The translations under genes and the position numbers were made by a program. From the NCBI GenBank assembly GCA_965261595.1, contig CBDHDG010000007.1, forward strand, positions 448,001-512,000: a stretch of 64,000 nucleotides of DNA, given 5' to 3'. Source of the DNA: a bacterium (GTDB lineage Bacteria > UBA8248 > JACPRG01 > G963555815). Position 1 is the first letter of the stretch. Each line of letters starts with the position of its first letter. The notes below the pieces were generated by a model. It had not been told where the DNA came from and searched no databases. It saw only the letters and a program-made list of their open reading frames with translations. Positions 1 to 64,000 of this stretch are shown one piece after another.

Positions 1-303
1 GCGCCTTCCGGCATGGCGCGCCCCCCTTCGATGAGAAAGAATGCTATTTCTATCCTACACACGGCGCCGGAAGGCGTAAACCGCTATCGATGGGCGCCGC
101 CCGGATCGGACCGGGGGCGGTCCGGACGCCGGACGAAAACGATCGGGGTTCTTGACAGAAAACGCCGTCTCCAAGAAACTGGATGAAAGGGGATTCCGCA
201 TTCAGCCCTCCGGGTGGATGGACCGGCTGAAATCGCAATCTCCGCGATGCGGGCGTTTGCCCGTCCGTCTTATCAATGCCATCCAGAAACGGAGAAGCGG
301 GCC

Positions 304-2163
304 GTGTGGAGCGATTCGACCAAAGAGGAACGGACACCCCAAGACCATCGGTATCGGCAGTGCCGGGCTGACTTGAGCGCCGGAAGCTTCCGGGAAGAGA
401 TCAAGAGCTGCGAGGACCTCGAGGACATGCTGGGCGGCATCGGCCGGTCCTTCAAGCTGCTTCAGGATTACGACGTGGAGGACCCCTACGCCCCTGAGTC
501 CCCCCTCGTGATGAACCTGGGGCTTTTCACGGGGTCGGATGTCATGACGGGCCTGCGGGCGTTCTTCAGCGCCTACAGCCCTTTGAAGACCTCGAAATCG
601 GGCCTGCCCTCAGCCATGTGGAGCGCGGTCTCAGGCAAGTTCGGCACCAAGCTGGCCTGCGCCGGCGTGGACGAGGTCATCTTCACGGGCCGGTGTGAAA
701 AGTGGAGCTATCTCCTTATCGAGGGAGACCGGGACACCCGCACGTACACCCTGCACGACGCCTCCGAGCTTCTGGGGATGACCACCCACGAGAAGATCCT
801 GTGGTTCGCCGATCACTATGACGACGCGCACTTCGCCGTCCTCGGAGCCTCCGGAGAGAATTGGCGGGGGAACCGGTTCGCCGGGATCGCGTGCAGCACG
901 GTGAATCAGATCAAGTCGCGCCAAGCGAAGCCCCGTTTCGCGGGACGCGGGGGCATGGGAAACCTGATGGGGTCGAAGAACCTCCTCGCCATCGCGGCCA
1001 AGGCCCCCGATCCCAAGGGCCGGGTGTCCCCGGTCATCAAGATCGTCAACGTCGAGGTCTCCCGGGGGGACGGCTCGCGCAACTACCGGGACAAGCGCAA
1101 GCAAAACGGCGGGGGCGGCACCTGGCGGAACTATCCGCCTCTGCACAAGGCCGGCATCCTGCCCGAGAACAACTTCATGCCGAAAGGGACGGAAGACCCC
1201 GTCCCACAATTCCGCGACAGCTTCGAGGAGAACTACTACGTCAAGGACGAGTCCTGCTTCAAGTGCGGGATCGCGTGTCACAAAAACGTCTACGACGCCG
1301 TCGAGGAAAACGGCAAGCGGAAGCCCGGAAAGTTTCACGTCAAGCTCGATTACGAGCCCCTCAATCTCATGACGACCAACATCGGCATCTACGACCAGGC
1401 GCAGACGCTGGAGCTTGTGGAGTTGGCCGACGACACGGGGTTCGACTCCATCAGCCTGGGCGTCGTCCTGGGCTACGCCATGGAGTACAACGAGCGGCGC
1501 GACCGGGGCGAGCCGGGAGAGAAGATCCTGGGCGGCATCCGGTTCGGCGATTTCGAGGGGACCATGAACCTCATCCGCCGGTGCGCCGAGGGGCAGGAGC
1601 CGGACCTCGGCCAGGGCGTAATGCGGCTGTCCGAATCGCTCGGCGAGACCGGCTACGCCATGCACTGCAAGGGGGTCGAGCTCCCCGCCTACCTGCCCGA
1701 GACCAACCCCGGCTACCCCTTCGCCCTCGCCGGCGGCCACATGTCCATGCGGACGTTTCTCTTCCTGGTCTTCGAGGAGGAAACCTCCCTGGACTACTGG
1801 GAGGACGCCATCCTGAACCGGGGGATTCACTACACCCGCGACGACCTGATCGGCACCTGCAAGTTCGCCGGAACGCCCGACTCGTTCTTCCTGGACGCCA
1901 TCCGGGACATCACGGGCGTGCCCACAACCGAGACCGAGATCAAGGACGCGGTCATGCGGACGTACCTGCGCGGACTGCTCCTGGAGAGGAAGCAGGGCTT
2001 CACGGACGAGGATTACGTCCTGCCCGCCCGGGTGTACGAGCGCCAGGAGCACATCAAGGTCCCGCAATTCATCACGCCGGAGTTCTGGACCGAGCTGCGC
2101 GCGCGTGTCTTGAAGGGGCTTGATAAACGGTTGGAAGAGTATGGGATGGTGACGTCGGTGTAA
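304..2163 (+). CDS. Aldehyde ferredoxin oxidoreductase family (tungstopterin, 4Fe-4S)
   Basis: GRGGMGNLMGSKNLLAI, CFKCGIACHK, DYEP and HCKGVELPAY motifs of the AOR family. ORF track starts at 214; GTG at 304 after GGAGA preferred. Confidence 0.9.
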   Translation: MWSDSTKEERTPQDHRYRQCRADLSAGSFREEIKSCEDLEDMLGGIGRSFKLLQDYDVEDPYAPESPLVMNLGLFTGSDVMTGLRAFFSAYSPLKTSKSGLPSAMWSAVSGKFGTKLACAGVDEVIFTGRCEKWSYLLIEGDRDTRTYTLHDASELLGMTTHEKILWFADHYDDAHFAVLGASGENWRGNRFAGIACSTVNQIKSRQAKPRFAGRGGMGNLMGSKNLLAIAAKAPDPKGRVSPVIKIVNVEVSRGDGSRNYRDKRKQNGGGGTWRNYPPLHKAGILPENNFMPKGTEDPVPQFRDSFEENYYVKDESCFKCGIACHKNVYDAVEENGKRKPGKFHVKLDYEPLNLMTTNIGIYDQAQTLELVELADDTGFDSISLGVVLGYAMEYNERRDRGEPGEKILGGIRFGDFEGTMNLIRRCAEGQEPDLGQGVMRLSESLGETGYAMHCKGVELPAYLPETNPGYPFALAGGHMSMRTFLFLVFEEETSLDYWEDAILNRGIHYTRDDLIGTCKFAGTPDSFFLDAIRDITGVPTTETEIKDAVMRTYLRGLLLERKQGFTDEDYVLPARVYERQEHIKVPQFITPEFWTELRARVLKGLDKRLEEYGMVTSV

Positions 2164-2348
2164 GGCGGAACCCGCGCGGGGGCGCTTCCTTCGGCATCAC
2201 TCAGGACAAGCCTTGCCCCCCCCCCCGAAAAACTGTCATTTGGTGAAAGAGGGCGGCGCCGGAAGGCGCCGCCCTCTTTCGCAAGAAACTGATGCGGAGC
2301 CTTGCGCCCGTCGGGCGATAAGAAGAATCGGTTTGTGAGACTCCCGTC

Positions 2349-2640
2349 CTACACCTTCCGCAACGGTCTTTCGCGGCGGCCGGGGATCAACAGCCGGAAG
2401 GCGGTCAGGGCCCCCAGACCCACCAGATGGAACAAGCGAAGCGTGCAGAACCAGATCCGCCGGCCCTTGCGGTAAGAAGGATAGATCTGCTTCCTCACGT
2501 TGTCCCGCGGGAAACTGGCTTCCCACAGAAAAGCGACACGGTCGGGAAACCTGGCGATGGTCGGGAGGAGGAGCAGATTGGCGAGCGGTCCAATGTCGAG
2601 TTGGCGCGCGAGGCGGACGAGAATCAAATTTTCGAGACGG
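2349..2640 (-). pseudogene. C-terminal fragment resembling NTP_transf_5-type nucleotidyltransferase
   Basis: LLLLPTIARFPDRVAFLWEASFPRDNVRKQIYP..RRIWFCTLRLFHL resembles the C-terminus of that family from memory; no 5' part present. Confidence 0.35.
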
Positions 2641-2649
2641 CGGCGCGGC

Positions 2650-2802
2650 GCGGCGGCGCGGTATGTCCTCCAGCGCATGAACGGCCGCCGCTCCCTGGAA
2701 CAAATCGGCCGGGAGCTTTGTCTAAAATATCCGGAAGTCTGCGACGACCCGAAGACGGCGTTCCGGAAGGTTCTGGACCTCACGGGAGACCTGTTGGAGT
2801 AA
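2650..2802 (+). pseudogene. C-terminal PqqD/RRE-like winged-helix fragment
   Basis: YVLQRMNGRRSLEQIGRELCLKYP fits the PqqD-like 'DG.rsl.eI...L...y' pattern; no credible start. Confidence 0.4.
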
Positions 2803-2901
2803 AATAACATTACGCGGGAACCCGGGAGAACGGCATCCGAGGAACGTTTGTCTGATCGCCTGAAAGGTTCATTCCACATTTCGGAAGGATCAAATCTTTC
2901 C

Positions 2902-3894
2902 ATGCCTCCGGCCCTTTCAAACCGTTCGAGCGCCGGGACCCGCGCCCGGAAGGTCCTTTGCGCCATCGTTGTGTTCCTATCCATTCCGTCTATCGGCGGG
3001 CCGCCGTCCGGCGGGCGCGCCGGAGAGGCGTCGGCCCAATCGCTGTCCGACGAGATCCTGAATATGGTCATACGCGCCCAGAAATTTTTTCTGGGCGAGC
3101 GCCCGTGCGGCGTCCGACTCGGCGTGAGAGGGGAGGCCTGGCAAGGGCTGGCCGGGGGGATCGAAAGCCGGGTCCTCCACGTTACGCCGGTCGAAGGGGA
3201 AGCCGCTTTCGATCTGCTCCTTATTCGCGTCGACCCGAAGGAGATCGCCATCCGGGGGTTGTTGTCCGAGACCTTCGGACAAAAGGCGTCGACCGCGGCG
3301 GATTTTGCCAAGCAATCGGGCGCCCTCGTGGTCACCAACGCCGGGTACTACGACAAGGCGCTGCGGCCTTTGGGCTTATTGATCGTCGATGGGAAGCGAA
3401 GAAGGTCCTTTGTCAGTCTCCGGGGCCGGCCGAGCGACGCCCTGTATAACGGGGTGTTCCTGGTGAAGGGGGGGAGACCCGCCATCCGGCGCAACAAGGA
3501 TTACCGGCCCGGAGGCGAGGAGTTGGCGGTCCAGGCGGGACCGCTTCTTATCGCGGAGGGAAAGCCCGCCGCCTCCCTGCGGGGCCTTCGGGATTCGAAG
3601 CGGCTGGACGGCCGGCTGATCCTGTCGCTGGACGGCCGGGGACGCGTTGTGATTTGGGTGACGGCCTCGCCGCTGGGCGGGATGAACTGGTGTGAGCTGC
3701 GCGACGTGATGCTTCAATACGCCGGCCTGGAAGGCGGAGCGAAAAGCGGAAAAGCGGAAATACGCTGGGCGTTGAATCTGGACGGAGGCGCCTCCGCCCA
3801 GCTCTATGTCCGAAAGAACGGCCTCAAGAGAAATCCGCCCCGGGTCAACGGCAACCCCGTGCCCGTCGCTCTCGGGTTCTTCTCCCGCAAGTGA
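2902..3894 (+). CDS. Phosphodiester glycosidase (NAGPA-like) family exported protein
   Basis: N-terminal hydrophobic segment, TNAGYY, QAGPLLI and ALNLDGGASAQL motifs. Confidence 0.85.
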   Translation: MPPALSNRSSAGTRARKVLCAIVVFLSIPSIGGPPSGGRAGEASAQSLSDEILNMVIRAQKFFLGERPCGVRLGVRGEAWQGLAGGIESRVLHVTPVEGEAAFDLLLIRVDPKEIAIRGLLSETFGQKASTAADFAKQSGALVVTNAGYYDKALRPLGLLIVDGKRRRSFVSLRGRPSDALYNGVFLVKGGRPAIRRNKDYRPGGEELAVQAGPLLIAEGKPAASLRGLRDSKRLDGRLILSLDGRGRVVIWVTASPLGGMNWCELRDVMLQYAGLEGGAKSGKAEIRWALNLDGGASAQLYVRKNGLKRNPPRVNGNPVPVALGFFSRK

Positions 3895-3933
3895 ACCGTG
3901 AATGCGCGCGGGGGGGGAGGGGAGGATGAACCC

Positions 3934-4725
3934 CTATCGGCCTTGGAACCGGGGTTTCCGGCGGGTCTTCCGGGCGCGCGCGGCCTCCTGGGCGTCCCGG
4001 CTGGCGTAGAGGGGGCCTGCCGCCAGGGCCTCCAGCTCGATTCCGGCCTCGACGTCCATGGCGTAGGCGCGGGTGATGACGCGCTTGGCCAGGCCGATCC
4101 CCAGCGGCCCCCCCTGGAGGAGCTCTTCGGCGAACCGTCTCGCGGCCCGGCCGAGGTCCTTCGCGGGGACGACGCGGTTGACCAGGCCGATGCGGTGGGC
4201 CTCCTCCGCCGGGATCAGGTTCCCTGTGAGGATCATTTCCTTAGCCCGGCCGATGCCCACGTTGCGGGCCAGCCGGACGCATCCGCCCCCGTCGGGCATG
4301 ACGCCCACGCGCGTTTCGACCAGGCCCATCCGGACGCCCCCGGCCGCGATCCGGACGTCGCAGGCCAGGGCGATCTCAAGCCCGGCGCCGACCGCGACGC
4401 CGTTGAGGGCCGCCACCATCGGCTTCTCGATCTGCTCGAAGGCGTTGAACGTCGTGTTGATCCTCCGGAGGGCGCGCCGCATCCCGGCGGCGGTCTCCTT
4501 TTGGAACGTCTTCAGGCAGGACAGATCCAATCCCGAGCAGAACGCCCGGCCGGCCCCGGTGACGATGACCGCGCGGACGGTCTTCCGCGTGGCCGCCCGC
4601 TCCAGGGCCGCGTCGATCTCCTCCAGGGATTCCATCAGGAGGGCGTTGAGCCGGTCGGGGCGGTTCAGGGTGAGCGTCAACAGCCCTTTGCTCTCTCTGA
4701 GGGTGATGGATTTGAAATCCGCCAT
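3934..4725 (-). CDS. Enoyl-CoA hydratase/isomerase family protein
   Basis: LNRPDRLNAL, AFCSGLDL, GAGLEIALACDVR, ETRVGVMPDGGG crotonase motifs. Confidence 0.93.
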   Translation of the reverse strand: MADFKSITLRESKGLLTLTLNRPDRLNALLMESLEEIDAALERAATRKTVRAVIVTGAGRAFCSGLDLSCLKTFQKETAAGMRRALRRINTTFNAFEQIEKPMVAALNGVAVGAGLEIALACDVRIAAGGVRMGLVETRVGVMPDGGGCVRLARNVGIGRAKEMILTGNLIPAEEAHRIGLVNRVVPAKDLGRAARRFAEELLQGGPLGIGLAKRVITRAYAMDVEAGIELEALAAGPLYASRDAQEAARARKTRRKPRFQGR

Positions 4726-4823
4726 GCGGTCTCCTTACCGGACGTATTGCCGGCGGTGATCAATCACCCGCCGGGCTTTGAGCGTTGTGCGCTCCAGCGG
4801 CCCGGGCGGAAGGAAAATCCACG

Positions 4824-5240
4824 TCAACCCGTGGGTTTCCGGGCGGCCTTCTCGGCCATTTTTTCGTTGACCTTGGCGGCGTCGACGATGAAGCGCTCGT
4901 GAACGCCCTCGCCGACCTTGTCCAGCTCGTCGCTCACTTCGATCCGGAAGACCAGCCGCCGCCGGTCGATCTCCACCAGCTCGGCCCGCGCCGTGGCGGT
5001 GAAGCCGACGGGGGTGGCGGCCAGGTGGGTGATCTCGACCTTGGTTCCCACGGTGATCCGGCCTTCCGGCAAGTGGGGGTCCACGGCGTCGCTGGCGGCC
5101 TTTTCCACGAGGTGGACCATGTCCGGCGTGGCGAAGACGGCGATCCCCTCGAGTCCCCACCGGCGCGTGCTGGTCTCCTCCGTGACGGGCCATTCGGCTT
5201 CGGCGGCGAGGCCGACTTTCAAATCCGGATAATCGCTCAA
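4824..5240 (-). CDS. Fluoroacetyl-CoA thioesterase (FlK)-like hotdog thioesterase
   Basis: VFATPDMVHLVEKAA, TVGTKVEITHLAATPVG, GEGVHERFIV; TTG start after AGGGAG. Confidence 0.88.
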   Translation of the reverse strand: MSDYPDLKVGLAAEAEWPVTEETSTRRWGLEGIAVFATPDMVHLVEKAASDAVDPHLPEGRITVGTKVEITHLAATPVGFTATARAELVEIDRRRLVFRIEVSDELDKVGEGVHERFIVDAAKVNEKMAEKAARKPTG

Positions 5241-5479
5241 CTCACATGCTCCCTGAATGCAAAGTCCTTCGTATACAGGATGCAAAGACCATATCATATT
5301 GTCCGCGCGCGGGCGGGGGGAATGGTAAGGTGGACAGCAAGCATGTAGAAGGGTCGTCGGAAGGTTGACCGGGGGGGGCCGGTGATTGCGATTCCCCCGC
5401 CGCTTTTTCCGGCGCAATCGGCATCAATTGCTGTGAAGACGGTCGATATCCGGCCGGTCAAAATAAAAGGAAGCGGAAA

Positions 5480-6148
5480 ATGACGATCGGGCTCGACCCG
5501 GGGCGGACGGCGGTTCTCGTGATCGATATGCAGAACGGCTTTTGCCATCCCGAAGGCGGTTTGGCGAAGGCGGGCCAGGACAACGCGCCCCAGGTGGCCG
5601 TAATCCCGGCGGTGAAGGGGCTTATCCGTCTCGCCCGGGGCGCGGGAATCCGGGTGGCCTGGTCGAAGCAGGTCCACTTTCCGGAAAACCGCGCCCGCGA
5701 AGGCCGCGCGGCGGCCTCCCACCTCAAGAAGAAGCCCAAGGGAGGGAGCCCCATCTGCGCCAGGGGATCGCGGGACGTCGAGTTCGTGGATGACCTGGCG
5801 GCTGAAGTGGCGCCGGACGACGAGGTCATCGTGAAGCACAAGATGTCGTGCTTCTACAACACCCGGCTGGACGAAGTCCTCCGGATGTGGGGCGTGACCG
5901 GTCTGATTTTGTGCGGGGTGTCCACTTACGTCTGCGTGGAATCCACGGTCCGGGACGCCTACTTCCGCGACTACGATATCGTCGTCGTCGAAGACTGCGT
6001 GGCGGGCTCCATCGAGCGCCTTCACCTCGATACGTTGGAAAAGATCCGGATGTACTTTGGAGAGGTCGTGACGCTGAAAGCGCTGGACGGTGTGTTGACG
6101 GCGGGTTCCGCCGCGCACGCCGCCCTCCCCCTCCGAGGATCGGAGTGA
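5480..6148 (+). CDS. Isochorismatase-family cysteine hydrolase (RutB/maleamate amidohydrolase-like)
   Basis: VIDMQNGF, K in VKHKMSCF, GVSTYVCVESTVRDA: Asp-Lys-Cys triad. Confidence 0.92.
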   Translation: MTIGLDPGRTAVLVIDMQNGFCHPEGGLAKAGQDNAPQVAVIPAVKGLIRLARGAGIRVAWSKQVHFPENRAREGRAAASHLKKKPKGGSPICARGSRDVEFVDDLAAEVAPDDEVIVKHKMSCFYNTRLDEVLRMWGVTGLILCGVSTYVCVESTVRDAYFRDYDIVVVEDCVAGSIERLHLDTLEKIRMYFGEVVTLKALDGVLTAGSAAHAALPLRGSE

Positions 6149-6170
6149 CCCAGAGAGGAGGCTTCCCTTC

Positions 6171-9014
6171 ATGTGTCCCCCCCCCCTTGCATCGGTGAAC
6201 CTTCGGATCAACGGAGAAGATCGGTCCGCGCGGGTCGATTCCGGTTTGCCCCTCGTCCGGTATCTCCGGGACGAGCTGCGCCTGACCGGGACCAAGGTGG
6301 GGTGCACGCCGGGGGACGGGGATTGCGGCGCGTGCATGGTCCTCGTCGACGGGAAGCCCGAGCTCGCCTGCCTGGTCGGGATGGGCGGCCTGGAGGGCCG
6401 GTCCGTCGAGACGATCGAGGGGGAGTCGCCCGGCGCGCCTCTGGATGGGGTCCAGGAGGCGTTTGTCAGGAGCGGGGCGATCCAGTGCGGTTTCTGCATC
6501 CCCGCCTACGTCCTCGCCGCGCGGGCGCTGCTGAAAGACAATCCGGATCCCTCGGTCGATGAGGTCAAGGAGGGCCTGGACGGCATCCTCTGCCGATGCA
6601 CGGGATACAGGAAGGTGATCGAAGCGGTTCAGGCCGCGGCCCATTTCAACGCCGCGGGGAGCTGGCCCGGCGGGTTCGGGAAGTCCGCTCTCGCGGAGTC
6701 CGAACACGCGGTCCGCAAATCCGTCATCAAGGTGGACGCCGCCGACAAGGTGACCGGCCGGGCCGTCTTCGCCGACGATGTGTACATGGAGAACATGCTC
6801 CACGGCAAGCTCCTGTACAGCGAGCGGCCCTCGGCCCGGTTCACCCTGGACATCGCCGAGGCGGAGAAGTCGCCCGGCGTCGCCGCCGTCCTCACGGTGA
6901 AGGACATCCCCGGCGGCACGAACCTGATGGGCGTGCGCGTCAAGGACAAGCCGGTCTTCGCGGAGGAAAAGGTCCGAAGCGTCGCCGACGTCCTGGCCGC
7001 CGTCTACGCCGAGACCCCGGAGCAGGCGGAAGAAGCGGTCCGGAAGATTCGGGTGGAGTATGAGGACCTGCCCGGGATCTTCAGTCCCGAGGACGCGGCG
7101 GCCCCGGACGCCCCGCTGATCCACGAGGACCACCCGACGGGGAACGTCCTCCACGAAGTGACGCTCGATCGGGGAGACGTGGACACGGCCTTCGCCGAGG
7201 CCCATTTGGTCGTCGAGGGCGAGTACTCGTGCTCCCGGATCGATCACGGCTTTCTGGAGCCGGAAGCGGGCGTGGCCTACATGGACGAGCGCGGCGTCCT
7301 GACGCTGCTGATAGCCTCCCAGTGCCTCTTCATGGACCGGGACGACCTCTGCGGGGCCATTGGGCTGCCCAAGGAGAAGATGCGGGAGATCGTCGTCGCG
7401 ATCGGCGGGGCCTTCGGCGGGAAGGAAGACCTCTCGCTTCATCCCTATCTGGCCCTGGGCGCGCTGCGAACCGGGCGGCCCGTGAAGATCACGGCCACGC
7501 GCGCCGAGTCCCTCCTGATCCACCACCGGAAGCACCCGATGCGCTTGCGCTTCCAGACGGCCGTGGACAAAGAGGGCCGGCTCACCGCCGTCCGGACCGA
7601 TATCCTGGCCGACGGCGGGCCTTACGCCTACACCGGTCCCTGGGTCATCGGCAACGCCACGATGTTCTCGGCCGGCCCCTACGCCGTGCCGAACCTTCAC
7701 CTCCACGGTCGGCGGATGTACACCAACAACATCCCCTGCGGGTCCTTCCGGGGGTTCGGGATCAACCAGGTGAGCTTCGCGATGGAGAACCAGATGGACA
7801 TCATCGCCCGGCGTCTGGGAATGGACCCCTTCGAGCTGCGGCTGAAAAACGTCCTGGAACGGGGGGCGACGATGCCCACCGGCGTGGACCTGAACTGCAC
7901 GGTTGGGATCCGGGAGTGCCTGGAGCGGCTGCGGGACGCGGTCCAAGCCGAGGCGCCGTTCCCCCCGCGAAACGGGGGGAAGGTCGGCGTCGGCGTCGCG
8001 GCGGCCTACAAGAACATCGGCGTCGGCCAGGGGCGGCCGGACCGGTCGGGGGCCATCGTGGAGTTGCTCGAGGACGGGACGGTCCGGGTGCGGACCGGCG
8101 CCGCCGATATCGGCGGCGGGCAGAGCACGGTTATCGCCCAAATCGCCGCCGAGACGCTTGGCATCCCCTACGAGGCGGTGACGCTGATGACGCCTGACAC
8201 CGAGCTCACGCTGGATTGCGGCCGGACCGCAGGCTCCCGGCAGACGTACACGACGGGCAACGCTGTCTTCGGCGCTTCCCGTGAGTTCCGTGACAGGCTG
8301 TTCGACTTTGTGAGCGGCCGGTGGGAGATTGCGCGGGAGGACATCGTCTGGAAGGATGGAAAGGCCTTCCAGTCGCAGGGCGGGAGGGCGATCGCCGCGA
8401 ACGAGGAGGTCGTCGCCCGCGCGAAGACGGAAGGCGAGGACCTGACGACGGAATTCCAGTACCTCTGCCCGGAGACCTTCCCCCCGGTGCTGGACCCGGA
8501 GGCCGAGCTGGGGATCGCGAAGAAGGATTACCGCAACTATCACAGTTTCACGTTCGTCGCGTCCGTGGCGGTCGTCGAGGTGCACGAGAAGACCGGCGAG
8601 GTGGACGTGTTGAAGGTGTTCTCGGCGACCGATTGCGGCACGGCCATCTATCCCCTGGGGGTCGAAGGCCAAGTGGAGGGGAGCGTGCTCCAGGCCCTGG
8701 GTTACGCCTTGTCCGAGGAGTACGTGGTCGAGGACGGCATCCCGAAGACGTGGACCCTGACGGACCTCGGCATCCCGGGGATCAAGAAGGCGCCGGAGAT
8801 TGTCCCGTTCATTATCGAGGACCCGGAGCCCGGGGGACCCTACGGGGCGAAAGGCATCGCCGAGGCATCCCTCCTGCCGGGCGCGCCGGCGATCATCAAC
8901 GCTGTCTACGACGCCGTCGGCGTCCGCTGCACCGACCTCCCCCTCAAGCCGGAGAAGCTTCGCGAGCTTTTGAAGGGGAAAGCGGAGGAGGCCGCGCGGG
9001 TCGGGTCCGTTTGA
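6171..9014 (+). CDS. Xanthine dehydrogenase/aldehyde oxidoreductase family molybdoenzyme with fused 2Fe-2S and Mo domains
   Basis: GTKVGC..GDCGAC, QCGFC, CRCTGY; GGAFGGKED, FRGFG, GAKGIAE. Confidence 0.93.
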   Translation: MCPPPLASVNLRINGEDRSARVDSGLPLVRYLRDELRLTGTKVGCTPGDGDCGACMVLVDGKPELACLVGMGGLEGRSVETIEGESPGAPLDGVQEAFVRSGAIQCGFCIPAYVLAARALLKDNPDPSVDEVKEGLDGILCRCTGYRKVIEAVQAAAHFNAAGSWPGGFGKSALAESEHAVRKSVIKVDAADKVTGRAVFADDVYMENMLHGKLLYSERPSARFTLDIAEAEKSPGVAAVLTVKDIPGGTNLMGVRVKDKPVFAEEKVRSVADVLAAVYAETPEQAEEAVRKIRVEYEDLPGIFSPEDAAAPDAPLIHEDHPTGNVLHEVTLDRGDVDTAFAEAHLVVEGEYSCSRIDHGFLEPEAGVAYMDERGVLTLLIASQCLFMDRDDLCGAIGLPKEKMREIVVAIGGAFGGKEDLSLHPYLALGALRTGRPVKITATRAESLLIHHRKHPMRLRFQTAVDKEGRLTAVRTDILADGGPYAYTGPWVIGNATMFSAGPYAVPNLHLHGRRMYTNNIPCGSFRGFGINQVSFAMENQMDIIARRLGMDPFELRLKNVLERGATMPTGVDLNCTVGIRECLERLRDAVQAEAPFPPRNGGKVGVGVAAAYKNIGVGQGRPDRSGAIVELLEDGTVRVRTGAADIGGGQSTVIAQIAAETLGIPYEAVTLMTPDTELTLDCGRTAGSRQTYTTGNAVFGASREFRDRLFDFVSGRWEIAREDIVWKDGKAFQSQGGRAIAANEEVVARAKTEGEDLTTEFQYLCPETFPPVLDPEAELGIAKKDYRNYHSFTFVASVAVVEVHEKTGEVDVLKVFSATDCGTAIYPLGVEGQVEGSVLQALGYALSEEYVVEDGIPKTWTLTDLGIPGIKKAPEIVPFIIEDPEPGGPYGAKGIAEASLLPGAPAIINAVYDAVGVRCTDLPLKPEKLRELLKGKAEEAARVGSV

Positions 9015-9089
9015 GGGGACGGGGGGGAGGCGTCGACCATGCCTTTCCCCGGAAGCGTCCATTCACAATCAGTGACGGGAGACGGCAAG

Positions 9090-9563
9090 ATGAGCGATCA
9101 CGAGAAATTCATGGCCATGGCCATCGAAGAGGCGCGGCTCGGTCTTCAGTCGGGGGAGGACCCTTTTGGCGCGGTGATTGTTCGCGAGGGTGAAGTGATC
9201 AGCACCGGGCGAAGCATCAAAATCTACACGGGCGATGTGACGGACCACGCCGAAGTCGGCGCCATCGGAAAGGCCACCCGGGCTTTGAGAAATCTCAATC
9301 TAGCGGGGTGCACGCTGTATTCGTCCTGTGAGCCCTGTCCGATGTGTTGCGGGGCCATCATCAACACGAACATGGCCACCCTGGTCATCGGCGTGCGTCT
9401 CGGCGACCTGAAAGAGCTGTTCGGCGAACCCGTGGACCTTCACGAATACACGGCCGAGCGTCTCGTGGAGCTCACCGGAGCGAGCACCCGGGTCATCGAC
9501 GGGGTCCTCGAACAGGAGGCCAAAGACCTGTTCAAGGGGGTGAACCTTCGATACCGGAAGTAA
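9090..9563 (+). CDS. Zinc-dependent nucleoside/nucleobase deaminase (TadA/guanine deaminase-like)
   Basis: PFGAVIV, HAE, SCEPCPMC. Confidence 0.92.
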   Translation: MSDHEKFMAMAIEEARLGLQSGEDPFGAVIVREGEVISTGRSIKIYTGDVTDHAEVGAIGKATRALRNLNLAGCTLYSSCEPCPMCCGAIINTNMATLVIGVRLGDLKELFGEPVDLHEYTAERLVELTGASTRVIDGVLEQEAKDLFKGVNLRYRK

Positions 9564-9626
9564 AGCGGAACGGCCCTGGTCCGGGTTCAGGAGAGGAGCG
9601 GCCTTTGAATTGTTCGCTAACACATC

Positions 9627-9727
9627 GGGGCGGGCACGGACAGCCCCCCGGCTGAAGCCCCGCCCCTACACCGGTTTTGGTGGTAGGGGCTTTGAAATGT
9701 AGGGGCGGGGCTCCGTGCCCGCCCCCC
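9627..9727. repeat. Inverted pair of GTAG-type REP palindromes
   Basis: GTAGGGGCGGGGCTCCGTGCCCGCCC plus an upstream inverted copy; a related pair lies at 36699-36785. Confidence 0.7.
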
Positions 9728-9886
9728 TCAAGGACAGGGTGTTCCACTCGCTTCTCTCGGCCAATCGGTTAATTTTCAAAGAGTTTCTCGCATGAAAACC
9801 GCTTGCCCGTTCTTTCTTGTGAGAAATTCAGGCTAGGTGGCCGACACCTTGACACATTCAAACGCCCGCGCGATTTATTCTTCATT

Positions 9887-11804
9887 ATGAAAAAGAAAGA
9901 AGCGTCCGCTTTTTCCAATTCATCACACTTCGTCAAAACCCTTCACAGGGAAGACCCGGATTATTCCACCCCCCCCCCTGAAGATCCCGGCTAAAGCCCG
10001 GAAACGGATGTTGGCTCATCTGCGCCTGCTCTACGGGGAGGAGGTTGCGGCCGGCTTCCTGCCTGATCTCGAACGAATTCTCAAGGTTTATTACGCCCAT
10101 AAGCCGCGGGAATTGATTGACGCGGAAAAGGAGATTGATCCCAAAGGGCGTTTTACCGAGAAAGACATGGTCCTGATAACCTATGGGGATCTTTTTCGAG
10201 GTGGAGAGCGCTCTCCCTTGGCCACATTGGCGAATCTATGCGACACATACTTGCGCGCGATCAACACCCTGCACATCCTGCCGTTTTATCCCTACTCTTC
10301 GGATAGGGGGTTCTCCGTCATAGACTTCCGGGCGGTCGATCCCAGGCTTGGAAGCTGGCGGGACATCAACGTCCTCGAAGAGCGTTACCAGCTCATGTTT
10401 GACGGGGTGATCAACCACGTATCCTCCCGGAGCGACTGGTTCAGGGAATTCCTAAACGGCAACCCCGAATACGAGGACTTTTTCATCGCGTTTTCTTCTC
10501 CGGATGAACTGACCATCGAGGATCGGGGGAAAATCTTTCGTCCGAGGACCTCCGACATTCTGACCCGATTTCAGACGATAAACGGTCCCCGGTACGTGTG
10601 GACCACCTTTTCGGCCGATCAGATAGACTTGAATTATAAGAACCCGAAAGTCTTGCTGAGCGTCATCGATCTTCTTCTGTTCTACATCCGTCATGGGACC
10701 GACATGATTCGCCTGGACGCGGTGTCCTATCTCTGGGCCGAGCCGGAGACGACCTGCGTACACCTGAACCAGACCCATGAAATCGTAAAGCTCTTTCGCA
10801 CCGTATTGGATGTCGCGGCGCCGCACGTTGCCTTGGTCACGGAGGTGAATCTTCCGCATGAGCAGAATGTTTCGTATTTCGGCAACGGTTTCGATGAAGC
10901 GCAAATGGTATACAATTTCGCCCTGCCCCCGCTCGTGCTCTATAGCTTCTACAAACAGGACGCCACCGTCCTGACGCGGTGGGCGAATAGCTTGGAAACC
11001 AAGTCCGATACAACGGCCTTCTTCAATATTCTGGACACCCATGACGGGATTGGTTTGATGGGGGTCAAGAACATTCTTTCTGAAGAAGAAATCGATTTTA
11101 TCATCGGACGGGCGCGGGAAAACGGCGCGTTCATCTCGTATCGGGCGGAGGAGAACGGCGGGCGGGCGCCTTATGAAATCAATACAACCTGGTGGAGCGC
11201 CCTCGACGGCGACGACGGTGATGAAAACATGGCGTTCAAGGTGGCCCGCTTTATGGCCTCAAGGTGCGTTCCGCTTGTTCTCAAGGGGGTGCCCGGAATT
11301 TACGCCCACGGGGCGCTGGGAACGGGCAACAATCCGGACATTGTCGAGACGAGCGAAGCGAAACGGGAAATCAACCGGCAGAGCGTCGATAGCCGGGCCA
11401 TCGTAAAGGCCCTGGAAGACCCGGACTCCAAGCTGTCTCGAATCGGGCCGATACTGAGAAAGATGAATGTGACCCGAACGGCCCAACGCGTATTCCATCC
11501 CAATGGGAGGCAGGTCCTTTTGACGGTCTCGCCCGGCGTGTTTTCCGTCCTGAGGATATCCCCAGAAGGGGACCGGCATATTCTGGCCCTGATCAACGTG
11601 TCCGATCGGGTGACGGACATGAAAATCGGTTTTTCAGATCTCGGGATTGAGGAATCCCTTTGGGTCGATCTTTTGAGCGGAAAGGAATGGTCGGCGCAAG
11701 GCCGGGAGCTTCCCATCACCTTGCGGCCTTATGAAGTCATCTGGCTGAAGCCATATCATCAGATGGATGAAGGCGGGCTTCCATCCGATCCCGCCCTGGA
11801 TTGA
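9887..11804 (+). CDS. Sucrose/glucosylglycerate phosphorylase-like GH13_18 enzyme; 5' frameshift in a C10 tract
   Basis: LITYGD, HILPFYPYSSDRGFSV, WTTFSADQIDLNY, IRLDAV, THDGIG. Intact ORF from 10008; ATG 9887 joins if one C is removed at 9969-9978. Confidence 0.88.
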
Positions 11805-11809
11805 GTTCC

Positions 11810-11909
11810 ACGCACCGTGTCGCCGCCGAAAGATCTCCTGCCCGCGATTGCCCCGCTGAGTGACGCGATGGGGTAAGCCTGACGCCACGACGCGTGCGAT
11901 TCTTGGCAT
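11810..11909 (-). pseudogene. REP-associated tyrosine transposase (RAYT) N-terminal fragment
   Basis: MPRIARVVASGLPHRVTQRGNRGQEIF; upstream 8-bp inverted repeat GAATTAAG...CTTAATTC at 11945-11971. Confidence 0.75.
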
Positions 11910-12035
11910 GCACCGACACGATGGCCGCGCAAGCCGAAAGTCAAGAATTAAGTATGGTGTCCCCTTAATTCCCAAGCAGGCGGTGGTCGGTGCGGGTCTG
12001 TCCGGAGTTAAAATGGGAAATTCCGGTTAAATATA

Positions 12036-12447
12036 GGTAATGTCACGAGTTTTGTGTAGAAGTGCAGAGAGGGTTTGTCTCCCACTAGGTGTTAATGCGG
12101 TGGAACACGCTGTAGGCGACGCGTTCCAGGGACTCGTTGTTGTTCATGACGGTCATGGGTCTGGTTCTTCGTCTCACCTCCCGAAAGACCCGCTCAATGG
12201 GGTTTATCGTGCGCAGGGTGACCCGAAGGGCGGGGGCTCTTGGAAGTGGGCCAACAACGTCTCGAGGTCGCTCTCGATGCACGCCACCGCCTTGGGCTCC
12301 CGCCCTCGCCACTGCTTGGCCCATCGCCAAAAGGCGGCGATGGCCGCCCGGCGGCTGTGGGCCTCGTAGATCCTTTGTGCGCCCGAGACCACCGCCTCCT
12401 GGTTGCGCTTTCGGACCTTCTTCACGACGTTTTGCATCTTGATTCAT
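12036..12447 (-). mobile_element. IS256-family remnant (3' end, frameshifted transposase fragment)
   Basis: RTINPIERVFREVRRRTR IS256 C-terminal motif; terminal GGTAATGTCACGAGTTTTGTGTA at 12036. Confidence 0.8.
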
Positions 12448-12644
12448 CCGTAAAGCCGTTCTTTCCAGCCGTGAGATCCTATTATACTATTGATATTATT
12501 GAGAATATACATAATTTCCAATCTCATTCGAAATCTGCCTTCTGCAGTCCGTAATCAAAATGAAAGCGGATTCGTTAAAACTCCTGCGCATCTCGGCGAG
12601 TCCCTGTCGGTAACCGTTCGGACGGGCCGTGATGGGGGGGTAAT

Positions 12645-12962
12645 TTAGCTGTTGAGGGTTCGTTTCCAATTTTTTTTGAGGGGGCGGAGCCAGATATCCT
12701 TTTTCGGTTGGGCGCGTCTCGTGTACCTGTCGTAGCGTCCGCGTCCCTGGGTGGTTCCGACGTGGGTCCATCCCGATGCCCTGTAGACGGCGCCGGTGTA
12801 ACGGGGGGTCTCGACGAAGGTTTCGATGAGCACGGGGGTGGTGTTGTAGCGCTCGGCCCAGTCCTGGGGCAGGCGACGGCGGACGATGGCGAGGATGTGC
12901 GAACCGAGGTTGGGGATCTTGATCCAGGGCAGGATGAGGAACCTCGGGTTGTCGACCACGAG
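12645..12962 (-). pseudogene. DUF4338-domain protein, 5'-truncated by an IS3 end
   Basis: NPRFLILPWIKIPNLGSHIL..LIETFVE..GAVYRASGWTHVGTTQGRGR; cut at the IR beginning 12963. Confidence 0.8.
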
Positions 12963-13350
12963 TGGAGTTACCCCGTTTCAGTGGACAGTTTAGGGCTGTC
13001 GTCCCCAGCCCTGAGGTGGGCAACAGCCGGTGGACGTACAGTCTTCTCCCTATCCGATAGATAGGGTGCCCCCGGGGGGTATGTCTTGACCTTTGGCTCG
13101 CTGCTCCGGGAAGCACCGGGGACGGCTCGATCCGGACGATGAGCGTTGCGCACTGCACGTGGCGTTTCCTTCGCCGCGGACCGCTCGTAGTCGTTGGGGC
13201 TGAGGTAACCCAGGGCTGAATGACGACGGCGTGGGTTGTACCAGCCTTCGATGAATTGGAAGATCGCCAGGCGCGCTTCGGCCTGGGTACGGAACGAGCG
13301 CAGGTCGATGAGCTCGCACTCCAGCGTGGCAAAGAAGCTCTCGGCCATGG
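12963..13350 (-). mobile_element. IS3-family remnant (IS-C): right IR plus transposase C-terminus
   Basis: TGGAGTTACCCCGTTTCAGTGGACAG end; MAESFFATLECELI...WYNPRRRHSALGYLSP. Confidence 0.85.
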
Positions 13351-13416
13351 TCCCCCGCTCTAGGGTTTTGTTGGACACTCGATTGATCCATGATTCATGG
13401 AGAAAGGGGTGTCGCG

Positions 13417-13803
13417 ATGAACGAACAAAAGCAAGAGGGGGCTTTGGCGGAGGGCGCCCGCAGGGCGAACGGAGCCAAGGCCCCAGGGCATCGCAGTGAG
13501 CGGGGTCGGTTCTCCTGCCAGCGCAAGCGGGAGGCGGTCCTGCGTCTTTTGCGGGGCGAGAGCCTGGAGACGCTCTGCCGCGAGTTGGGCACGACAGCGG
13601 CTCGGCTTTCCGCCTGGCGCGAGGCGTTCCTTCGCGGGGGCGAGGCGGCACTCAAAGCCCGCCCGGCGGATGAGCGGGACGAGGAGAACGCCCGGCTCAA
13701 GGCCAAGGTGGGCGAACTCACGATGGAGGGCGAGGTCCTGCGGGAGAAGATCGACCGCCTGGAGGCCGGCCGCCCTTTAGCCGGCAGGAGGTGGAGGCGA
13801 TGA
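13417..13803 (+). CDS. IS3-family OrfA (HTH)
   Basis: RFSCQRKREAVLRLLRGESLETLCRELG; ENARLKAKVGELTME coiled coil. Confidence 0.9.
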   Translation: MNEQKQEGALAEGARRANGAKAPGHRSERGRFSCQRKREAVLRLLRGESLETLCRELGTTAARLSAWREAFLRGGEAALKARPADERDEENARLKAKVGELTMEGEVLREKIDRLEAGRPLAGRRWRR

Positions 13804-14708
13804 GTCAGGCCCGCTTCACCTCCACGGGCAGAGCCTACGGCCTGAAGCGGGTGTGCGCCCTTTGGGGCTTGGCGCGCTCCACGGTCTACGCGCAACGGCG
13901 GCGAGAGGCGGTCCCCGTTCATGAACGCCCCACGCCCAATAAGCGCGGCCCTGTGGGCCCGTGCACCGATGCGGAACTCCTCGGCCACATCCGGCAGGTC
14001 CTGGAGGACTCTCCCTTCCATGGCGAGGGCTACCGCAAGGTGTGGGCGAGGCTGCGCTTCGCGGGCATCCGCACCAGCAAGGAGCGGGTGCGTCGCCTGA
14101 TGCGGGAGGCGGGGCTTCAGGCCCCCCACCGGGTGGGCAAACCCCGAGGTCCCAAGGCCCACAACGGGACCATCCGCACCGAGCGGCCCGACCGAATGTG
14201 GGGCACGCACATGACGACGACGGTGACCACCGAGGAGGGGATGGCCTCGGTGTTCGTGGCGGTGGATCACTGCTCGGTGGACTGCGTGGGGATCCATGCG
14301 GCCAAGAGCGGCAACCGCTTCGAGGCCCTGGAGCCGATCCGGCAGGGGGTCGCCGAGCGCTTCGCCGGCTTGGAGGCGGACGTCGCCGAGGGGCTTAAAG
14401 TTCGTCACGACCACGGCCCCGCCTATCTGTCCGATGACTTTCAGCGGGAGATCGCCTACCTGGGCATGACCAGTTCGCCCAGCTTCGTGCGGGCGCCCGA
14501 GGGAAATGGCTACTGTGAGTGGTTCATCCGCATCTTGAAGGAGAATCTCCTGTGGGTGCGCTCTTTCGCCACCGTAGAGGAACTGCGGTGGGCGCTGCTT
14601 GAGTTCAAGAACCTGTACAACCATCATTGGATTCTCGAGGGCTACGGCTACCGAACGCCGGCCCAGGCAAGGCAGGAAAAACTCGCTCAAGTTGCGGAGG
14701 CCGCATGA
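13800..14708 (+). CDS. IS3-family OrfB DDE transposase with first catalytic Asp changed to His
   Basis: GYRKVWARL, WGTH (WGTD in other copies), HDHG, NGYCEWF. Confidence 0.9.
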   Translation: MSQARFTSTGRAYGLKRVCALWGLARSTVYAQRRREAVPVHERPTPNKRGPVGPCTDAELLGHIRQVLEDSPFHGEGYRKVWARLRFAGIRTSKERVRRLMREAGLQAPHRVGKPRGPKAHNGTIRTERPDRMWGTHMTTTVTTEEGMASVFVAVDHCSVDCVGIHAAKSGNRFEALEPIRQGVAERFAGLEADVAEGLKVRHDHGPAYLSDDFQREIAYLGMTSSPSFVRAPEGNGYCEWFIRILKENLLWVRSFATVEELRWALLEFKNLYNHHWILEGYGYRTPAQARQEKLAQVAEAA

Positions 14709-14754
14709 GGTCGAATACCCTCACCCGAGTGTCCAATAACCCAGGGGCGGTCCA

Positions 14755-15977
14755 AGGCGGTCCTGCGTCTTTTGCGGGGCGAGAGCCTGGAGACGCTCTG
14801 CCGCGAGTTGGGCACGACAGCGGCTCGGCTTTCCGCCTGGCGCGAGGCGTTCCTTCGCGGGGGCGAGGCGGCGCTCAAAGCCCGCCCGGCGGATGAGCGG
14901 GCCGAGGAGAACGCCCGGCTCAAGGCCAAGGTGGGCGAACTCACGATGGAGGGCGAGGTCCTGCGGGAGAAGATCGACCGCCTGGAGGCCGGCCGCCCTT
15001 TAGCCGGCAGGAGGTGGAGGCGATGAGTCAGGCCCGCTTCACCTCCACGGGCAGAGCCTACGGCCTGAAGCGGGTGTGCGCCCTTTGGGGCTTGGCGCGC
15101 TCCACGGTCTACGCGCAACGGCGGCGAGAGGCGGTCCCCGTTCATGAACGCCCCACGCCCAATAAGCGCGGCCCTGTGGGCCCGTGCACCGATGCGGAAC
15201 TCCTCGGCCACATCCGGCAGGTCCTGGAGGACTCTCCCTTCCATGGCGAGGGCTACCGCAAGGTGTGGGCGAGGCTGCGCTTCGCGGGCATCCGCACCAG
15301 CAAGGAGCGGGTGCGTCGCCTGATGCGGGAGGCGGGGCTTCAGGCCCCCCACCGGGTGGGCAAACCCCGAGGTCCCAAGGCCCACAACGGGACCATCCGC
15401 ACCGAGCGGCCCGACCGAATGTGGGGCACGGACATGACGACGACGGTGACCACCGAGGAGGGGGTGGCCTCGGTGTTCGTGGCGGTGGATCACTGCTCGG
15501 TGGACTGCGTGGGGATCCATGCGGCCAAGAGCGGCAACCGCTTCGAGGCCCTGGAGCCGATCCGGCAGGGGGTCGCCGAGCGCTTCGCCGGCTTGGAGGC
15601 GGACGTCGCCGAGGGGCTTAAAGTTCGTCACGACCACGGCCCCGCCTATCTGTCCGATGACTTTCAGCGGGAGATCGCCTACCTGGGCATGACCAGTTCG
15701 CCCAGCTTCGTGCGGGCGCCCGAGGGAAATGGCTACTGTGAGTGGTTTATCCGCATCTTGAAGGAGAATCTCCTGTGGGTGCGCTCTTTCGCCACCGTAG
15801 AGGAACTGCGGTGGGCGCTGCTTGAGTTCAAAAACCTGTACAACCATCATTGGATTCTCGAGGGCTACGGCTACCGAACGCCGGCCCAGGCAAGGCAGGA
15901 AAAACTCGCTCAAGTTGCGGAGGCCGCATGAGGTCGAATACCCTCACCCGAGTGTCCAATAACCCAGGGGCGGTCCA
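14755..15977 (+). mobile_element. IS-A copy 2, 5'-truncated within orfA
   Basis: Begins mid-orfA (AGGCGGTCCTGCGTC) directly after the copy 1 right end; intact right end. Confidence 0.93.
15023..15931 (+). CDS. IS3-family OrfB DDE transposase
   Basis: Near-identical to the other IS-A orfB copies. Confidence 0.9.
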   Translation: MSQARFTSTGRAYGLKRVCALWGLARSTVYAQRRREAVPVHERPTPNKRGPVGPCTDAELLGHIRQVLEDSPFHGEGYRKVWARLRFAGIRTSKERVRRLMREAGLQAPHRVGKPRGPKAHNGTIRTERPDRMWGTDMTTTVTTEEGVASVFVAVDHCSVDCVGIHAAKSGNRFEALEPIRQGVAERFAGLEADVAEGLKVRHDHGPAYLSDDFQREIAYLGMTSSPSFVRAPEGNGYCEWFIRILKENLLWVRSFATVEELRWALLEFKNLYNHHWILEGYGYRTPAQARQEKLAQVAEAA

Positions 15978-16019
15978 GGACGACAGCCATCAACTGTCAA
16001 TTGTAACGGGGTAACTCCA
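15978..16019 (+). mobile_element. Isolated right end of an IS-C-related IS3 element
   Basis: GGACGACAGCCATCAACTGTCAATTGTAACGGGGTAACTCCA matches the reverse complement of 12963-13004. Confidence 0.75.
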
Positions 16020-16030
16020 GGAGAATAGCG

Positions 16031-17383
16031 ATGCTGCTTGTGGCAAGAGCAGTTGGGCGCGTTTCATGTGTTACGGCACTTACAGTGCTCCTCGCGTTCG
16101 GAGTCCTGCCTGCCGAAGCCGACGAATCGAGCGTTTGGCCCGCCTTTGATCGCCCCGGTGTTTCGTTGCTGCCCGGAGTGCAGAGGTGTGGACCTGCCCT
16201 CAACGACGGCTTGTCGGAGGCCTCACAATGCCTGACGAGCTGGGCGGTGACTCAGCTCTTGCTCGACGCAGCCATCCGCTTCGCGACCGAGCAGGGCCGA
16301 GCGGTGTTTGGCGAGCATTTCCGTATCGTCAATAAGCTGAGCTACTCGCCAGATGGGAGCGGGCTGGGCGGAGGGCTTGACGTCGTCTTTCCATTTGCGT
16401 CGTCGACATTTCTCGGCGCCGCGCCGTCTGAGTTAAGCGCCTTCTTCCTGCAACAGGGTGTGACGCGCTGGGTCGACGACCGCGGGACTAACCGAAACGA
16501 CCTTCGTTTCGCCGCCGTTCGCCGTTTCGGCCTGTCCGAAGAAGGCGCGGCGCCCGGCATTCTTGGTCTATCCACCTTTGTCCAGCAGAGCCTTGAGTTC
16601 AAACACACGCGACTCGTAGCTGGCGCCGACTATGCCGGTAAGTGGGGACGGGGGTCGCTCAACCTGTTTGTACCCACAACGGGCTGGCGACCTGCTCATA
16701 TCGGGTACGAAGAGCGCGCACTTGCCGGAATCGAGCTTGGTTTCAAGCTGAACCTCACCACCACCTTGTCCATGAGCACGGCGATTGGCCAATGGGAAGA
16801 CGATGACGGTCTCGGCGGCTGGTCAACGAACGGTCGAGTGGCTGTGGGTTGGCGTCCGCATCCCTGGTTCAACATCAACGTTGCGTGGAACGGGCTCGGC
16901 ACACACAGCAATACAGAGCAGTTTCTTCTGGCATTCTCACTGCCCTTGAGGAAACGCGCAAAACCGCCGCAGTGGGCGGGTCTGGGCCTTGTGGGTGACG
17001 GTCCGAAGCCGTCCGCTGTCGACCCTTGGAGTCCGGTCGACAATATCGACGTTATCCATGTGGCGCGGCGTGAGAGCGCGAGCGATCCTCTCGTCTCCGC
17101 GGCGACGGTCCGGTTTCTTCAGGAAAGGGCGAGTAGTGGTGACGAGATCGGCATCGAAGTCCTCCTCCCTTCCGTAACATCTCGCGATCTGGATTTGGTT
17201 GTGACTCTCGCGCCCGGCACGGGCGACAACCCTGCCGTGCCGGGAGTGGACTTTGTGGACGAACCCGTCCCGGTCACGATTCGCGCGGGAACGTCCAGCG
17301 CCGTTGTCACCATTCAACTCCCGCTGAATTCCGAACTGAACGAATCCCGGTCTCTGAGTGTCACAGTAAGCTCGGCGTCCTGA
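16031..17383 (+). CDS. Inverse-autotransporter (intimin/invasin-like) beta-barrel protein with C-terminal Calx-beta-like domain
   Basis: Signal peptide; FFLQQG, HTRLVAGADY, SLNLFVPTTGWR, YEERALAGIEL; AVPGVDF..VTIRAGTSSAVVTI. Confidence 0.7.
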   Translation: MLLVARAVGRVSCVTALTVLLAFGVLPAEADESSVWPAFDRPGVSLLPGVQRCGPALNDGLSEASQCLTSWAVTQLLLDAAIRFATEQGRAVFGEHFRIVNKLSYSPDGSGLGGGLDVVFPFASSTFLGAAPSELSAFFLQQGVTRWVDDRGTNRNDLRFAAVRRFGLSEEGAAPGILGLSTFVQQSLEFKHTRLVAGADYAGKWGRGSLNLFVPTTGWRPAHIGYEERALAGIELGFKLNLTTTLSMSTAIGQWEDDDGLGGWSTNGRVAVGWRPHPWFNINVAWNGLGTHSNTEQFLLAFSLPLRKRAKPPQWAGLGLVGDGPKPSAVDPWSPVDNIDVIHVARRESASDPLVSAATVRFLQERASSGDEIGIEVLLPSVTSRDLDLVVTLAPGTGDNPAVPGVDFVDEPVPVTIRAGTSSAVVTIQLPLNSELNESRSLSVTVSSAS

Positions 17384-17564
17384 CCAAATGGCGCCCTCTG
17401 ACATCGCGAGGCGATGGAGCCCATCGAAATGATTCGTATTTATATACTTGACACAGACGACCACAACATGTAGGTCGCGCCCGCGTCTCGGCTGACCACA
17501 AGATGTAGGGGCATGCTTCCATCGATCCGTTTCCAGAAGATGCGCTCTATCAGATCGTTCGGTT

Positions 17565-18180
17565 TCATTGATCGATAAAATCCACGCGCTGAATATCGCC
17601 CTTTTCATTGAAGTGTAAAAACAACTTTTTGTTTATATGCAATGTGTTGTTGGTTTTTCCTTTTCTTCCGTACTTAAACTCAAATTCAAGACCGCCCTCA
17701 AAAACGCCGCTTCTCTTCTGCTCTATAGGATATGTAGTGATCGTCAAACCACCCCATCCCTCCTGCAGGGATGGTATAGCTATTCTTGGCATATGGCTCT
17801 TTTGTCGGGTACAACTTATCAAATGTTGAGACGACATTTACAACCTCAAATGTCACCGGGAAAAGAGCTTTGTTGTTAAACGTAGCACCAATCCGCAGTG
17901 ATTTTACTACACCAGCTTTGTCGATTATTCTGTCAGTTCTCACACTATGAAAGTTAAGCATATCCGCAACTCTATTACGATACCGCCATTCGCTGAATCG
18001 CAACAATCCCATAGAGGAAACTGAAAACAGAATGACCGCTCCAACATATAGGTTGAACAACTGGATATGTTGCGCAAAACCGATCATGACGCCAGCCGCC
18101 GTGACCGCAATGGGCCATATCCAGCTCCGCAGTAATTCACCCGCCAAAAAGAGGGCGACTTTGCGAAGCCAATTGAGCAT
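17565..18180 (-). pseudogene. Low-GC hypothetical membrane protein, probably frameshifted
   Basis: 160-aa ORF with two N-terminal TM segments; protein-like sequence continues in another frame to 17565; AT-rich. Confidence 0.5.
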
Positions 18181-18344
18181 GATTCAGTCATTGTATGATC
18201 CCTCTTCGGTTGAGTCAAGCGCATAATTGCGAATCCAACTCCACCATGACTTGAGTTGAAGCATGCCCCTACATCTTGTGGTCAGCCGAGACGCGGGGAC
18301 GATCTACATGTTGTGGTCGTCTGCGTCAAGTACATAATTCCGAA

Positions 18345-21300
18345 ATGATTACTCGTTCACACAGCTTGAAGGCGATCGCGTCCATAGCGCTTGTCGTGAT
18401 GACATGCATTGGACTTGCGGGTTGCGGTGGCGGTGGCGGCGGTGGCGGTGGCGGTGGCGGTTCCAGACCGGCCACCGGAGGCAGCGGGGACCAGATGACG
18501 ATCGAGCCGCGGCCGTCACAGGACCGTCCGGACTTGGCGGTGGGTTCGCCATCGGTGAGCGACAGCAACCCGGCCGCCGGGGCGACGTTCACCCTGTCGG
18601 CGACTGTGCGGAACGGCGGCGCCGGAGCCTCGCCGGCCACGACGCTGCGCTACTACCGGTCGACGGACGCAACCATCACGACATCGGACACATCGGTGGG
18701 GACGGAAGCGGTAGCGGGGCTGGCCGCGTCGGGGAGCGGCAGCAAGTCGGTGGATCTGACGGCTCCGGCGAGCCCTGGGACGTACTACTACGGGGCGTGC
18801 GTGGATGCTGTGGCAGGAGAGTCGAACACGACCAACAACTGCTCGTCCTCGGTGCAGGTCACGGTGAATGACAAGCCCGACCATTCCGATATGCCGGCGG
18901 GCGCCACCGCCATTGCGCTGAGCGAGAGTTTCCAGGGGCGGATCGATTCTCCGAACGATGTGGATTACTTCCGCCTGCGGGTCGATTCGCCGGGCACGCT
19001 CACGATCCGGACAACCGGAAACGCGGATCCGGACATCGCGGTCTTCGATGGCGCGGGAATCGAGGTGCCCGGAGTTTCCGGAAGCTGGATCGGCAGTATC
19101 ACGCAGGAAATCCTCGACAGGGGGAGCGACCTGCGCGTCAGGTTCTCCGGAGGCAATGCGGGGGGGGAATACACGGGAAGCGCCACGCTCGACCAACTGT
19201 CGCAAACCTCACCGGACCTGTCGGTGGGGTCGCCGTCGGTGAGCGACAGCAGCCCGGCCGCCGGGGCGAGTTTCACCCTGTCGGCGACGGTGAGCAACAC
19301 GGGCGACGGCGAGTCGGTGGCCACGACGCTGCGCTACTACCGGTCCACGGACGCGACGATCACGCCGTCGGACACGGAGGTGGACACGGAAGCGGTGGCG
19401 GAGCTGGCCGCTTCGGGGAGCAGCAGCGGGTCGGTGGACCTGACCGCGCCGGCGAGCCCGGGGACATACTACTACGGCGCGTGTGTGGACGCGGTGACGG
19501 GCGAGTCCGACACGACCAACAACTGCTCGGCATCGGTGCAGGTTGTGGTGGAGACACAGCAACAATTGCAGGGCCAGCCGGACTTGGTAGTGGCATTGTC
19601 ATCGGTGAGCGACAGCAGCCCGGCCGCCGGGGCGAGTTTCACGCTGTCGGCGACGGTGCGGAACGACGGGGACGGAACCTCGGCGGCGACGACGTTGCGC
19701 TACTACCGGTCGACGGACGCGACGATCACGACGTCCGATACATCGGTGGGCACGGGCGCGGTGGCGGGGCTTGCGGCTTCGGGGAGCGGCAGCGAGTCGG
19801 TGGACCTGACCGCGCCGTCGAACCCCGGCACGTACTACTACGGCGCGTGCGTGGACACGGTGGCGGGAGAGTCCGACACGACGAACAACTGCTCGAGTTC
19901 CGTAACTGTCGTAGTGGCTGGGCCGGACCTGGTAGTGGCATCGCCATCGGTAAGCGACAGCAGCCTGGCCGCCGGGGCGGGTTTCACCCTGTCGGCGACG
20001 GTGCGGAACGACGGGGACGGGGACGCGCCGGCCACGACGCTGCGCTACTACCGGTCCACGGACGCGACGATCACGACGTCCGACACGTCGGTGGGCACAG
20101 ACGCGGTGGCGGAACTATCCGCGTCGGCGACCAGCGACGAGTCGGTGGGCCTGACGGCGCCTTCGAGCCCTGGAACGTACTACTACGGCGCGTGCGTGGC
20201 CGCGGTGGCGGGAGAGTCCGACACGTCGAACAACTGCTCGAGTTCCGTAGCTGTCAATGTATTGGATCCACAATTGCCGGTGGTGAATGAGCCGGATCTA
20301 GTGGTGGCGTCGCCTTCGGTGAGCGACAACGGCCCGGCCGCCGGGGCGAGTGTCACGCTGTCGGCGACGGTGCGGAACGACGGGGACGGGGACTCGCCGG
20401 CCACGACGCTGCGCTACTACCGGTCCACGGACGCGACCATCACGACGTCCGACACGGCGGAGGGCACGGATGCGGTGGGCGCGTTGTCGGTGTCGGGAAC
20501 CAGCGCGGAGTCAATCTCGGTGACGGCGCCTTCGAGCCCCGGCACGTACTACTACGGCGCGTGCGTGGTCACGGTGACGGACGAGTCCGACACCACCAAC
20601 AACTGCTCGTCCTCGGTGCAGGTCACGGTGCCGCAGCCGGTTTATCCCGACCTTGAGGTGGGGTCGCCATCGGTGAGCGACAGCAACCCGGGGCCGGGAG
20701 GGTCGTTCACCCTGTCGGCGACGGTGAGCAACCCGGGCGACGGTGAGTCGCCGGCGACGACACTGCGCTACTACCGGTCCACGGACGCGACCATCACGAC
20801 GTCCGACACGGCGGAGGGCACGGATGCGGTGGGCGCGTTGTCGGTGTTGGGAACCAGCGCGGAGTCAATCTCGGTGACGGCGCCTTCGAGCCCCGGCACG
20901 TACTACTACGGCGCGTGCGTGGACACGGTGACGGACGAGTCCGACACCACCAACAACTGCTCGTCCTCCGTGCAGGTCACGGTGCCGCAGCCGGTTTATC
21001 CCGACCTTGAGGTGGGGTCACCCTCGGTGAGCGACAGCAACCCGGGGCCGGGAGGGTCGTTCACCCTGTCGGCGACGGTGAGCAACCCGGGCGACGGTGA
21101 GTCGCCGGCGACGACGCTGCGCTACTACCGGTCCACGGACGCAACCATCACGACGTCCGACACATCGGTGGGGACGGACGCAGTGGGTTCGCTCTCGGCG
21201 TCGGGGAGCAGCGCGGAGTCGATCTCGCTGACGGCGCCGTCGAGCGCCGATACGTACTACTACGGGGCGTGCGTGGACACAGTGACGGACGAGTCGGATA

Positions 21301-22961
21301 CGACGAACAACTGCTCGTCGTCGGTGCAGGTGACGGTGCCGCAGCCGCCTGACCTGAGGATCCAGACGATCGCAGCTCCGAGCAGCATTACTGTGGGAGA
21401 ATCCTTCAACTTGTCGGTTACGGTACTGAACGATGGCGACGGTGAGTCGCCGGCGACGACGCTGCGCTACTACCGGTCCACGGACGCGACGATCACGTCC
21501 TCCGACACGGCGGTAGGGACGGACGCAGTGGGGGCGCTTTCGGCTTCGGGGACGAGCGCGCAGTCGATCTCGCTGACAGCGCCGTCGAGCGCCGATACGT
21601 ACTACTACGGGGCGTGCGTGGACACAGTGACGGACGAGTCCGACACGACGAACAACTGTTCTTCCTCCGCACAGGTCATCGTGGAGGAGAGACAGCAGCA
21701 ACAGCAGGGCAATCCTGACCTTGAGGTCGGGGCGCCATCGGTGAGCGACAGCAGCCCGCCGGCCGGGATGAATTTCACCCTGTCGGCGACGGTGAGCAAC
21801 ACGGGCGATGGGGAGTCGCCGGCGACGACGTTGCGCTACTACGAGTCGACGGACGCGACGATCACAACGTCTGACAGGGAAGTGGGGACGGACGCGATAG
21901 CGGAACTGGCCGCCTCGGGGACTAGCGAGCAGTCGGCCTCGCCCGAGGCGCGGTTGAGCGCCGGCACGTACTATTACGGGGCGTGCGTGGACACGGTGAC
22001 GGATGAGTCCGACACGACGAACAACTGCTCGGCATCGGTGCAGGTGACGGTAGCGGCTGCAGCGAGGGTGGAAGTGACGCCGAACCCGGTTAGCTTGGAC
22101 GCAGTGGGGGCGACCGCGACCCTGACGGGAACGCTCTTCGACACCAACGGCGAAGAAATGCAGCCCCAGTCCTGGGGCTGGTCCTCGGAGGACGAGACCG
22201 TGGCGACGGTGAGTGGTTCGTTCTTCACAACGGGCTCGGCTACCGTTACGGCGATCGGGCCCGGAACAACGACGGTGACATACGGCGCAAACGGCGTGGA
22301 AGGTACGGTCACGGTAACGGTGGCGGTGACCGGGGCGCGGGTGGAGATATCGCCGCGCAAGCTGACGTTCGAGGCGTTGGGGGACACCAAGTCGGTGACC
22401 GTCCGGGTCCTGGACGAGAACGGCGATGAGGACGAGGATGCGTCATTCGGCTATATCGGCGTCTTCAGTCCGTGCTGCCGGCCTAATCTTGCCGACCCGC
22501 CGAAATACATCGACATCGAGAGAACGGACGAAGGCCTGGAGATCACGGCAGAAGGACCGGGAAGCGGCTCGTACACGATAAGTTCGCCGGGCGTGGCATC
22601 AGCCATTCTGCTCGTGACCGTGTACATGAAACCGGCGTCCCTGGAGGTTTCGCCGAACTCGGTGAGCTTGGACGTCGACGAAACGACCACGCTGAGCGCG
22701 ACGATCAAGGACGCCAACGGCCACTCCATTCACGTGAACCAGGGCGACGGCCAGGGCGGTCTCGCGGTGTATTGGGAAACGAGCGACGACCAGGTGGCGA
22801 CTGTCGAGGGCAACACCGCCGGAGCGGACCGTAATACCGGAGGCACCGCCACGGTAACAGCGGTTGGAGCCGGAACGGCGACGATCACCGGCAGGTGGGG
22901 TGGTAGTAGTACGGTCACGGGCACCGCCACGGTGACGGTGACGGTGACGGACAGCAACTGA
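18345..22961 (+). CDS. Large surface lipoprotein: nine CARDB-like repeats, one PPC-like domain, C-terminal Ig-like (Big_2) domains
   Basis: Lipobox LAGC then poly-Gly; nine repeats PDL...TLRYY.STDATIT...GTYYYGACV...ESDTTNNCS; DVDYFRL; WSSEDETVATV and WETSDDQVATV. Confidence 0.88.
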   Translation: MITRSHSLKAIASIALVVMTCIGLAGCGGGGGGGGGGGGSRPATGGSGDQMTIEPRPSQDRPDLAVGSPSVSDSNPAAGATFTLSATVRNGGAGASPATTLRYYRSTDATITTSDTSVGTEAVAGLAASGSGSKSVDLTAPASPGTYYYGACVDAVAGESNTTNNCSSSVQVTVNDKPDHSDMPAGATAIALSESFQGRIDSPNDVDYFRLRVDSPGTLTIRTTGNADPDIAVFDGAGIEVPGVSGSWIGSITQEILDRGSDLRVRFSGGNAGGEYTGSATLDQLSQTSPDLSVGSPSVSDSSPAAGASFTLSATVSNTGDGESVATTLRYYRSTDATITPSDTEVDTEAVAELAASGSSSGSVDLTAPASPGTYYYGACVDAVTGESDTTNNCSASVQVVVETQQQLQGQPDLVVALSSVSDSSPAAGASFTLSATVRNDGDGTSAATTLRYYRSTDATITTSDTSVGTGAVAGLAASGSGSESVDLTAPSNPGTYYYGACVDTVAGESDTTNNCSSSVTVVVAGPDLVVASPSVSDSSLAAGAGFTLSATVRNDGDGDAPATTLRYYRSTDATITTSDTSVGTDAVAELSASATSDESVGLTAPSSPGTYYYGACVAAVAGESDTSNNCSSSVAVNVLDPQLPVVNEPDLVVASPSVSDNGPAAGASVTLSATVRNDGDGDSPATTLRYYRSTDATITTSDTAEGTDAVGALSVSGTSAESISVTAPSSPGTYYYGACVVTVTDESDTTNNCSSSVQVTVPQPVYPDLEVGSPSVSDSNPGPGGSFTLSATVSNPGDGESPATTLRYYRSTDATITTSDTAEGTDAVGALSVLGTSAESISVTAPSSPGTYYYGACVDTVTDESDTTNNCSSSVQVTVPQPVYPDLEVGSPSVSDSNPGPGGSFTLSATVSNPGDGESPATTLRYYRSTDATITTSDTSVGTDAVGSLSASGSSAESISLTAPSSADTYYYGACVDTVTDESDTTNNCSSSVQVTVPQPPDLRIQTIAAPSSITVGESFNLSVTVLNDGDGESPATTLRYYRSTDATITSSDTAVGTDAVGALSASGTSAQSISLTAPSSADTYYYGACVDTVTDESDTTNNCSSSAQVIVEERQQQQQGNPDLEVGAPSVSDSSPPAGMNFTLSATVSNTGDGESPATTLRYYESTDATITTSDREVGTDAIAELAASGTSEQSASPEARLSAGTYYYGACVDTVTDESDTTNNCSASVQVTVAAAARVEVTPNPVSLDAVGATATLTGTLFDTNGEEMQPQSWGWSSEDETVATVSGSFFTTGSATVTAIGPGTTTVTYGANGVEGTVTVTVAVTGARVEISPRKLTFEALGDTKSVTVRVLDENGDEDEDASFGYIGVFSPCCRPNLADPPKYIDIERTDEGLEITAEGPGSGSYTISSPGVASAILLVTVYMKPASLEVSPNSVSLDVDETTTLSATIKDANGHSIHVNQGDGQGGLAVYWETSDDQVATVEGNTAGADRNTGGTATVTAVGAGTATITGRWGGSSTVTGTATVTVTVTDSN

Positions 22962-23020
22962 TTGAGTCGAGTGGACTCGGGCCGTTCCCGAGTGCTGACG
23001 GTATTGGCAGGTGCCAGGGC

Positions 23021-23107
23021 GGTGCGTGCGTGGACGCAGTGGCCGGGGAGTCCGACACGACGAACAACTGCTCGGGAACCCTATCCGTGCAAGTCAATGC
23101 AAACTAG
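23021..23107 (+). repeat. Orphan CARDB-repeat C-terminal half downstream of the stop codon
   Basis: Translates GACVDAVAGESDTTNNCSGTLSVQVNAN*. Confidence 0.8.
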
Positions 23108-23456
23108 ACTGAAGTTCCCCTTGCCGCGACAAAACAACTCATTGATACTCAGCCGGATTTTCAGCTTCCGGTGGGTTCCGGCACAGGGAACATTTCGATG
23201 AGTTCGGCTACGCGGCGTTGAGTTGACCCACCCCCACTAACGAGACCATCCCCTACGTTAGTCTCGGGACTATCTGAAGTTCACTCCGGGGGACCCGCGC
23301 CAGGGCTTGGGAACTTGCAACTCTTTGCCTCTGGCACCGAAAACCGGTAACCCCAGGCATGGTCGAGATGGCGCAATTGTCGGTTGTCCCTGCCGGTTCC
23401 AGACTGCGCCGCCCTCAAGTTAGGAAGAAGACACGGCCATTCGCGAGCAGAGCGAG

Positions 23457-24095
23457 TGACCAGACCGATTTTTTGTACCACTTATTGGGAGAGAGTTTAC
23501 ATGCAGCCTGAGGCTGTGAAACCGGTTTGGGGGGAAGGAATGGAGTGCAGACCTCCGGCGCCGGGGGCCTATAATTCAGCGCCGAGTGCGGTCTCCGGGT
23601 GTTATATTCCTCCCGCCATGGCTCAATCACAATCTGGGCCTCCTTCAACGAATAGAAGATCTCACCATTCAGGCATTCGTCTCTCAGCTTCCCATGGAAA
23701 CGCTCACAATACCCATTGTCCCAGGGACTACCGGGTTCGATGTATAACGTTCCGGTTCCGACCTTCCCCAGCCACTGGCGCAAGTCCCGGGCCAGAAACT
23801 CTGGGCCGTTGTCGGATCGAATATGCTCCGGGACCCCTTGCCACACCATCACGTCCGACAACGCCTCGATCACCTCCGGGCTGCCTATCCTCCGCTCGAC
23901 TCGGATGGCCAGGCATTCCCTCGTATACTCGTCCAGCAGCGTCAGAAGCCGCAGCGTTCTTCCATCGTGCGTTCTGGCGCTGACAAAATCATAGCTCCAG
24001 ACGTGGTTCCGATGCTCCGGCCGCAGTCGCACACAGGAACCGCCGTTCAGCCAGAGCCGTCCTCGGGGCCTTTGTTTCTGCGGCACTTTCAACCG
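23457..24095 (-). mobile_element. IS3-family (IS407-like) remnant, OrfB C-terminal part plus right end
   Basis: VWSYDFV..DGRTLRLLTLLDEYTRECLAI, RSDNGPEF, PGSPWDNGYCERF, YNTRRPHSAL; TGACCAGACCGATTTTTTGTACCA end. Confidence 0.88.
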
Positions 24096-24407
24096 GGATT
24101 TCCCAAATGACTCCAGTTTCGCAATCCCGCAATCCGCAAATGACATCAGAATCCCCAGTTTACCACTGATTCACCCTCCCTTTTTTGAACCCATCCGGAA
24201 CCATCCAATGAGGACGGGGCCAGGCCTCTCATTCAAATTCCCGCGAGGAAACCCCTGCAAAGCGTAGGCGAACCCGGCTGGATGCTGATGTTCAATAAAA
24301 GACCCAATCGAATCGCCTTATTTCGCGTTTGCTCTTCTTGGGTTTATCCGCGAAACGTGCCAAAGTGCCGGAATCATAGATCGTTCACGAATCACGGAGG
24401 GAGGTCC

Positions 24408-25343
24408 ATGTCGAGAATTCTGACGGTGGGCGGCGCACAACTTGGACCGATCGCGCGGAACGAGCCACGCGGGTCCGTAGTCCAGCGGATGCTTGCCCTC
24501 TTGCGGGAGGCCAAGGAGCGGGGGTGCGGGCTTGTCGTCTATCCCGAACTCGCGCTGACGAGCTTTTTCCCGCGCTGGCACATCGAGAATGAGGAAGAAC
24601 TGAACGGTTTTTATGAGCGTGAGATGCCCAACGAAGAAACCCGTCCGCTTTTCGAGGAAGCGGCGCGGCTTCAGATCGGTTTTCATCTGGGGTTCGCGGA
24701 ACTGACCGAGGAAAACGGGAAATTCCACCGTTACAATACCGCCATCCTCGTGGACCCGTCGGGCCACGTCATCGGCAAGTACCGCAAGATCCATCTTCCG
24801 GGCCACGCGGAAGAGGACCCCAAACGCATGTTTCAGCACCTCGAAAAGCGCTACTTCGATGTGGGAAACCTCGGTTTCAAGGTTTGGAAGGCCATGGGCG
24901 GATTGATCGGAATTCTGATTTGCAACGATCGCCGCTGGCCCGAAGCCTTTCGCGTCCTGGGGCTGCAAGGGGTCGAACTGGTCCTCATCGGCTATAACAC
25001 CCCCACGCTGAACGGGCTGCTGTTTGAGCCGCCGCATCTGCGCGCCTTTCACAACCACCTCTCCATGCAGGCGGGGGCCTACCAGAACGGTGCGTGGGTG
25101 GTCGGTGTCGCCAAGGCCGGCCGAGAGGAGGGGGTCGATATGATGGGTCGCAGCGTCATCATCTCGCCCACCGGCGAAATCGTCGCCCAGAGTCTGACAC
25201 TGGAGGATGAATTAATCGTGGCGAAATGCGATCTGGAAGCCGGCCGGTACCTCAGAGAGACCACATTTGATTTCGCCGCCCACCGCCGTCCTGAGCACTA
25301 TGGCCTCATCGTTGAAACAACCGGAGCAGTGCCGCCAAAATGA
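24408..25343 (+). CDS. N-carbamoyl-D-amino acid hydrolase (nitrilase superfamily)
   Basis: AQLGPIAR, YPELALTSFFPRW, YRKIHLPGH, QHLEKRYF, ICNDRRWPE, IGYNTP. Confidence 0.92.
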   Translation: MSRILTVGGAQLGPIARNEPRGSVVQRMLALLREAKERGCGLVVYPELALTSFFPRWHIENEEELNGFYEREMPNEETRPLFEEAARLQIGFHLGFAELTEENGKFHRYNTAILVDPSGHVIGKYRKIHLPGHAEEDPKRMFQHLEKRYFDVGNLGFKVWKAMGGLIGILICNDRRWPEAFRVLGLQGVELVLIGYNTPTLNGLLFEPPHLRAFHNHLSMQAGAYQNGAWVVGVAKAGREEGVDMMGRSVIISPTGEIVAQSLTLEDELIVAKCDLEAGRYLRETTFDFAAHRRPEHYGLIVETTGAVPPK

Positions 25344-25373
25344 ATCGGGCCGATGATTCAAGGCTTTCTGATT

Positions 25374-25421
25374 TGACCGGCGGTCATGAGGCTATGGGCT
25401 CGATCCTCCTCAGCTCCACCA
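25374..25421 (+). other. Degenerate 3' half of tRNA-Ala(GGC); att-like site
   Basis: TGACCGGCGGTCATGAGG...TCGATCCTCCTCAGCTCCACCA: anticodon arm with GGC, T-loop-like TCGATCC, CCA end; no 5' half. Confidence 0.7.
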
Positions 25422-25567
25422 TTTGATTTCAAAGGGTTGCGGGAGAATCCCGTGACTGTTTTTCTCTCGAGTGCTAACAGGAGCCGAGGGAAGAGGTCTC
25501 GGCGGTAGGCCTTCCCATTGCGCGCTCTTGGGGTGAGGAAGCTGATGTAAGAATGCGGGGGTCCAGG

Positions 25568-25860
25568 ATGAATCTTGAAAAATCTTGAAGGAGAAGAGGG
25601 CAAAAATTCTGGAAACCGTTGAGGGACGCGGCGCCAGCAATGTGCGCGTATTCGGCTCGGTGGCGCGCGGCGACTTCGGTCCCGAGAGCGACATCGATCT
25701 CCTCATCCACCCGGGGCCGGACATGAGCCTGTTTGGGCATGTGGATCTCGCGCAGGAGCTGGAAGACCTCCTGGGCTGCAAGGTCAACCTGGTGAGCGAC
25801 TGGGGTCTCAGGCCGCGCGTCCGCGAGCGCGTCATGAAAGAAGCCGTCCCCTTAGGACCC
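25568..25860 (+). pseudogene. Minimal nucleotidyltransferase (MNT) antitoxin, degraded
   Basis: NVRVFGSVARGDFGPESDIDLL..LEDLLGCKVNLV..EAVPL; ATG 25568 is out of frame and the expected stop is lost. Confidence 0.8.
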
Positions 25861-25862
25861 CG

Positions 25863-26055
25863 ATGCGGGATGACCAGCAACGCCTTCTCGACATTCAGGA
25901 AGCCATCGCCAACATCGAAGAGTACGCGGCCAAGGGAAAAGAAACGTTTCTCGGGGAAAAACTTGTTTAAGTCTGGGTGGTCCACCACCTACAGATCATC
26001 GGCGAAGCAGCCTCCATGTTGTCCCGAGAATTGCGCGAGCGCAATCCCGATATCC
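25863..26055 (+). pseudogene. HEPN/DUF86 toxin with internal stop, truncated
   Basis: MRDDQQRLLDIQEAIANIEEY..LV*VWVVHHLQIIGEAA; TAA at 25968; ends before the Rx4H motif. Confidence 0.8.
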
Positions 26056-26221
26056 GCTCGGATGTCCCGGTGAAGGACAGAAAACCCGTCAGCGGGAACC
26101 ATGCGCCGAGGACCACCTCGGTATCCGTGACCCCCGGATCGGCCGTCCATCCAGGGCCGCTCCATCCGATCAATCCCACCATTAACGCAAGCGCCAATAC
26201 GCCCTTCCTGATGCGATTCAT
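26056..26221 (-). pseudogene. N-terminal fragment of a branched-chain-type ABC substrate-binding protein
   Basis: Signal peptide plus ADPGVTDTEVVLGAWFPLTG, then sequence switches to the HEPN antisense. Confidence 0.7.
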
Positions 26222-26570
26222 TCTCTTCCCTCCGAAAGAACTCTCCACCTGATGTGGGAATGGTTCCCAAGAATCTTCTTGAAAATCAGATGTCTTCTTT
26301 TGCCACATAGAAGCCACCCATTGACAGAGAACAAATCGATCCGGTGTGAGTCTCGCCGGAGGCGGCTCCGACGCGTGATCGAGTCTTCCCGCCCCCTGCG
26401 CGTTCCTGGTCTGAGCCTGCTTCCGGCGAGTGTTTTGATTTGGAAAATCGTCATGGAAAAAGGGGGGAAAGCTTTGCCGAAGATTCTATGGATTACGAAT
26501 ATGCGATCCTGTTGAAGCGCTGTTCGCAAAATCCACGTTCAGCTTGACGGAGCGCGTCTCGGACCGGCGT

Positions 26571-27089
26571 TCAACCGGCCGGGAACCGGGTCGCCACGAA
26601 GTGGGCGATAACGCCCGTGACCGGCGGCACCCAAAACACCGACGCGAAGCGCACCAGGAAGAAGCCGCCCCCCATAATCGGAATCTCGTAGACGAAGATG
26701 CGCGATGGTCCAAGGAGGGCCGTTGCCGTCAGAAGCGTCACGACGGGGCCCATGCCCGCACCCTCTTTGAGCAGGCCCGCCATCATGGGCAGCATCACGA
26801 AGGGCGCGCCTATGGGCATCAGGCTCCCCGCGGCCCAGCCGATGGCGATCCCCTTCCAGCCGGAACGGTCCGAAAGCCAATTCCGCACCAACGCCTCGGG
26901 CAGCGCTTCCAGAAGCAACGTGCCGATCAGAAAGCCGCAAACGATTTTCGGCAGGATGCTGACAAGAATCCGGCCCGCCTGGCTGGCTGAAACCCAGGGA
27001 ATTTGACCCGTCCTCTCGTAGTGATAAACGACAAGCGCGGCGGCGACGGCGGCGAGGATGAGCGTCGTGCGGTCGAAGGCTCCACTCAT
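26571..27089 (-). CDS. Predicted permease (DUF318/ArsP-like small subunit)
   Basis: LPEALVRNWL..SGWKGIAIG..AGSLMP.GAPFV..GAGMGPVVT; multiple TM segments. Confidence 0.75.
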   Translation of the reverse strand: MSGAFDRTTLILAAVAAALVVYHYERTGQIPWVSASQAGRILVSILPKIVCGFLIGTLLLEALPEALVRNWLSDRSGWKGIAIGWAAGSLMPIGAPFVMLPMMAGLLKEGAGMGPVVTLLTATALLGPSRIFVYEIPIMGGGFFLVRFASVFWVPPVTGVIAHFVATRFPAG

Positions 27090-27120
27090 GACAGGATCTC
27101 CCTCCTTCGCGCATGCGCGC

Positions 27121-28128
27121 TTATTGAAAGCGCGGGAGAACCTTTTCCGAGAAGAGACGCATTTGCGCGAACTGGTCGTACGTGGCAAACCGGACGCAGT
27201 AGTGCCGGCACCCTTTCTCCGCGAGGCCCTCGATATTGCGGATGACATCGTCCGGCGTCCCGAAGGGGTCCCGGTTCCACATGGATTGGGAAAGGTCGGT
27301 GAATTCCGTGACGTAGTACTTGTTGAGGAATTCGAGCGCCTCTTTCCGGGCCTGGTCTGGATTGGGGCGGAGACTGCACGTCAACTGATAGCCCCCCACG
27401 ATGTCCTCGGGGCGCCGTCCGGCGTCCTTGGCGTAACCCTTCACTATCCCGAAGAGCTCTTCGTACTCGGCGGGGGTTGCCGTGCAGGTCTGCCAGCCGT
27501 CCGCCAGCTCCCCCACCCGCCGCATCATCCGCTCCTTGACGTGCGGCTTGACGGGAAAGATTTGGGGGTTGTTGGAGATCCAGATGGGGATCGGCTTCTG
27601 GACGGGCCGCACGTCCACGGAGATTCCGCTGTAGGTGTGGAAGGGCATGTCGCTTTCGTTGACGACGTTCGACTCGAGCCAGAGCCGGCGAAGGAGCTTG
27701 ATCTGCTCCTCCATGTAGAAGCCGCGCTTTTTGTAAGGCACGCCCACAACGGTGTATTGCTCATGTGCTTGGGTGCCTCCGGCCTCGGGGCTTCCGCCGC
27801 CCACGCAGACGGTCATGATCATCCGCCCGCCCGAGAGCTGGTCCAGGCTCGCCCAGGTCAGGGCCATCCACGCCGTGTTCCGGGTCGTCAGGATGAAGGA
27901 GGCCGTGCTGAGCTTGACGCGCTTTGTGCGCGACGCGCACGCGCCGAGGGTGGTGGTCGACTCGACGCGCGCCTTCTCGAAGAAGTTGTCCCCGCACCAA
28001 ACCGAGTCGAACCCCAGGCTCTCGACCTCTTCGGCCATCTCGTACATGTCTTGGGCCGTATAGAAATCGGGGTAGATGATCGGTACGCGGGTGTTGATGT
28101 TGACGCCGAACTGAAGCCGGTCTGACAT
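27121..28128 (-). CDS. Luciferase-like (LLM) flavin/F420-dependent oxidoreductase
   Basis: ESLGFDSVWCGD, LDQLSGGR, PVQKPIPIWI, ELADGW. Confidence 0.9.
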   Translation of the reverse strand: MSDRLQFGVNINTRVPIIYPDFYTAQDMYEMAEEVESLGFDSVWCGDNFFEKARVESTTTLGACASRTKRVKLSTASFILTTRNTAWMALTWASLDQLSGGRMIMTVCVGGGSPEAGGTQAHEQYTVVGVPYKKRGFYMEEQIKLLRRLWLESNVVNESDMPFHTYSGISVDVRPVQKPIPIWISNNPQIFPVKPHVKERMMRRVGELADGWQTCTATPAEYEELFGIVKGYAKDAGRRPEDIVGGYQLTCSLRPNPDQARKEALEFLNKYYVTEFTDLSQSMWNRDPFGTPDDVIRNIEGLAEKGCRHYCVRFATYDQFAQMRLFSEKVLPRFQ

Positions 28129-28238
28129 CAGGCTGTCTCCTCGGTAAATTTCTCCCGGGATTCCTGGAAATGATGGTTCTCCGCCGCAACCGGTGTTTCC
28201 CGGGTCCGGATGGGGTGCATGGACGGCGCTTGCCGCCC

Positions 28239-30536
28239 TTACGGTTCGGCCGCGTCCCGGTCTTTCAAGGCTTTCAGGATTTTTTCGGCGGTGACGGGCA
28301 AGGTTCTGAAATGGCAGCCCGTCGCGTGGGCGATGGCATTGGCCACGGCCGCGGCCGTGGGAACCAAACCCGGCTCGCCGATGCCCGAGGCCCCGAACGG
28401 GCCGTCCGGGTCGGGGTTTTCGACCAGGATGGCTTCCACGCGCGGCAAGTCCAGGAAGCTGGGGATCTTGTAGTCGGCGAAGCTGGGGTTGATGGTCTTG
28501 CCTCCGTCCAGGAGCAATTCTTCCATCAGCACGAAGCCCACGCCCTGTGCGACGCTCCCTTCGATCTGTCCTTCGGCGGCCATGGGGTTGATGGCCCGGC
28601 CGATGCCGTGGGCGGCCTTGAAGTCCAGGACGCGGACCTGGCCCGTCTCCGGGCTCACCTCGACCTCGACCACGTGGGCCGCCGAAGAATAGTTCGGGCT
28701 CTGGGTCTCCCAGTCCTTGAATTCGGGTGCGGCTTCGTCGATGAATTTCCCCTCCGCCTGGATCGGGCTTCCCCTTTTCTTGAAGCACAGATCGACGGCG
28801 GCGGCGAAGGACATCCCCCGCTCGGGGGCACCCGGAACGCCGACCCAGCCGTCGCGGGATTCCAAATCTTCGGGCGAGACCTCGAGGGCCTCCGCCACGG
28901 TTTCCAGGATCTGCCCTTTGGCCTCCCGGGCCGCGGCCTGAGCGGCCTGGCCCACCACCCACGTCGTCCGGCTCCCCCACGAGCCGAGGTCATAGGGGGT
29001 CAGGTCGGTGTCGTCGGTGATGATCACCACGTCGTCCAGGGAGACGCCCATCTCCTCGGCGCAAATCTGCGCCACGACGGTCTGCGCGCCCTGGCCCACG
29101 TCGCAGGCCGGGGTGACGAGGGTCACCATCCCGTCCTCGGACACTTTCACCACCGAAGACGCCGCGTTGTAGCCATAGAACCGGTTGCCGCCGGCCGTGT
29201 GGATCATCGTGGCGACCCCGATCCCCCGCCACGGCCCGCCGGGCTCGCGCTTGCCGTACGTCTTCCGCTTCTCGGCCCAGCCGGCCGCGGCGGTCGCCCG
29301 CTCCAGGCATTCGGTCATGTCCATGACCTTTATCTCGGCCCCGACGGCCCGGGTTTTTCCGGGGCGGTTCGCGTTTTTCAGGCGCAACGCGAGGGGATCC
29401 ATTCCCAGGCGCTCGGCGATGAGGTCGAGTTGGTGCTCGTGGGCGAAGGTGATTTGGGGGTTGCCGAATCCCCGAAACCCCGTTCCGTATTGCCGATTCG
29501 TGTAGACGGCGCAGGCGTCGTACTGGAGGTGCTCCACGTCGTAGATCAGGCAGAACATCGAGCCCGTGAAGCTCAGGATGGCGGGGGCCTTGTCGTTGTA
29601 CGCGCCGTTGTCGGCGATGACCCGGGCGGCCCGGGCGTGGACCCGGCCGTCTTTCTTGACGCCTGTTTTGAGGTCGATGATGTAGCGATAGCGGGTTTTG
29701 CTGGTCTCGAATTCCTCTTGCCGGGTGTTGACGATTTTGACCGCCCGCCCGGTCTTGGCCGAGAGGATGGCCGCCACCGGAGGGGTCATGTCCATGACCA
29801 GCCGGTTCCCGAAGGCGCCCCCGGTGGGGAGCTTGCAGACGCGCACGCGGGAGGGAGGGATGCGGAGGGACTTCGCAATCTCGTTCCTCAGGGTGTGGGG
29901 GGCCTGGCTCGGAGCCCAAACCGTCAACCGGCCCGCAAGGTCGAACCGCGCCACGCACCCCCGAGTCTCCATCGGCGCGTGCGCCACGCGCTGGGTCTCG
30001 AAACGGTCTTCGAACACGTGATCTGACTCTGCGAAACCCCGGTCCGGATCGCCGTACTTGCGGTGCAGCTCGAAGGCGATGTTCGAGTCTTTGTGTTCAT
30101 GAATGACGGGGGCTCCGGGCTGCATGGCCTCGTCCACGTCGTACAGGGCCGGAAGCTCTTCGTACTCGACCCGGATGAGATCGGCCGCCGCCCGCGCCGT
30201 TTCCTCGTCCACCGCCGCCACCGCCGCCACCTCGTCGCCCACGTAGTGGACCTTGTCCTTGGCGAGGATGTATTTGTCGGCCAGGTATTCCACGAATGAG
30301 AAGCGTTTTTGGGGCGTATCTGCGCACGTGAGGACGGCGCGCACGCCGGGGAGGCTTTGCGCCGGAGCGGTGTCGATGTTCAGGATTCGGGCGTGGGGGA
30401 AAGGGCTTCTGAGGATCGCGCCGTAAAGCATCCCCGGCAGCTTGAGGTCCGCCAGGTAGTGCATCTCGCCCGTGGCCTTAGGCAGCGCGTCCACCTTGGG
30501 CAGCCGTTTTCCCACAACGCTCAGCGTGTCGGCCAT
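28239..30536 (-). CDS. Xanthine dehydrogenase family Mo-binding subunit (CoxL/HcrA-like)
   Basis: LRSPFPHARI, GGAFG, FRGFGNPQ, GQIEG, GIGEP. Confidence 0.93.
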   Translation of the reverse strand: MADTLSVVGKRLPKVDALPKATGEMHYLADLKLPGMLYGAILRSPFPHARILNIDTAPAQSLPGVRAVLTCADTPQKRFSFVEYLADKYILAKDKVHYVGDEVAAVAAVDEETARAAADLIRVEYEELPALYDVDEAMQPGAPVIHEHKDSNIAFELHRKYGDPDRGFAESDHVFEDRFETQRVAHAPMETRGCVARFDLAGRLTVWAPSQAPHTLRNEIAKSLRIPPSRVRVCKLPTGGAFGNRLVMDMTPPVAAILSAKTGRAVKIVNTRQEEFETSKTRYRYIIDLKTGVKKDGRVHARAARVIADNGAYNDKAPAILSFTGSMFCLIYDVEHLQYDACAVYTNRQYGTGFRGFGNPQITFAHEHQLDLIAERLGMDPLALRLKNANRPGKTRAVGAEIKVMDMTECLERATAAAGWAEKRKTYGKREPGGPWRGIGVATMIHTAGGNRFYGYNAASSVVKVSEDGMVTLVTPACDVGQGAQTVVAQICAEEMGVSLDDVVIITDDTDLTPYDLGSWGSRTTWVVGQAAQAAAREAKGQILETVAEALEVSPEDLESRDGWVGVPGAPERGMSFAAAVDLCFKKRGSPIQAEGKFIDEAAPEFKDWETQSPNYSSAAHVVEVEVSPETGQVRVLDFKAAHGIGRAINPMAAEGQIEGSVAQGVGFVLMEELLLDGGKTINPSFADYKIPSFLDLPRVEAILVENPDPDGPFGASGIGEPGLVPTAAAVANAIAHATGCHFRTLPVTAEKILKALKDRDAAEP

Positions 30537-30582
30537 GTGGTCACCTCTACGAAAATTGCGTGTCGATCAAAGACGCGGGGGA

Positions 30583-31149
30583 CTACTCGCTCAACCGGAA
30601 CGTGCCGAGGGAGAGGTCTTCCGCCTCCTCCTCGTCCGCCCGGGGGGTGAAGACGAGGTTGGGTGTGTCGAAGCGGACCTCGCCCCGGGAAGCGGCCAGG
30701 ATGGCTTCGACGATCTTCTTGTACCCGGTGCACCGGCAGAGGTTTCCCGCCATGTAGAGTCGGACCTCATCTTCGGTGGGGTTCGGGTTCTCGCTCAACA
30801 GGGCGCGGGCCATCATGATCATTCCCGGGATGCAATAGCCGCACTGGATGGCGCCGTATTCGATGAAGGCCCGCTGGAGGATGTCGAGACGGCCGTTCTC
30901 GGCGAGTCCCTCGATGGTCGTCACTTCGGCGCCTTCGGCGTCGAGCGCCAGGGTTGTGCAGGCGCTGACCGCCCGCCCGTTCACCAGGACCGTGCAGGAG
31001 CCGCATACCTGAATGTCGCAGGACTTCTTCAGACCGGTCAGGTCCAGGCCATCGCGCAGCAGGTCCAGGAGCAGCGTCCGGGGCTCGGCCGCGGCCTCCA
31101 CGTCCGCGCCGTTCACCCTCAGGCGGAGGATCCGTTTGGCCGGCTTCAT
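30583..31149 (-). CDS. Xanthine dehydrogenase family 2Fe-2S subunit (CoxS-like)
   Basis: KKSCDIQVCGSC, QCGYC, NLCRCTGY. Confidence 0.93.
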   Translation of the reverse strand: MKPAKRILRLRVNGADVEAAAEPRTLLLDLLRDGLDLTGLKKSCDIQVCGSCTVLVNGRAVSACTTLALDAEGAEVTTIEGLAENGRLDILQRAFIEYGAIQCGYCIPGMIMMARALLSENPNPTEDEVRLYMAGNLCRCTGYKKIVEAILAASRGEVRFDTPNLVFTPRADEEEAEDLSLGTFRLSE

Positions 31150-32063
31150 GGGCTTTCCTTCTCCGAGGGCCGGGCCGCCATGGCCATGGCCTCGGCCAGG
31201 CCTTGTTTCAACAGGGCCCGGGCGACGTCGCGCTTGTACCAATCCGAGCCGTAGATGTCGGTTTGGGGATTGATCTCTTCCCCCGCCGCTTGGGCGGCCG
31301 TTTCCAGCAGCTCGGCCGAAAAGCCCCCGTTTTCCGGACGGACTCCCCGGACGCATTCCTCGGCCCGCTTCGCCCGGACGGGCGTCGGGGCGACGGCCCC
31401 GAGGACGATGCTCACCTCATCCACGACGCCGGCCTTCAGCGCGAGGCGGACCGCCGCGCAGACCGTCGGCTTGTCCGAAGCCGTTCGCTGACAGAACTTC
31501 CGGTACGAGCAGCCCACCTCCCCCGCCGGAACGGGAATGGAGATTCGGGTGATCATCTCCAGCGGGTCGAGGGCGGTTTCGTAATAGTCGACGTAGAGCG
31601 AATCCAGGTCTAGGACTCGCTCCCCTTGCGGCCCGGCAACGCTCACTTCCGCGCCCAGGGCCATGAGGAGGGAAGGGGGATCGGACTGGGGCTCGGCGAA
31701 GGCCAGGCTCCCGCCCAGTGTCCCGACGTTCCGCACCCGGACATTCGCCAGATCGGATTCCATTTCCGGGATGACGGGAATTTTGTCCTTGAGCAAGTCC
31801 GAGAACTCGAGCGCCCGGTGGGTCGCCATCGCCCCGATGTGGACGCGGCTCCCGCCGATCTCCGATTCCAGCTCGATTCGATCCAGGCCGGAGACGCGCT
31901 TGAGGTTGACGACCTGCTCGGCCGAGAACAGGCCCTCTTTCATCAGGAAGAGCAGAGAGGTTCCCCCCGCGTAAAGCTTCGCGTCCTCTCCGTACCGCTC
32001 CAGAAGGCCCAGGGCCTCCTCGACCGACTCCGGCGAGTGATATTCAAAGGGTTTCACCGCCAT
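31146..32063 (-). CDS. Xanthine dehydrogenase family FAD-binding subunit (CoxM-like)
   Basis: FEYHSPESVEEA, AGGTSL, VRNVGTLGGSL. Confidence 0.93.
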   Translation of the reverse strand: MAVKPFEYHSPESVEEALGLLERYGEDAKLYAGGTSLLFLMKEGLFSAEQVVNLKRVSGLDRIELESEIGGSRVHIGAMATHRALEFSDLLKDKIPVIPEMESDLANVRVRNVGTLGGSLAFAEPQSDPPSLLMALGAEVSVAGPQGERVLDLDSLYVDYYETALDPLEMITRISIPVPAGEVGCSYRKFCQRTASDKPTVCAAVRLALKAGVVDEVSIVLGAVAPTPVRAKRAEECVRGVRPENGGFSAELLETAAQAAGEEINPQTDIYGSDWYKRDVARALLKQGLAEAMAMAARPSEKESP

Positions 32064-32110
32064 TCTCTAACCTCGTTCAGGCCGGGAGCGATACTTTGGG
32101 CCAGACAGGC

Positions 32111-33109
32111 CTAGAGCTTCCATTCGCCGTTCTCCACGACCACCGTATCGTCCACCCTGAAGGTGCAGTTGCGCACCGACCCATCGAGGTGGAGCCGGCA
32201 GTCGTTTCGCCCCCCCGGGTAGGCATGACAGTTGTCCCCGAGGGCGAAGTGGGCGGTGCCCAGCTTCCCCTTTTCCGAGGGTCCGCCGAAGGGCGGTTTG
32301 TCGCTGATGCCCACGCCGATTTCGCCGATGATCTCCACGTTCTTCACCCCGGCGATGGTCTTCTTGAGGGCCTCGGCCTCGGCCCCCCCGTTGATCTCGA
32401 CCGCCCGGCCGTCCTTGACGATCCATTCAATGGGGCGGGGGAGCGTTCCCGGCATTCCGATCCCCAATTGAATGCCGTCCACCACGATGCGTCCCTCGGT
32501 TTTGTCCTCGACGCACGCCCAGGCCACTTCGGTCCAGAGCGGGATGGGGGACATCATGATCCCGTTCTGTTTGATGGGGGGGAGAACCAGGGCCGGACGG
32601 CCTTCGATGGAGACGCGGATGTCCGTGCCCGCGGGGGAGGTGACCCGGATGTTTTTGGCCCCTTTGGCGAGCGCTCCCAGGTCGCCGCACCGTTTGGCGA
32701 CGGTGGCGAGGTCCTCATCGGTGAGGACCCACCGGTCCATCCCTTCTTCGATGGACGCGATTCGGTGGTCGGCGTCCACTGTCTCTTTGACGCAGGGCAC
32801 GTGAGCGAAGCGGTTCGCCCATTCCAGGTTCGTGTAAATGAGGGTCACCTCGGCGTCCACGATGGCCCGGGCGATGTGATCGGGCGGTGTCATGGGGTAG
32901 CCGGTGTCGGCCTGGCCGGCGGTGACGTAGGGCGTCATGTCGATCAGGGCGGGAAAGGCGCCGAGGGCGAAACAGAGCCCCGAGAGCACCTTGGCGTGAC
33001 GCTCATGGTCCTCGTCGTAGAGGATGACGACCTTCTCGCCCGATTCGACGTGCATGCACGTCTCGACGATGAACCGTCCGCCTTTGATGAGCGTGGTTTC
33101 TGAAATCAT
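32111..33109 (-). CDS. Thermophilic metalloprotease M29/aminopeptidase-fold protein (NicX-like fold)
   Basis: VTSPAGTDI, EGRIVVDG, IGEIGVG, GTAHFALGDN, LHLDG. Confidence 0.8.
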   Translation of the reverse strand: MISETTLIKGGRFIVETCMHVESGEKVVILYDEDHERHAKVLSGLCFALGAFPALIDMTPYVTAGQADTGYPMTPPDHIARAIVDAEVTLIYTNLEWANRFAHVPCVKETVDADHRIASIEEGMDRWVLTDEDLATVAKRCGDLGALAKGAKNIRVTSPAGTDIRVSIEGRPALVLPPIKQNGIMMSPIPLWTEVAWACVEDKTEGRIVVDGIQLGIGMPGTLPRPIEWIVKDGRAVEINGGAEAEALKKTIAGVKNVEIIGEIGVGISDKPPFGGPSEKGKLGTAHFALGDNCHAYPGGRNDCRLHLDGSVRNCTFRVDDTVVVENGEWKL

Positions 33110-33539
33110 GAATGTCCTCCCGCGGGTCCGGAGGCGTCGGGGAGCGCGCCTCGCCCGCCTCGGGATCGGGATCCCCGGCCGCACCCACCCCTTCCCGGCT
33201 TGCCTGTCGCAGCCGATCCAAGGCGCCTTTTATCGCCGTCCGGTGAAATCGCGTTTGCCGGATTCAAGAATTGCTTGTACCGGATTAGGGAGTGTCCTGT
33301 CAACATTCGTTGGCGAGGACGGCCGGTGGATTCAAGGCGGGCGTCGTCCGTAGAAGGAAGCCTTGTTTCCCTTGTGGCGCGTGTGATAGGAATAACCTTG
33401 TTCTCCGCCACCCGGTTGTTTTATCAGCGTTTTCGGCCTGTCGGTCATTACCCTTCACCCGGCGGGCGGAGGGAAGGATTGGACGATAGCGCGTCCGGCC
33501 GCAGGGTTTCTTGTTCTTCCGTGTTCGGAGTGAAAAAGG

Positions 33540-34985
33540 ATGACACAAATCCAGACAGCCGTCGGCATCGGGGCGACCTTTCAGCGGATGATCGACGAGG
33601 GCGAGGTCGTCGTTATCGAGCGCGAGGTGGACAGCGTCCACGAGGTCGCCGGGATCTTCATGAAGCTGGACCAGCTCCGGTACACCCCGGCGGTCCTGTT
33701 TCAAAACGTCAAGGGATACACGATGCCCGTCGGGGGGACGCTGTTCAGCGAGCGCTCCCGGGTCAAGCGGCTCCTGGGCATGCCGGAGGAGGACATCGCG
33801 TTCAAGCGCGCCTTCCTGGCCGCGATGGAAAAGCAGGTGGACCCCGTCGTGGTCTCCGACGGCCCCTGCCAGGAGGTCGTCCACACCGAAGGGTTCGACG
33901 CCCTGAGCTTTGTCCCTTCCATCCAGGCGTCGCTCGATGACGGGGGGAAGTACTTCCAGGCCGCCGTCATCACCAAGGATCCGGAAACCGGCACGCGGAA
34001 CATGGGCGTGTACCGGAACATGCTCCTCGATGACAACCGCACGGTCATCAACATCCGGCCCGAGGCCCACATCGGGATGCACTTCCGGAAGGCCAAGGAG
34101 CGGAACGCGCCCTTCCCCGTGGCGCTCATCTTCGGCATGGACGCCGAGATCTACCTTTCCGGGGTGACCAAACTCCCCTTCGGCCGGGAGGAATTCGCCC
34201 TGGCGGGGGTCCTGAAGGGCGAGCCCGTCGAGCTGGTCAAGTGCAAGACCGTGGACCTGGAGGTCCCGGCGTCGGCGAACATCGTCATCGAGGGCGTCGT
34301 CGAGCCGCCTTACGACGAGGAATGGGAGGGGCCCTGGCCGGAATTCTTGAAATACCTGAGCATCCCCCAGCGGAAGCCCATCTTCCGGATCACCGGCGTC
34401 ACGCACTGCGCCCAGCCCATGAGCTACAACATCGTCCCCGGGACGAAAGAGAACTACAACATCCGCATCTCCAACGACGTGGCCTTCTACCAGTACGTCA
34501 AGGCCATCGAGCCCACGTTCGTCGTGGACGCTGCGCTCACGCGCGGCTCGGCCCACTGGCACCACGGCATCCTCCAGCTCAAAAAGGACACCCCGGACCG
34601 GGAGGGCCAGCAGATCCAGGTGGCCCTGGCGGCGTTCGGGTTCTCGGTGTATCTGGAGAGCCTCACGCTGGTGGACGAGGACGTGGACATCTACGACATG
34701 GACGCCATCGACTGGGCCGTCACCACCCGGTGCAACCCCAAGGAGCAGGTCCACATCCTGCCCGAGGCCAAGACCCACCGGAACAACCCCATCGCGGGCG
34801 TGCGCTCGCTCATTCCGGGGGACTCGGTCGTCAAGGCCAAGATGATCACCGACGCCACCATCCCCTGGAAGTACAAGACCATCGAGCAGGAAGGCGTCCC
34901 GCCGCTCTTCATGCGCGCCCGTTTCCAGGAGACGCCCCTCGAAGAGTACCTGAGTCCCGAGGATTTCAAGCGGTGGGCGGGTTGA
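33540..34985 (+). CDS. UbiD-family prFMN-dependent (de)carboxylase
   Basis: DGGKY, KDPETGTRNMGVYR, VPASANIVIEG, EGPWPEF, VDEDVD..WAVTTR. Confidence 0.92.
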   Translation: MTQIQTAVGIGATFQRMIDEGEVVVIEREVDSVHEVAGIFMKLDQLRYTPAVLFQNVKGYTMPVGGTLFSERSRVKRLLGMPEEDIAFKRAFLAAMEKQVDPVVVSDGPCQEVVHTEGFDALSFVPSIQASLDDGGKYFQAAVITKDPETGTRNMGVYRNMLLDDNRTVINIRPEAHIGMHFRKAKERNAPFPVALIFGMDAEIYLSGVTKLPFGREEFALAGVLKGEPVELVKCKTVDLEVPASANIVIEGVVEPPYDEEWEGPWPEFLKYLSIPQRKPIFRITGVTHCAQPMSYNIVPGTKENYNIRISNDVAFYQYVKAIEPTFVVDAALTRGSAHWHHGILQLKKDTPDREGQQIQVALAAFGFSVYLESLTLVDEDVDIYDMDAIDWAVTTRCNPKEQVHILPEAKTHRNNPIAGVRSLIPGDSVVKAKMITDATIPWKYKTIEQEGVPPLFMRARFQETPLEEYLSPEDFKRWAG

Positions 34986-35298
34986 GGCGCGGGTCGGTTG
35001 ACCCCTCGGGTTGGATGACCCCTCGGGTCGGGGGACCCCCTGGGCGGGCTGAAGGACTGGCCCATTCGCGGGAAGACCCGGAAGGAACGGGAAGTCGACG
35101 CCCTCACCGTCTTTTCCGCGCGGAAAACCAAGCTTGAGAGATCCCTCGGTTCGCACGGGACTAGCCTCACGCATTCCTTAGAATGCGTCTTTATTTCGTT
35201 TCGGATTGCCGGAGGCCGCCCTATCGGGACCGGCCGGCCGCGGGTCCGTCGCTGAACAGGAAACACCTTCGACGTAACGCGAGAAAGGTGGGCGAGAC

Positions 35299-36081
35299 AT
35301 GGAGGCGGATCTGAAAGGCCGGGTGGCCGTCGTCACGGGGGCGGCCCAGGGGATCGGCAAGGTCGTTGCGGCGGGGCTGGCGCGGGCGGGGGCGGACGTG
35401 GCCCTGGCCGACGTTCAGGACGCGGCCTCGGCGGCGGAGGAGATCGCGGCCGCGGGCGGGAACGCCCGGGCCTTCGAGACGGACGTCGCGGAGGAATCCG
35501 CCGTCAAAGCCCTGGCGGAAGGCGTCGCGGCGGAATTCGGCCGGATCGATGTCTGGGTGAACAACGCCGCGCTCTTCGCGAACCTCAAGAGAGACCAGTC
35601 CCTCGAAGACATCCCCATCGAGGAGTGGGACCGGGTGATGGCCGTCAACGTCCGGGGCGTGTTCCTCGGGATGAAGGCCGCCGCGCCGGCCATGCGGAAA
35701 GCCGGCGGCGGCTCCATCATCAACTTCGCCTCGGACACGGTGCACAAGGGGGTCCCCGGCTTCCTTCACTATGTGGCCTCCAAGGGCGCCGTCATCGGGA
35801 TGACGCGCGCGGCGGCGCGCGAGCTGGGGGAGTCCGACATCCGGGTGAACGCCGTCGCGCCCGGCTTCACGATGAGCGAGGGGAACCGGAGACTGACGGA
35901 GGACCCGGACAAGGCGGAGTGGTGGAATAAGATGGAGGCGCGGATCGTCGGGACACGCTCCCTGAAGCGCCATCAACAGCCCGAGGACCTGGTCGGGACT
36001 GTCGTTTTCCTGGCCTCCGACGCCAGCGCGTTCATGACGGGCCAGACCCTGCTGGTGAACGGTGGGGATGTTTTCGTTTGA
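35299..36081 (+). CDS. Short-chain dehydrogenase/reductase
   Basis: TGAAQGIG, NNA, YVASK, VNAVAPG. Confidence 0.95.
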   Translation: MEADLKGRVAVVTGAAQGIGKVVAAGLARAGADVALADVQDAASAAEEIAAAGGNARAFETDVAEESAVKALAEGVAAEFGRIDVWVNNAALFANLKRDQSLEDIPIEEWDRVMAVNVRGVFLGMKAAAPAMRKAGGGSIINFASDTVHKGVPGFLHYVASKGAVIGMTRAAARELGESDIRVNAVAPGFTMSEGNRRLTEDPDKAEWWNKMEARIVGTRSLKRHQQPEDLVGTVVFLASDASAFMTGQTLLVNGGDVFV

Positions 36082-36112
36082 TAGATATCGTACAGTTGAG
36101 AAGGAGAAAAAC

Positions 36113-36352
36113 ATGTTTGGACTTGGACTGCAGGAACTGCTGATCTTGGTTGTGATTTTTGGGCTTTTTGCTTTAGTCACTTGGCCATTTTGGAAAATCT
36201 TCTCAAGAGCGGGGTTTTCTGGATGGCTGAGTTTAACTCAACTAGTTCCCATTCTTAACGTTGTTGTATCATTCTACTTTGCTTTTGCTAAATGGCCTAT
36301 TCAAGAAGAACTGAATCTGATGAAGCAGATGTCGAGGGAAAACGAAGGTTAG
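36113..36352 (+). CDS. Small low-GC membrane protein
   Basis: Strong RBS AAGGAG; PFWKIFSRAGFSGWLSL..VPILN..FAFAKWP. Confidence 0.7.
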   Translation: MFGLGLQELLILVVIFGLFALVTWPFWKIFSRAGFSGWLSLTQLVPILNVVVSFYFAFAKWPIQEELNLMKQMSRENEG

Positions 36353-36698
36353 TTGAAAATTGACGGGGCTACCTCCGTTTAGAGCAGTTGAGTCTTGCAA
36401 AACAGAACGTCGGATCACCGAAGCGAAGTAGATTCTGCATGAACGCGGTACGGCAATAGGGGGGCGAGACAGCCATCATAACGGTTTGGAAAGATCTCCT
36501 TATCTGCCTAACCGGGATTTCTCACCAATCCGAAGAGCCGAGTCGGCGATCTTCCAGGAAACTCATTGAGGGACAATGACTTGCATGAACAGAGGGTCTT
36601 GGCGAGTCACTGACAGGGTGTGCCTGAGGAAGGGGAGGGATCGAACGGCTCGAAGCTCGTTGGACTGTTTGTTGGTGATTCAACCTGCGAGCGTTTGT

Positions 36699-36785
36699 TG
36701 GGGGCGGGTACAGAGCCCCGCCCCTACATCTGAGGTGCCCTTTGGGAGTTTTGTGTGTAGGGGCCGGGGCTCCGTACCCGCCCCT
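36699..36785. repeat. Inverted pair of GTAG-type REP palindromes
   Basis: GGGGCGGGTACAGAGCCCCGCCCCTAC ... GTAGGGGCCGGGGCTCCGTACCCGCCCC. Confidence 0.7.
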
Positions 36786-36886
36786 GTTCGTCCACCTGCT
36801 GGAGCAACAGCGTTGCATCGATGGTGCCCTGCAGTCTCAGCGAACACTTTGTGAGAAATGCGGGCTAAATTGAAACGGAGGATATC

Positions 36887-38479
36887 GTGCCCGATTACGA
36901 TGTGATTGTCGTGGGCGCCGGACACGCCGGGATGATGACCGCAACCTATCTGGCCCGGACGGGACTGGACGTCCTGATCATGGAAAAGGGTCTGGAAGTC
37001 GGCGGGGACATGAACACCGAGTCCTTCACCCACCCCGGCTACTGGCATAACCTCCATTCCTATTACCACCTCGGCGTGGACCGGCTGGCCCCCTTCCGGG
37101 ACCTGGAGTTCGAGCGGTTCCACGCCCGCTACGCAACGCCCGATCCCCAAAACGCCCTTCTCCTGGAAGACGGCCGGACGATCATCGGCTCCCTGGCCGC
37201 GGAGAAGACGGCCGCCTCGGTGGGGGCCGTCTCGGCGGAGGACGGAGAGACGGTCCGGGACGTGAACCGCCGCCTGGGCGGGTTTCTCAAAGAGCAGGTC
37301 GTACCCGCCCTCTACGGCGCGCCCCGAAACGGGGGGGGGGGGGACGGCGGCGCCGATCCGCTCGGCGGGTTGCCGGACTCTCGGGAAGCCCGGGAGATCA
37401 TGGAGTTCAAGGATCTGACGGCGGCAGCGGCGGCGGAGCGCCTCTTCAAAGACCCGGCCGTTCAGGCCTTCTACCTCAATCAACTTCCCGTCATTCGCGG
37501 ACTCCGAACCGATGTCCCCGGTCTCGGCCACGTTGTTCTGCTGGCCGTCGCCCAGGCGGAGACGGCGATGCTCCTCGTCGACGGCGGGCCGCACGTCATG
37601 GCCCACGCCCTCTGGCGGGCGATGCTGGCCGCGAAGGGGAAGGTGAAGACCGTTTGCGATTATCGGAAGATCATCGTCGAGAACGGCCGGGCGGTCGGCG
37701 TCGAGCTGGCCGACGGGACGCGCCTGGGCGCGCGGAAATGTGTCATCGGCGCCCTCGGGCTGGAGGAAATCTTCCTGGATCTCGTGGGGAGGGAGAACCT
37801 GCCCCCGGGGCTGGCCGACGGGATCGGCGGCTTCCATTCCTCCAACTTCGCCGTCCTGAGCGTCCACCTGGCGATTCGGGGATCGATCTCTTTCCGCGGC
37901 CGGCACGCCGAGCTGGAGCGGACGTTCAAGGTGGACCTGGGTCCGCAAACCCCGGAGGGCTGGGCCGACCTCTGGAGTGCCGTGGACGGGGGAAGGCCGC
38001 CCGATCCCCTCTGCCTCTCGGCGAGCATCCCGACGGCGTACGATTCTCTTCACGCCCCCGACGGCGGAAGCACGGCCGTGCTATGGGTGCCCGTCCCGTA
38101 CCGGATCGGAGACCAAGGCGTGGACGGCTGGGACGACGTGAAGGACGCGTTCCGGGACGCCTGCATGGCGCGGTTCAACGAAGTCGCGGACCTGTCCCAG
38201 GCGACCATTCTGGACGCGGAGGTCATCTCCCCGGCCGACATCGACCGGGGCGTGGGCAACCTGGACAAGGGCGCGATCCACATGGGGGAGATCATCTACC
38301 GCCGGGATGAGTACTTTTCCAGCGTCCCCGACCTGGCGAGCTACCGGACGCCCATCGAGGGCCTCTACTACTGCGGGTCGTGCACCCATCCGGGAGGCGG
38401 CGTCATCGGGGCGACGGCGTTCCACACCGTGAACGTCATCGCCGATGATTTGGGGATTGAGAAGTGGTGGGCTCTGTAG
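36887..38479 (+). CDS. Phytoene-desaturase (CrtI)-like FAD oxidoreductase
   Basis: VVGAGHAG, APDGGSTA, YRTPIEGLYYCGSCTHPGGGV. Confidence 0.88.
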   Translation: MPDYDVIVVGAGHAGMMTATYLARTGLDVLIMEKGLEVGGDMNTESFTHPGYWHNLHSYYHLGVDRLAPFRDLEFERFHARYATPDPQNALLLEDGRTIIGSLAAEKTAASVGAVSAEDGETVRDVNRRLGGFLKEQVVPALYGAPRNGGGGDGGADPLGGLPDSREAREIMEFKDLTAAAAAERLFKDPAVQAFYLNQLPVIRGLRTDVPGLGHVVLLAVAQAETAMLLVDGGPHVMAHALWRAMLAAKGKVKTVCDYRKIIVENGRAVGVELADGTRLGARKCVIGALGLEEIFLDLVGRENLPPGLADGIGGFHSSNFAVLSVHLAIRGSISFRGRHAELERTFKVDLGPQTPEGWADLWSAVDGGRPPDPLCLSASIPTAYDSLHAPDGGSTAVLWVPVPYRIGDQGVDGWDDVKDAFRDACMARFNEVADLSQATILDAEVISPADIDRGVGNLDKGAIHMGEIIYRRDEYFSSVPDLASYRTPIEGLYYCGSCTHPGGGVIGATAFHTVNVIADDLGIEKWWAL

Positions 38480-38540
38480 GAGCGGGTCCAAGCCTGCCCT
38501 CTGCGACGGCAGGGGGTCCCCGCCCGCTGTTTTGCTTTCG

Positions 38541-38597
38541 TGGCGGGCAAGATGCCCGCCCCACCTCGGTGGGTAGGCCGGGCATCCTGCCCGGCAG
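38541..38597. repeat. REP-like palindrome pair, same family as in the deaminase array
   Basis: GGCGGGCAAGATGCCCGCCCCAC ... GGTAGGCCGGGCATCCTGCCCGGC. Confidence 0.7.
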
Positions 38598-38717
38598 GAA
38601 TTGATTCATTGCGGAGGCGCCGGCGGACAAGCCGCCAGTGGCACACGGTCCATCGGAAAGAGGTGAAGGGGCGCCGCCGCTTGGTAGTTCGCACCCGCCC
38701 GCCACAGGAGAGAGATT

Positions 38718-40343
38718 TTGGCGCTGAAGGCCGAATACGACGCGATCATCATCGGGGCGGGGCACAACGGCCTGATCCTGGCGGGGTACATGGCCCGGGC
38801 GGGGCTGGAAGTGGTCGTCCTGGAACGATATCTTGAACAAGGCGGGGGCCTCGACACGCACGTGGACCCGCACCACCCCGGCTTCCTCCACAACATGCAC
38901 TCTTTCTTCCACCGCAACCTCACGAACCTCCCCTGGTGGCGGGACCTCCAGGTCGGAGAGTACGACGTGGAATACCTCTATCCGGAAGTGGGCTGCGGGA
39001 TGATGATGGAAGGAGAGCGGTGCCTCCTGCTCTACTCGGACGTGGAAAAAACCCTGAAATCCATCGCGAAGCTCTCGCCCCGCGACGCGGAGACCTGGAA
39101 GGACGTGTATCGCCGGTGGCAAAACGTTGTCCGGGACGTGAGCGAGCCGATGACCTACTCCCCCCCGATCGGCTGGGAAAAGGTAAAAAGCCTCGCGAAA
39201 GGGAGCGAATCGGGCCGTGAGTTCCTCGCCTTCGCCGACAAGTCGCCCGACGAGGTGGCGTCCGAGCTGTTCGAGAGCGACGCGGTGCGCGCGATCCTTC
39301 TCTATCTTGCCGACATCCGGGGTTACGACTCCCTGTCCAAGCGCCTGGGATGGATCATCCCCCACATGATGGCCACGCGCGTTGGCCCCCAGATGGCGCG
39401 CGGCACCTCTCACCGCCTGGCGCATGCCCTGGACGCCAGCGCGCTTTCCGCCGGAGCGGACGTGGTTGAGGGCAGGGAGGTCACGCGGATCCTGGTCGAG
39501 GGGAGCCGCGCGACGGGCGTCGAGCTGAAAAACGGCGAGCGGATCCGCGCCAAACGGTTCATCGCCACCAACACCGGGCCGGCCCAGACCTTCGTGGACC
39601 TCATCGAGCCCGGCCACGTCGATCCCAAGCTGGCCGAGCGGACCAAGGGCTACGAGTACGGCCCCGTCGGTCCCATCTTCTCCATCAACCTGGCCCTGAA
39701 CGAGCGGCCCGTTTACACCGCCGAGAAGCATGAGCCCGACGCGGCGCGGAGTTTCCTGACCGTCGTGGGCCTGGACGCTCCGGAGGACATGCACGAGCTG
39801 CACCGGGCGCATCAGGAGCGCCGACTGCCCAAGAAGCTTTTCTTCAACGGGACGACGCCCACGGTGTTCGACCCCAGCAAGGCGCCCCCCGGCAAGCACA
39901 CGGCCTTCATGTGGCAGTTGGTTCCTTACCACATCGATAACAATCCGCGGAAGTGGCGGGAGATTCATGAAGAGTTTCTGGACGCCCTCCACGACCGGTG
40001 GGCGCATTTCGCCCCGAACCTCAAGAAGCCCGGCGTTATCGTCAACAAGTTCGGCCAGATGCCGCTCGACATCGAGAGCCACGTCACCACCATGGTGGGC
40101 GGAGACTGGATGCACGGCAACATGAGCGAGAAGCAGTTCTACGACCGGCGGCCCCTGCCCGAGCTCTCGGGTTACCGGACGCCCATCGAGGGACTTTTCC
40201 TGTGCGGCTCCTGCACGCATCCGGGCGGGAACATCACGGGCGGGCCGGGTTACAATTCCGCCAAGGCCATCGCCGAAGATTTGGGCATGGACCCATGGTG
40301 GAAGCCCTTGAACTTCGAGGAGCGCCTGAACGGCCTGAAGTAA
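38718..40343 (+). CDS. Phytoene-desaturase (CrtI)-like FAD oxidoreductase
   Basis: IIGAGHNGL, DPSKAPPGKHTA, YRTPIEGLFLCGSCTHPGG. Confidence 0.9.
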   Translation: MALKAEYDAIIIGAGHNGLILAGYMARAGLEVVVLERYLEQGGGLDTHVDPHHPGFLHNMHSFFHRNLTNLPWWRDLQVGEYDVEYLYPEVGCGMMMEGERCLLLYSDVEKTLKSIAKLSPRDAETWKDVYRRWQNVVRDVSEPMTYSPPIGWEKVKSLAKGSESGREFLAFADKSPDEVASELFESDAVRAILLYLADIRGYDSLSKRLGWIIPHMMATRVGPQMARGTSHRLAHALDASALSAGADVVEGREVTRILVEGSRATGVELKNGERIRAKRFIATNTGPAQTFVDLIEPGHVDPKLAERTKGYEYGPVGPIFSINLALNERPVYTAEKHEPDAARSFLTVVGLDAPEDMHELHRAHQERRLPKKLFFNGTTPTVFDPSKAPPGKHTAFMWQLVPYHIDNNPRKWREIHEEFLDALHDRWAHFAPNLKKPGVIVNKFGQMPLDIESHVTTMVGGDWMHGNMSEKQFYDRRPLPELSGYRTPIEGLFLCGSCTHPGGNITGGPGYNSAKAIAEDLGMDPWWKPLNFEERLNGLK

Positions 40344-40406
40344 TTCAGCCGATGCCGGCGGACGGACCCGCGCGGGCGCCGCGATGAACGCGGATGAGGA
40401 GGGACC

Positions 40407-41861
40407 ATGGAACGCGCCGGATTGGCGGCAATGACCGATCTGAGAGACTGGCTCGACGTGGTGGAGGATCTGGGCGAGCTGAAGACGGTCCGGGGGGCGC
40501 ACTGGAACCTGGAGATCGGCGCCCTCTCCGAGGCCAATTACAAACAATCGAAGAGCCCGGCGCTGCTGTTCGATGAGATCCCGGATCACCCCCCGGGCTT
40601 CCGCGTCCTGACGGGCGCGTCGGGCTCCCCCCCCCGCCTGGGCGTCGCGCTGCGCATGGGAAGCGGTTTCACCAACGCGGAGCTTGTCAAGGCCCTCCGC
40701 GGCAAGCCCATCGAGTGGGAGAGCACTGCCCCGAACTTCCCCCCCGAGGTTCTGCCGGACGGCCCCGTGAAAGAGAACGTCCTCCTGGGCGGCCAGGTGG
40801 ACCTGTCGCGCTTCCCCACGCCTTTCTGGCACAAGCACGACGGGGGACGCTACATCGGGACGGGGGACGCCGTCCTCATCAAAGACCCCGAAACCGGCGT
40901 CGTCAACCTGGGCGCCTACCGGGTGATGGTTCTCGACGAGCGCCACGTGTCCGTGATGATCATCCCGGGCAAGCACGGGATGCAGTACGCCCGAAAATGG
41001 TTCGCCCGCGGGGAGCGGTGCCCGGTGGCCATCTCGGTCGGCCACGACCCCCTCCTGGCCATCCTTTTGGGCATAGAGATCCCCACCGGCGTGAGCGAGC
41101 TCAACTACGCGGGGGCGATCATCGGGGGCCGATATCCGGTGGTGGAGGGGGAGGTGACGGGACTCCCTATCCCGGCCGCGAGCGAGATCGTTCTGGAAGG
41201 CTGGCTGGAAGAGGGGAAGACGACGACCGAAGGGCCTTACGGCGAATGGCACGGGTACTACTCGGGCGGCGAATATCCGGCCTTCCGGGTCGAAGTCGAG
41301 GCCGTTCTCCACCGCGACGATCCCATCCTCCTGGGCTCCCCGCCCGGAAAGCCGCCCCACGATTACTCCTACTTCCGGTCGGTGATGAAGTCGGCGCTGA
41401 TCTTCGACTCCCTGGTCAAGGCCGGTGTTCCGGCGGTCCAGGGCGTGTGGTGCGACGAGGCGGGCGGGGGCCGGCTTTGGATCAACGTCTCCATCAAGCA
41501 GCAGTTCCTGGGTCACGCGCGAATGGCCGGGTTCGTCGCCTCGCAATGCCACGCCGGGGCGTATATGGGGCGGTACGTCGTGGTGGTGGACGAGGACATC
41601 GATCCCACCGACATCCATGAAGTCATCTGGGCCATGTGCACCCGCTCCGATCCGGCCGGCGATATCGAGATCATCCGCCGGGCCTGGGGCAGCCCCGCCG
41701 ACCCGCTGAACCCCGACAAGAAGACGCCGAAAAGCTCGCGGGGCATCATCGACGCCTGCCGGCCCTACGAGTGGATGGACGAATTCCCCCGCGTCGCCGC
41801 CGCCGACCCGGAGGACCTCCAGGCGATACGGGAAAAGTTTCCGGAGGTTTTCGGGGATTAG
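40407..41861 (+). CDS. UbiD-family prFMN-dependent (de)carboxylase
   Basis: DGGRYIGT, NLGAYRV, IPAASEIVLEG, EGPYGEWHGYY, VVVDEDID..WAMCTR. Confidence 0.93.
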   Translation: MERAGLAAMTDLRDWLDVVEDLGELKTVRGAHWNLEIGALSEANYKQSKSPALLFDEIPDHPPGFRVLTGASGSPPRLGVALRMGSGFTNAELVKALRGKPIEWESTAPNFPPEVLPDGPVKENVLLGGQVDLSRFPTPFWHKHDGGRYIGTGDAVLIKDPETGVVNLGAYRVMVLDERHVSVMIIPGKHGMQYARKWFARGERCPVAISVGHDPLLAILLGIEIPTGVSELNYAGAIIGGRYPVVEGEVTGLPIPAASEIVLEGWLEEGKTTTEGPYGEWHGYYSGGEYPAFRVEVEAVLHRDDPILLGSPPGKPPHDYSYFRSVMKSALIFDSLVKAGVPAVQGVWCDEAGGGRLWINVSIKQQFLGHARMAGFVASQCHAGAYMGRYVVVVDEDIDPTDIHEVIWAMCTRSDPAGDIEIIRRAWGSPADPLNPDKKTPKSSRGIIDACRPYEWMDEFPRVAAADPEDLQAIREKFPEVFGD

Positions 41862-41964
41862 GCCGGTTCACCGGAATGACGGATCGGGCGCGCCGTTTCC
41901 GGCCGCCGTTCCGAATGAGGGGACGCCGACCTTCGCGGGGAACCCGCCCGGGCCGATCATCCTT

Positions 41965-43188
41965 GTGATCGCGTCACTCCTCCCCCCCGGACTGCAAGGC
42001 TCGGGACTGAAGGCGCTCGCGTGGGGGTCGGCGGGGGCCGCGGCCGGGGTGCTTCTGTGGCTCATCCCGACGATCCGGATCTCGGGATTGGGTCCCGCCT
42101 GGGACATGATGATCGTCCTGGCCGCGCGCCAACCCCGGGTTTTTTCCAGCGTGGGACAGGGACCGTTTCCGTCCGCGGCCGTCCTCGCGGCCCTGGGCCT
42201 CTGGGCGGCGTTACGGATCGGCCGGACATCCTGGCGGCCGTGGCGGCCCGCTTTGGCGCTCCTCGTCGCGGCCGGGTGCGGGGTCGGCGTCTCGCTGGTG
42301 GCCTTCCCGAAGCTGCTGACGTTGCTTTCGGAGGCGGGACTGCGCGGGCTTGCCGCCCAGGTCGTCGCGGCGCTCCCCCTCAGCGTGATCCTCGTGAGCG
42401 TCTGGACCCGGGAGGCGGTCCCCGGACGCCGGGTTGCGGCGGCCTTCATCGGATGGCAGGCGCTGTTTCAGGTCTTCCAGATCTACCCGGTTGCCGGGAC
42501 GCAGATGGTCTATGCGACGCCCCTCGTCGTCCTCCTGGCCGGCGCGCTTACGTATGCGCTGCTGGATCGACGCAAGCTGCCCGAGAAAAACCGGCGGCCT
42601 CTCAATCTTCCGGTGTCCCGCTCGATCGCCGAGCTGGTGTTCCCGGCGGCGACGCTCGCCTTCCTGCTGCCGTTCCTGGGCCTGGGGGTGATTCCCCTGG
42701 CGAAGGAGCGCCAAAAGGGAATCCCCCTGTCCGCGCCGTCCGCCGCGGGGGTCCGGTTTCAATCGGAGATCGCCCCCAAATTGGAGGCCCTGATCCGGTA
42801 TCTCCGGAGACGCACGGCGCCGGGCGAGCCGATTTTCACCATGCCGGGAATGTCGAGCATCTACATCTGGACGGGAAGGCCGAGCGTCACCCGCTATAAC
42901 GCCACGACCTGGGGTTTGCTGACGCCGGAGATGCAGGAGAGCATCGTCGAGAGGCTGCCGCGCGTCCGCTTTCTGGTGGTGAACCGCAAGTCGCTTTTCT
43001 GGAAGAGCACGGTTCAGCCTGTACGGCTCGCCGGAGAGGGATCGACCCGGTTGCGGGACCGGGTTTTCCGGGACTACGCCCCTCTTCCGCCCGGAGACTG
43101 GCTCGGACCGGGGGCTTCGGACGAAGACCCGGATTTTGAAATCTGGGTTCGGCGAAAAGGCGCGCCGGCCGGACCGCCGCCGTCCTGA
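41965..43188 (+). CDS. Polytopic membrane protein with GT-C/ArnT-like C-terminus, possibly 5'-truncated
   Basis: Several TM segments followed by YLRRRTAPGEPIF....IYIWTGRPS.TRY; weak start. Confidence 0.5.
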   Translation: MIASLLPPGLQGSGLKALAWGSAGAAAGVLLWLIPTIRISGLGPAWDMMIVLAARQPRVFSSVGQGPFPSAAVLAALGLWAALRIGRTSWRPWRPALALLVAAGCGVGVSLVAFPKLLTLLSEAGLRGLAAQVVAALPLSVILVSVWTREAVPGRRVAAAFIGWQALFQVFQIYPVAGTQMVYATPLVVLLAGALTYALLDRRKLPEKNRRPLNLPVSRSIAELVFPAATLAFLLPFLGLGVIPLAKERQKGIPLSAPSAAGVRFQSEIAPKLEALIRYLRRRTAPGEPIFTMPGMSSIYIWTGRPSVTRYNATTWGLLTPEMQESIVERLPRVRFLVVNRKSLFWKSTVQPVRLAGEGSTRLRDRVFRDYAPLPPGDWLGPGASDEDPDFEIWVRRKGAPAGPPPS

Positions 43189-43225
43189 CCCGAGGTTTTC
43201 GCAAAGAGAAGAGTCTACGGGGAAA

Positions 43226-43723
43226 TCACGCGGTTGGATCGGGGGGCGCGGCGATGTCCCAGTCGCCGAAGTCCTTGAAGACGGCTTCGGCCCTTTCCTC
43301 CAGGACCCCGCGGATGACCTTCACATTCATGCCCGTCAGCCCGACGAGCCGTTCGATGGTGTAGTCCCCCAGGTCATACCGCCCGTTGGAGCAGCGCCGC
43401 AGGGCCTCGGGTCCCGCGCCGATGACGACGGTTCCGACGCCGGAGTAGATGGCGGCGCCGGCGCACATGGGACAGGGGTCGCAGTTGGCGTACAGGACGC
43501 AGCCTCGCATGTCCCCCGAGCGCATCTTCTTCGCCGCCTCCCGGATCGCCATCATCTCCGCGTGGCACGTGGGATCCTTCAGGGAGATGCCGACGCTTTT
43601 CCCCCGGCCGAGGACCTCGCCGTCCTTGACGATGACGCCCCCGTAAGGCAGGTGCCCCTCCTTCACGCCGTCCTCCGCTTCCTGAATGGCCAGGGCCATG
43701 AATTTTTCGTGATCGCCGCTCAC
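43226..43723 (-). CDS. Zinc nucleoside deaminase, array member D1
   Basis: PYGGVIV, DPTCHAE, CDPCPMC. Confidence 0.92.
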   Translation of the reverse strand: MSGDHEKFMALAIQEAEDGVKEGHLPYGGVIVKDGEVLGRGKSVGISLKDPTCHAEMMAIREAAKKMRSGDMRGCVLYANCDPCPMCAGAAIYSGVGTVVIGAGPEALRRCSNGRYDLGDYTIERLVGLTGMNVKVIRGVLEERAEAVFKDFGDWDIAAPPDPTA

Positions 43724-43870
43724 GGGGATGCTCCTGTCTTCGCTGTCCGATGTTTTGGAACCGGATAGATCCGCGTGGGTGTCATGTTTCTCATGCGTCC
43801 TTAAGTCTTTGGGCCGGGCAGGATGCCCGGCCTACCGATCGGGTTGCGAGTTGGCGCCGGGCAAGATGCC
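43724..43870 (-). repeat. Repeated deaminase leader plus REP palindromes, copy 1
   Basis: Shares + strand TGTTTTGGAACCGG..GATCCG..GGGTGTCATGTTTCTCAT..CTTTGGGCCGGGCA with 44425 and 45177. Confidence 0.85.
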
Positions 43871-43923
43871 CGGCCTGCCGGCCGGTGGACAAGCGGTGTT
43901 TTCAAAACAGGCAGGGCGAGGCG

Positions 43924-44424
43924 CTATTCCGACCGGAGGACATTGGGCGAGGCGTCGCCCCAGTCCTTGTACTCCCGGAAGACGGCCTCGGCTTCCTCTT
44001 CCAGCACCCCGTTGACGACCTCCAGGTCCAGGCCGATCAGCTCGACGACGCGCTCGATGGTGTAATCGTTCATGTCGTAAATCGCTCCGGATTCGCGCTT
44101 GAGGGCGGCCGGGCTCGCGCCGATGACGATGGTCCCCGCCCCGGACCAAAGCGTGGCGCCGGCGCACATGGGACAGGGGTGGCACGAGGTGTAGAGGGTG
44201 CACCCGGTCAATTTTGGGGTCTTGAGGTTGGCCGCCGCGTCGCGGATGGCCGAGGTCTCCGCGTGGGCCGTGGGGTCTCCGGTGGAGTTGACGATGTTGC
44301 GGCCCCGGCCCACGACCTCTCCGTCCCGGACGATGACCGACCCGAAGGGCCGCTCTCCGCTCCGGACGGCGGCGCGGGATTCCTCGATGGCCAGGGCCAT
44401 GAACTTCTCGTGGTCGACGCTCAT
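43924..44424 (-). CDS. Zinc nucleoside deaminase, array member D2
   Basis: PFGSVIV, DPTAHAE, CHPCPMC. Confidence 0.92.
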   Translation of the reverse strand: MSVDHEKFMALAIEESRAAVRSGERPFGSVIVRDGEVVGRGRNIVNSTGDPTAHAETSAIRDAAANLKTPKLTGCTLYTSCHPCPMCAGATLWSGAGTIVIGASPAALKRESGAIYDMNDYTIERVVELIGLDLEVVNGVLEEEAEAVFREYKDWGDASPNVLRSE

Positions 44425-44707
44425 GGGGATTCTCCTGTTTCCGGTGGTCGATGTTTTGGAACCGGGTGGATCCGAAGGGGTGTCATGTTTCTCATACGCC
44501 CTTACACTTTGGGCCGGGCAGGATGCCCGGCCTACCGAATCGGGGTGCGAGTTGGCGCCGGGCAGGATGCCCGGCCTACCGGGCCGTGTACGGGCTGACT
44601 CTTCCAATATCCGGTAGGGCGGGCAGCGGGTCGGTTGACCCCTTGCCCGCCCGGATACGACGCGCGTAAGCCTTTCACGATCATTGATAAATTGCGCGGA
44701 CAGCACC
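44425..44707 (-). repeat. Repeated deaminase leader plus REP palindromes, copy 2
   Basis: Same leader; also shares GCCCGGATACGACGCGCGTAAG and GCGCGGACAGCACCCTA with copy 3. Confidence 0.85.
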
Positions 44708-45176
44708 CTATCTCCTTGGACCAGCCGAATTCTTCCAGGACTTTCTTGGCCTCGGTCTCCAAAATCCCCCGGATGACCTCGAGTGTCATGTTCATCTGTT
44801 CGCTGAGGCCTTCGGCCGTGTAAGTTCTCGGGGTTCGATTGGAGATGCGCGCCAGGGCGGCGGAGCGGGCCCCTACGACGAGGGTGTCGATGCCGGAAAA
44901 GAGTATGGCGCCGCAGCACATCGGGCAGGGGTCGCACGAGGTGTAGAGGGTGCAGCCCTTCAGGGACAGGCTTTTCAGGTTCGCCGCCGCGTCGCGAATG
45001 GCCATCACCTCCGCGTGCGCCGTCGGGTCCCCGGTCGAGCGGGGATTGGCGTATGCGCGCCCGACGACCTCCCCGTCCCGGACGACGACGGACCCGAAGG
45101 GCCGGTCGCCCGCCCGGAGCCCGGCCCGCGACTCCTCGACGGCCAGGGCCATGAACTTCTCGTGGTCGACGCTCAT
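44532..45176 (-). CDS. Zinc nucleoside deaminase, array member D3 (homologous stop at 44708-44710 out of frame)
   Basis: PFGSVVV, DPTAHAE, CDPCPMC. Confidence 0.88.
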   Translation of the reverse strand: MSVDHEKFMALAVEESRAGLRAGDRPFGSVVVRDGEVVGRAYANPRSTGDPTAHAEVMAIRDAAANLKSLSLKGCTLYTSCDPCPMCCGAILFSGIDTLVVGARSAALARISNRTPRTYTAEGLSEQMNMTLEVIRGILETEAKKVLEEFGWSKEIGCCPRNLSMIVKGLRASYPGGQGVNRPAARPTGYWKSQPVHGPVGRASCPAPTRTPIR

Positions 45177-45351
45177 GGGGATTCTCCTGTCTTCGCTGCC
45201 CGATGTCTTGGAACCGGATAGATCCGAGGGGGTGTCATGTTTCTCATGCGTCCTTAAGTCTTTGGGCCGGGCAAGATGCCCGCCCGGATACGACGCGCGT
45301 AAGTCTTTCACGGCCATCTGTAGAGCGTCGCCTCCCAGCGCGGACAGCACC
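45177..45351 (-). repeat. Repeated deaminase leader, copy 3
   Basis: Same leader and partial REP. Confidence 0.85.
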
Positions 45352-45819
45352 CTACAATGTGGACCAGTCGAATTTCGCCAGGACCTCCTCGGCCTCGGTT
45401 TGCAAAACCCCCCGGATGACCTCGAGCTTCATGTGCATCTGCCCGGCGAGGTTCTCGGCGGAGTAGGTCCTCGGGGATTGGCCCCGGATCTCCGCCAGTT
45501 TCGCGGAGCGCGCGCCTATGACCAGCCGCTCGATGCCGGAAAACAGCGTCGCCCCGCAGCACATCGGGCAGGGGTCGCACGAGGTGTAGAGGGTGCACTC
45601 CTTCCAGTCGGAACCCTTCAGGTTGGCTGAAGCGTCGCGAACGGCGGACGTTTCCGCGTGGGTCGTCGGGTCCCCGGAGGAGTTGACGGTGTTGTAGGCC
45701 CGGCCGACGACCTCCCCGTTGCGGACGATGACCGAGCCGAAAGGCTGCTCTCCCTTCTGTAGTCCCTTGCGCGCCTCCTCGATAGCCATCGCCAGGAATT
45801 TTTCGTGCCCGTCGCTCAT
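45352..45819 (-). CDS. Zinc nucleoside deaminase, array member D4
   Basis: PFGSVIV, DPTTHAE, CDPCPMC. Confidence 0.92.
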   Translation of the reverse strand: MSDGHEKFLAMAIEEARKGLQKGEQPFGSVIVRNGEVVGRAYNTVNSSGDPTTHAETSAVRDASANLKGSDWKECTLYTSCDPCPMCCGATLFSGIERLVIGARSAKLAEIRGQSPRTYSAENLAGQMHMKLEVIRGVLQTEAEEVLAKFDWSTL

Positions 45820-45834
45820 GAAAATCGCCCTCCC

Positions 45835-46851
45835 TTATGGGTTGGATGCGAGCCCATCGGCCAAAAGCCGCAGGGCCTTTTTCCTCTCTTCCGCCGTCCC
45901 GCGCAAGGCCAGGACGGGGACCTCGAGACCCGCATCGATGAACTCCGTGATTCGGTCCGCCGCCATCTCGGGCGTTCCGGTGACGCTGTACGCGTGGACG
46001 ACCTCCTCGGGGATGAGCCGCCGGATCGCCTCCCGGTCCTCTTTAACGAAGGCGTCGTTGATGGCGTCCAGGTCCAGTTTCGCCCCGCTGACTTCGTGGC
46101 TCGCCTTGAGGGCCGGGTTCCGGAGGAGGTAGGCGAGACCGGCCTGACTGGCCGCAAGCGCCTCTTCATACGTCTCGAAGATCGAGGTCACGATCAGCCC
46201 CGCGACCAGGAAGCCGTTCCCGGCGCCGCCCCCCCCGCCGCCGTCCCGCTTCCTTCGGCCCTTTTCGACCTGCTCCAGCACCCACTGAATGTAAGGCGCG
46301 GAGACCCCGGCGGAAAGGACGACGCCGTCGGCCGCCTCCCCGGCGAGCCGACACATCTTCGGTCCCACGGCCGCCAGGTAGATGGGAATTCTCGCCTCCG
46401 GGAGGTCGAAATCGATGTGAGCGCCGTAAAGGTTCAGCGTCTCGCCGCGAAACTCGACGCGCTGCCGGCCGGCGTCCCAGAGCCGCCGGGTGGCGGTGAT
46501 CATCTCTCGCATGGAGGCGAGGGGTTTCTTGGGCGACAGACCCATCTCGGCCATGACGTTCGGGTTGCCCGTCCCGGCGCACAGCGCGATCCGGCCCGGT
46601 GCGCACTCGGCCAGGGTGGCGACGCCCATGGCCCAGTAGAGGGGGTGGGCGACGTAGGGGCTGAGGGCGGTGGGGACGACCCGCACGTGTTTCGTCGCGC
46701 CGAGGAAGGCGACGGAGGTCGAGACCGCGTCCCGGTAGCCCAGGTGCTGGTCCGCCCAGACGGAGTGGAACCCCGCCGCGTCGGCGACTTGGCACATCTC
46801 CACCATGTCCGAAATGGGAATGCGGCCGTCGAGGTCGATGCCGAGTTTCAT
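45835..46851 (-). CDS. Luciferase-like (LLM; Mer-like) oxidoreductase
   Basis: AAGFHSVWADQH, PIYLAAVGPKMCRLAGEAADGVVL. Confidence 0.9.
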   Translation of the reverse strand: MKLGIDLDGRIPISDMVEMCQVADAAGFHSVWADQHLGYRDAVSTSVAFLGATKHVRVVPTALSPYVAHPLYWAMGVATLAECAPGRIALCAGTGNPNVMAEMGLSPKKPLASMREMITATRRLWDAGRQRVEFRGETLNLYGAHIDFDLPEARIPIYLAAVGPKMCRLAGEAADGVVLSAGVSAPYIQWVLEQVEKGRRKRDGGGGGGAGNGFLVAGLIVTSIFETYEEALAASQAGLAYLLRNPALKASHEVSGAKLDLDAINDAFVKEDREAIRRLIPEEVVHAYSVTGTPEMAADRITEFIDAGLEVPVLALRGTAEERKKALRLLADGLASNP

Positions 46852-46959
46852 AAACCGCCCTGATTGGAATCGGGGTGAGCGCCGTCGCTTAGTGTAACGC
46901 CCTTCTTCCAATCGCGAAAGGACGGGTTTTCGGGTGGGTCCGTCGCGGTGGAACCCCGT

Positions 46960-47445
46960 TCATCCCCGTTGTCCGCTCATGCGCCAGGTCATCAACGCGC
47001 CGAGGGTGAGGAAGGCGATTTGTCTGAGGGCTTCCGTCGGCCGCCCTTTAACGGATATTTGGGGCGTCCAGGAAATCAGCCCTTCCAAAGACGGATTGAG
47101 CTCCCGGGCTGAAAAGCGAATGATTTGCGCGTCCCGCAGGAAATCCAATCCGGACGCGGAAACCGATCCTCGCACGATGGGGATGATCGGCCTTTTGTCG
47201 GACGCGAATTCGACCTCCTGACGAACAAGGTCCGATTGGGACCCCTGATTCGAGATCAACGCCAGGACGCACCCGGACTCCAGAATCCGCTCGCGGACTA
47301 TTTTCGGAAGGGATCGGGCCGCTTTCAGGGGCCGGTCCTCATGCGCAATGAGGGGTCTTTGCCCGCCCAATTGAAGCTGTGACGCGATGAACCGAACGAC
47401 GTCGATGTCACCCGGCCTATTACTGATGAAGATCGTAAACGGCAT
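46960..47445 (-). CDS. TIR-domain protein with hydrophobic C-terminal tail
   Basis: IFISN, ERILESGCVLALIS, SDLVRQEVEFA (catalytic Glu position), IIPIV. Confidence 0.72.
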   Translation of the reverse strand: MPFTIFISNRPGDIDVVRFIASQLQLGGQRPLIAHEDRPLKAARSLPKIVRERILESGCVLALISNQGSQSDLVRQEVEFASDKRPIIPIVRGSVSASGLDFLRDAQIIRFSARELNPSLEGLISWTPQISVKGRPTEALRQIAFLTLGALMTWRMSGQRG

Positions 47446-47599
47446 TGCGCCCTCTCCGCGCGAACTGAACGAACGGATGCCAAAGTTTATCCATTTACAT
47501 TTCGGCGGAAAAGGTAAAGGACTTAATCGTTGATTTTTGCCGCCCCTTGCCGCGGCCCCGGGGTTTTGGCGTAACGGCCGTGGAGATGGTAGAATCGGA

Positions 47600-47839
47600 A
47601 TCGGCCTGAACATCAAGAATGAAGCGACCTGCCGTTTGGCCGAGGAGTTCGTGCGTTTGACCGGCGAGACCAAGACCAAGGCGATGGAGAAACGTTTGGA
47701 TCGCCAGTTCCAAGGGCGGAACCGCGCGGGCGTTGCCGAGTGGTTGATGGAAATCGGTCGGCGCTGCGCGTCCCAGCCGACGCTCGATACCTGGACGCCC
47801 GAAGGAATTCTTTACGACAAGCATGGTTTGCCCAAATGA
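47600..47839 (+). pseudogene. vapB: VapB antitoxin (Rv0623-like), apparent start-codon mutation
   Basis: (ATC)GLNIKNEATCRLAEEFVRLTGETKT...ILYDKHGLPK. Confidence 0.75.
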
Positions 47840-47960
47840 GCATGGTGGACACGTTCGCTGTCCTGGCGATTCTGTTCCAGGAAGAAAATGCGACGCGATT
47901 CGCCCGGGCGATCGAGTCGTCGAAACTCCCCTGCTCTCCGCGGCCTCTAAGACGTGGAAT
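47836..47960 (+). pseudogene. vapC: VapC PIN toxin N-terminal fragment
   Basis: MSMVDTFAVLAILFQEENATRFARAIE overlapping the vapB stop; truncated. Confidence 0.72.
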
Positions 47961-48142
47961 TGGGGTCCAGTATTGACAAGAGACAATCATATGAGTGCCC
48001 GTGTCTATGGCCCGATCACTCCGGATGATGTACGAGGGCGCCTGGTATCACGTGATGAATCGAGGCGCCGGGGGCAACGGATACCGACAATCCTCCCGGC
48101 GCTGACAATTGTATGAAGTCGAGAACTGACCCTGGGACCCCA
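47961..48142 (+). mobile_element. Internally deleted RAYT-type element
   Basis: MARSLRMMYEGAWYHVMNRG from 48007; flanked by inverted TGGGGTCCAG / CTGGGACCCCA. Confidence 0.65.
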
Positions 48143-48195
48143 GCCGGAGTGGACCGCCCCTGGGTTATTGGACACTCGGGTGAGGGTATTCGACC

Positions 48196-49104
48196 TCATG
48201 CGGCCTCCGCAACTTGAGCGAGTTTTTCCTGCCTTGCCTGGGCCGGCGTTCGGTAGCCGTAGCCCTCGAGAATCCAATGATGGTTGTACAGGTTCTTGAA
48301 CTCAAGCAGCGCCCACCGCAGTTCCTCTACGGTGGCGAAAGAGCGCACCCACAGGAGATTCTCCTTCAAGATGCGGATAAACCACTCACAGTAGCCATTT
48401 CCCTCGGGCGCCCGCACGAAGCTGGGCGAACTGGTCATGCCCAGGTAGGCGATCTCCCGCTGAAAGTCATCGGACAGATAGGCGGGGCCGTGGTCGTGAC
48501 GAACTTTAAGCCCCTCGGCGACATCCGCCTCCAAGCCGGCGAAGCGCTCGGCGACCCCCTGCCGGATCGGCTCCAGGGCCTCGAAGCGGTTGCCGCTCTT
48601 GGCCGCATGGATCCCCACGCAGTCCACCGAGCAGTGATCCACCGCCACGAACACCGAGGCCATCCCCTCCTCGGTGGTCACCGTCGTCGTCATGTCCGTG
48701 CCCCACATTCGGTCGGGCCGCTCGGTGCGGATGGTCCCGTTGTGGGCCTTGGGACCTCGGGGTTTGCCCACCCGGTGGGGGGCCTGAAGCCCCGCCTCCC
48801 GCATCAGGCGACGCACCCGCTCCTTGCTGGTGCGGATGCCCGCGAAGCGCAGCCTCGCCCACACCTTGCGGTAGCCCTCGCCATGGAAGGGAGAGTCCTC
48901 CAGGACCTGCCGGATGTGGCCGAGGAGTTCCGCATCGGTGCACGGGCCCACAGGGCCGCGCTTATTGGGCGTGGGGCGTTCATGAACGGGGACCGCCTCT
49001 CGCCGCCGTTGCGCGTAGACCGTGGAGCGCGCCAAGCCCCAAAGGGCGCACACCCGCTTCAGGCCGTAGGCTCTGCCCGTGGAGGTGAAGCGGGCCTGAC
49101 TCAT
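48196..49104 (-). CDS. IS3-family OrfB DDE transposase
   Basis: Intact DDE motif. Confidence 0.9.
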   Translation of the reverse strand: MSQARFTSTGRAYGLKRVCALWGLARSTVYAQRRREAVPVHERPTPNKRGPVGPCTDAELLGHIRQVLEDSPFHGEGYRKVWARLRFAGIRTSKERVRRLMREAGLQAPHRVGKPRGPKAHNGTIRTERPDRMWGTDMTTTVTTEEGMASVFVAVDHCSVDCVGIHAAKSGNRFEALEPIRQGVAERFAGLEADVAEGLKVRHDHGPAYLSDDFQREIAYLGMTSSPSFVRAPEGNGYCEWFIRILKENLLWVRSFATVEELRWALLEFKNLYNHHWILEGYGYRTPAQARQEKLAQVAEAA

Positions 49105-49487
49105 CGCCTCCACCTCCTGCCGGCTAAAGGGCGGCCGGCCTCCAGGCGGTCGATCTTCTCCCGCAGGACCTCGCCCTCCATCGTGAGTTCGCCCACCTTG
49201 GCCTTGAGCCGGGCGTTCTCCTCGTCCCGCTCATCCGCCGGGCGGGCTTTGAGCGCCGCCTCGCCCCCGCGAAGGAACGCCTCGCGCCAGGCGGAAAGCC
49301 GAGCCGCTGTCGTGCCCAACTCGCGGCAGAGCGTCTCCAGGCTCTCGCCCCGCAAAAGACGCAGGACCGCCTCCCGCTTGCGCTGGCAGGAGAACCGACC
49401 CCGCTCACTGCGATGCCCTGGGGCCTTGGCTCCGTTCGCCCTGCGGGCGCCCTCCGCCAAAGCCCCCTCTTGCTTTTGTTCGTTCAT
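49101..49487 (-). CDS. IS3-family OrfA
   Basis: Same as the other copies. Confidence 0.9.
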   Translation of the reverse strand: MNEQKQEGALAEGARRANGAKAPGHRSERGRFSCQRKREAVLRLLRGESLETLCRELGTTAARLSAWREAFLRGGEAALKARPADERDEENARLKAKVGELTMEGEVLREKIDRLEAGRPLAGRRWRR

Positions 49488-49669
49488 CGCGACACCCCTT
49501 TCTCCATGAATCATGGATCAATCGAGTGTCCAACAAAACCCTAGAGCGGGGGACTCATTCATAGTCACATATTCGAGCAATTGTCTGGAGATATAGAGAT
49601 TTTGCAAAAGCAAGCAATGTCGTTGACTGGACTTACCCCGGTTTCGTGGAGAGTTAAGCACTTGGGTTT

Positions 49670-50518
49670 TCAGGGTGTGCGTTGTTGTCTCCTTTCGTAG
49701 TTAACGGGTGACAGGTTGTCGATGGAGGAGTGCCGACGATGCGGGTTGTAGAAGCCCTCGATGAACCCGAACACCTCCATGCGCGCCTCGGCCCGGGTGC
49801 GGAAACTGTGGCGAGCGAGGAGCTCGCACTCCAGCGTGGCGAAAAAGCTCTCACACAGCGCGTTGTCGTAGCAGTCCCCGACCGAACCCATGGAGGGACG
49901 CACGCCCGCCTGCCGGCAGCGCTGCCCAAAGGCGACCGAGGTGTACTGCGTGCCCTGGTCGGAGTGGTGGATGACGGCCCGGGGACGGCGCTTATACAGC
50001 GCCATGTCGAGCGCGTCGAGCACCAACTCGGCCCGCAGGTGTGTGGCCATCGACCACCCCACGATGCGCCGGCTGAACGCATCGAGCGCCACGGCCAGAT
50101 ACAAAAACCCCGCCCATGTCGGAACGTAGGTGATGTCGGCCACCCACAGCCGGTCGGGGGCCTCGGCCGTGAAGTTGCGGTCCACCAGATCAGGGGCCGG
50201 CCGCGCCTCCTGCCGGCGCTGCGTCGTGCGCGCTCCCTTGCGCCGACTGACGCCCGCAAGTCCCGCCCCACGCATCAGCCTGGCGACGCGCTTGCGGCCC
50301 ACACGCACTCCCTCAGCCTCCAACTCGGCATGGACGCGCGGCACGCCGTAAGTCCCCCGAGAACGCTCGTGGATCGCCTGAATGCGTTTGGTGAGCGCCC
50401 GATCGGCACACGAGCGGGCACACGGCGCGCGCCTGCGCCACGCGTAGTAGCCGCTGGAGGAGACGCCCAGCACCCGGCACATGGTGGCGGTCCGATACAT
50501 GGCCTGGTTCGCCCTCAC
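49670..50518 (-). CDS. IS3-family OrfB transposase (IS-B)
   Basis: LWVADITY, HHSDQGTQY, DCYDNALCESFF. Confidence 0.9.
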   Translation of the reverse strand: MRANQAMYRTATMCRVLGVSSSGYYAWRRRAPCARSCADRALTKRIQAIHERSRGTYGVPRVHAELEAEGVRVGRKRVARLMRGAGLAGVSRRKGARTTQRRQEARPAPDLVDRNFTAEAPDRLWVADITYVPTWAGFLYLAVALDAFSRRIVGWSMATHLRAELVLDALDMALYKRRPRAVIHHSDQGTQYTSVAFGQRCRQAGVRPSMGSVGDCYDNALCESFFATLECELLARHSFRTRAEARMEVFGFIEGFYNPHRRHSSIDNLSPVNYERRQQRTP

Positions 50519-50676
50519 GAACCCGTAGATCCGGACGGGATCGAATCGGTCTCCCGAGCAAACCAGGCCGCGGCTTTTGCTAAGATCTCCCGCTCCTGGC
50601 GGAGCTGTCGTCCCCCGCTCTAGGGTTTTGTTGGACACTCGATTGATCCATGATTCATGGAGAAAGGGGTGTCGCG

Positions 50677-51063
50677 ATGAACGAACAAAAGCAAGAGGGG
50701 GCTTTGGCGGAGGGCGCCCGCAGGGCGAACGGAGCCAAGGCCCCAGGGCATCGCAGTGAGCGGGGTCGGTTCTCCTGCCAGCGCAAGCGGGAGGCGGTCC
50801 TGCGTCTTTTGCGGGGCGAGAGCCTGGAGACGCTCTGCCGCGAGTTGGGCACGACAGCGGCTCGGCTTTCCGCCTGGCGCGAGGCGTTCCTTCGCGGGGG
50901 CGAGGCGGCGCTCAAAGCCCGCCCGGCGGATGAGCGGGCCGAGGAGAACGCCCGGCTCAAGGCCAAGGTGGGCGAACTCACGATGGAGGGCGAGGTCCTG
51001 CGGGAGAAGATCGACCGCCTGGAGGCCGGCCGCCCTTTAGCCGGCAGGAGGTGGAGGCGATGA
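50677..51063 (+). CDS. IS3-family OrfA
   Basis: Same as the other copies. Confidence 0.9.
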   Translation: MNEQKQEGALAEGARRANGAKAPGHRSERGRFSCQRKREAVLRLLRGESLETLCRELGTTAARLSAWREAFLRGGEAALKARPADERAEENARLKAKVGELTMEGEVLREKIDRLEAGRPLAGRRWRR

Positions 51064-51968
51064 GTCAGGCCCGCTTCACCTCCACGGGCAGAGCCTACGG
51101 CCTGAAGCGGGTGTGCGCCCTTTGGGGCTTGGCGCGCTCCACGGTCTACGCGCAACGGCGGCGAGAGGCGGTCCCCGTTCATGAACGCCCCACGCCCAAT
51201 AAGCGCGGCCCTGTGGGCCCGTGCACCGATGCGGAACTCCTCGGCCACATCCGGCAGGTCCTGAAGGACTCTCCCTTCCATGGCGAGGGCTACCGCAAGG
51301 TGTGGGCGAGGCTGCGCTTCGCGGGCATCCGCACCAGCAAGGAGCGGGTGCGTCGCCTGATGCGGGAGGCGGGGCTTCAGGCCCCCCACCGGGTGGGCAA
51401 ACCCCGAGGTCCCAAGGCCCACAACGGGACCATCCGCACCGAGCGGCCCGACCGAATGTGGGGCACGGACATGACGACGACGGTGACCACCGAGGAGGGG
51501 ATGGCCTCGGTGTTCGTGGCGGTGGATCACTGCTCGGTGGACTGCGTGGGGATCCATGCGGCCAAGAGCGGCAACCGCTTCGAGGCCCTGGAGCCGATCC
51601 GGCAGGGGGTCGCCGAGCGCTTCGCCGGCTTGGAGGCGGACGTCGCCGAGGGGCTTAAAGTTCGTCACGACCACGGCCCCGCCTATCTGTCCGATGACTT
51701 TCAGCGGGAGATCGCCTACCTGGGCATGACCAGTTCGCCCAGCTTCGTGCGGGCGCCCGAGGGAAATGGCTACTGTGAGTGGTTTATCCGCATCTTGAAG
51801 GAGAATCTCCTGTGGGTGCGCTCTTTCGCCACCGTAGAGGAACTGCGGTGGGCGCTGCTTGAGTTCAAGAACCTGTACAACCATCATTGGATTCTCGAGG
51901 GCTACGGCTACCGAACGCCGGCCCAGGCAAGGCAGGAAAAACTCGCTCAAGTTGCGGAGGCCGCATGA
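51060..51968 (+). CDS. IS3-family OrfB DDE transposase
   Basis: Intact DDE motif; E to K variant QVLKDSP. Confidence 0.9.
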   Translation: MSQARFTSTGRAYGLKRVCALWGLARSTVYAQRRREAVPVHERPTPNKRGPVGPCTDAELLGHIRQVLKDSPFHGEGYRKVWARLRFAGIRTSKERVRRLMREAGLQAPHRVGKPRGPKAHNGTIRTERPDRMWGTDMTTTVTTEEGMASVFVAVDHCSVDCVGIHAAKSGNRFEALEPIRQGVAERFAGLEADVAEGLKVRHDHGPAYLSDDFQREIAYLGMTSSPSFVRAPEGNGYCEWFIRILKENLLWVRSFATVEELRWALLEFKNLYNHHWILEGYGYRTPAQARQEKLAQVAEAA

Positions 51969-53125
51969 GGTCGAATACCCTCACCCGAGTGTCCAATAAC
52001 CCAGGGGCGGTCCAGTCGGTTCTCGCGGCGAAGTCGGCGCAACTCCTCCCGCTCATCGCTCGTGAGCCCGTCTTTGCGACGCCCCTCGTCAACGTCGGCT
52101 TGATGGGCCCAGGTGCGGATCGTCTGCGCCGAGGGCTCGAACTCGTGCGCCAGCGCCTCGGGCGTGCGTCCCGCCCGGACCAACTCTACCATCTGGCAGC
52201 GGAACTCCATTGGATAGCGTGGGTGAGTCTGTGGCATCGTGAACACCTCCTTTACCCCCAAATCATCAGGTGTCCACCAAACCGGGTCAACTCCAGACGA
52301 GCGGCAGCGAAAGCGGTTTCGTGTGGATATAAGTAAGCACGAATTTTGTTCACCGAAGAACGAGGCCGAATTAGAGGGCTATACCCTCTATGTTTATACC
52401 CCAACGATGATGGTTTGTGAGAAGCTGAGAGCCATTTGTCAGCAGATGCGCGAATATAGAAAGTTTATGAGAAGTAGCAGCCAGTCTGCCAGGCCAAGGG
52501 ATTTTTTTGACATCTACTATATGGTCGAGCGTTTGGGTGTAAACGTTGAAGAGTCTTTGTCGATGAAGATCTTGAACGCAATGTTCGTGGCCAAAAGGGT
52601 GCCATTAAAATTGCTCGGCCAAATCGGAGATACTCGGGAGTATCATCGCCTAGGTTTCTCGGCGTTTGAATTGACCGTAGGACCTGAGGTGGATTTAGAG
52701 GAGTTTGATTTTTATTTTGATTACGTTTTGGAGCTTGTTGGGAGGTTAAAGTCCTTTTGGAAAGAATAATCTCCACCTCTCGGAATACTCTGTTTCCTTC
52801 ATGTTATGTGCCAGAAAGAAATCAAACCGAAATTCCTTTTTCCGCAAGAGGCGCAAGGCGGATTCCGGGTACACATCGGCACGGTCCAGATAAAAACCGA
52901 TGGCCTGCTCGTATGGATAAATGTAATCCAATTTCTTGAGGATTGCTGAGAGGCGGTTGATGGAAATCATTTTCTCTTTGGCCGCTCGAAATGCTTTCAA
53001 GACTTCGAATATACCGCTGGAATACTCCCGCCTAACGGTGATATCGATCAATGTGCGTTCGAGGTTGGTAACACGTATATGGACCGCCCCTGGGTTATTG
53101 GACACTCGGGTGAGGGTATTCGACC

Positions 53126-54035
53126 TCATGCGGCCTCCGCAACTTGAGCGAGTTTTTCCTGCCTTGCCTGGGCCGGCGTTCGGTAGCCGTAGCCCTCGAG
53201 AATCCAATGATGGTTGTACAGGTTCTTGAACTCAAGCAGCGCCCACCGCAGTTCCTCTACGGTGGCGAAAGAGCGCACCCACAGGAGATTCTCCTTCAAG
53301 ATGCGGATAAACCACTCACAGTAGCCATTTCCCTCGGGCGCCCGCACGAAGCTGGGCGAACTGGTCATGCCCAGGTAGGCGATCTCCCGCTGAAAGTCAT
53401 CGGACAGATAGGCGGGGCCGTGGTCGTGACGAACTTTAAGCCCCTCGGCGACGTCCGCCTCCAAGCCGGCGAAGCGCTCGGCGACCCCCTGCCGGATCGG
53501 CTCCAGGGCCTCGAAGCGGTTGCCGCTCTTGGCCGCATGGATCCCCACGCAGTCCACCGAGCAGTGATCCACCGCCACGAACACCGAGGCCACCCCCTCC
53601 TCGGTGGTCACCGTCGTCGTCATGTCCGTGCCCCACATTCGGTCGGGCCGCTCGGTGCGGATGGTCCCGTTGTGGGCCTTGGGACCTCGGGGTTTGCCCA
53701 CCCGGTGGGGGGCCTGAAGCCCCGCCTCCCGCATCAGGCGACGCACCCGCTCCTTGCTGGTGCGGATGCCCGCGAAGCGCAGCCTCGCCCACACCTTGCG
53801 GTAGCCCTCGCCATGGAAGGGAGAGTCCTCCAGGACCTGCCGGATGTGGCCGAGGAGTTCCGCATCGGTGCACGGGCCCACAGGGCCGCGCTTATTGGGC
53901 GTGGGGCGTTCATGAACGGGGACCGCCTCTCGCCGCCGTTGCGCGTAGACCGTGGAGCGCGCCAAGCCCCAAAAGGGCGCACACCCGCTTCAGGCCGTAG
54001 GCTCTGCCCGTGGAGGTGAAGCGGGCCTGACTCAT
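53126..54035 (-). pseudogene. IS-A OrfB, frameshifted near its 5' end
   Basis: CCCCAAAAGGG versus CCCCAAAGGG in copy 3. Confidence 0.85.
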
Positions 54036-54418
54036 CGCCTCCACCTCCTGCCGGCTAAAGGGCGGCCGGCCTCCAGGCGGTCGATCTTCTCCCGCAGGAC
54101 CTCGCCCTCCATCGTGAGTTCGCCCACCTTGGCCTTGAGCCGGGCGTTCTCCTCGGCCCGCTCATCCGCCGGGCGGGCTTTGAGCGCCGCCTCGCCCCCG
54201 CGAAGGAACGCCTCGCGCCAGGCGGAAAGCCGAGCCGCTGTCGTGCCCAACTCGCGGCAGAGCGTCTCCAGGCTCTCGCCCCGCAAAAGACGCAGGACCG
54301 CCTCCCGCTTGCGCTGGCAGGAGAACCGACCCCGCTCACTGCGATGCCCTGGGGCCTTGGCTCCGTTCGCCCTACGGGCGCCCTCCGCCAAAGCCCCCTC
54401 TTGCTTTTGTTCGTTCAT
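54032..54418 (-). CDS. IS3-family OrfA
   Basis: Same as the other copies. Confidence 0.9.
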   Translation of the reverse strand: MNEQKQEGALAEGARRANGAKAPGHRSERGRFSCQRKREAVLRLLRGESLETLCRELGTTAARLSAWREAFLRGGEAALKARPADERAEENARLKAKVGELTMEGEVLREKIDRLEAGRPLAGRRWRR

Positions 54419-54775
54419 CGCGACACCCCTTTCTCCATGAATCATGGATCAATCGAGTGTCCAACAAAACCCTAGAGCGGGGGATATACGACTCTCATCC
54501 GGAGCGATTGTATCGATCACACCGAGTTGTCCGGTATGTTTCCCATTAACGATGCAAATGCGGTAGTCCAAGTGAGTTGTACAATTATTGGTCTTGCGTT
54601 GAGGACGTTTGAAGGCGGTCCGAATCGATTCTTGTGTTGGCGGGCTTCCAGGCGGGGGCTTTGGTGATTGTTCCTCATTCAGATAAATGGTCTTTGAATT
54701 TGTTCCGTTAGGTCGTGTGGAGTTGACCCGGTTTGGTGGACACCTGATGATTTGGGGGTAAAGGAGGTGTTCACG

Positions 54776-55090
54776 ATGCCACAGACTCACCCACGCTATC
54801 CAATGGAGTTCCGCTGCCAGATGGTAGAGTTGGTCCGGGCGGGACGCACGCCCGAGGCGCTGGCGCACGAGTTCGAGCCCTCGGCGCAGACGATCCGCAC
54901 CTGGGCCCATCAAGCCGACGTTGACGAGGGGCGTCGCAAAGACGGGCTCACGAGCGATGAGCGGGAGGAGTTGCGCCGACTTCGCCGCGAGAACCGACAG
55001 CTCCGCCAGGAGCGGGAGATCTTAGCAAAAGCCGCGGCCTGGTTTGCTCGGGAGACCGATTCGATCCCGTCCGGATCTACGGGTTCGTGA
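54776..55090 (+). CDS. IS3-family OrfA (IS-B)
   Basis: RYPMEFRCQMVELVRAG, EELRRLRRENRQLRQEREILAKAAAWFA. Confidence 0.9.
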   Translation: MPQTHPRYPMEFRCQMVELVRAGRTPEALAHEFEPSAQTIRTWAHQADVDEGRRKDGLTSDEREELRRLRRENRQLRQEREILAKAAAWFARETDSIPSGSTGS

Positions 55091-55935
55091 GGGCGAACCA
55101 GGCCATGTATCGGACCGCCACCATGTGCCGGGTGCTGGGCGTCTCCTCCAGCGGCTACTACGCGTGGCGCAGGCGCGCGCCGTGTGCCCGCTCGTGTGCC
55201 GATCGGGCGCTCACCAAACGCATTCAGGCGATCCACGAGCGTTCTCGGGGGACTTACGGCGTGCCGCGCGTCCATGCCGAGTTGGAGGCTGAGGGAGTGC
55301 GTGTGGGCCGCAAGCGCGTCGCCAGGCTGATGCGTGGGGCGGGACTTGCGGGCGTCAGTCGGCGCAAGGGAGCGCGCACGACGCAGCGCCGGCAGGAGGC
55401 GCGGCCGGCCCCTGATCTGGTGGACCGCAACTTCACGGCCGAGGCCCCCGACCGGCTGTGGGTGGCCGACATCACCTACGTTCCGACATGGGCGGGGTTT
55501 TTGTATCTGGCCGTGGCGCTCGATGCGTTCAGCCGGCGCATCGTGGGGTGGTCGATGGCCACACACCTGCGGGCCGAGTTGGTGCTCGACGCGCTCGACA
55601 TGGCGCTGTATAAGCGCCGTCCCCGGGCCGTCATCCACCACTCCGACCAGGGCACGCAGTACACCTCGGTCGCCTTTGGGCAGCGCTGCCGCCAGGCGGG
55701 CGGGCGTCCCTCCATGGGTTCGGTCGGGGACTGCTACGACAACGCGCTGTGTGAGAGCTTTTTCGCCACGCTGGAGTGCGAGCTCCTCGCTCGCCACAGT
55801 TTCCGCACCCGGGCCGAGGCGCGCATGGAGGTGTTCGGGTTCATCGAGGGCTTCTACAACCCGCATCGTCGGCACTCCTCCATCGACAACCTGTCACCCG
55901 TTAACTACGAAAGGAGACAACAACGCACACCCTGA
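55087..55935 (+). CDS. IS3-family OrfB transposase (IS-B)
   Basis: MCRVLGVSSSGYY, TYGVPRV, WVADITY, HSDQG. Confidence 0.92.
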   Translation: MRANQAMYRTATMCRVLGVSSSGYYAWRRRAPCARSCADRALTKRIQAIHERSRGTYGVPRVHAELEAEGVRVGRKRVARLMRGAGLAGVSRRKGARTTQRRQEARPAPDLVDRNFTAEAPDRLWVADITYVPTWAGFLYLAVALDAFSRRIVGWSMATHLRAELVLDALDMALYKRRPRAVIHHSDQGTQYTSVAFGQRCRQAGGRPSMGSVGDCYDNALCESFFATLECELLARHSFRTRAEARMEVFGFIEGFYNPHRRHSSIDNLSPVNYERRQQRTP

Positions 55936-56313
55936 AAACCCAAGTGCTTAACTCTCCACGAAACCGGGGTAAGTCCAGTTTTTTTCGGGCGTCTTCTATT
56001 GGATTCGAGGACCTGGGTCCGAATGAGAGACCCGATGAAGGGTAGGCGTCCGTCAAGGCCCCATCTTCAGTTCCCCGGATGGGCGACCGCGAAGCCGTCC
56101 CAAGCCGGACAGGGATCGCCCCGTGCGCGCGCGACGGGGTCGAGGTGAGCCCCCCGCCTCCTGCATTGGGGCGGAGCATCCACTCCGCCGCCATCGTATA
56201 TGATTTTGGATCCGAACAGGAGCTTGTGAAACGCGCGGAGCGGGCCGAACCGCTGGATGGCGGAAAGTCCGCGAGTTCCGCGGTCATTCAAAAGGGCGGG
56301 TGAGAAACCCGGC

Positions 56314-58632
56314 CTACCCCCGCCCCCCGTCCGTGGAAGCCTCTTTCGCCTGGATGGCCTTGAGTAGATCCTGGGGGCGAATGGGGATCTTTCGGCACCG
56401 GACGCCGACGGCGTTGTAGATGGCGTTGGCGATGGCCGCGCCGACGGCGTTCACGGGCCCTTCCGAGCAGCCCTTCGCGCCGTGGGGGCCGAGCGGGTCG
56501 TTCGTCTCGATGAACGCGTGCCGGATGGGCGGCATGGATTCGGCCTTGGGAACGGCGTAGTCGGCCAGGTACCCGTTGACCGGCTGGCCGTTCTCGAAGA
56601 TCATTTCCTCGTTATACGCCCAGCCGATCCCCTGGCTGATGGCGCCCTCGGTTTGTCCCTCCGCCCCCAGGGCGGAGATGATCCGCCCGACGTCGTCCAC
56701 CGAGGCGAAATCCAGAAGATCGACCTGACCGGTTTCCGTGTCCACCTCGACTTCGGCGACCTGGGCGACGAATTCGTATCCCGGGGCCACATTTCCGTCG
56801 AGGAGGGGGGGCTTGATGACATCGTTCTCCGCTTCATAGTGGCCGACGGCCATGACCGGACCCCCGTTAGTGCGCTTGTGCTCCAGATGGGCCGCTTCGC
56901 CGATGGTCATGCCCCGATCCGGGGCGGCTTTGATGAAGATCCGACCCCCTTCGAACTCGAGGTCGTCGGGATCGGCCTCCAGCTCGGCCGCGACCACCGC
57001 CGCGAGCTTTTTCCTCAATTCCACCGCCGCCCGGTGCACGGCGTTGCCGCCGATCATCGTAATGCGGCTTGCGAAGGAGCCGAGGGTGTATGGGGCGACG
57101 TCGGTGTCGGCCGCACAGAGATCGATGTCCGTGAGCTCGAGGCCCAACTCCTCGGCGGCGAACATGCACAGCACCGTCGGAGACCCCTGGCCGGTGTCGC
57201 CTTCGCCGATCAGGAGGCCGACCCGCCCGTCATCGTGCGCCTGGAGGATGGCCGTGGAGCCTTCCCAGCCGGCGATGATCCGGTTGCCGCTCACGTGATT
57301 GGCGGCGGCCAACCCGATCCCGCGCCGCTTGGTCCCGGTTCGGTTTTTGAGGTTTTCCCGCGATTTACGCTTCCAATCGGTCATCTCGACCACTTGCTCG
57401 ACACACTCGGGCAGGGCGTTCGTGATGGCGTTCCACTTGTGGATTGAGAGCTCACGGGGCTTCAGGATGTTCTTCATGCGAAGATCCATCGCGTCGATGT
57501 CGAGCGCCTCGGCGAGCATGTCCATCAGTATCTCGCCGGGAACCGTCGTCTGGGGCGTCCCGAAACCCCGGAAGGCGCCTTTGGGCGGGTTGTTGGTGAA
57601 AGCCAGGTGCGCGATGACCCGGCAGGCCTTCCAGCGATAGATGGAGGGCCAGCGGGTAACCATGGTGTTCACGATGCCCGGCGACGGACCGGTGTACCCG
57701 CCGCATTCGGAAACGATGTTCAGCTCATGGGCGGTGAGCGTGCCGTCCTTCATGGCGCCGATCTTCAGGCGGACCCGGGCCGGAACCCGCATCCGCGTGG
57801 CCCCGCGAAACGACTCGGTCCGGAGGTTTTCCAGTTTGACCGGATGGCCGCACTTCAGCGCGAGGAGGCCGCTGATGAAGGCGTTGGGGTCTTCAATGGA
57901 CTTGCCGCCGAACGCGCCGCCGACGTACGGCTGAATCAGCCGCACCTTCGAGGCCTCGAGCCCCAACCCCATGGCGATGCGATCGCGGCCGAGGAAGACC
58001 TTCTGACAGGGGACGTGCATGACCAGCTTGCTGCCGTCCGTCGGGTCGGCGACGGTGCAGTTCGGCTCGGTGAAGGCGTGATACTGGGTGCCGGTGTGGA
58101 ATTCCTCCTCGAGGACGATGTCGGACGCCGCGAAGGCCGCGTCCACGTCTTCGCCCTTATCGAAATTCAGCGCGTGGCAGATGTTTCCGGGGGCGTCGTC
58201 GTGGATGAGGACCGCTCCCTCGGCCATGGCGTCCTCGGGGGTGAAATATGCCGGAAGGACCTCGTACTCCACCCGGATGCGTTCCATGGCCTCCTCGGCG
58301 GCCTCCCGGCTCACCGCCGCGACGGCGGCCACCTCATGGCCGATGAAGAGGACCTTTTCGATGGCCAGTGCGGTTTGGTCCTTGCGGATCGTGCCATAGC
58401 GGGCCCCCGGGGGGAGGTCCCTCCCCGTGACGACGGATTTGACGCCCGGCGTCTTCTCCGCGTCGGAGGTGTCGATGTTCAGGATGCGCGCGTGGGCGTG
58501 CGGGCTTCGAAGCACGCGGGCGTGCAGAAGACCGGGCATGTTCAAATCGGTCGCGAATTTGGCTTGGCCCAGCGTTTTGACCGCCGACCCCAGCAGGGGC
58601 GCGCGTGACCCGATGACTCTTAAGGAACTCAT
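56314..58632 (-). CDS. Xanthine dehydrogenase family Mo-binding subunit (HcrA/CoxL-like)
   Basis: LRSPHAHARI, GGAFGGK, AFRGFGTPQ, GQTEG, GAKGCSE. Confidence 0.93.
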   Translation of the reverse strand: MSSLRVIGSRAPLLGSAVKTLGQAKFATDLNMPGLLHARVLRSPHAHARILNIDTSDAEKTPGVKSVVTGRDLPPGARYGTIRKDQTALAIEKVLFIGHEVAAVAAVSREAAEEAMERIRVEYEVLPAYFTPEDAMAEGAVLIHDDAPGNICHALNFDKGEDVDAAFAASDIVLEEEFHTGTQYHAFTEPNCTVADPTDGSKLVMHVPCQKVFLGRDRIAMGLGLEASKVRLIQPYVGGAFGGKSIEDPNAFISGLLALKCGHPVKLENLRTESFRGATRMRVPARVRLKIGAMKDGTLTAHELNIVSECGGYTGPSPGIVNTMVTRWPSIYRWKACRVIAHLAFTNNPPKGAFRGFGTPQTTVPGEILMDMLAEALDIDAMDLRMKNILKPRELSIHKWNAITNALPECVEQVVEMTDWKRKSRENLKNRTGTKRRGIGLAAANHVSGNRIIAGWEGSTAILQAHDDGRVGLLIGEGDTGQGSPTVLCMFAAEELGLELTDIDLCAADTDVAPYTLGSFASRITMIGGNAVHRAAVELRKKLAAVVAAELEADPDDLEFEGGRIFIKAAPDRGMTIGEAAHLEHKRTNGGPVMAVGHYEAENDVIKPPLLDGNVAPGYEFVAQVAEVEVDTETGQVDLLDFASVDDVGRIISALGAEGQTEGAISQGIGWAYNEEMIFENGQPVNGYLADYAVPKAESMPPIRHAFIETNDPLGPHGAKGCSEGPVNAVGAAIANAIYNAVGVRCRKIPIRPQDLLKAIQAKEASTDGGRG

Positions 58633-58782
58633 GGATTCACTCCCACAAAAACCCCACGGCCCGAGCAGAGGCCATTCAGCAATCGGGCGGCCCCTACTGC
58701 ACATCCGGTGACGGCTGGAAATCAGGTTCAGAGCCGGAGCATCGACTCCAACGTTCACCATAGCACCGAATGACGCGCCCGC

Positions 58783-59661
58783 TCAACCCCGGAGGAGCGT
58801 GATGAGAAGGACGCCAAGCACAATAGAAGCAGTCCCGAGATACGTTCTCAGGGTAATGCGCTCCAGGTCGCCCAGGAAGATCGCCGCCATCGCGACGGAC
58901 AGCATGGGCGTGGCCCCCATGATGGCCATCACGCGGGAGACTTCCCCCAGCCGGATCGCGGAGAAGAGGAAATAAAAAGTGACCGCGAGGGTGGTGCCCG
59001 CCAAGATGAAGAACATCAGCGCCCTCCCCGATCGCACGAAGCGCCGGCCTTTCGGAAAGAACCCGTAAGTCAGCAACAGGACCACCAGGGCGGAAAAGGT
59101 GGAGAACACGATGCCCACATGAGGCAAAGGCAGGATCTCCAGGCCGATCTTCCGGATGACGGCGGCCAATCCCCAAAAGAAGCCGCCGGACAAAGGAATG
59201 ATGGTCTCGGTCCACTTCATGCGGGACTCGCCCTTGGGGCGGGTGATCACCCAGATCCCGCCGATGATGAGCGCCGTCCCCGCATAAAGGGATGCGGGCG
59301 GGCGCTCCCCCAGAATCACAGTGCCCAGCAGGACGGAAAAGAGCGGGCTCGATCCCATGCAGATGGGAACGGCCTTGGCCACGCCGAAGCGGTTCAAGGA
59401 AATGTAATACGCGGTGATCGATAGAGCCGGTGAGCTGACTCCCCCGACCAGGAACCAGAAGACGCCCGCACGGGGCAGCTCCAGCCAGCGGATTCCGATC
59501 GCCGTGCAAATCACCGAATAAATGATCAGGATCGTCAGGTTGACTGTCACCGCCGCCATGTAAGGCGAGCCCGACTGGAACCCCCGACGGTTCAGGATGC
59601 TCACCGTCGACATAGACACGGCCGCCAATATGGCGATGAGATCGATGGGAAGAGATTGCAA
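58783..59661 (-). CDS. DMT/EamA-family transporter
   Basis: About 10 TM segments in two repeats; SSPLFSVLLG.VILGER, GEVSRV. Confidence 0.9.
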   Translation of the reverse strand: MQSLPIDLIAILAAVSMSTVSILNRRGFQSGSPYMAAVTVNLTILIIYSVICTAIGIRWLELPRAGVFWFLVGGVSSPALSITAYYISLNRFGVAKAVPICMGSSPLFSVLLGTVILGERPPASLYAGTALIIGGIWVITRPKGESRMKWTETIIPLSGGFFWGLAAVIRKIGLEILPLPHVGIVFSTFSALVVLLLTYGFFPKGRRFVRSGRALMFFILAGTTLAVTFYFLFSAIRLGEVSRVMAIMGATPMLSVAMAAIFLGDLERITLRTYLGTASIVLGVLLITLLRG

Positions 59662-59785
59662 GTTCGTGTATGTCCGAAAAATGGAAACGGGACCGAAGGA
59701 TCAAACCGGAACGGGAGTCAGGAACCGGACAACGGGGTGTCCGCCCGGGAGCCCTCCGTCCCTCCTTGCGGTTCGGGAAGCGGAT

Positions 59786-60685
59786 TCACCCGCCCAAAAG
59801 CGCGATCAACACGATGCCCGTTACAATGGAGACCGTGCCCCCATAAATTCTCGACGTGATGTTTTCCAGGTTGCCCAGGAAGATGGCCGCCAGCATGATG
59901 GAAAGCAGCGGGGTGACCCCGAAGATGGCCATCACACGCGAGACCTCTCCCAGGTTGATGGCGGTAAAGAGAAAGAAGAACGAGATCGATAAGGAGACCC
60001 CCGCGAAAAGTGAGTACTTCACCGCCCGGGCCGAACGGACCATTCGCTTGCCCTTTGGGAACAGCGGATAGGTCAAGATCAGACACACGAGCGCGGTTGT
60101 CGAGGAAATCATCACCCCGACATGGGGGAGCGGGAGGATGTTCAGGCCGAGTTTTCGGATGACCGTGGACAGACCGAAGAAAAATCCCGCCGCCAGGGGG
60201 ATGACGGCCTCGCTCCATTTGAGGGACGGTTCCCCCTTGGGGCGGGCGATGATCCAGATCCCCCCGATGATCAGAACCGCCCCCAGGTAAAGGGACCAGT
60301 AGGGCCTCTCTCCGAGAATCAGGATTCCCAGGAGGACGCCGAACAACGGATTCCCGCCCATCGCGATGGGGCCGGCCTTGCCCACACCGAAGCGGCTGAG
60401 CGAGATATAGTACAGGGTCATCGAAAGGGCGGGGGAGGAAATCCCGGCCAGGAGAAACCAGCCGACCGCGGCGCCGGGAAGCTCCATCCAGCGGATGCCC
60501 AGGGCTGTACAGATTCCGAGATAGACGGTCAAGACGGTCGCGTTGATGATGACCGCCGCCATGTAAGGTGAACCCGTTTGAAGCCCCCGGCGGTTCAGGA
60601 TGCTCATGGTCGACATGGCCGCCGCCGCCAGAAGGGCGGTGATTTCTATGGGGATGTATTGAATGAAGGACAAGGCTGGCGCCAC
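59786..60685 (-). CDS. DMT/EamA-family transporter (tandem paralogue)
   Basis: Collinear with 58783-59661 (LNRRG.Q.GSPYMAAV, LPLPHVG, GEVSRVMAI). Confidence 0.9.
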   Translation of the reverse strand: MAPALSFIQYIPIEITALLAAAAMSTMSILNRRGLQTGSPYMAAVIINATVLTVYLGICTALGIRWMELPGAAVGWFLLAGISSPALSMTLYYISLSRFGVGKAGPIAMGGNPLFGVLLGILILGERPYWSLYLGAVLIIGGIWIIARPKGEPSLKWSEAVIPLAAGFFFGLSTVIRKLGLNILPLPHVGVMISSTTALVCLILTYPLFPKGKRMVRSARAVKYSLFAGVSLSISFFFLFTAINLGEVSRVMAIFGVTPLLSIMLAAIFLGNLENITSRIYGGTVSIVTGIVLIALLGG

Positions 60686-61006
60686 CTCCTATCGAAAATC
60701 GGATTCTTCGGGGAAGCCGTTGTTTGTTAGAAGCATCCGCATGTGAAGGCGCTCTTCGCCCCCCTGGAAAGTCAACGGTGACGGTCGGGGGAGCCACGGC
60801 CGGGAATTCGGCCGAAAACCGCCGCCGGGACACGCTCAAGAAATCCGTATTCCCCGAATTTTTCAGGGCAGCGTTTCAGGCGTGACCGTCCAGGCGATGC
60901 GCCATACCTGTTCCGTGAGGCCGCCCGCGTTCGGCGTCCCTCCCCCGCTCTAGGGTTTTGTTGGACACTCGATTGATCCATGATTCATGGAGAAAGGGGT
61001 GTCGCG

Positions 61007-61393
61007 ATGAACGAACAAAAGCAAGAGGGGGCTTTGGCGGAGGGCGCCCGCAGGGCGAACGGAGCCAAGGCCCCAGGGCATCGCAGTGAGCGGGGTCGGT
61101 TCTCCTGCCAGCGCAAGCGGGAGGCGGTCCTGCGTCTTTTGCGGGGCGAGAGCCTGGAGACGCTCTGCCGCGAGTTGGGCACGACAGCGGCTCGGCTTTC
61201 CGCCTGGCGCGAGGCGTTCCTTCGCGGGGGCGAGGCGGCGCTCAAAGCCCGCCCGGCGGATGAGCGGGACGAGGAGAACGCCCGGCTCAAGGCCAAGGTG
61301 GGCGAACTCACGATGGAGGGCGAGGTCCTGCGGGAGAAGATCGACCGCCTGGAGGCCGGCCGCCCTTTAGCCGGCAGGAGGTGGAGGCGATGA
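61007..61393 (+). CDS. IS3-family OrfA
   Basis: Same as the other copies. Confidence 0.9.
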   Translation: MNEQKQEGALAEGARRANGAKAPGHRSERGRFSCQRKREAVLRLLRGESLETLCRELGTTAARLSAWREAFLRGGEAALKARPADERDEENARLKAKVGELTMEGEVLREKIDRLEAGRPLAGRRWRR

Positions 61394-62298
61394 GTCAGGC
61401 CCGCTTCACCTCCACGGGCAGAGCCTACGGCCTGAAGCGGGTGTGCGCCCTTTGGGGCTTGGCGCGCTCCACGGTCTACGCGCAACGGCGGCGAGAGGCG
61501 GTCCCCGTTCATGAACGCCCCACGCCCAATAAGCGCGGCCCTGTGGGCCCGTGCACCGATGCGGAACTCCTCGGCCACATCCGGCAGGTCCTGGAGGACT
61601 CTCCCTTCCATGGCGAGGGCTACCGCAAGGTGTGGGCGAGGCTGCGCTTCGCGGGCATCCGCACCAGCAAGGAGCGGGTGCGTCGCCTGATGCGGGAGGC
61701 GGGGCTTCAGGCCCCCCACCGGGTGGGCAAACCCCGAGGTCCCAAGGCCCACAACGGGACCATCCGCACCGAGCGGCCCGACCGAATGTGGGGCACGGAC
61801 ATGACGACGACGGTGACCACCGAGGAGGGGGTGGCCTCGGTGTTCGTGGCGGTGGATCACTGCTCGGTGGACTGCGTGGGGATCCATGCGGCCAAGAGCG
61901 GCAACCGCTTCGAGGCCCTGGAGCCGATCCGGCAGGGGGTCGCCGAGCGCTTCGCCGGCTTGGAGGCGGACGTCGCCGAGGGGCTTAAAGTTCGTCACGA
62001 CCACGGCCCCGCCTATCTGTCCGATGACTTTCAGCGGGAGATCGCCTACCTGGGCATGACCAGTTCGCCCAGCTTCGTGCGGGCGCCCGAGGGAAATGGC
62101 TACTGTGAGTGGTTTATCCGCATCTTGAAGGAGAATCTCCTGTGGGTGCGCTCTTTCGCCACCGTAGAGGAACTGCGGTGGGCGCTGCTTGAGTTCAAAA
62201 ACCTGTACAACCATCATTGGATTCTCGAGGGCTACGGCTACCGAACGCCGGCCCAGGCAAGGCAGGAAAAACTCGCTCAAGTTGCGGAGGCCGCATGA
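61390..62298 (+). CDS. IS3-family OrfB DDE transposase
   Basis: Intact DDE motif. Confidence 0.9.
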   Translation: MSQARFTSTGRAYGLKRVCALWGLARSTVYAQRRREAVPVHERPTPNKRGPVGPCTDAELLGHIRQVLEDSPFHGEGYRKVWARLRFAGIRTSKERVRRLMREAGLQAPHRVGKPRGPKAHNGTIRTERPDRMWGTDMTTTVTTEEGVASVFVAVDHCSVDCVGIHAAKSGNRFEALEPIRQGVAERFAGLEADVAEGLKVRHDHGPAYLSDDFQREIAYLGMTSSPSFVRAPEGNGYCEWFIRILKENLLWVRSFATVEELRWALLEFKNLYNHHWILEGYGYRTPAQARQEKLAQVAEAA

Positions 62299-63044
62299 GG
62301 TCGAATACCCTCACCCGAGTGTCCAATAACCCAGGGGCGGTCCATCCCCTCCAGGCAAACCGCCGCCGCTTCCCGAAATGCGACAATCTCCCGCTCTGGA
62401 TTTCCAACAACCAGCAAGGCCGCCAGCCTGCCCAGAAACGGCAAATGCCCCACGATCATCAGCCCCCCCGTCTCTCCCCCGAGTTCATCGGCCAAGGGTT
62501 CGACGGGATCCATCGGACTGAGCCCGGATCGCTCCCGGACGCCTTCCCCGGAGATGACCGACCCGGCCAGGACCCCGGCCGTCTGGGCCGCCCGGAGCTT
62601 TTCACTGTGCGAGATGGAGCGCACGGAGATCCCGAGGGGCTTCAGGAATCGCGTAATCTTCTCCGCCTGTTCTTTCCCCCGGGCAGACAGCGGCCTCGCG
62701 GGGTCCGCCTCTTCGGAAACGGCCGCGCCGTGCCGGACCAGATAAAGACGCATGACTCACCTCCGCCCGCGATGACCGCGAGCGCGATAAAGTTGATCCC
62801 CGACCAGAGGCGCTCCGGCGACGGCCGTTTGAAAGAACCCCATGATATTCTATTCCGAATCCGGGTTCAAAATGAACCGGCCGTCCCGCGCGATATGTCT
62901 TCGGCCCGAAGCCCCGCGGGGGAGAAGAAAGGCGCTTTCTCGAAAGTCGCTGGATGGAAACGCCCGTCCATTTACAATACACTGTTCGAAAGAATCATTT
63001 CCAGAACACCCGTCGATCCATGGAATGAATTGGAGGATTGAGCA

Positions 63045-64000
63045 TTGAGCGGCGATGTTATCGCGGAAATCATGGAAAGCAGCAAAGGCCGGATGATCGG
63101 CGACGGGCTTCAGGCCGCCGACATCGATGAAATTCTTGAGCGATGCACCGGCTGGGGCGACTGGTACGAAGTCGTCACGGACATCGGCGACCGGTACGAG
63201 GCCATGGCCGAGGAACGGCTCTCCGGGGGATTTTCGATGTCGGCCGGCGAGTACCTTTGGCGGGCCTGCATGTATTACCACTATGCCCAGTTCTATATGT
63301 TCGAGCGCCCCGATCTCAGGGAGGCCGGACAGAAGAAAAAGGTCGAGTTGTATCAGAGGGCGGCGCCCCTCTTTTTTCCCCCGGCCGAGCGCGTCGATAT
63401 CCCGTTCGAAGAATTCACCATCCCCGGGTATCTTCGGCTCCCCCCCGGGGTGGAGAAGCCTCCCTGCGCCGTTCTCATCGGGGGGCTGGAAAGCACCAAG
63501 GAGGAAAGCCTCCTTTTCGAGCGCATGTGCCACGATCGGGGCCTGGCCACCTTCGCCTTCGACGGTCCCGGACAGGGGGAGATGTATTTCCAGACCCCGA
63601 TCCGCCCGGATTTCGAGCGGTTCACCTCGGCGGTGCTCGATTATCTGGAGACCCGGCCGGAAATCGACTCCTCGAAGTTCGGCGTCCTGGGCAGAAGCTT
63701 CGGCGGCCACTACGCCCCGAAGAGCGCGGCCCACGACGACCGGATCGCCGTCTGCGTCTGCTGGGGGGTCCTTTACGAGCTTCAGACCTACTGGTGGGAC
63801 ATGCACGACATCACGCGCAACGGCTTTACGTACTGCGCCGGGGAGACCGACCCGGAGAAGGGCAAAGAAGTCCTGAAAATGATCGACCTGAGCTCCTCAT
63901 CGGCGAAAATCACCTGCCCCCTCTACCTCCAGCACGGCGTGAAGGATGACCTCATCCCGCTCCACCAAGCCACTCGGCTGGAGAAGGAGGCCGTGAACGC
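63045..64000 (+). CDS. Alpha/beta hydrolase, 2,6-dihydropseudooxynicotine hydrolase/FrsA-like; runs off the window and is absent from the ORF track
   Basis: Read manually from TTG after GGAGG: GGLESTKEE, FDGPGQGE, GRSFGG nucleophile elbow, ITCPLYLQHGVKDDL. Confidence 0.88.
   Translation, partial: MSGDVIAEIMESSKGRMIGDGLQAADIDEILERCTGWGDWYEVVTDIGDRYEAMAEERLSGGFSMSAGEYLWRACMYYHYAQFYMFERPDLREAGQKKKVELYQRAAPLFFPPAERVDIPFEEFTIPGYLRLPPGVEKPPCAVLIGGLESTKEESLLFERMCHDRGLATFAFDGPGQGEMYFQTPIRPDFERFTSAVLDYLETRPEIDSSKFGVLGRSFGGHYAPKSAAHDDRIAVCVCWGVLYELQTYWWDMHDITRNGFTYCAGETDPEKGKEVLKMIDLSSSSAKITCPLYLQHGVKDDLIPLHQATRLEKEAVN

Follow-up and report, generated by a model that had tools for sequence, protein, structure and literature searches.

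We suggest, with moderate confidence, that the four tandem deaminase genes of the window (the whole 64,000-nt stretch of bacterial DNA analyzed here) belong to an old, vertically inherited operon that begins with a gene for an LLM-class oxidoreductase, and that a young spacer module within this operon has been homogenized by gene conversion. Recent spacer spread and homogenization inside an old array of paralogs would account for a striking pattern without a new system, the pattern being that the genes are far less well conserved than the non-coding DNA that separates them; comparison of orthologous with paralogous divergence is what tells the possible readings of such a pattern apart. A sequence-only reading of the same DNA had nominated the array as an undescribed system. 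The leader that precedes three of the genes seems to be neither a novel regulatory system nor a cassette system but a young spacer whose copies stay alike through copying from one gap to another.

Four diverged deaminases in a probable inherited operon

The four genes (D1 to D4) are tandem, co-oriented ORFs for CDA-fold deaminases, all on the minus strand (Table 1), and each of the encoded proteins matches PF00383 at 86–93 bits (Pfam gathering cut-off 25; E-values of 1e-24 to 1e-26), which confirms the earlier identification of four co-oriented deaminases with HAE and PCxxC motifs. The zinc site (H54, A55, and E56 together with P83, C84, and C87) is invariant in all eight aligned array proteins. 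D4 abuts the upstream LLM gene, its start lying 15 nt past the LLM stop codon. The start of the LLM gene itself is uncertain (TTG at 46911 or an MKLGIDL start near 46851), and NCBIfam F420/LLM families match this gene, but under their cut-offs. The 59-residue tail of D3 arises from one extra base at 44711 that is absent from contigs of two other runs, i.e., an RNA library (depth 3.9) and a run whose type is not recorded (depth 18/18). Without the extra base, D3 comprises 155 aa and ends at 44708, and a metagenomic ortholog of D3 (L013) terminates normally at ...SKE*.

Table 1. Features of the deaminase array and of the orthologous arrays in the sister genus (positions are those of the window unless a genome and contig are given).
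Feature	Coordinates	Strand	Description
D1	43226..43723	-	CDA-fold deaminase, 165 aa, GTG start, last array gene; PF00383 E 3.9e-25
D2	43924..44424	-	CDA-fold deaminase, 166 aa; PF00383 E 9.6e-27
D3	44532..45176	-	CDA-fold deaminase, 214 aa as assembled; PF00383 E 1.4e-24
D4	45352..45819	-	CDA-fold zinc deaminase, 155 aa, no leader; PF00383 E 1.5e-26
LLM gene	45835..46911	-	LLM-class (luciferase-like, F420/FMN-type) oxidoreductase, first gene of the operon; PF00296 E 4.1e-52
D2-D1 spacer	43724..43923	-	REP-containing block, second REP, leader L1 with upstream ORF
Leader L1	43724-43812	-	upstream ORF at 43720-43794
D3-D2 spacer	44425..44708	-	palindromic hairpin, two REPs, leader L2 with upstream ORF
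Leader L2	44425-44512	-	upstream ORF at 44421-44495
Long palindromic hairpin, D3-D2 spacer	left arm 44644-44657	-	
D4-D3 spacer	45177..45351	-	3' flank block, hybrid REP hairpin 45266-45284, leader L3
Leader L3	45177-45265	-	includes AGGAG Shine-Dalgarno
Upstream ORF in L3	45173..45247	-	MRNMTPPRIYPVPRHRAAKTGESP; 24 codons; TGA overlaps D3 ATG
Five REP-like hairpins	43813-43831, 43856-43874, 44513-44531, 44557-44575, 45266-45284		within the three spacers
Sister-genus four-gene array	G006:C1:4712442-4714616		behind LLM gene
Sister-genus four-gene array	G004:C114:18090-20137		behind LLM gene

Within the CDA fold, the proteins appear to belong to the guanine/guanosine-deaminase and TadA-like branch. 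They share fold and motifs with TadA, and automatic annotations of relatives carry that name; however, their scores with the TadA equivalog model NF008113 (79.5, 78.0, 84.6, and 84.8 bits, the last for D4) fall far below the curated cut-off of 150, unlike that of the genome's true TadA, a separate gene at C7:834275-834730 (168.2 bits). In a profile search against the PDB, the plant guanosine deaminase 7dbf was matched at E 2.5e-33 and the best solved relatives spanned 2.5e-33 to 1e-31, with TadA structures nearly equal in score (3e-30) to the guanine and guanosine deaminases; D2 alone best matched the guanine deaminase of B. subtilis (1wkq, E 9e-24). The guanine (1wkq/1tiy) and guanosine (7dbf) deaminases are similar in size (~155–165 aa) and have the same HAE and PCxxC zinc site, but the alignments reach only query positions 3–110 and leave the C-terminal part of the array proteins unaligned. 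It is the C-terminal part that decides substrate choice in the guanine/guanosine-deaminase branch. D1 to D4 probably serve in metabolism, deaminating nucleobases or related N-heterocycles.

The deaminase CDSs of the window share 60–74% nucleotide and 45–66% amino acid identity, with paralogous dS among the four genes of 0.64–0.77 (NG86) and overall of 0.5–0.8. Values of dN/dS between orthologs were 0.10 for D1, 0.19 and 0.25 for D2, 0.29 for D3, and 0.25 for D4; each paralog is under purifying selection between orthologs.

Phylogenetic reconstruction revealed that D1, D2, and D4 are one-to-one orthologs of genes in four-gene arrays that lie behind the same LLM gene in two genomes (G006 and G004) of a sister genus. 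Support was 100/100 for the clade of D1, D1g1, G006_D, and G004_D, 82/82 for that of D2, G006_C, and G004_C, and 91/91 for that of D4, D4g1, G006_B, and G004_B. The paralogs predate the split of the two genera. Judged from these sequence relationships, the array represents an operon of long inheritance; it did not arise by recent amplification or in the manner of cassettes. The LLM gene precedes deaminases in four relatives (G001, G003, G004, and G006), and the array is duplicated within the genome, with the second copy on contig C5, as part of a 24-kb duplication between C5 and C7. Copy number does vary: D3 is absent from the congener (G001), a single deaminase follows the LLM gene in G003 (genus g3), and a spacer in G006 holds the remnant of a deaminase C-terminus. 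The expandable repertoire that had been proposed stands in this weak sense.

A leader confined to the array and hairpins that are not

As the sequence-only reading had described, similar leaders and REP hairpins stand before D1, D2, and D3, and the positions that it gave for these blocks (43724-43830, 44425-44535, and 45177-45285) are correct. The leader measures ~88 nt, and D4 has none. The leader cores comprise 87–88 nt and differ pairwise by 5, 13, and 15 substitutions (83–94% identity). Among L1 to L3, identity is 80–100% across the leader and ~40 nt of the CDS that follows, and then drops to 40–70%. The leaders had looked by eye more alike than the proteins that follow them, and this impression was borne out both at that level (83–94% nucleotide versus 45–66% amino acid identity) and against synonymous sites, relative to which the paralogous leaders are far more alike. 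The 3' flank block of the D4-D3 spacer is also common to the 3' flank of D3 and occurs four times in the genome, always in the two array copies.

BLAST and nhmmer searches of the genome returned no full-length leader match elsewhere, as all six copies are located in the array or its C5 duplicate and do not occur independently of deaminases. Because the copies are so confined, the leader is not a MITE or other dispersed mobile element. Among the 41 genomes searched, a full-length leader was identified in two, that of the window (G000) and that of the congener; a pattern scan of genome contigs yielded the congener's contig as the sole match, and a scan of metagenome contigs yielded two contigs with the leader. 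The leader is found only in this genus. Spacers in the two sister-genus arrays range from ~20 to ~170 nt and are without REP, and nhmmer detected no significant match to the leader in them (E of at least 0.4).

The REP hairpin (GCCGGGCATCYTGCCCGGC) is short, GC-rich, and palindromic, and has 44 exact copies in the genome. When up to two substitutions are allowed, the family comprises 80 copies on six of the seven contigs, of which 70 are outside the two arrays. The REP-containing block at 43856-43923 also matches seven other places in the genome, and the same hairpin is present in related genomes. A RAYT-like gene for a Y1 transposase (C7:1197215-1197496; PF01797, 47.3 bits) is flanked by four REP copies (at 1196915, 1197055, 1197553, and 1197589). 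The closest known system is that of REP/REPIN elements with their RAYT (REP-associated tyrosine transposase; Bertels and Rainey, PMC3116915, PMC3337134). Both dispersed extragenic palindromes and a REP-flanked Y1 (IS200/IS605-like) transposase are present here, and the array hairpins are ordinary members of the REP/RAYT family. However, this system accounts for the hairpins alone: the ~88-nt leader lies outside the dispersed element, and REP matches elsewhere stop before it.

Proposed homogenization of the spacers and competing readings of the leader

Jukes–Cantor (JC) distances between paralogous leaders (0.059–0.196) fall in the same range as those between orthologous leaders (0.060, 0.181, and 0.152), whereas dS between paralogous CDSs (0.5–0.77) exceeds that between orthologous CDSs (0.09–0.21). 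In the quartet formed by L1 and L3 of the window's genome, L1 of the congener, and L3 of L013, four informative sites group the leaders by genome, whereas no site groups them by position; the adjoining CDSs have 0 sites that group by genome versus 143 that group by position. The clustering of L1 with L3 from the same genome points to concerted evolution. For L1 and L2 the grouping follows position (four sites versus 0), and homogenization is therefore not ongoing between all copies. An origin of the congener's L2 as a simple two-part hybrid of L3 and L2 after loss of D3 was rejected, as the pattern is patchy.

Textbook cases of concerted evolution by gene conversion are the duplicated tuf genes and rRNA operons. 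As in those cases, L1 and L3 are closer within a genome than to their orthologs, and mosaic patterns occur; unlike in those cases, it is the spacer and ~40 nt of CDS that are homogenized here, while the genes themselves stay diverged. We propose that the three internal spacers were enlarged in this genus alone, through insertion of REPs and of a ~88-nt module that would end in the Shine-Dalgarno of each gene. Copies of the module would be alike via a recent common ancestor and continued gene conversion or unequal recombination, in tracts that may extend ~40 nt into the CDSs, and measurable purifying selection would not be the cause. Divergent selection on the enzymes may be what stops exchange at that point. 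At the functional level, the module would most likely provide no more than a ribosome-loading region of little structure, located behind the REP hairpins on a polycistronic mRNA. A 24-codon upstream ORF whose stop codon overlaps the start of each gene may contribute translational coupling.

The sequence-only reading had instead taken the leader to be under selection. On one such view, which we consider rather unlikely, the leader would be a selected cis-regulatory element that places each deaminase under common control, with a small riboswitch, a Shine-Dalgarno-masking RNA, an sRNA or protein site, or a DNA operator (e.g., the palindrome CGGATCTATCCG) as candidates. Its array specificity (six of six copies in the genome) is in keeping with this, as are the 61 of 88 columns that are invariant in all copies, the mild clustering of the variable ones (12 adjacent pairs; permutation p = 0.04), a UUCC:GGAG helix proposed by RNAalifold that would mask the Shine-Dalgarno, and the perfect palindrome CGGATCTATCCG in six of seven leader copies. 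Some blocks, among them CATGACACCC and CCGGTTCCAA, are constant throughout and might mark functional cores, although the longest stretch without variation is of ordinary length (p = 0.35).

Selection on the leader was, however, not detectable in tests of constraint and covariation, which have little power with seven leader copies (six distinct) from four sources. Orthologous leaders have p-distances of 5/87, 14/87, and 12–13 of 87–89, and third codon positions of the adjoining genes differ by 6.1%, 13.3%, and 13.0%; because the leaders diverge like third codon positions, no constraint on them is apparent. Compensatory changes were absent from all 25 predicted pairs (RNAalifold; low power with six distinct sequences), and the leaders fold no better than shuffles or worse (z of -0.04, +1.69, +2.04, +0.17, and +0.32). 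A search of Rfam 15 over 42000-47500 (E <= 10) returned 14 weak matches on REP hairpins or unrelated spots, and no family reached its gathering score. Neither the orthologous arrays in the sister genus nor D4 has the leader, and it is mostly deleted before D2 in L013, where the D3-D2 spacer retains just its last ~35 nt (nhmmer E 0.002) and D2 is intact (166 codons). The lack of any difference between L012 and the window over 45160-45322 was rejected as a sign of constraint, given that the LLM gene differs at 5 of ~900 positions, too; D4 is the outlier of that comparison, with 22 differences.

About equally improbable, in our estimate, is that the 24-codon upstream ORF is the functional core of the leader, such that its translation up to the ATGA or GTGA overlap couples or tunes each gene. 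In all seven copies the frame is open and ends on the deaminase start codon, five of them have an AAGGA-like motif 3 nt ahead of the ATG, and structure in the leaders is unusually low (z up to +2.0). However, the congener's L2 has lost the first ATG as well as the Shine-Dalgarno-like motif, which is weakened in L2 of the window's genome, and the variable columns have no codon-position bias in either of two open frames (7/6/5 and 5/7/6), so that, with no third-position excess (7/6/5), the peptide itself is not conserved. Every deaminase has its own well-spaced AGGAG, a 24-codon open frame is by estimate not rare at such GC content, and the overlapping TGA is explained by all four proteins beginning with Met-Ser.

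Two other coding interpretations were rejected. Extending the deaminases N-terminally across the leader is permitted by an open frame, but this frame offers no ATG, GTG, or TTG within the leader (except in the congener's L2), and its substitutions lack a coding pattern. Plus-strand antisense ORFs that start with MFWNRIDPRGCHV in each leader run into the REPs, their differences are non-synonymous by eye, and they were considered spurious. For an origin of the leader from a duplicated 5' end of a deaminase gene, just a loose similarity (ATGAG..., GAGAA..CATG) was noted by eye.

We give slightly less credence still to the module being a genus-specific new translational control unit that was copied before three of the four deaminases for a joint response, and was both spread and held uniform by gene conversion. 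Such a unit would comprise an unstructured landing pad and the stop-start upstream ORF, possibly with the UUCC:GGAG mask or a CGGAT-N2-ATCCG protein site.

It is very doubtful that the units are REP-bounded mobile cassettes, integron-like or MITE-borne, that were recruited one by one. Repeats flank each gene, copy number varies among relatives, and the deaminase remnant in the G006 spacer would fit; as in integron cassettes, co-oriented short genes alternate with conserved non-coding repeats. Unlike with integron attC sites, the genes here are paralogs of one family, and the repeat is upstream and contains the ribosome-binding site. The paralogs also keep their orthologous order in a genus without the repeats, the leader occurs nowhere else in the genome, and the REPs are a dispersed family (70 of 80 copies outside the arrays). 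Among the ORFs at 41500-47500 and the neighbors scanned against Pfam, none beside the array was identified as a recombinase. The cassette-like, REP-bounded amplification unit of the sequence-only reading is not upheld, since D1, D2, and D4 have orthologs in arrays without leader or REP and the REPs are ordinary. Plain recent tandem duplication of whole units, with leader similarity as its residue, can be dismissed with near certainty: the units are tandem and co-oriented and D4 and D3 also resemble each other in their 3' flanks, but paralogous CDS dS (0.5–0.77) far exceeds the leader distances (0.06–0.20), and the paralogs are older than the split of the two genera.

Expression and context of the operon

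A scan of 43000-47200 for promoters of the sigma-70 type found none, and the single site resembling an intrinsic terminator in the same interval lies within D1 on the opposite strand. Also in favor of the operon reading, two RNA libraries yielded contigs that run from the 3' end of D4 into L3 (45244-45426 and 45161-45330) and from the 3' end of D2 into the REPs (43791-43977); these contigs are of low depth (about 3–5) and may stem from DNA carry-over. Joints in run X5 that skip D2 or D3 (43918>44628 and 44588>45264) were rejected as deletion variants, as their shorter side comprises 21–22 letters within REPs.

One family, affiliated with the Nitrospinota by the names given to close relatives, keeps the LLM gene together with up to four small, specialized deaminases. 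We found no literature on nucleoside deaminases of Nitrospinota, and among the titles and abstract openings of the matches listed, none concerned a tandem or operonic array of guanine or cytidine deaminase paralogs. In one relative, the LLM-deaminase operon adjoins genes for a molybdenum hydroxylase subunit and an amidohydrolase, which hints at an uncharacterized route for the deamination of nucleobases or similar N-heterocycles; if confirmed, such a route could matter for nitrogen scavenging. Pfam scans of neighboring genes identified the LLM protein, UbiD, and a TIR protein, along with one membrane ORF without a Pfam match.

Organization of the deaminase array

The four co-oriented deaminase genes proposed in the sequence-only reading (D1-D4) were confirmed: all four encoded proteins match PF00383 in Pfam (E 1e-24 to 1e-26) and carry the HAE and PCxxC motifs. 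None of the four reaches the NCBIfam cut-off for TadA (150 bits; scores of 78-85 bits), and the genuine TadA of the source genome (G000; 168 bits) is encoded separately from the array. The array enzymes are not TadA. Among solved structures, guanine deaminase of B. subtilis and a plant guanosine deaminase are closest to them, with only the first ~110 residues aligning, and NCBI names close relatives 'nucleoside deaminase [Nitrospinota bacterium]'. In three genera, the deaminases are fixed behind a gene for a luciferase-like-class (LLM) oxidoreductase. In G006, from another genus of the family, two same-strand genes immediately preceding the LLM-deaminase operon hint at N-heterocycle catabolism (see table). 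The array enzymes probably act in metabolism, deaminating nucleobases or related N-heterocycles.

A search of G000 with D2 returned nine distinct loci at E <= 1e-15 (the array counted once), one of which is TadA. One extra base at 44711 removes the stop codon of D3 and adds a 59-residue tail that runs through the REPs. This base is missing in contigs of two other runs, and the D3 ortholog on L013, a metagenome contig with a related array, has a normal end; the extra base could reflect variation between strains or an indel introduced during assembly.

Features of the array, its surroundings and related loci (window positions unless another source is given)
Feature	Position	Strand	Remarks
D1, CDA-fold zinc deaminase	43226-43723	-	PF00383; GTG start
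D2, CDA-fold zinc deaminase	43924-44424	-	PF00383
D3, CDA-fold zinc deaminase	44532-45176	-	PF00383
D4, CDA-fold zinc deaminase	45352-45819	-	PF00383; directly after LLM
LLM-class oxidoreductase	45835-46911	-	PF00296, E 4e-52
TIR-domain ORF, 239 aa	46960-47679	-	PF13676, E 2.4e-9; just upstream of LLM, adjoins IS copy
UbiD-family decarboxylase	40407-41861	+	Adjoins array; 96-97% nucleotide identity in congener G001
549-aa ORF	38718-40341		Adjoins array; N-terminal dinucleotide-binding GxGxxG-type motif by eye; 96-97% nucleotide identity in G001
CDA-fold deaminase paralog	9096-9536	+	Outside array
CDA-fold deaminase paralogs	G000:C1:73537-73986, C5:675407-880, C6:298100-402		Outside array
TadA	G000:C7:834275-834730
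~1404-bp IS	13350-14754, 48150-49553, 50610-52000+, 53077-54487, 60941-62344		Five window copies
~24-kb segment with whole array	24091-48149		Second copy G000:C5:128160-155608
Y1-transposase (RAYT-like) gene	G000:C7:1197215-1197496		Flanked by four REP copies
Amidohydro_2 protein	L014 (G006:C1:4709500-4718500) 6558-7475	-	Upstream of LLM-deaminase operon
Xanthine-dehydrogenase-type molybdopterin-binding subunit	L014 7577-8917	-	Upstream of LLM-deaminase operon

The ~1404-bp IS is extremely abundant: each window copy has about 190 other megablast matches (>99%), on all seven contigs; G000 spans 6.17 Mb vs about 3.7 Mb in G001. The assembly contains two copies of the ~24-kb segment, 99.5-99.95% identical. 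Its C5 copy differs by IS insertions that break it up and by loss of 36244-42512, and the repeat may reflect either true segmental duplication or the haplotype of a second strain.

Leaders and their evolution

Upstream of each of D1, D2, and D3 lie REP-type hairpins, followed by a ~88-nt leader (L1, L2, and L3) that ends in AGGAG, 8 nt, and the start codon. The near-identity of these leaders, noted from the sequence, was borne out by pairwise counts of 5, 13, and 15 substitutions, as was the impression that they are more alike than the encoded proteins: a sliding profile gave 80-100% identity across the leader and first ~40 nt of coding sequence vs 40-70% beyond, and the genes share 60-74% of nucleotides and 45-66% of amino acids. 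Two blocks are also common to the 3' flanks of D4 and D3. Plain recent duplication of the units is refuted, since dS among the window's four genes (0.64-0.77) far exceeds the leader distances (0.06-0.20). Nor is the leader a genome-wide element independent of deaminases; BLAST and nhmmer profile searches of the whole of G000 located it only before D1-D3 and in the second array copy on C5. Among 40 relatives, only G001 carries it at full length. A pattern scan matched G001's contig alone among genome contigs and two metagenome contigs; in L013, the spacer before D2 keeps only the last third.

Selection on the leader, also proposed earlier, is not supported. Orthologous leaders differ at 5/87 positions for L1 (G000 vs G001), 14/87 for L2, and 12-13 of 87-89 for L3 (G000 vs L013), matching the third codon positions of the adjoining genes (6.1%, 13.3%, and 13.0%; dS 0.106, 0.209, and 0.174, with 0.137 for UbiD and 0.098 for LLM as comparison genes). 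The leader therefore evolves at roughly the pace of silent sites. The palindrome CGGATCTATCCG, a UUCC:GGAG pairing, and invariant blocks would be consistent with a regulatory RNA or operator under selection. However, none of 25 pairs predicted by RNAalifold shows compensatory change, no single-sequence fold is stabler than shuffles (z of +1.69 and +2.04 mark two as less stable), and no Rfam family exceeds its gathering score. The variable columns (27/88) cluster only marginally (p = 0.04), and no invariant run is unusually long (p = 0.35). No constraint is measurable in this young leader, and such a regulatory role is unlikely.

Similarly doubtful is a functional role in translational coupling for a 24-codon upstream ORF, which terminates on each deaminase start codon (ATGA/GTGA) and through this overlap might link translation of the two; one copy has lost the first ATG, and the peptide sequence is not conserved. 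Across the two open frames, variable columns divide 7/6/5 and 5/7/6 by codon position, and therefore neither looks coding.

Paralogous leader distances are no larger than orthologous ones, although paralogous coding dS is 3-7x orthologous dS. When L1 and L3 of G000 were compared with L1 of G001 and L3 of L013, four informative sites grouped leaders by genome and none by position vs 0 and 143 sites, respectively, in the adjoining genes. L1/L2 leaders group by position (0 by genome vs 4), and L2/L3 are mixed (1/2/1). Such a pattern is the hallmark of concerted evolution that is partial, still under way, and limited to spacers and gene starts.

Most likely, LLM and D4-D3-D2-D1 would form one transcription unit. 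A promoter scan of the array detected no sigma-70-like site, and the lone terminator-like site is on the opposite strand; RNA-library contigs span gene ends into spacers, at low depth and with possible DNA carry-over. REP hairpins probably inserted into the spacers within this genus; after the hairpins, a module that is unstructured and rich in purines and C would supply the ribosome-binding site. Its three copies would share one recent ancestor, their likeness maintained by gene conversion whose tracts end a few codons into each gene through divergent selection on the enzymes.

REP hairpins and turnover of deaminase genes

The array had been described as REP-bounded. Hairpins do precede D1-D3, but they belong to an ordinary REP family: G000 contains the 19-nt palindrome 44 times in exact form and 80 times with <=2 substitutions, 10/80 in the two array copies and 70/80 elsewhere on 6/7 contigs. 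The hairpin is found in related genomes as well. Together with the RAYT-like gene, those of G000 fit the REP/REPIN-RAYT picture outlined in PMC3116915 and PMC3337134.

A protein search of 41 genomes returned 13 matches in G000, 11, 10, 7, and 6 in G001, G006, G004, and G003, and 0-3 in the other 36. G006 and G004, both from that other genus of the family, each encode four tandem deaminases behind LLM, with neither leader nor REP found in the array spacers (about 20 to about 170 nt). D1, D2, and D4 each pair with one G006/G004 array gene (support 100/100, 82/82, and 91/91); within the D3/D4 group, the tree gives no firm placement to D3 or to the gene that opens those arrays. The deaminase genes are thus old, and their orthologs are under purifying selection (dN/dS 0.10 for D1, 0.19-0.25 for D2, 0.29 for D3, and 0.25 for D4). 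An undescribed cassette or amplification system with a selected leader is not supported, and that the units are mobile cassettes is very improbable. The locus is an ordinary though uncharacterized paralog operon with REP insertions and a homogenized young spacer.

D3 is missing from G001, and in G003, of a further genus, a short contig shows a single deaminase gene following LLM. In L014, the second and third deaminase genes are separated by a spacer (reverse strand, about 4905-5000) with an in-frame remnant of a deaminase C-terminus (GVVRGVLQDEAEKVLEEYDRSKLQ), the vestige of a paralog that was lost or recombined. Deaminase genes are thus gained and lost at a slow pace.

On the L013 reverse strand, D2 is followed not by D1 but by an ORF beginning MSRKGFTAEQIIHKLRQ, which by eye looks like a putative transposase. 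Metagenome contig L012 is near-identical to the window; 22/27 differences fall in D4 and its 3' flank (45323-45819), 5 in LLM (about 900 nt), and 0 in the leader region. Several of its D4 variants recur in L013 and an RNA-library contig, a pattern suggesting that lineages have exchanged D4 alleles.
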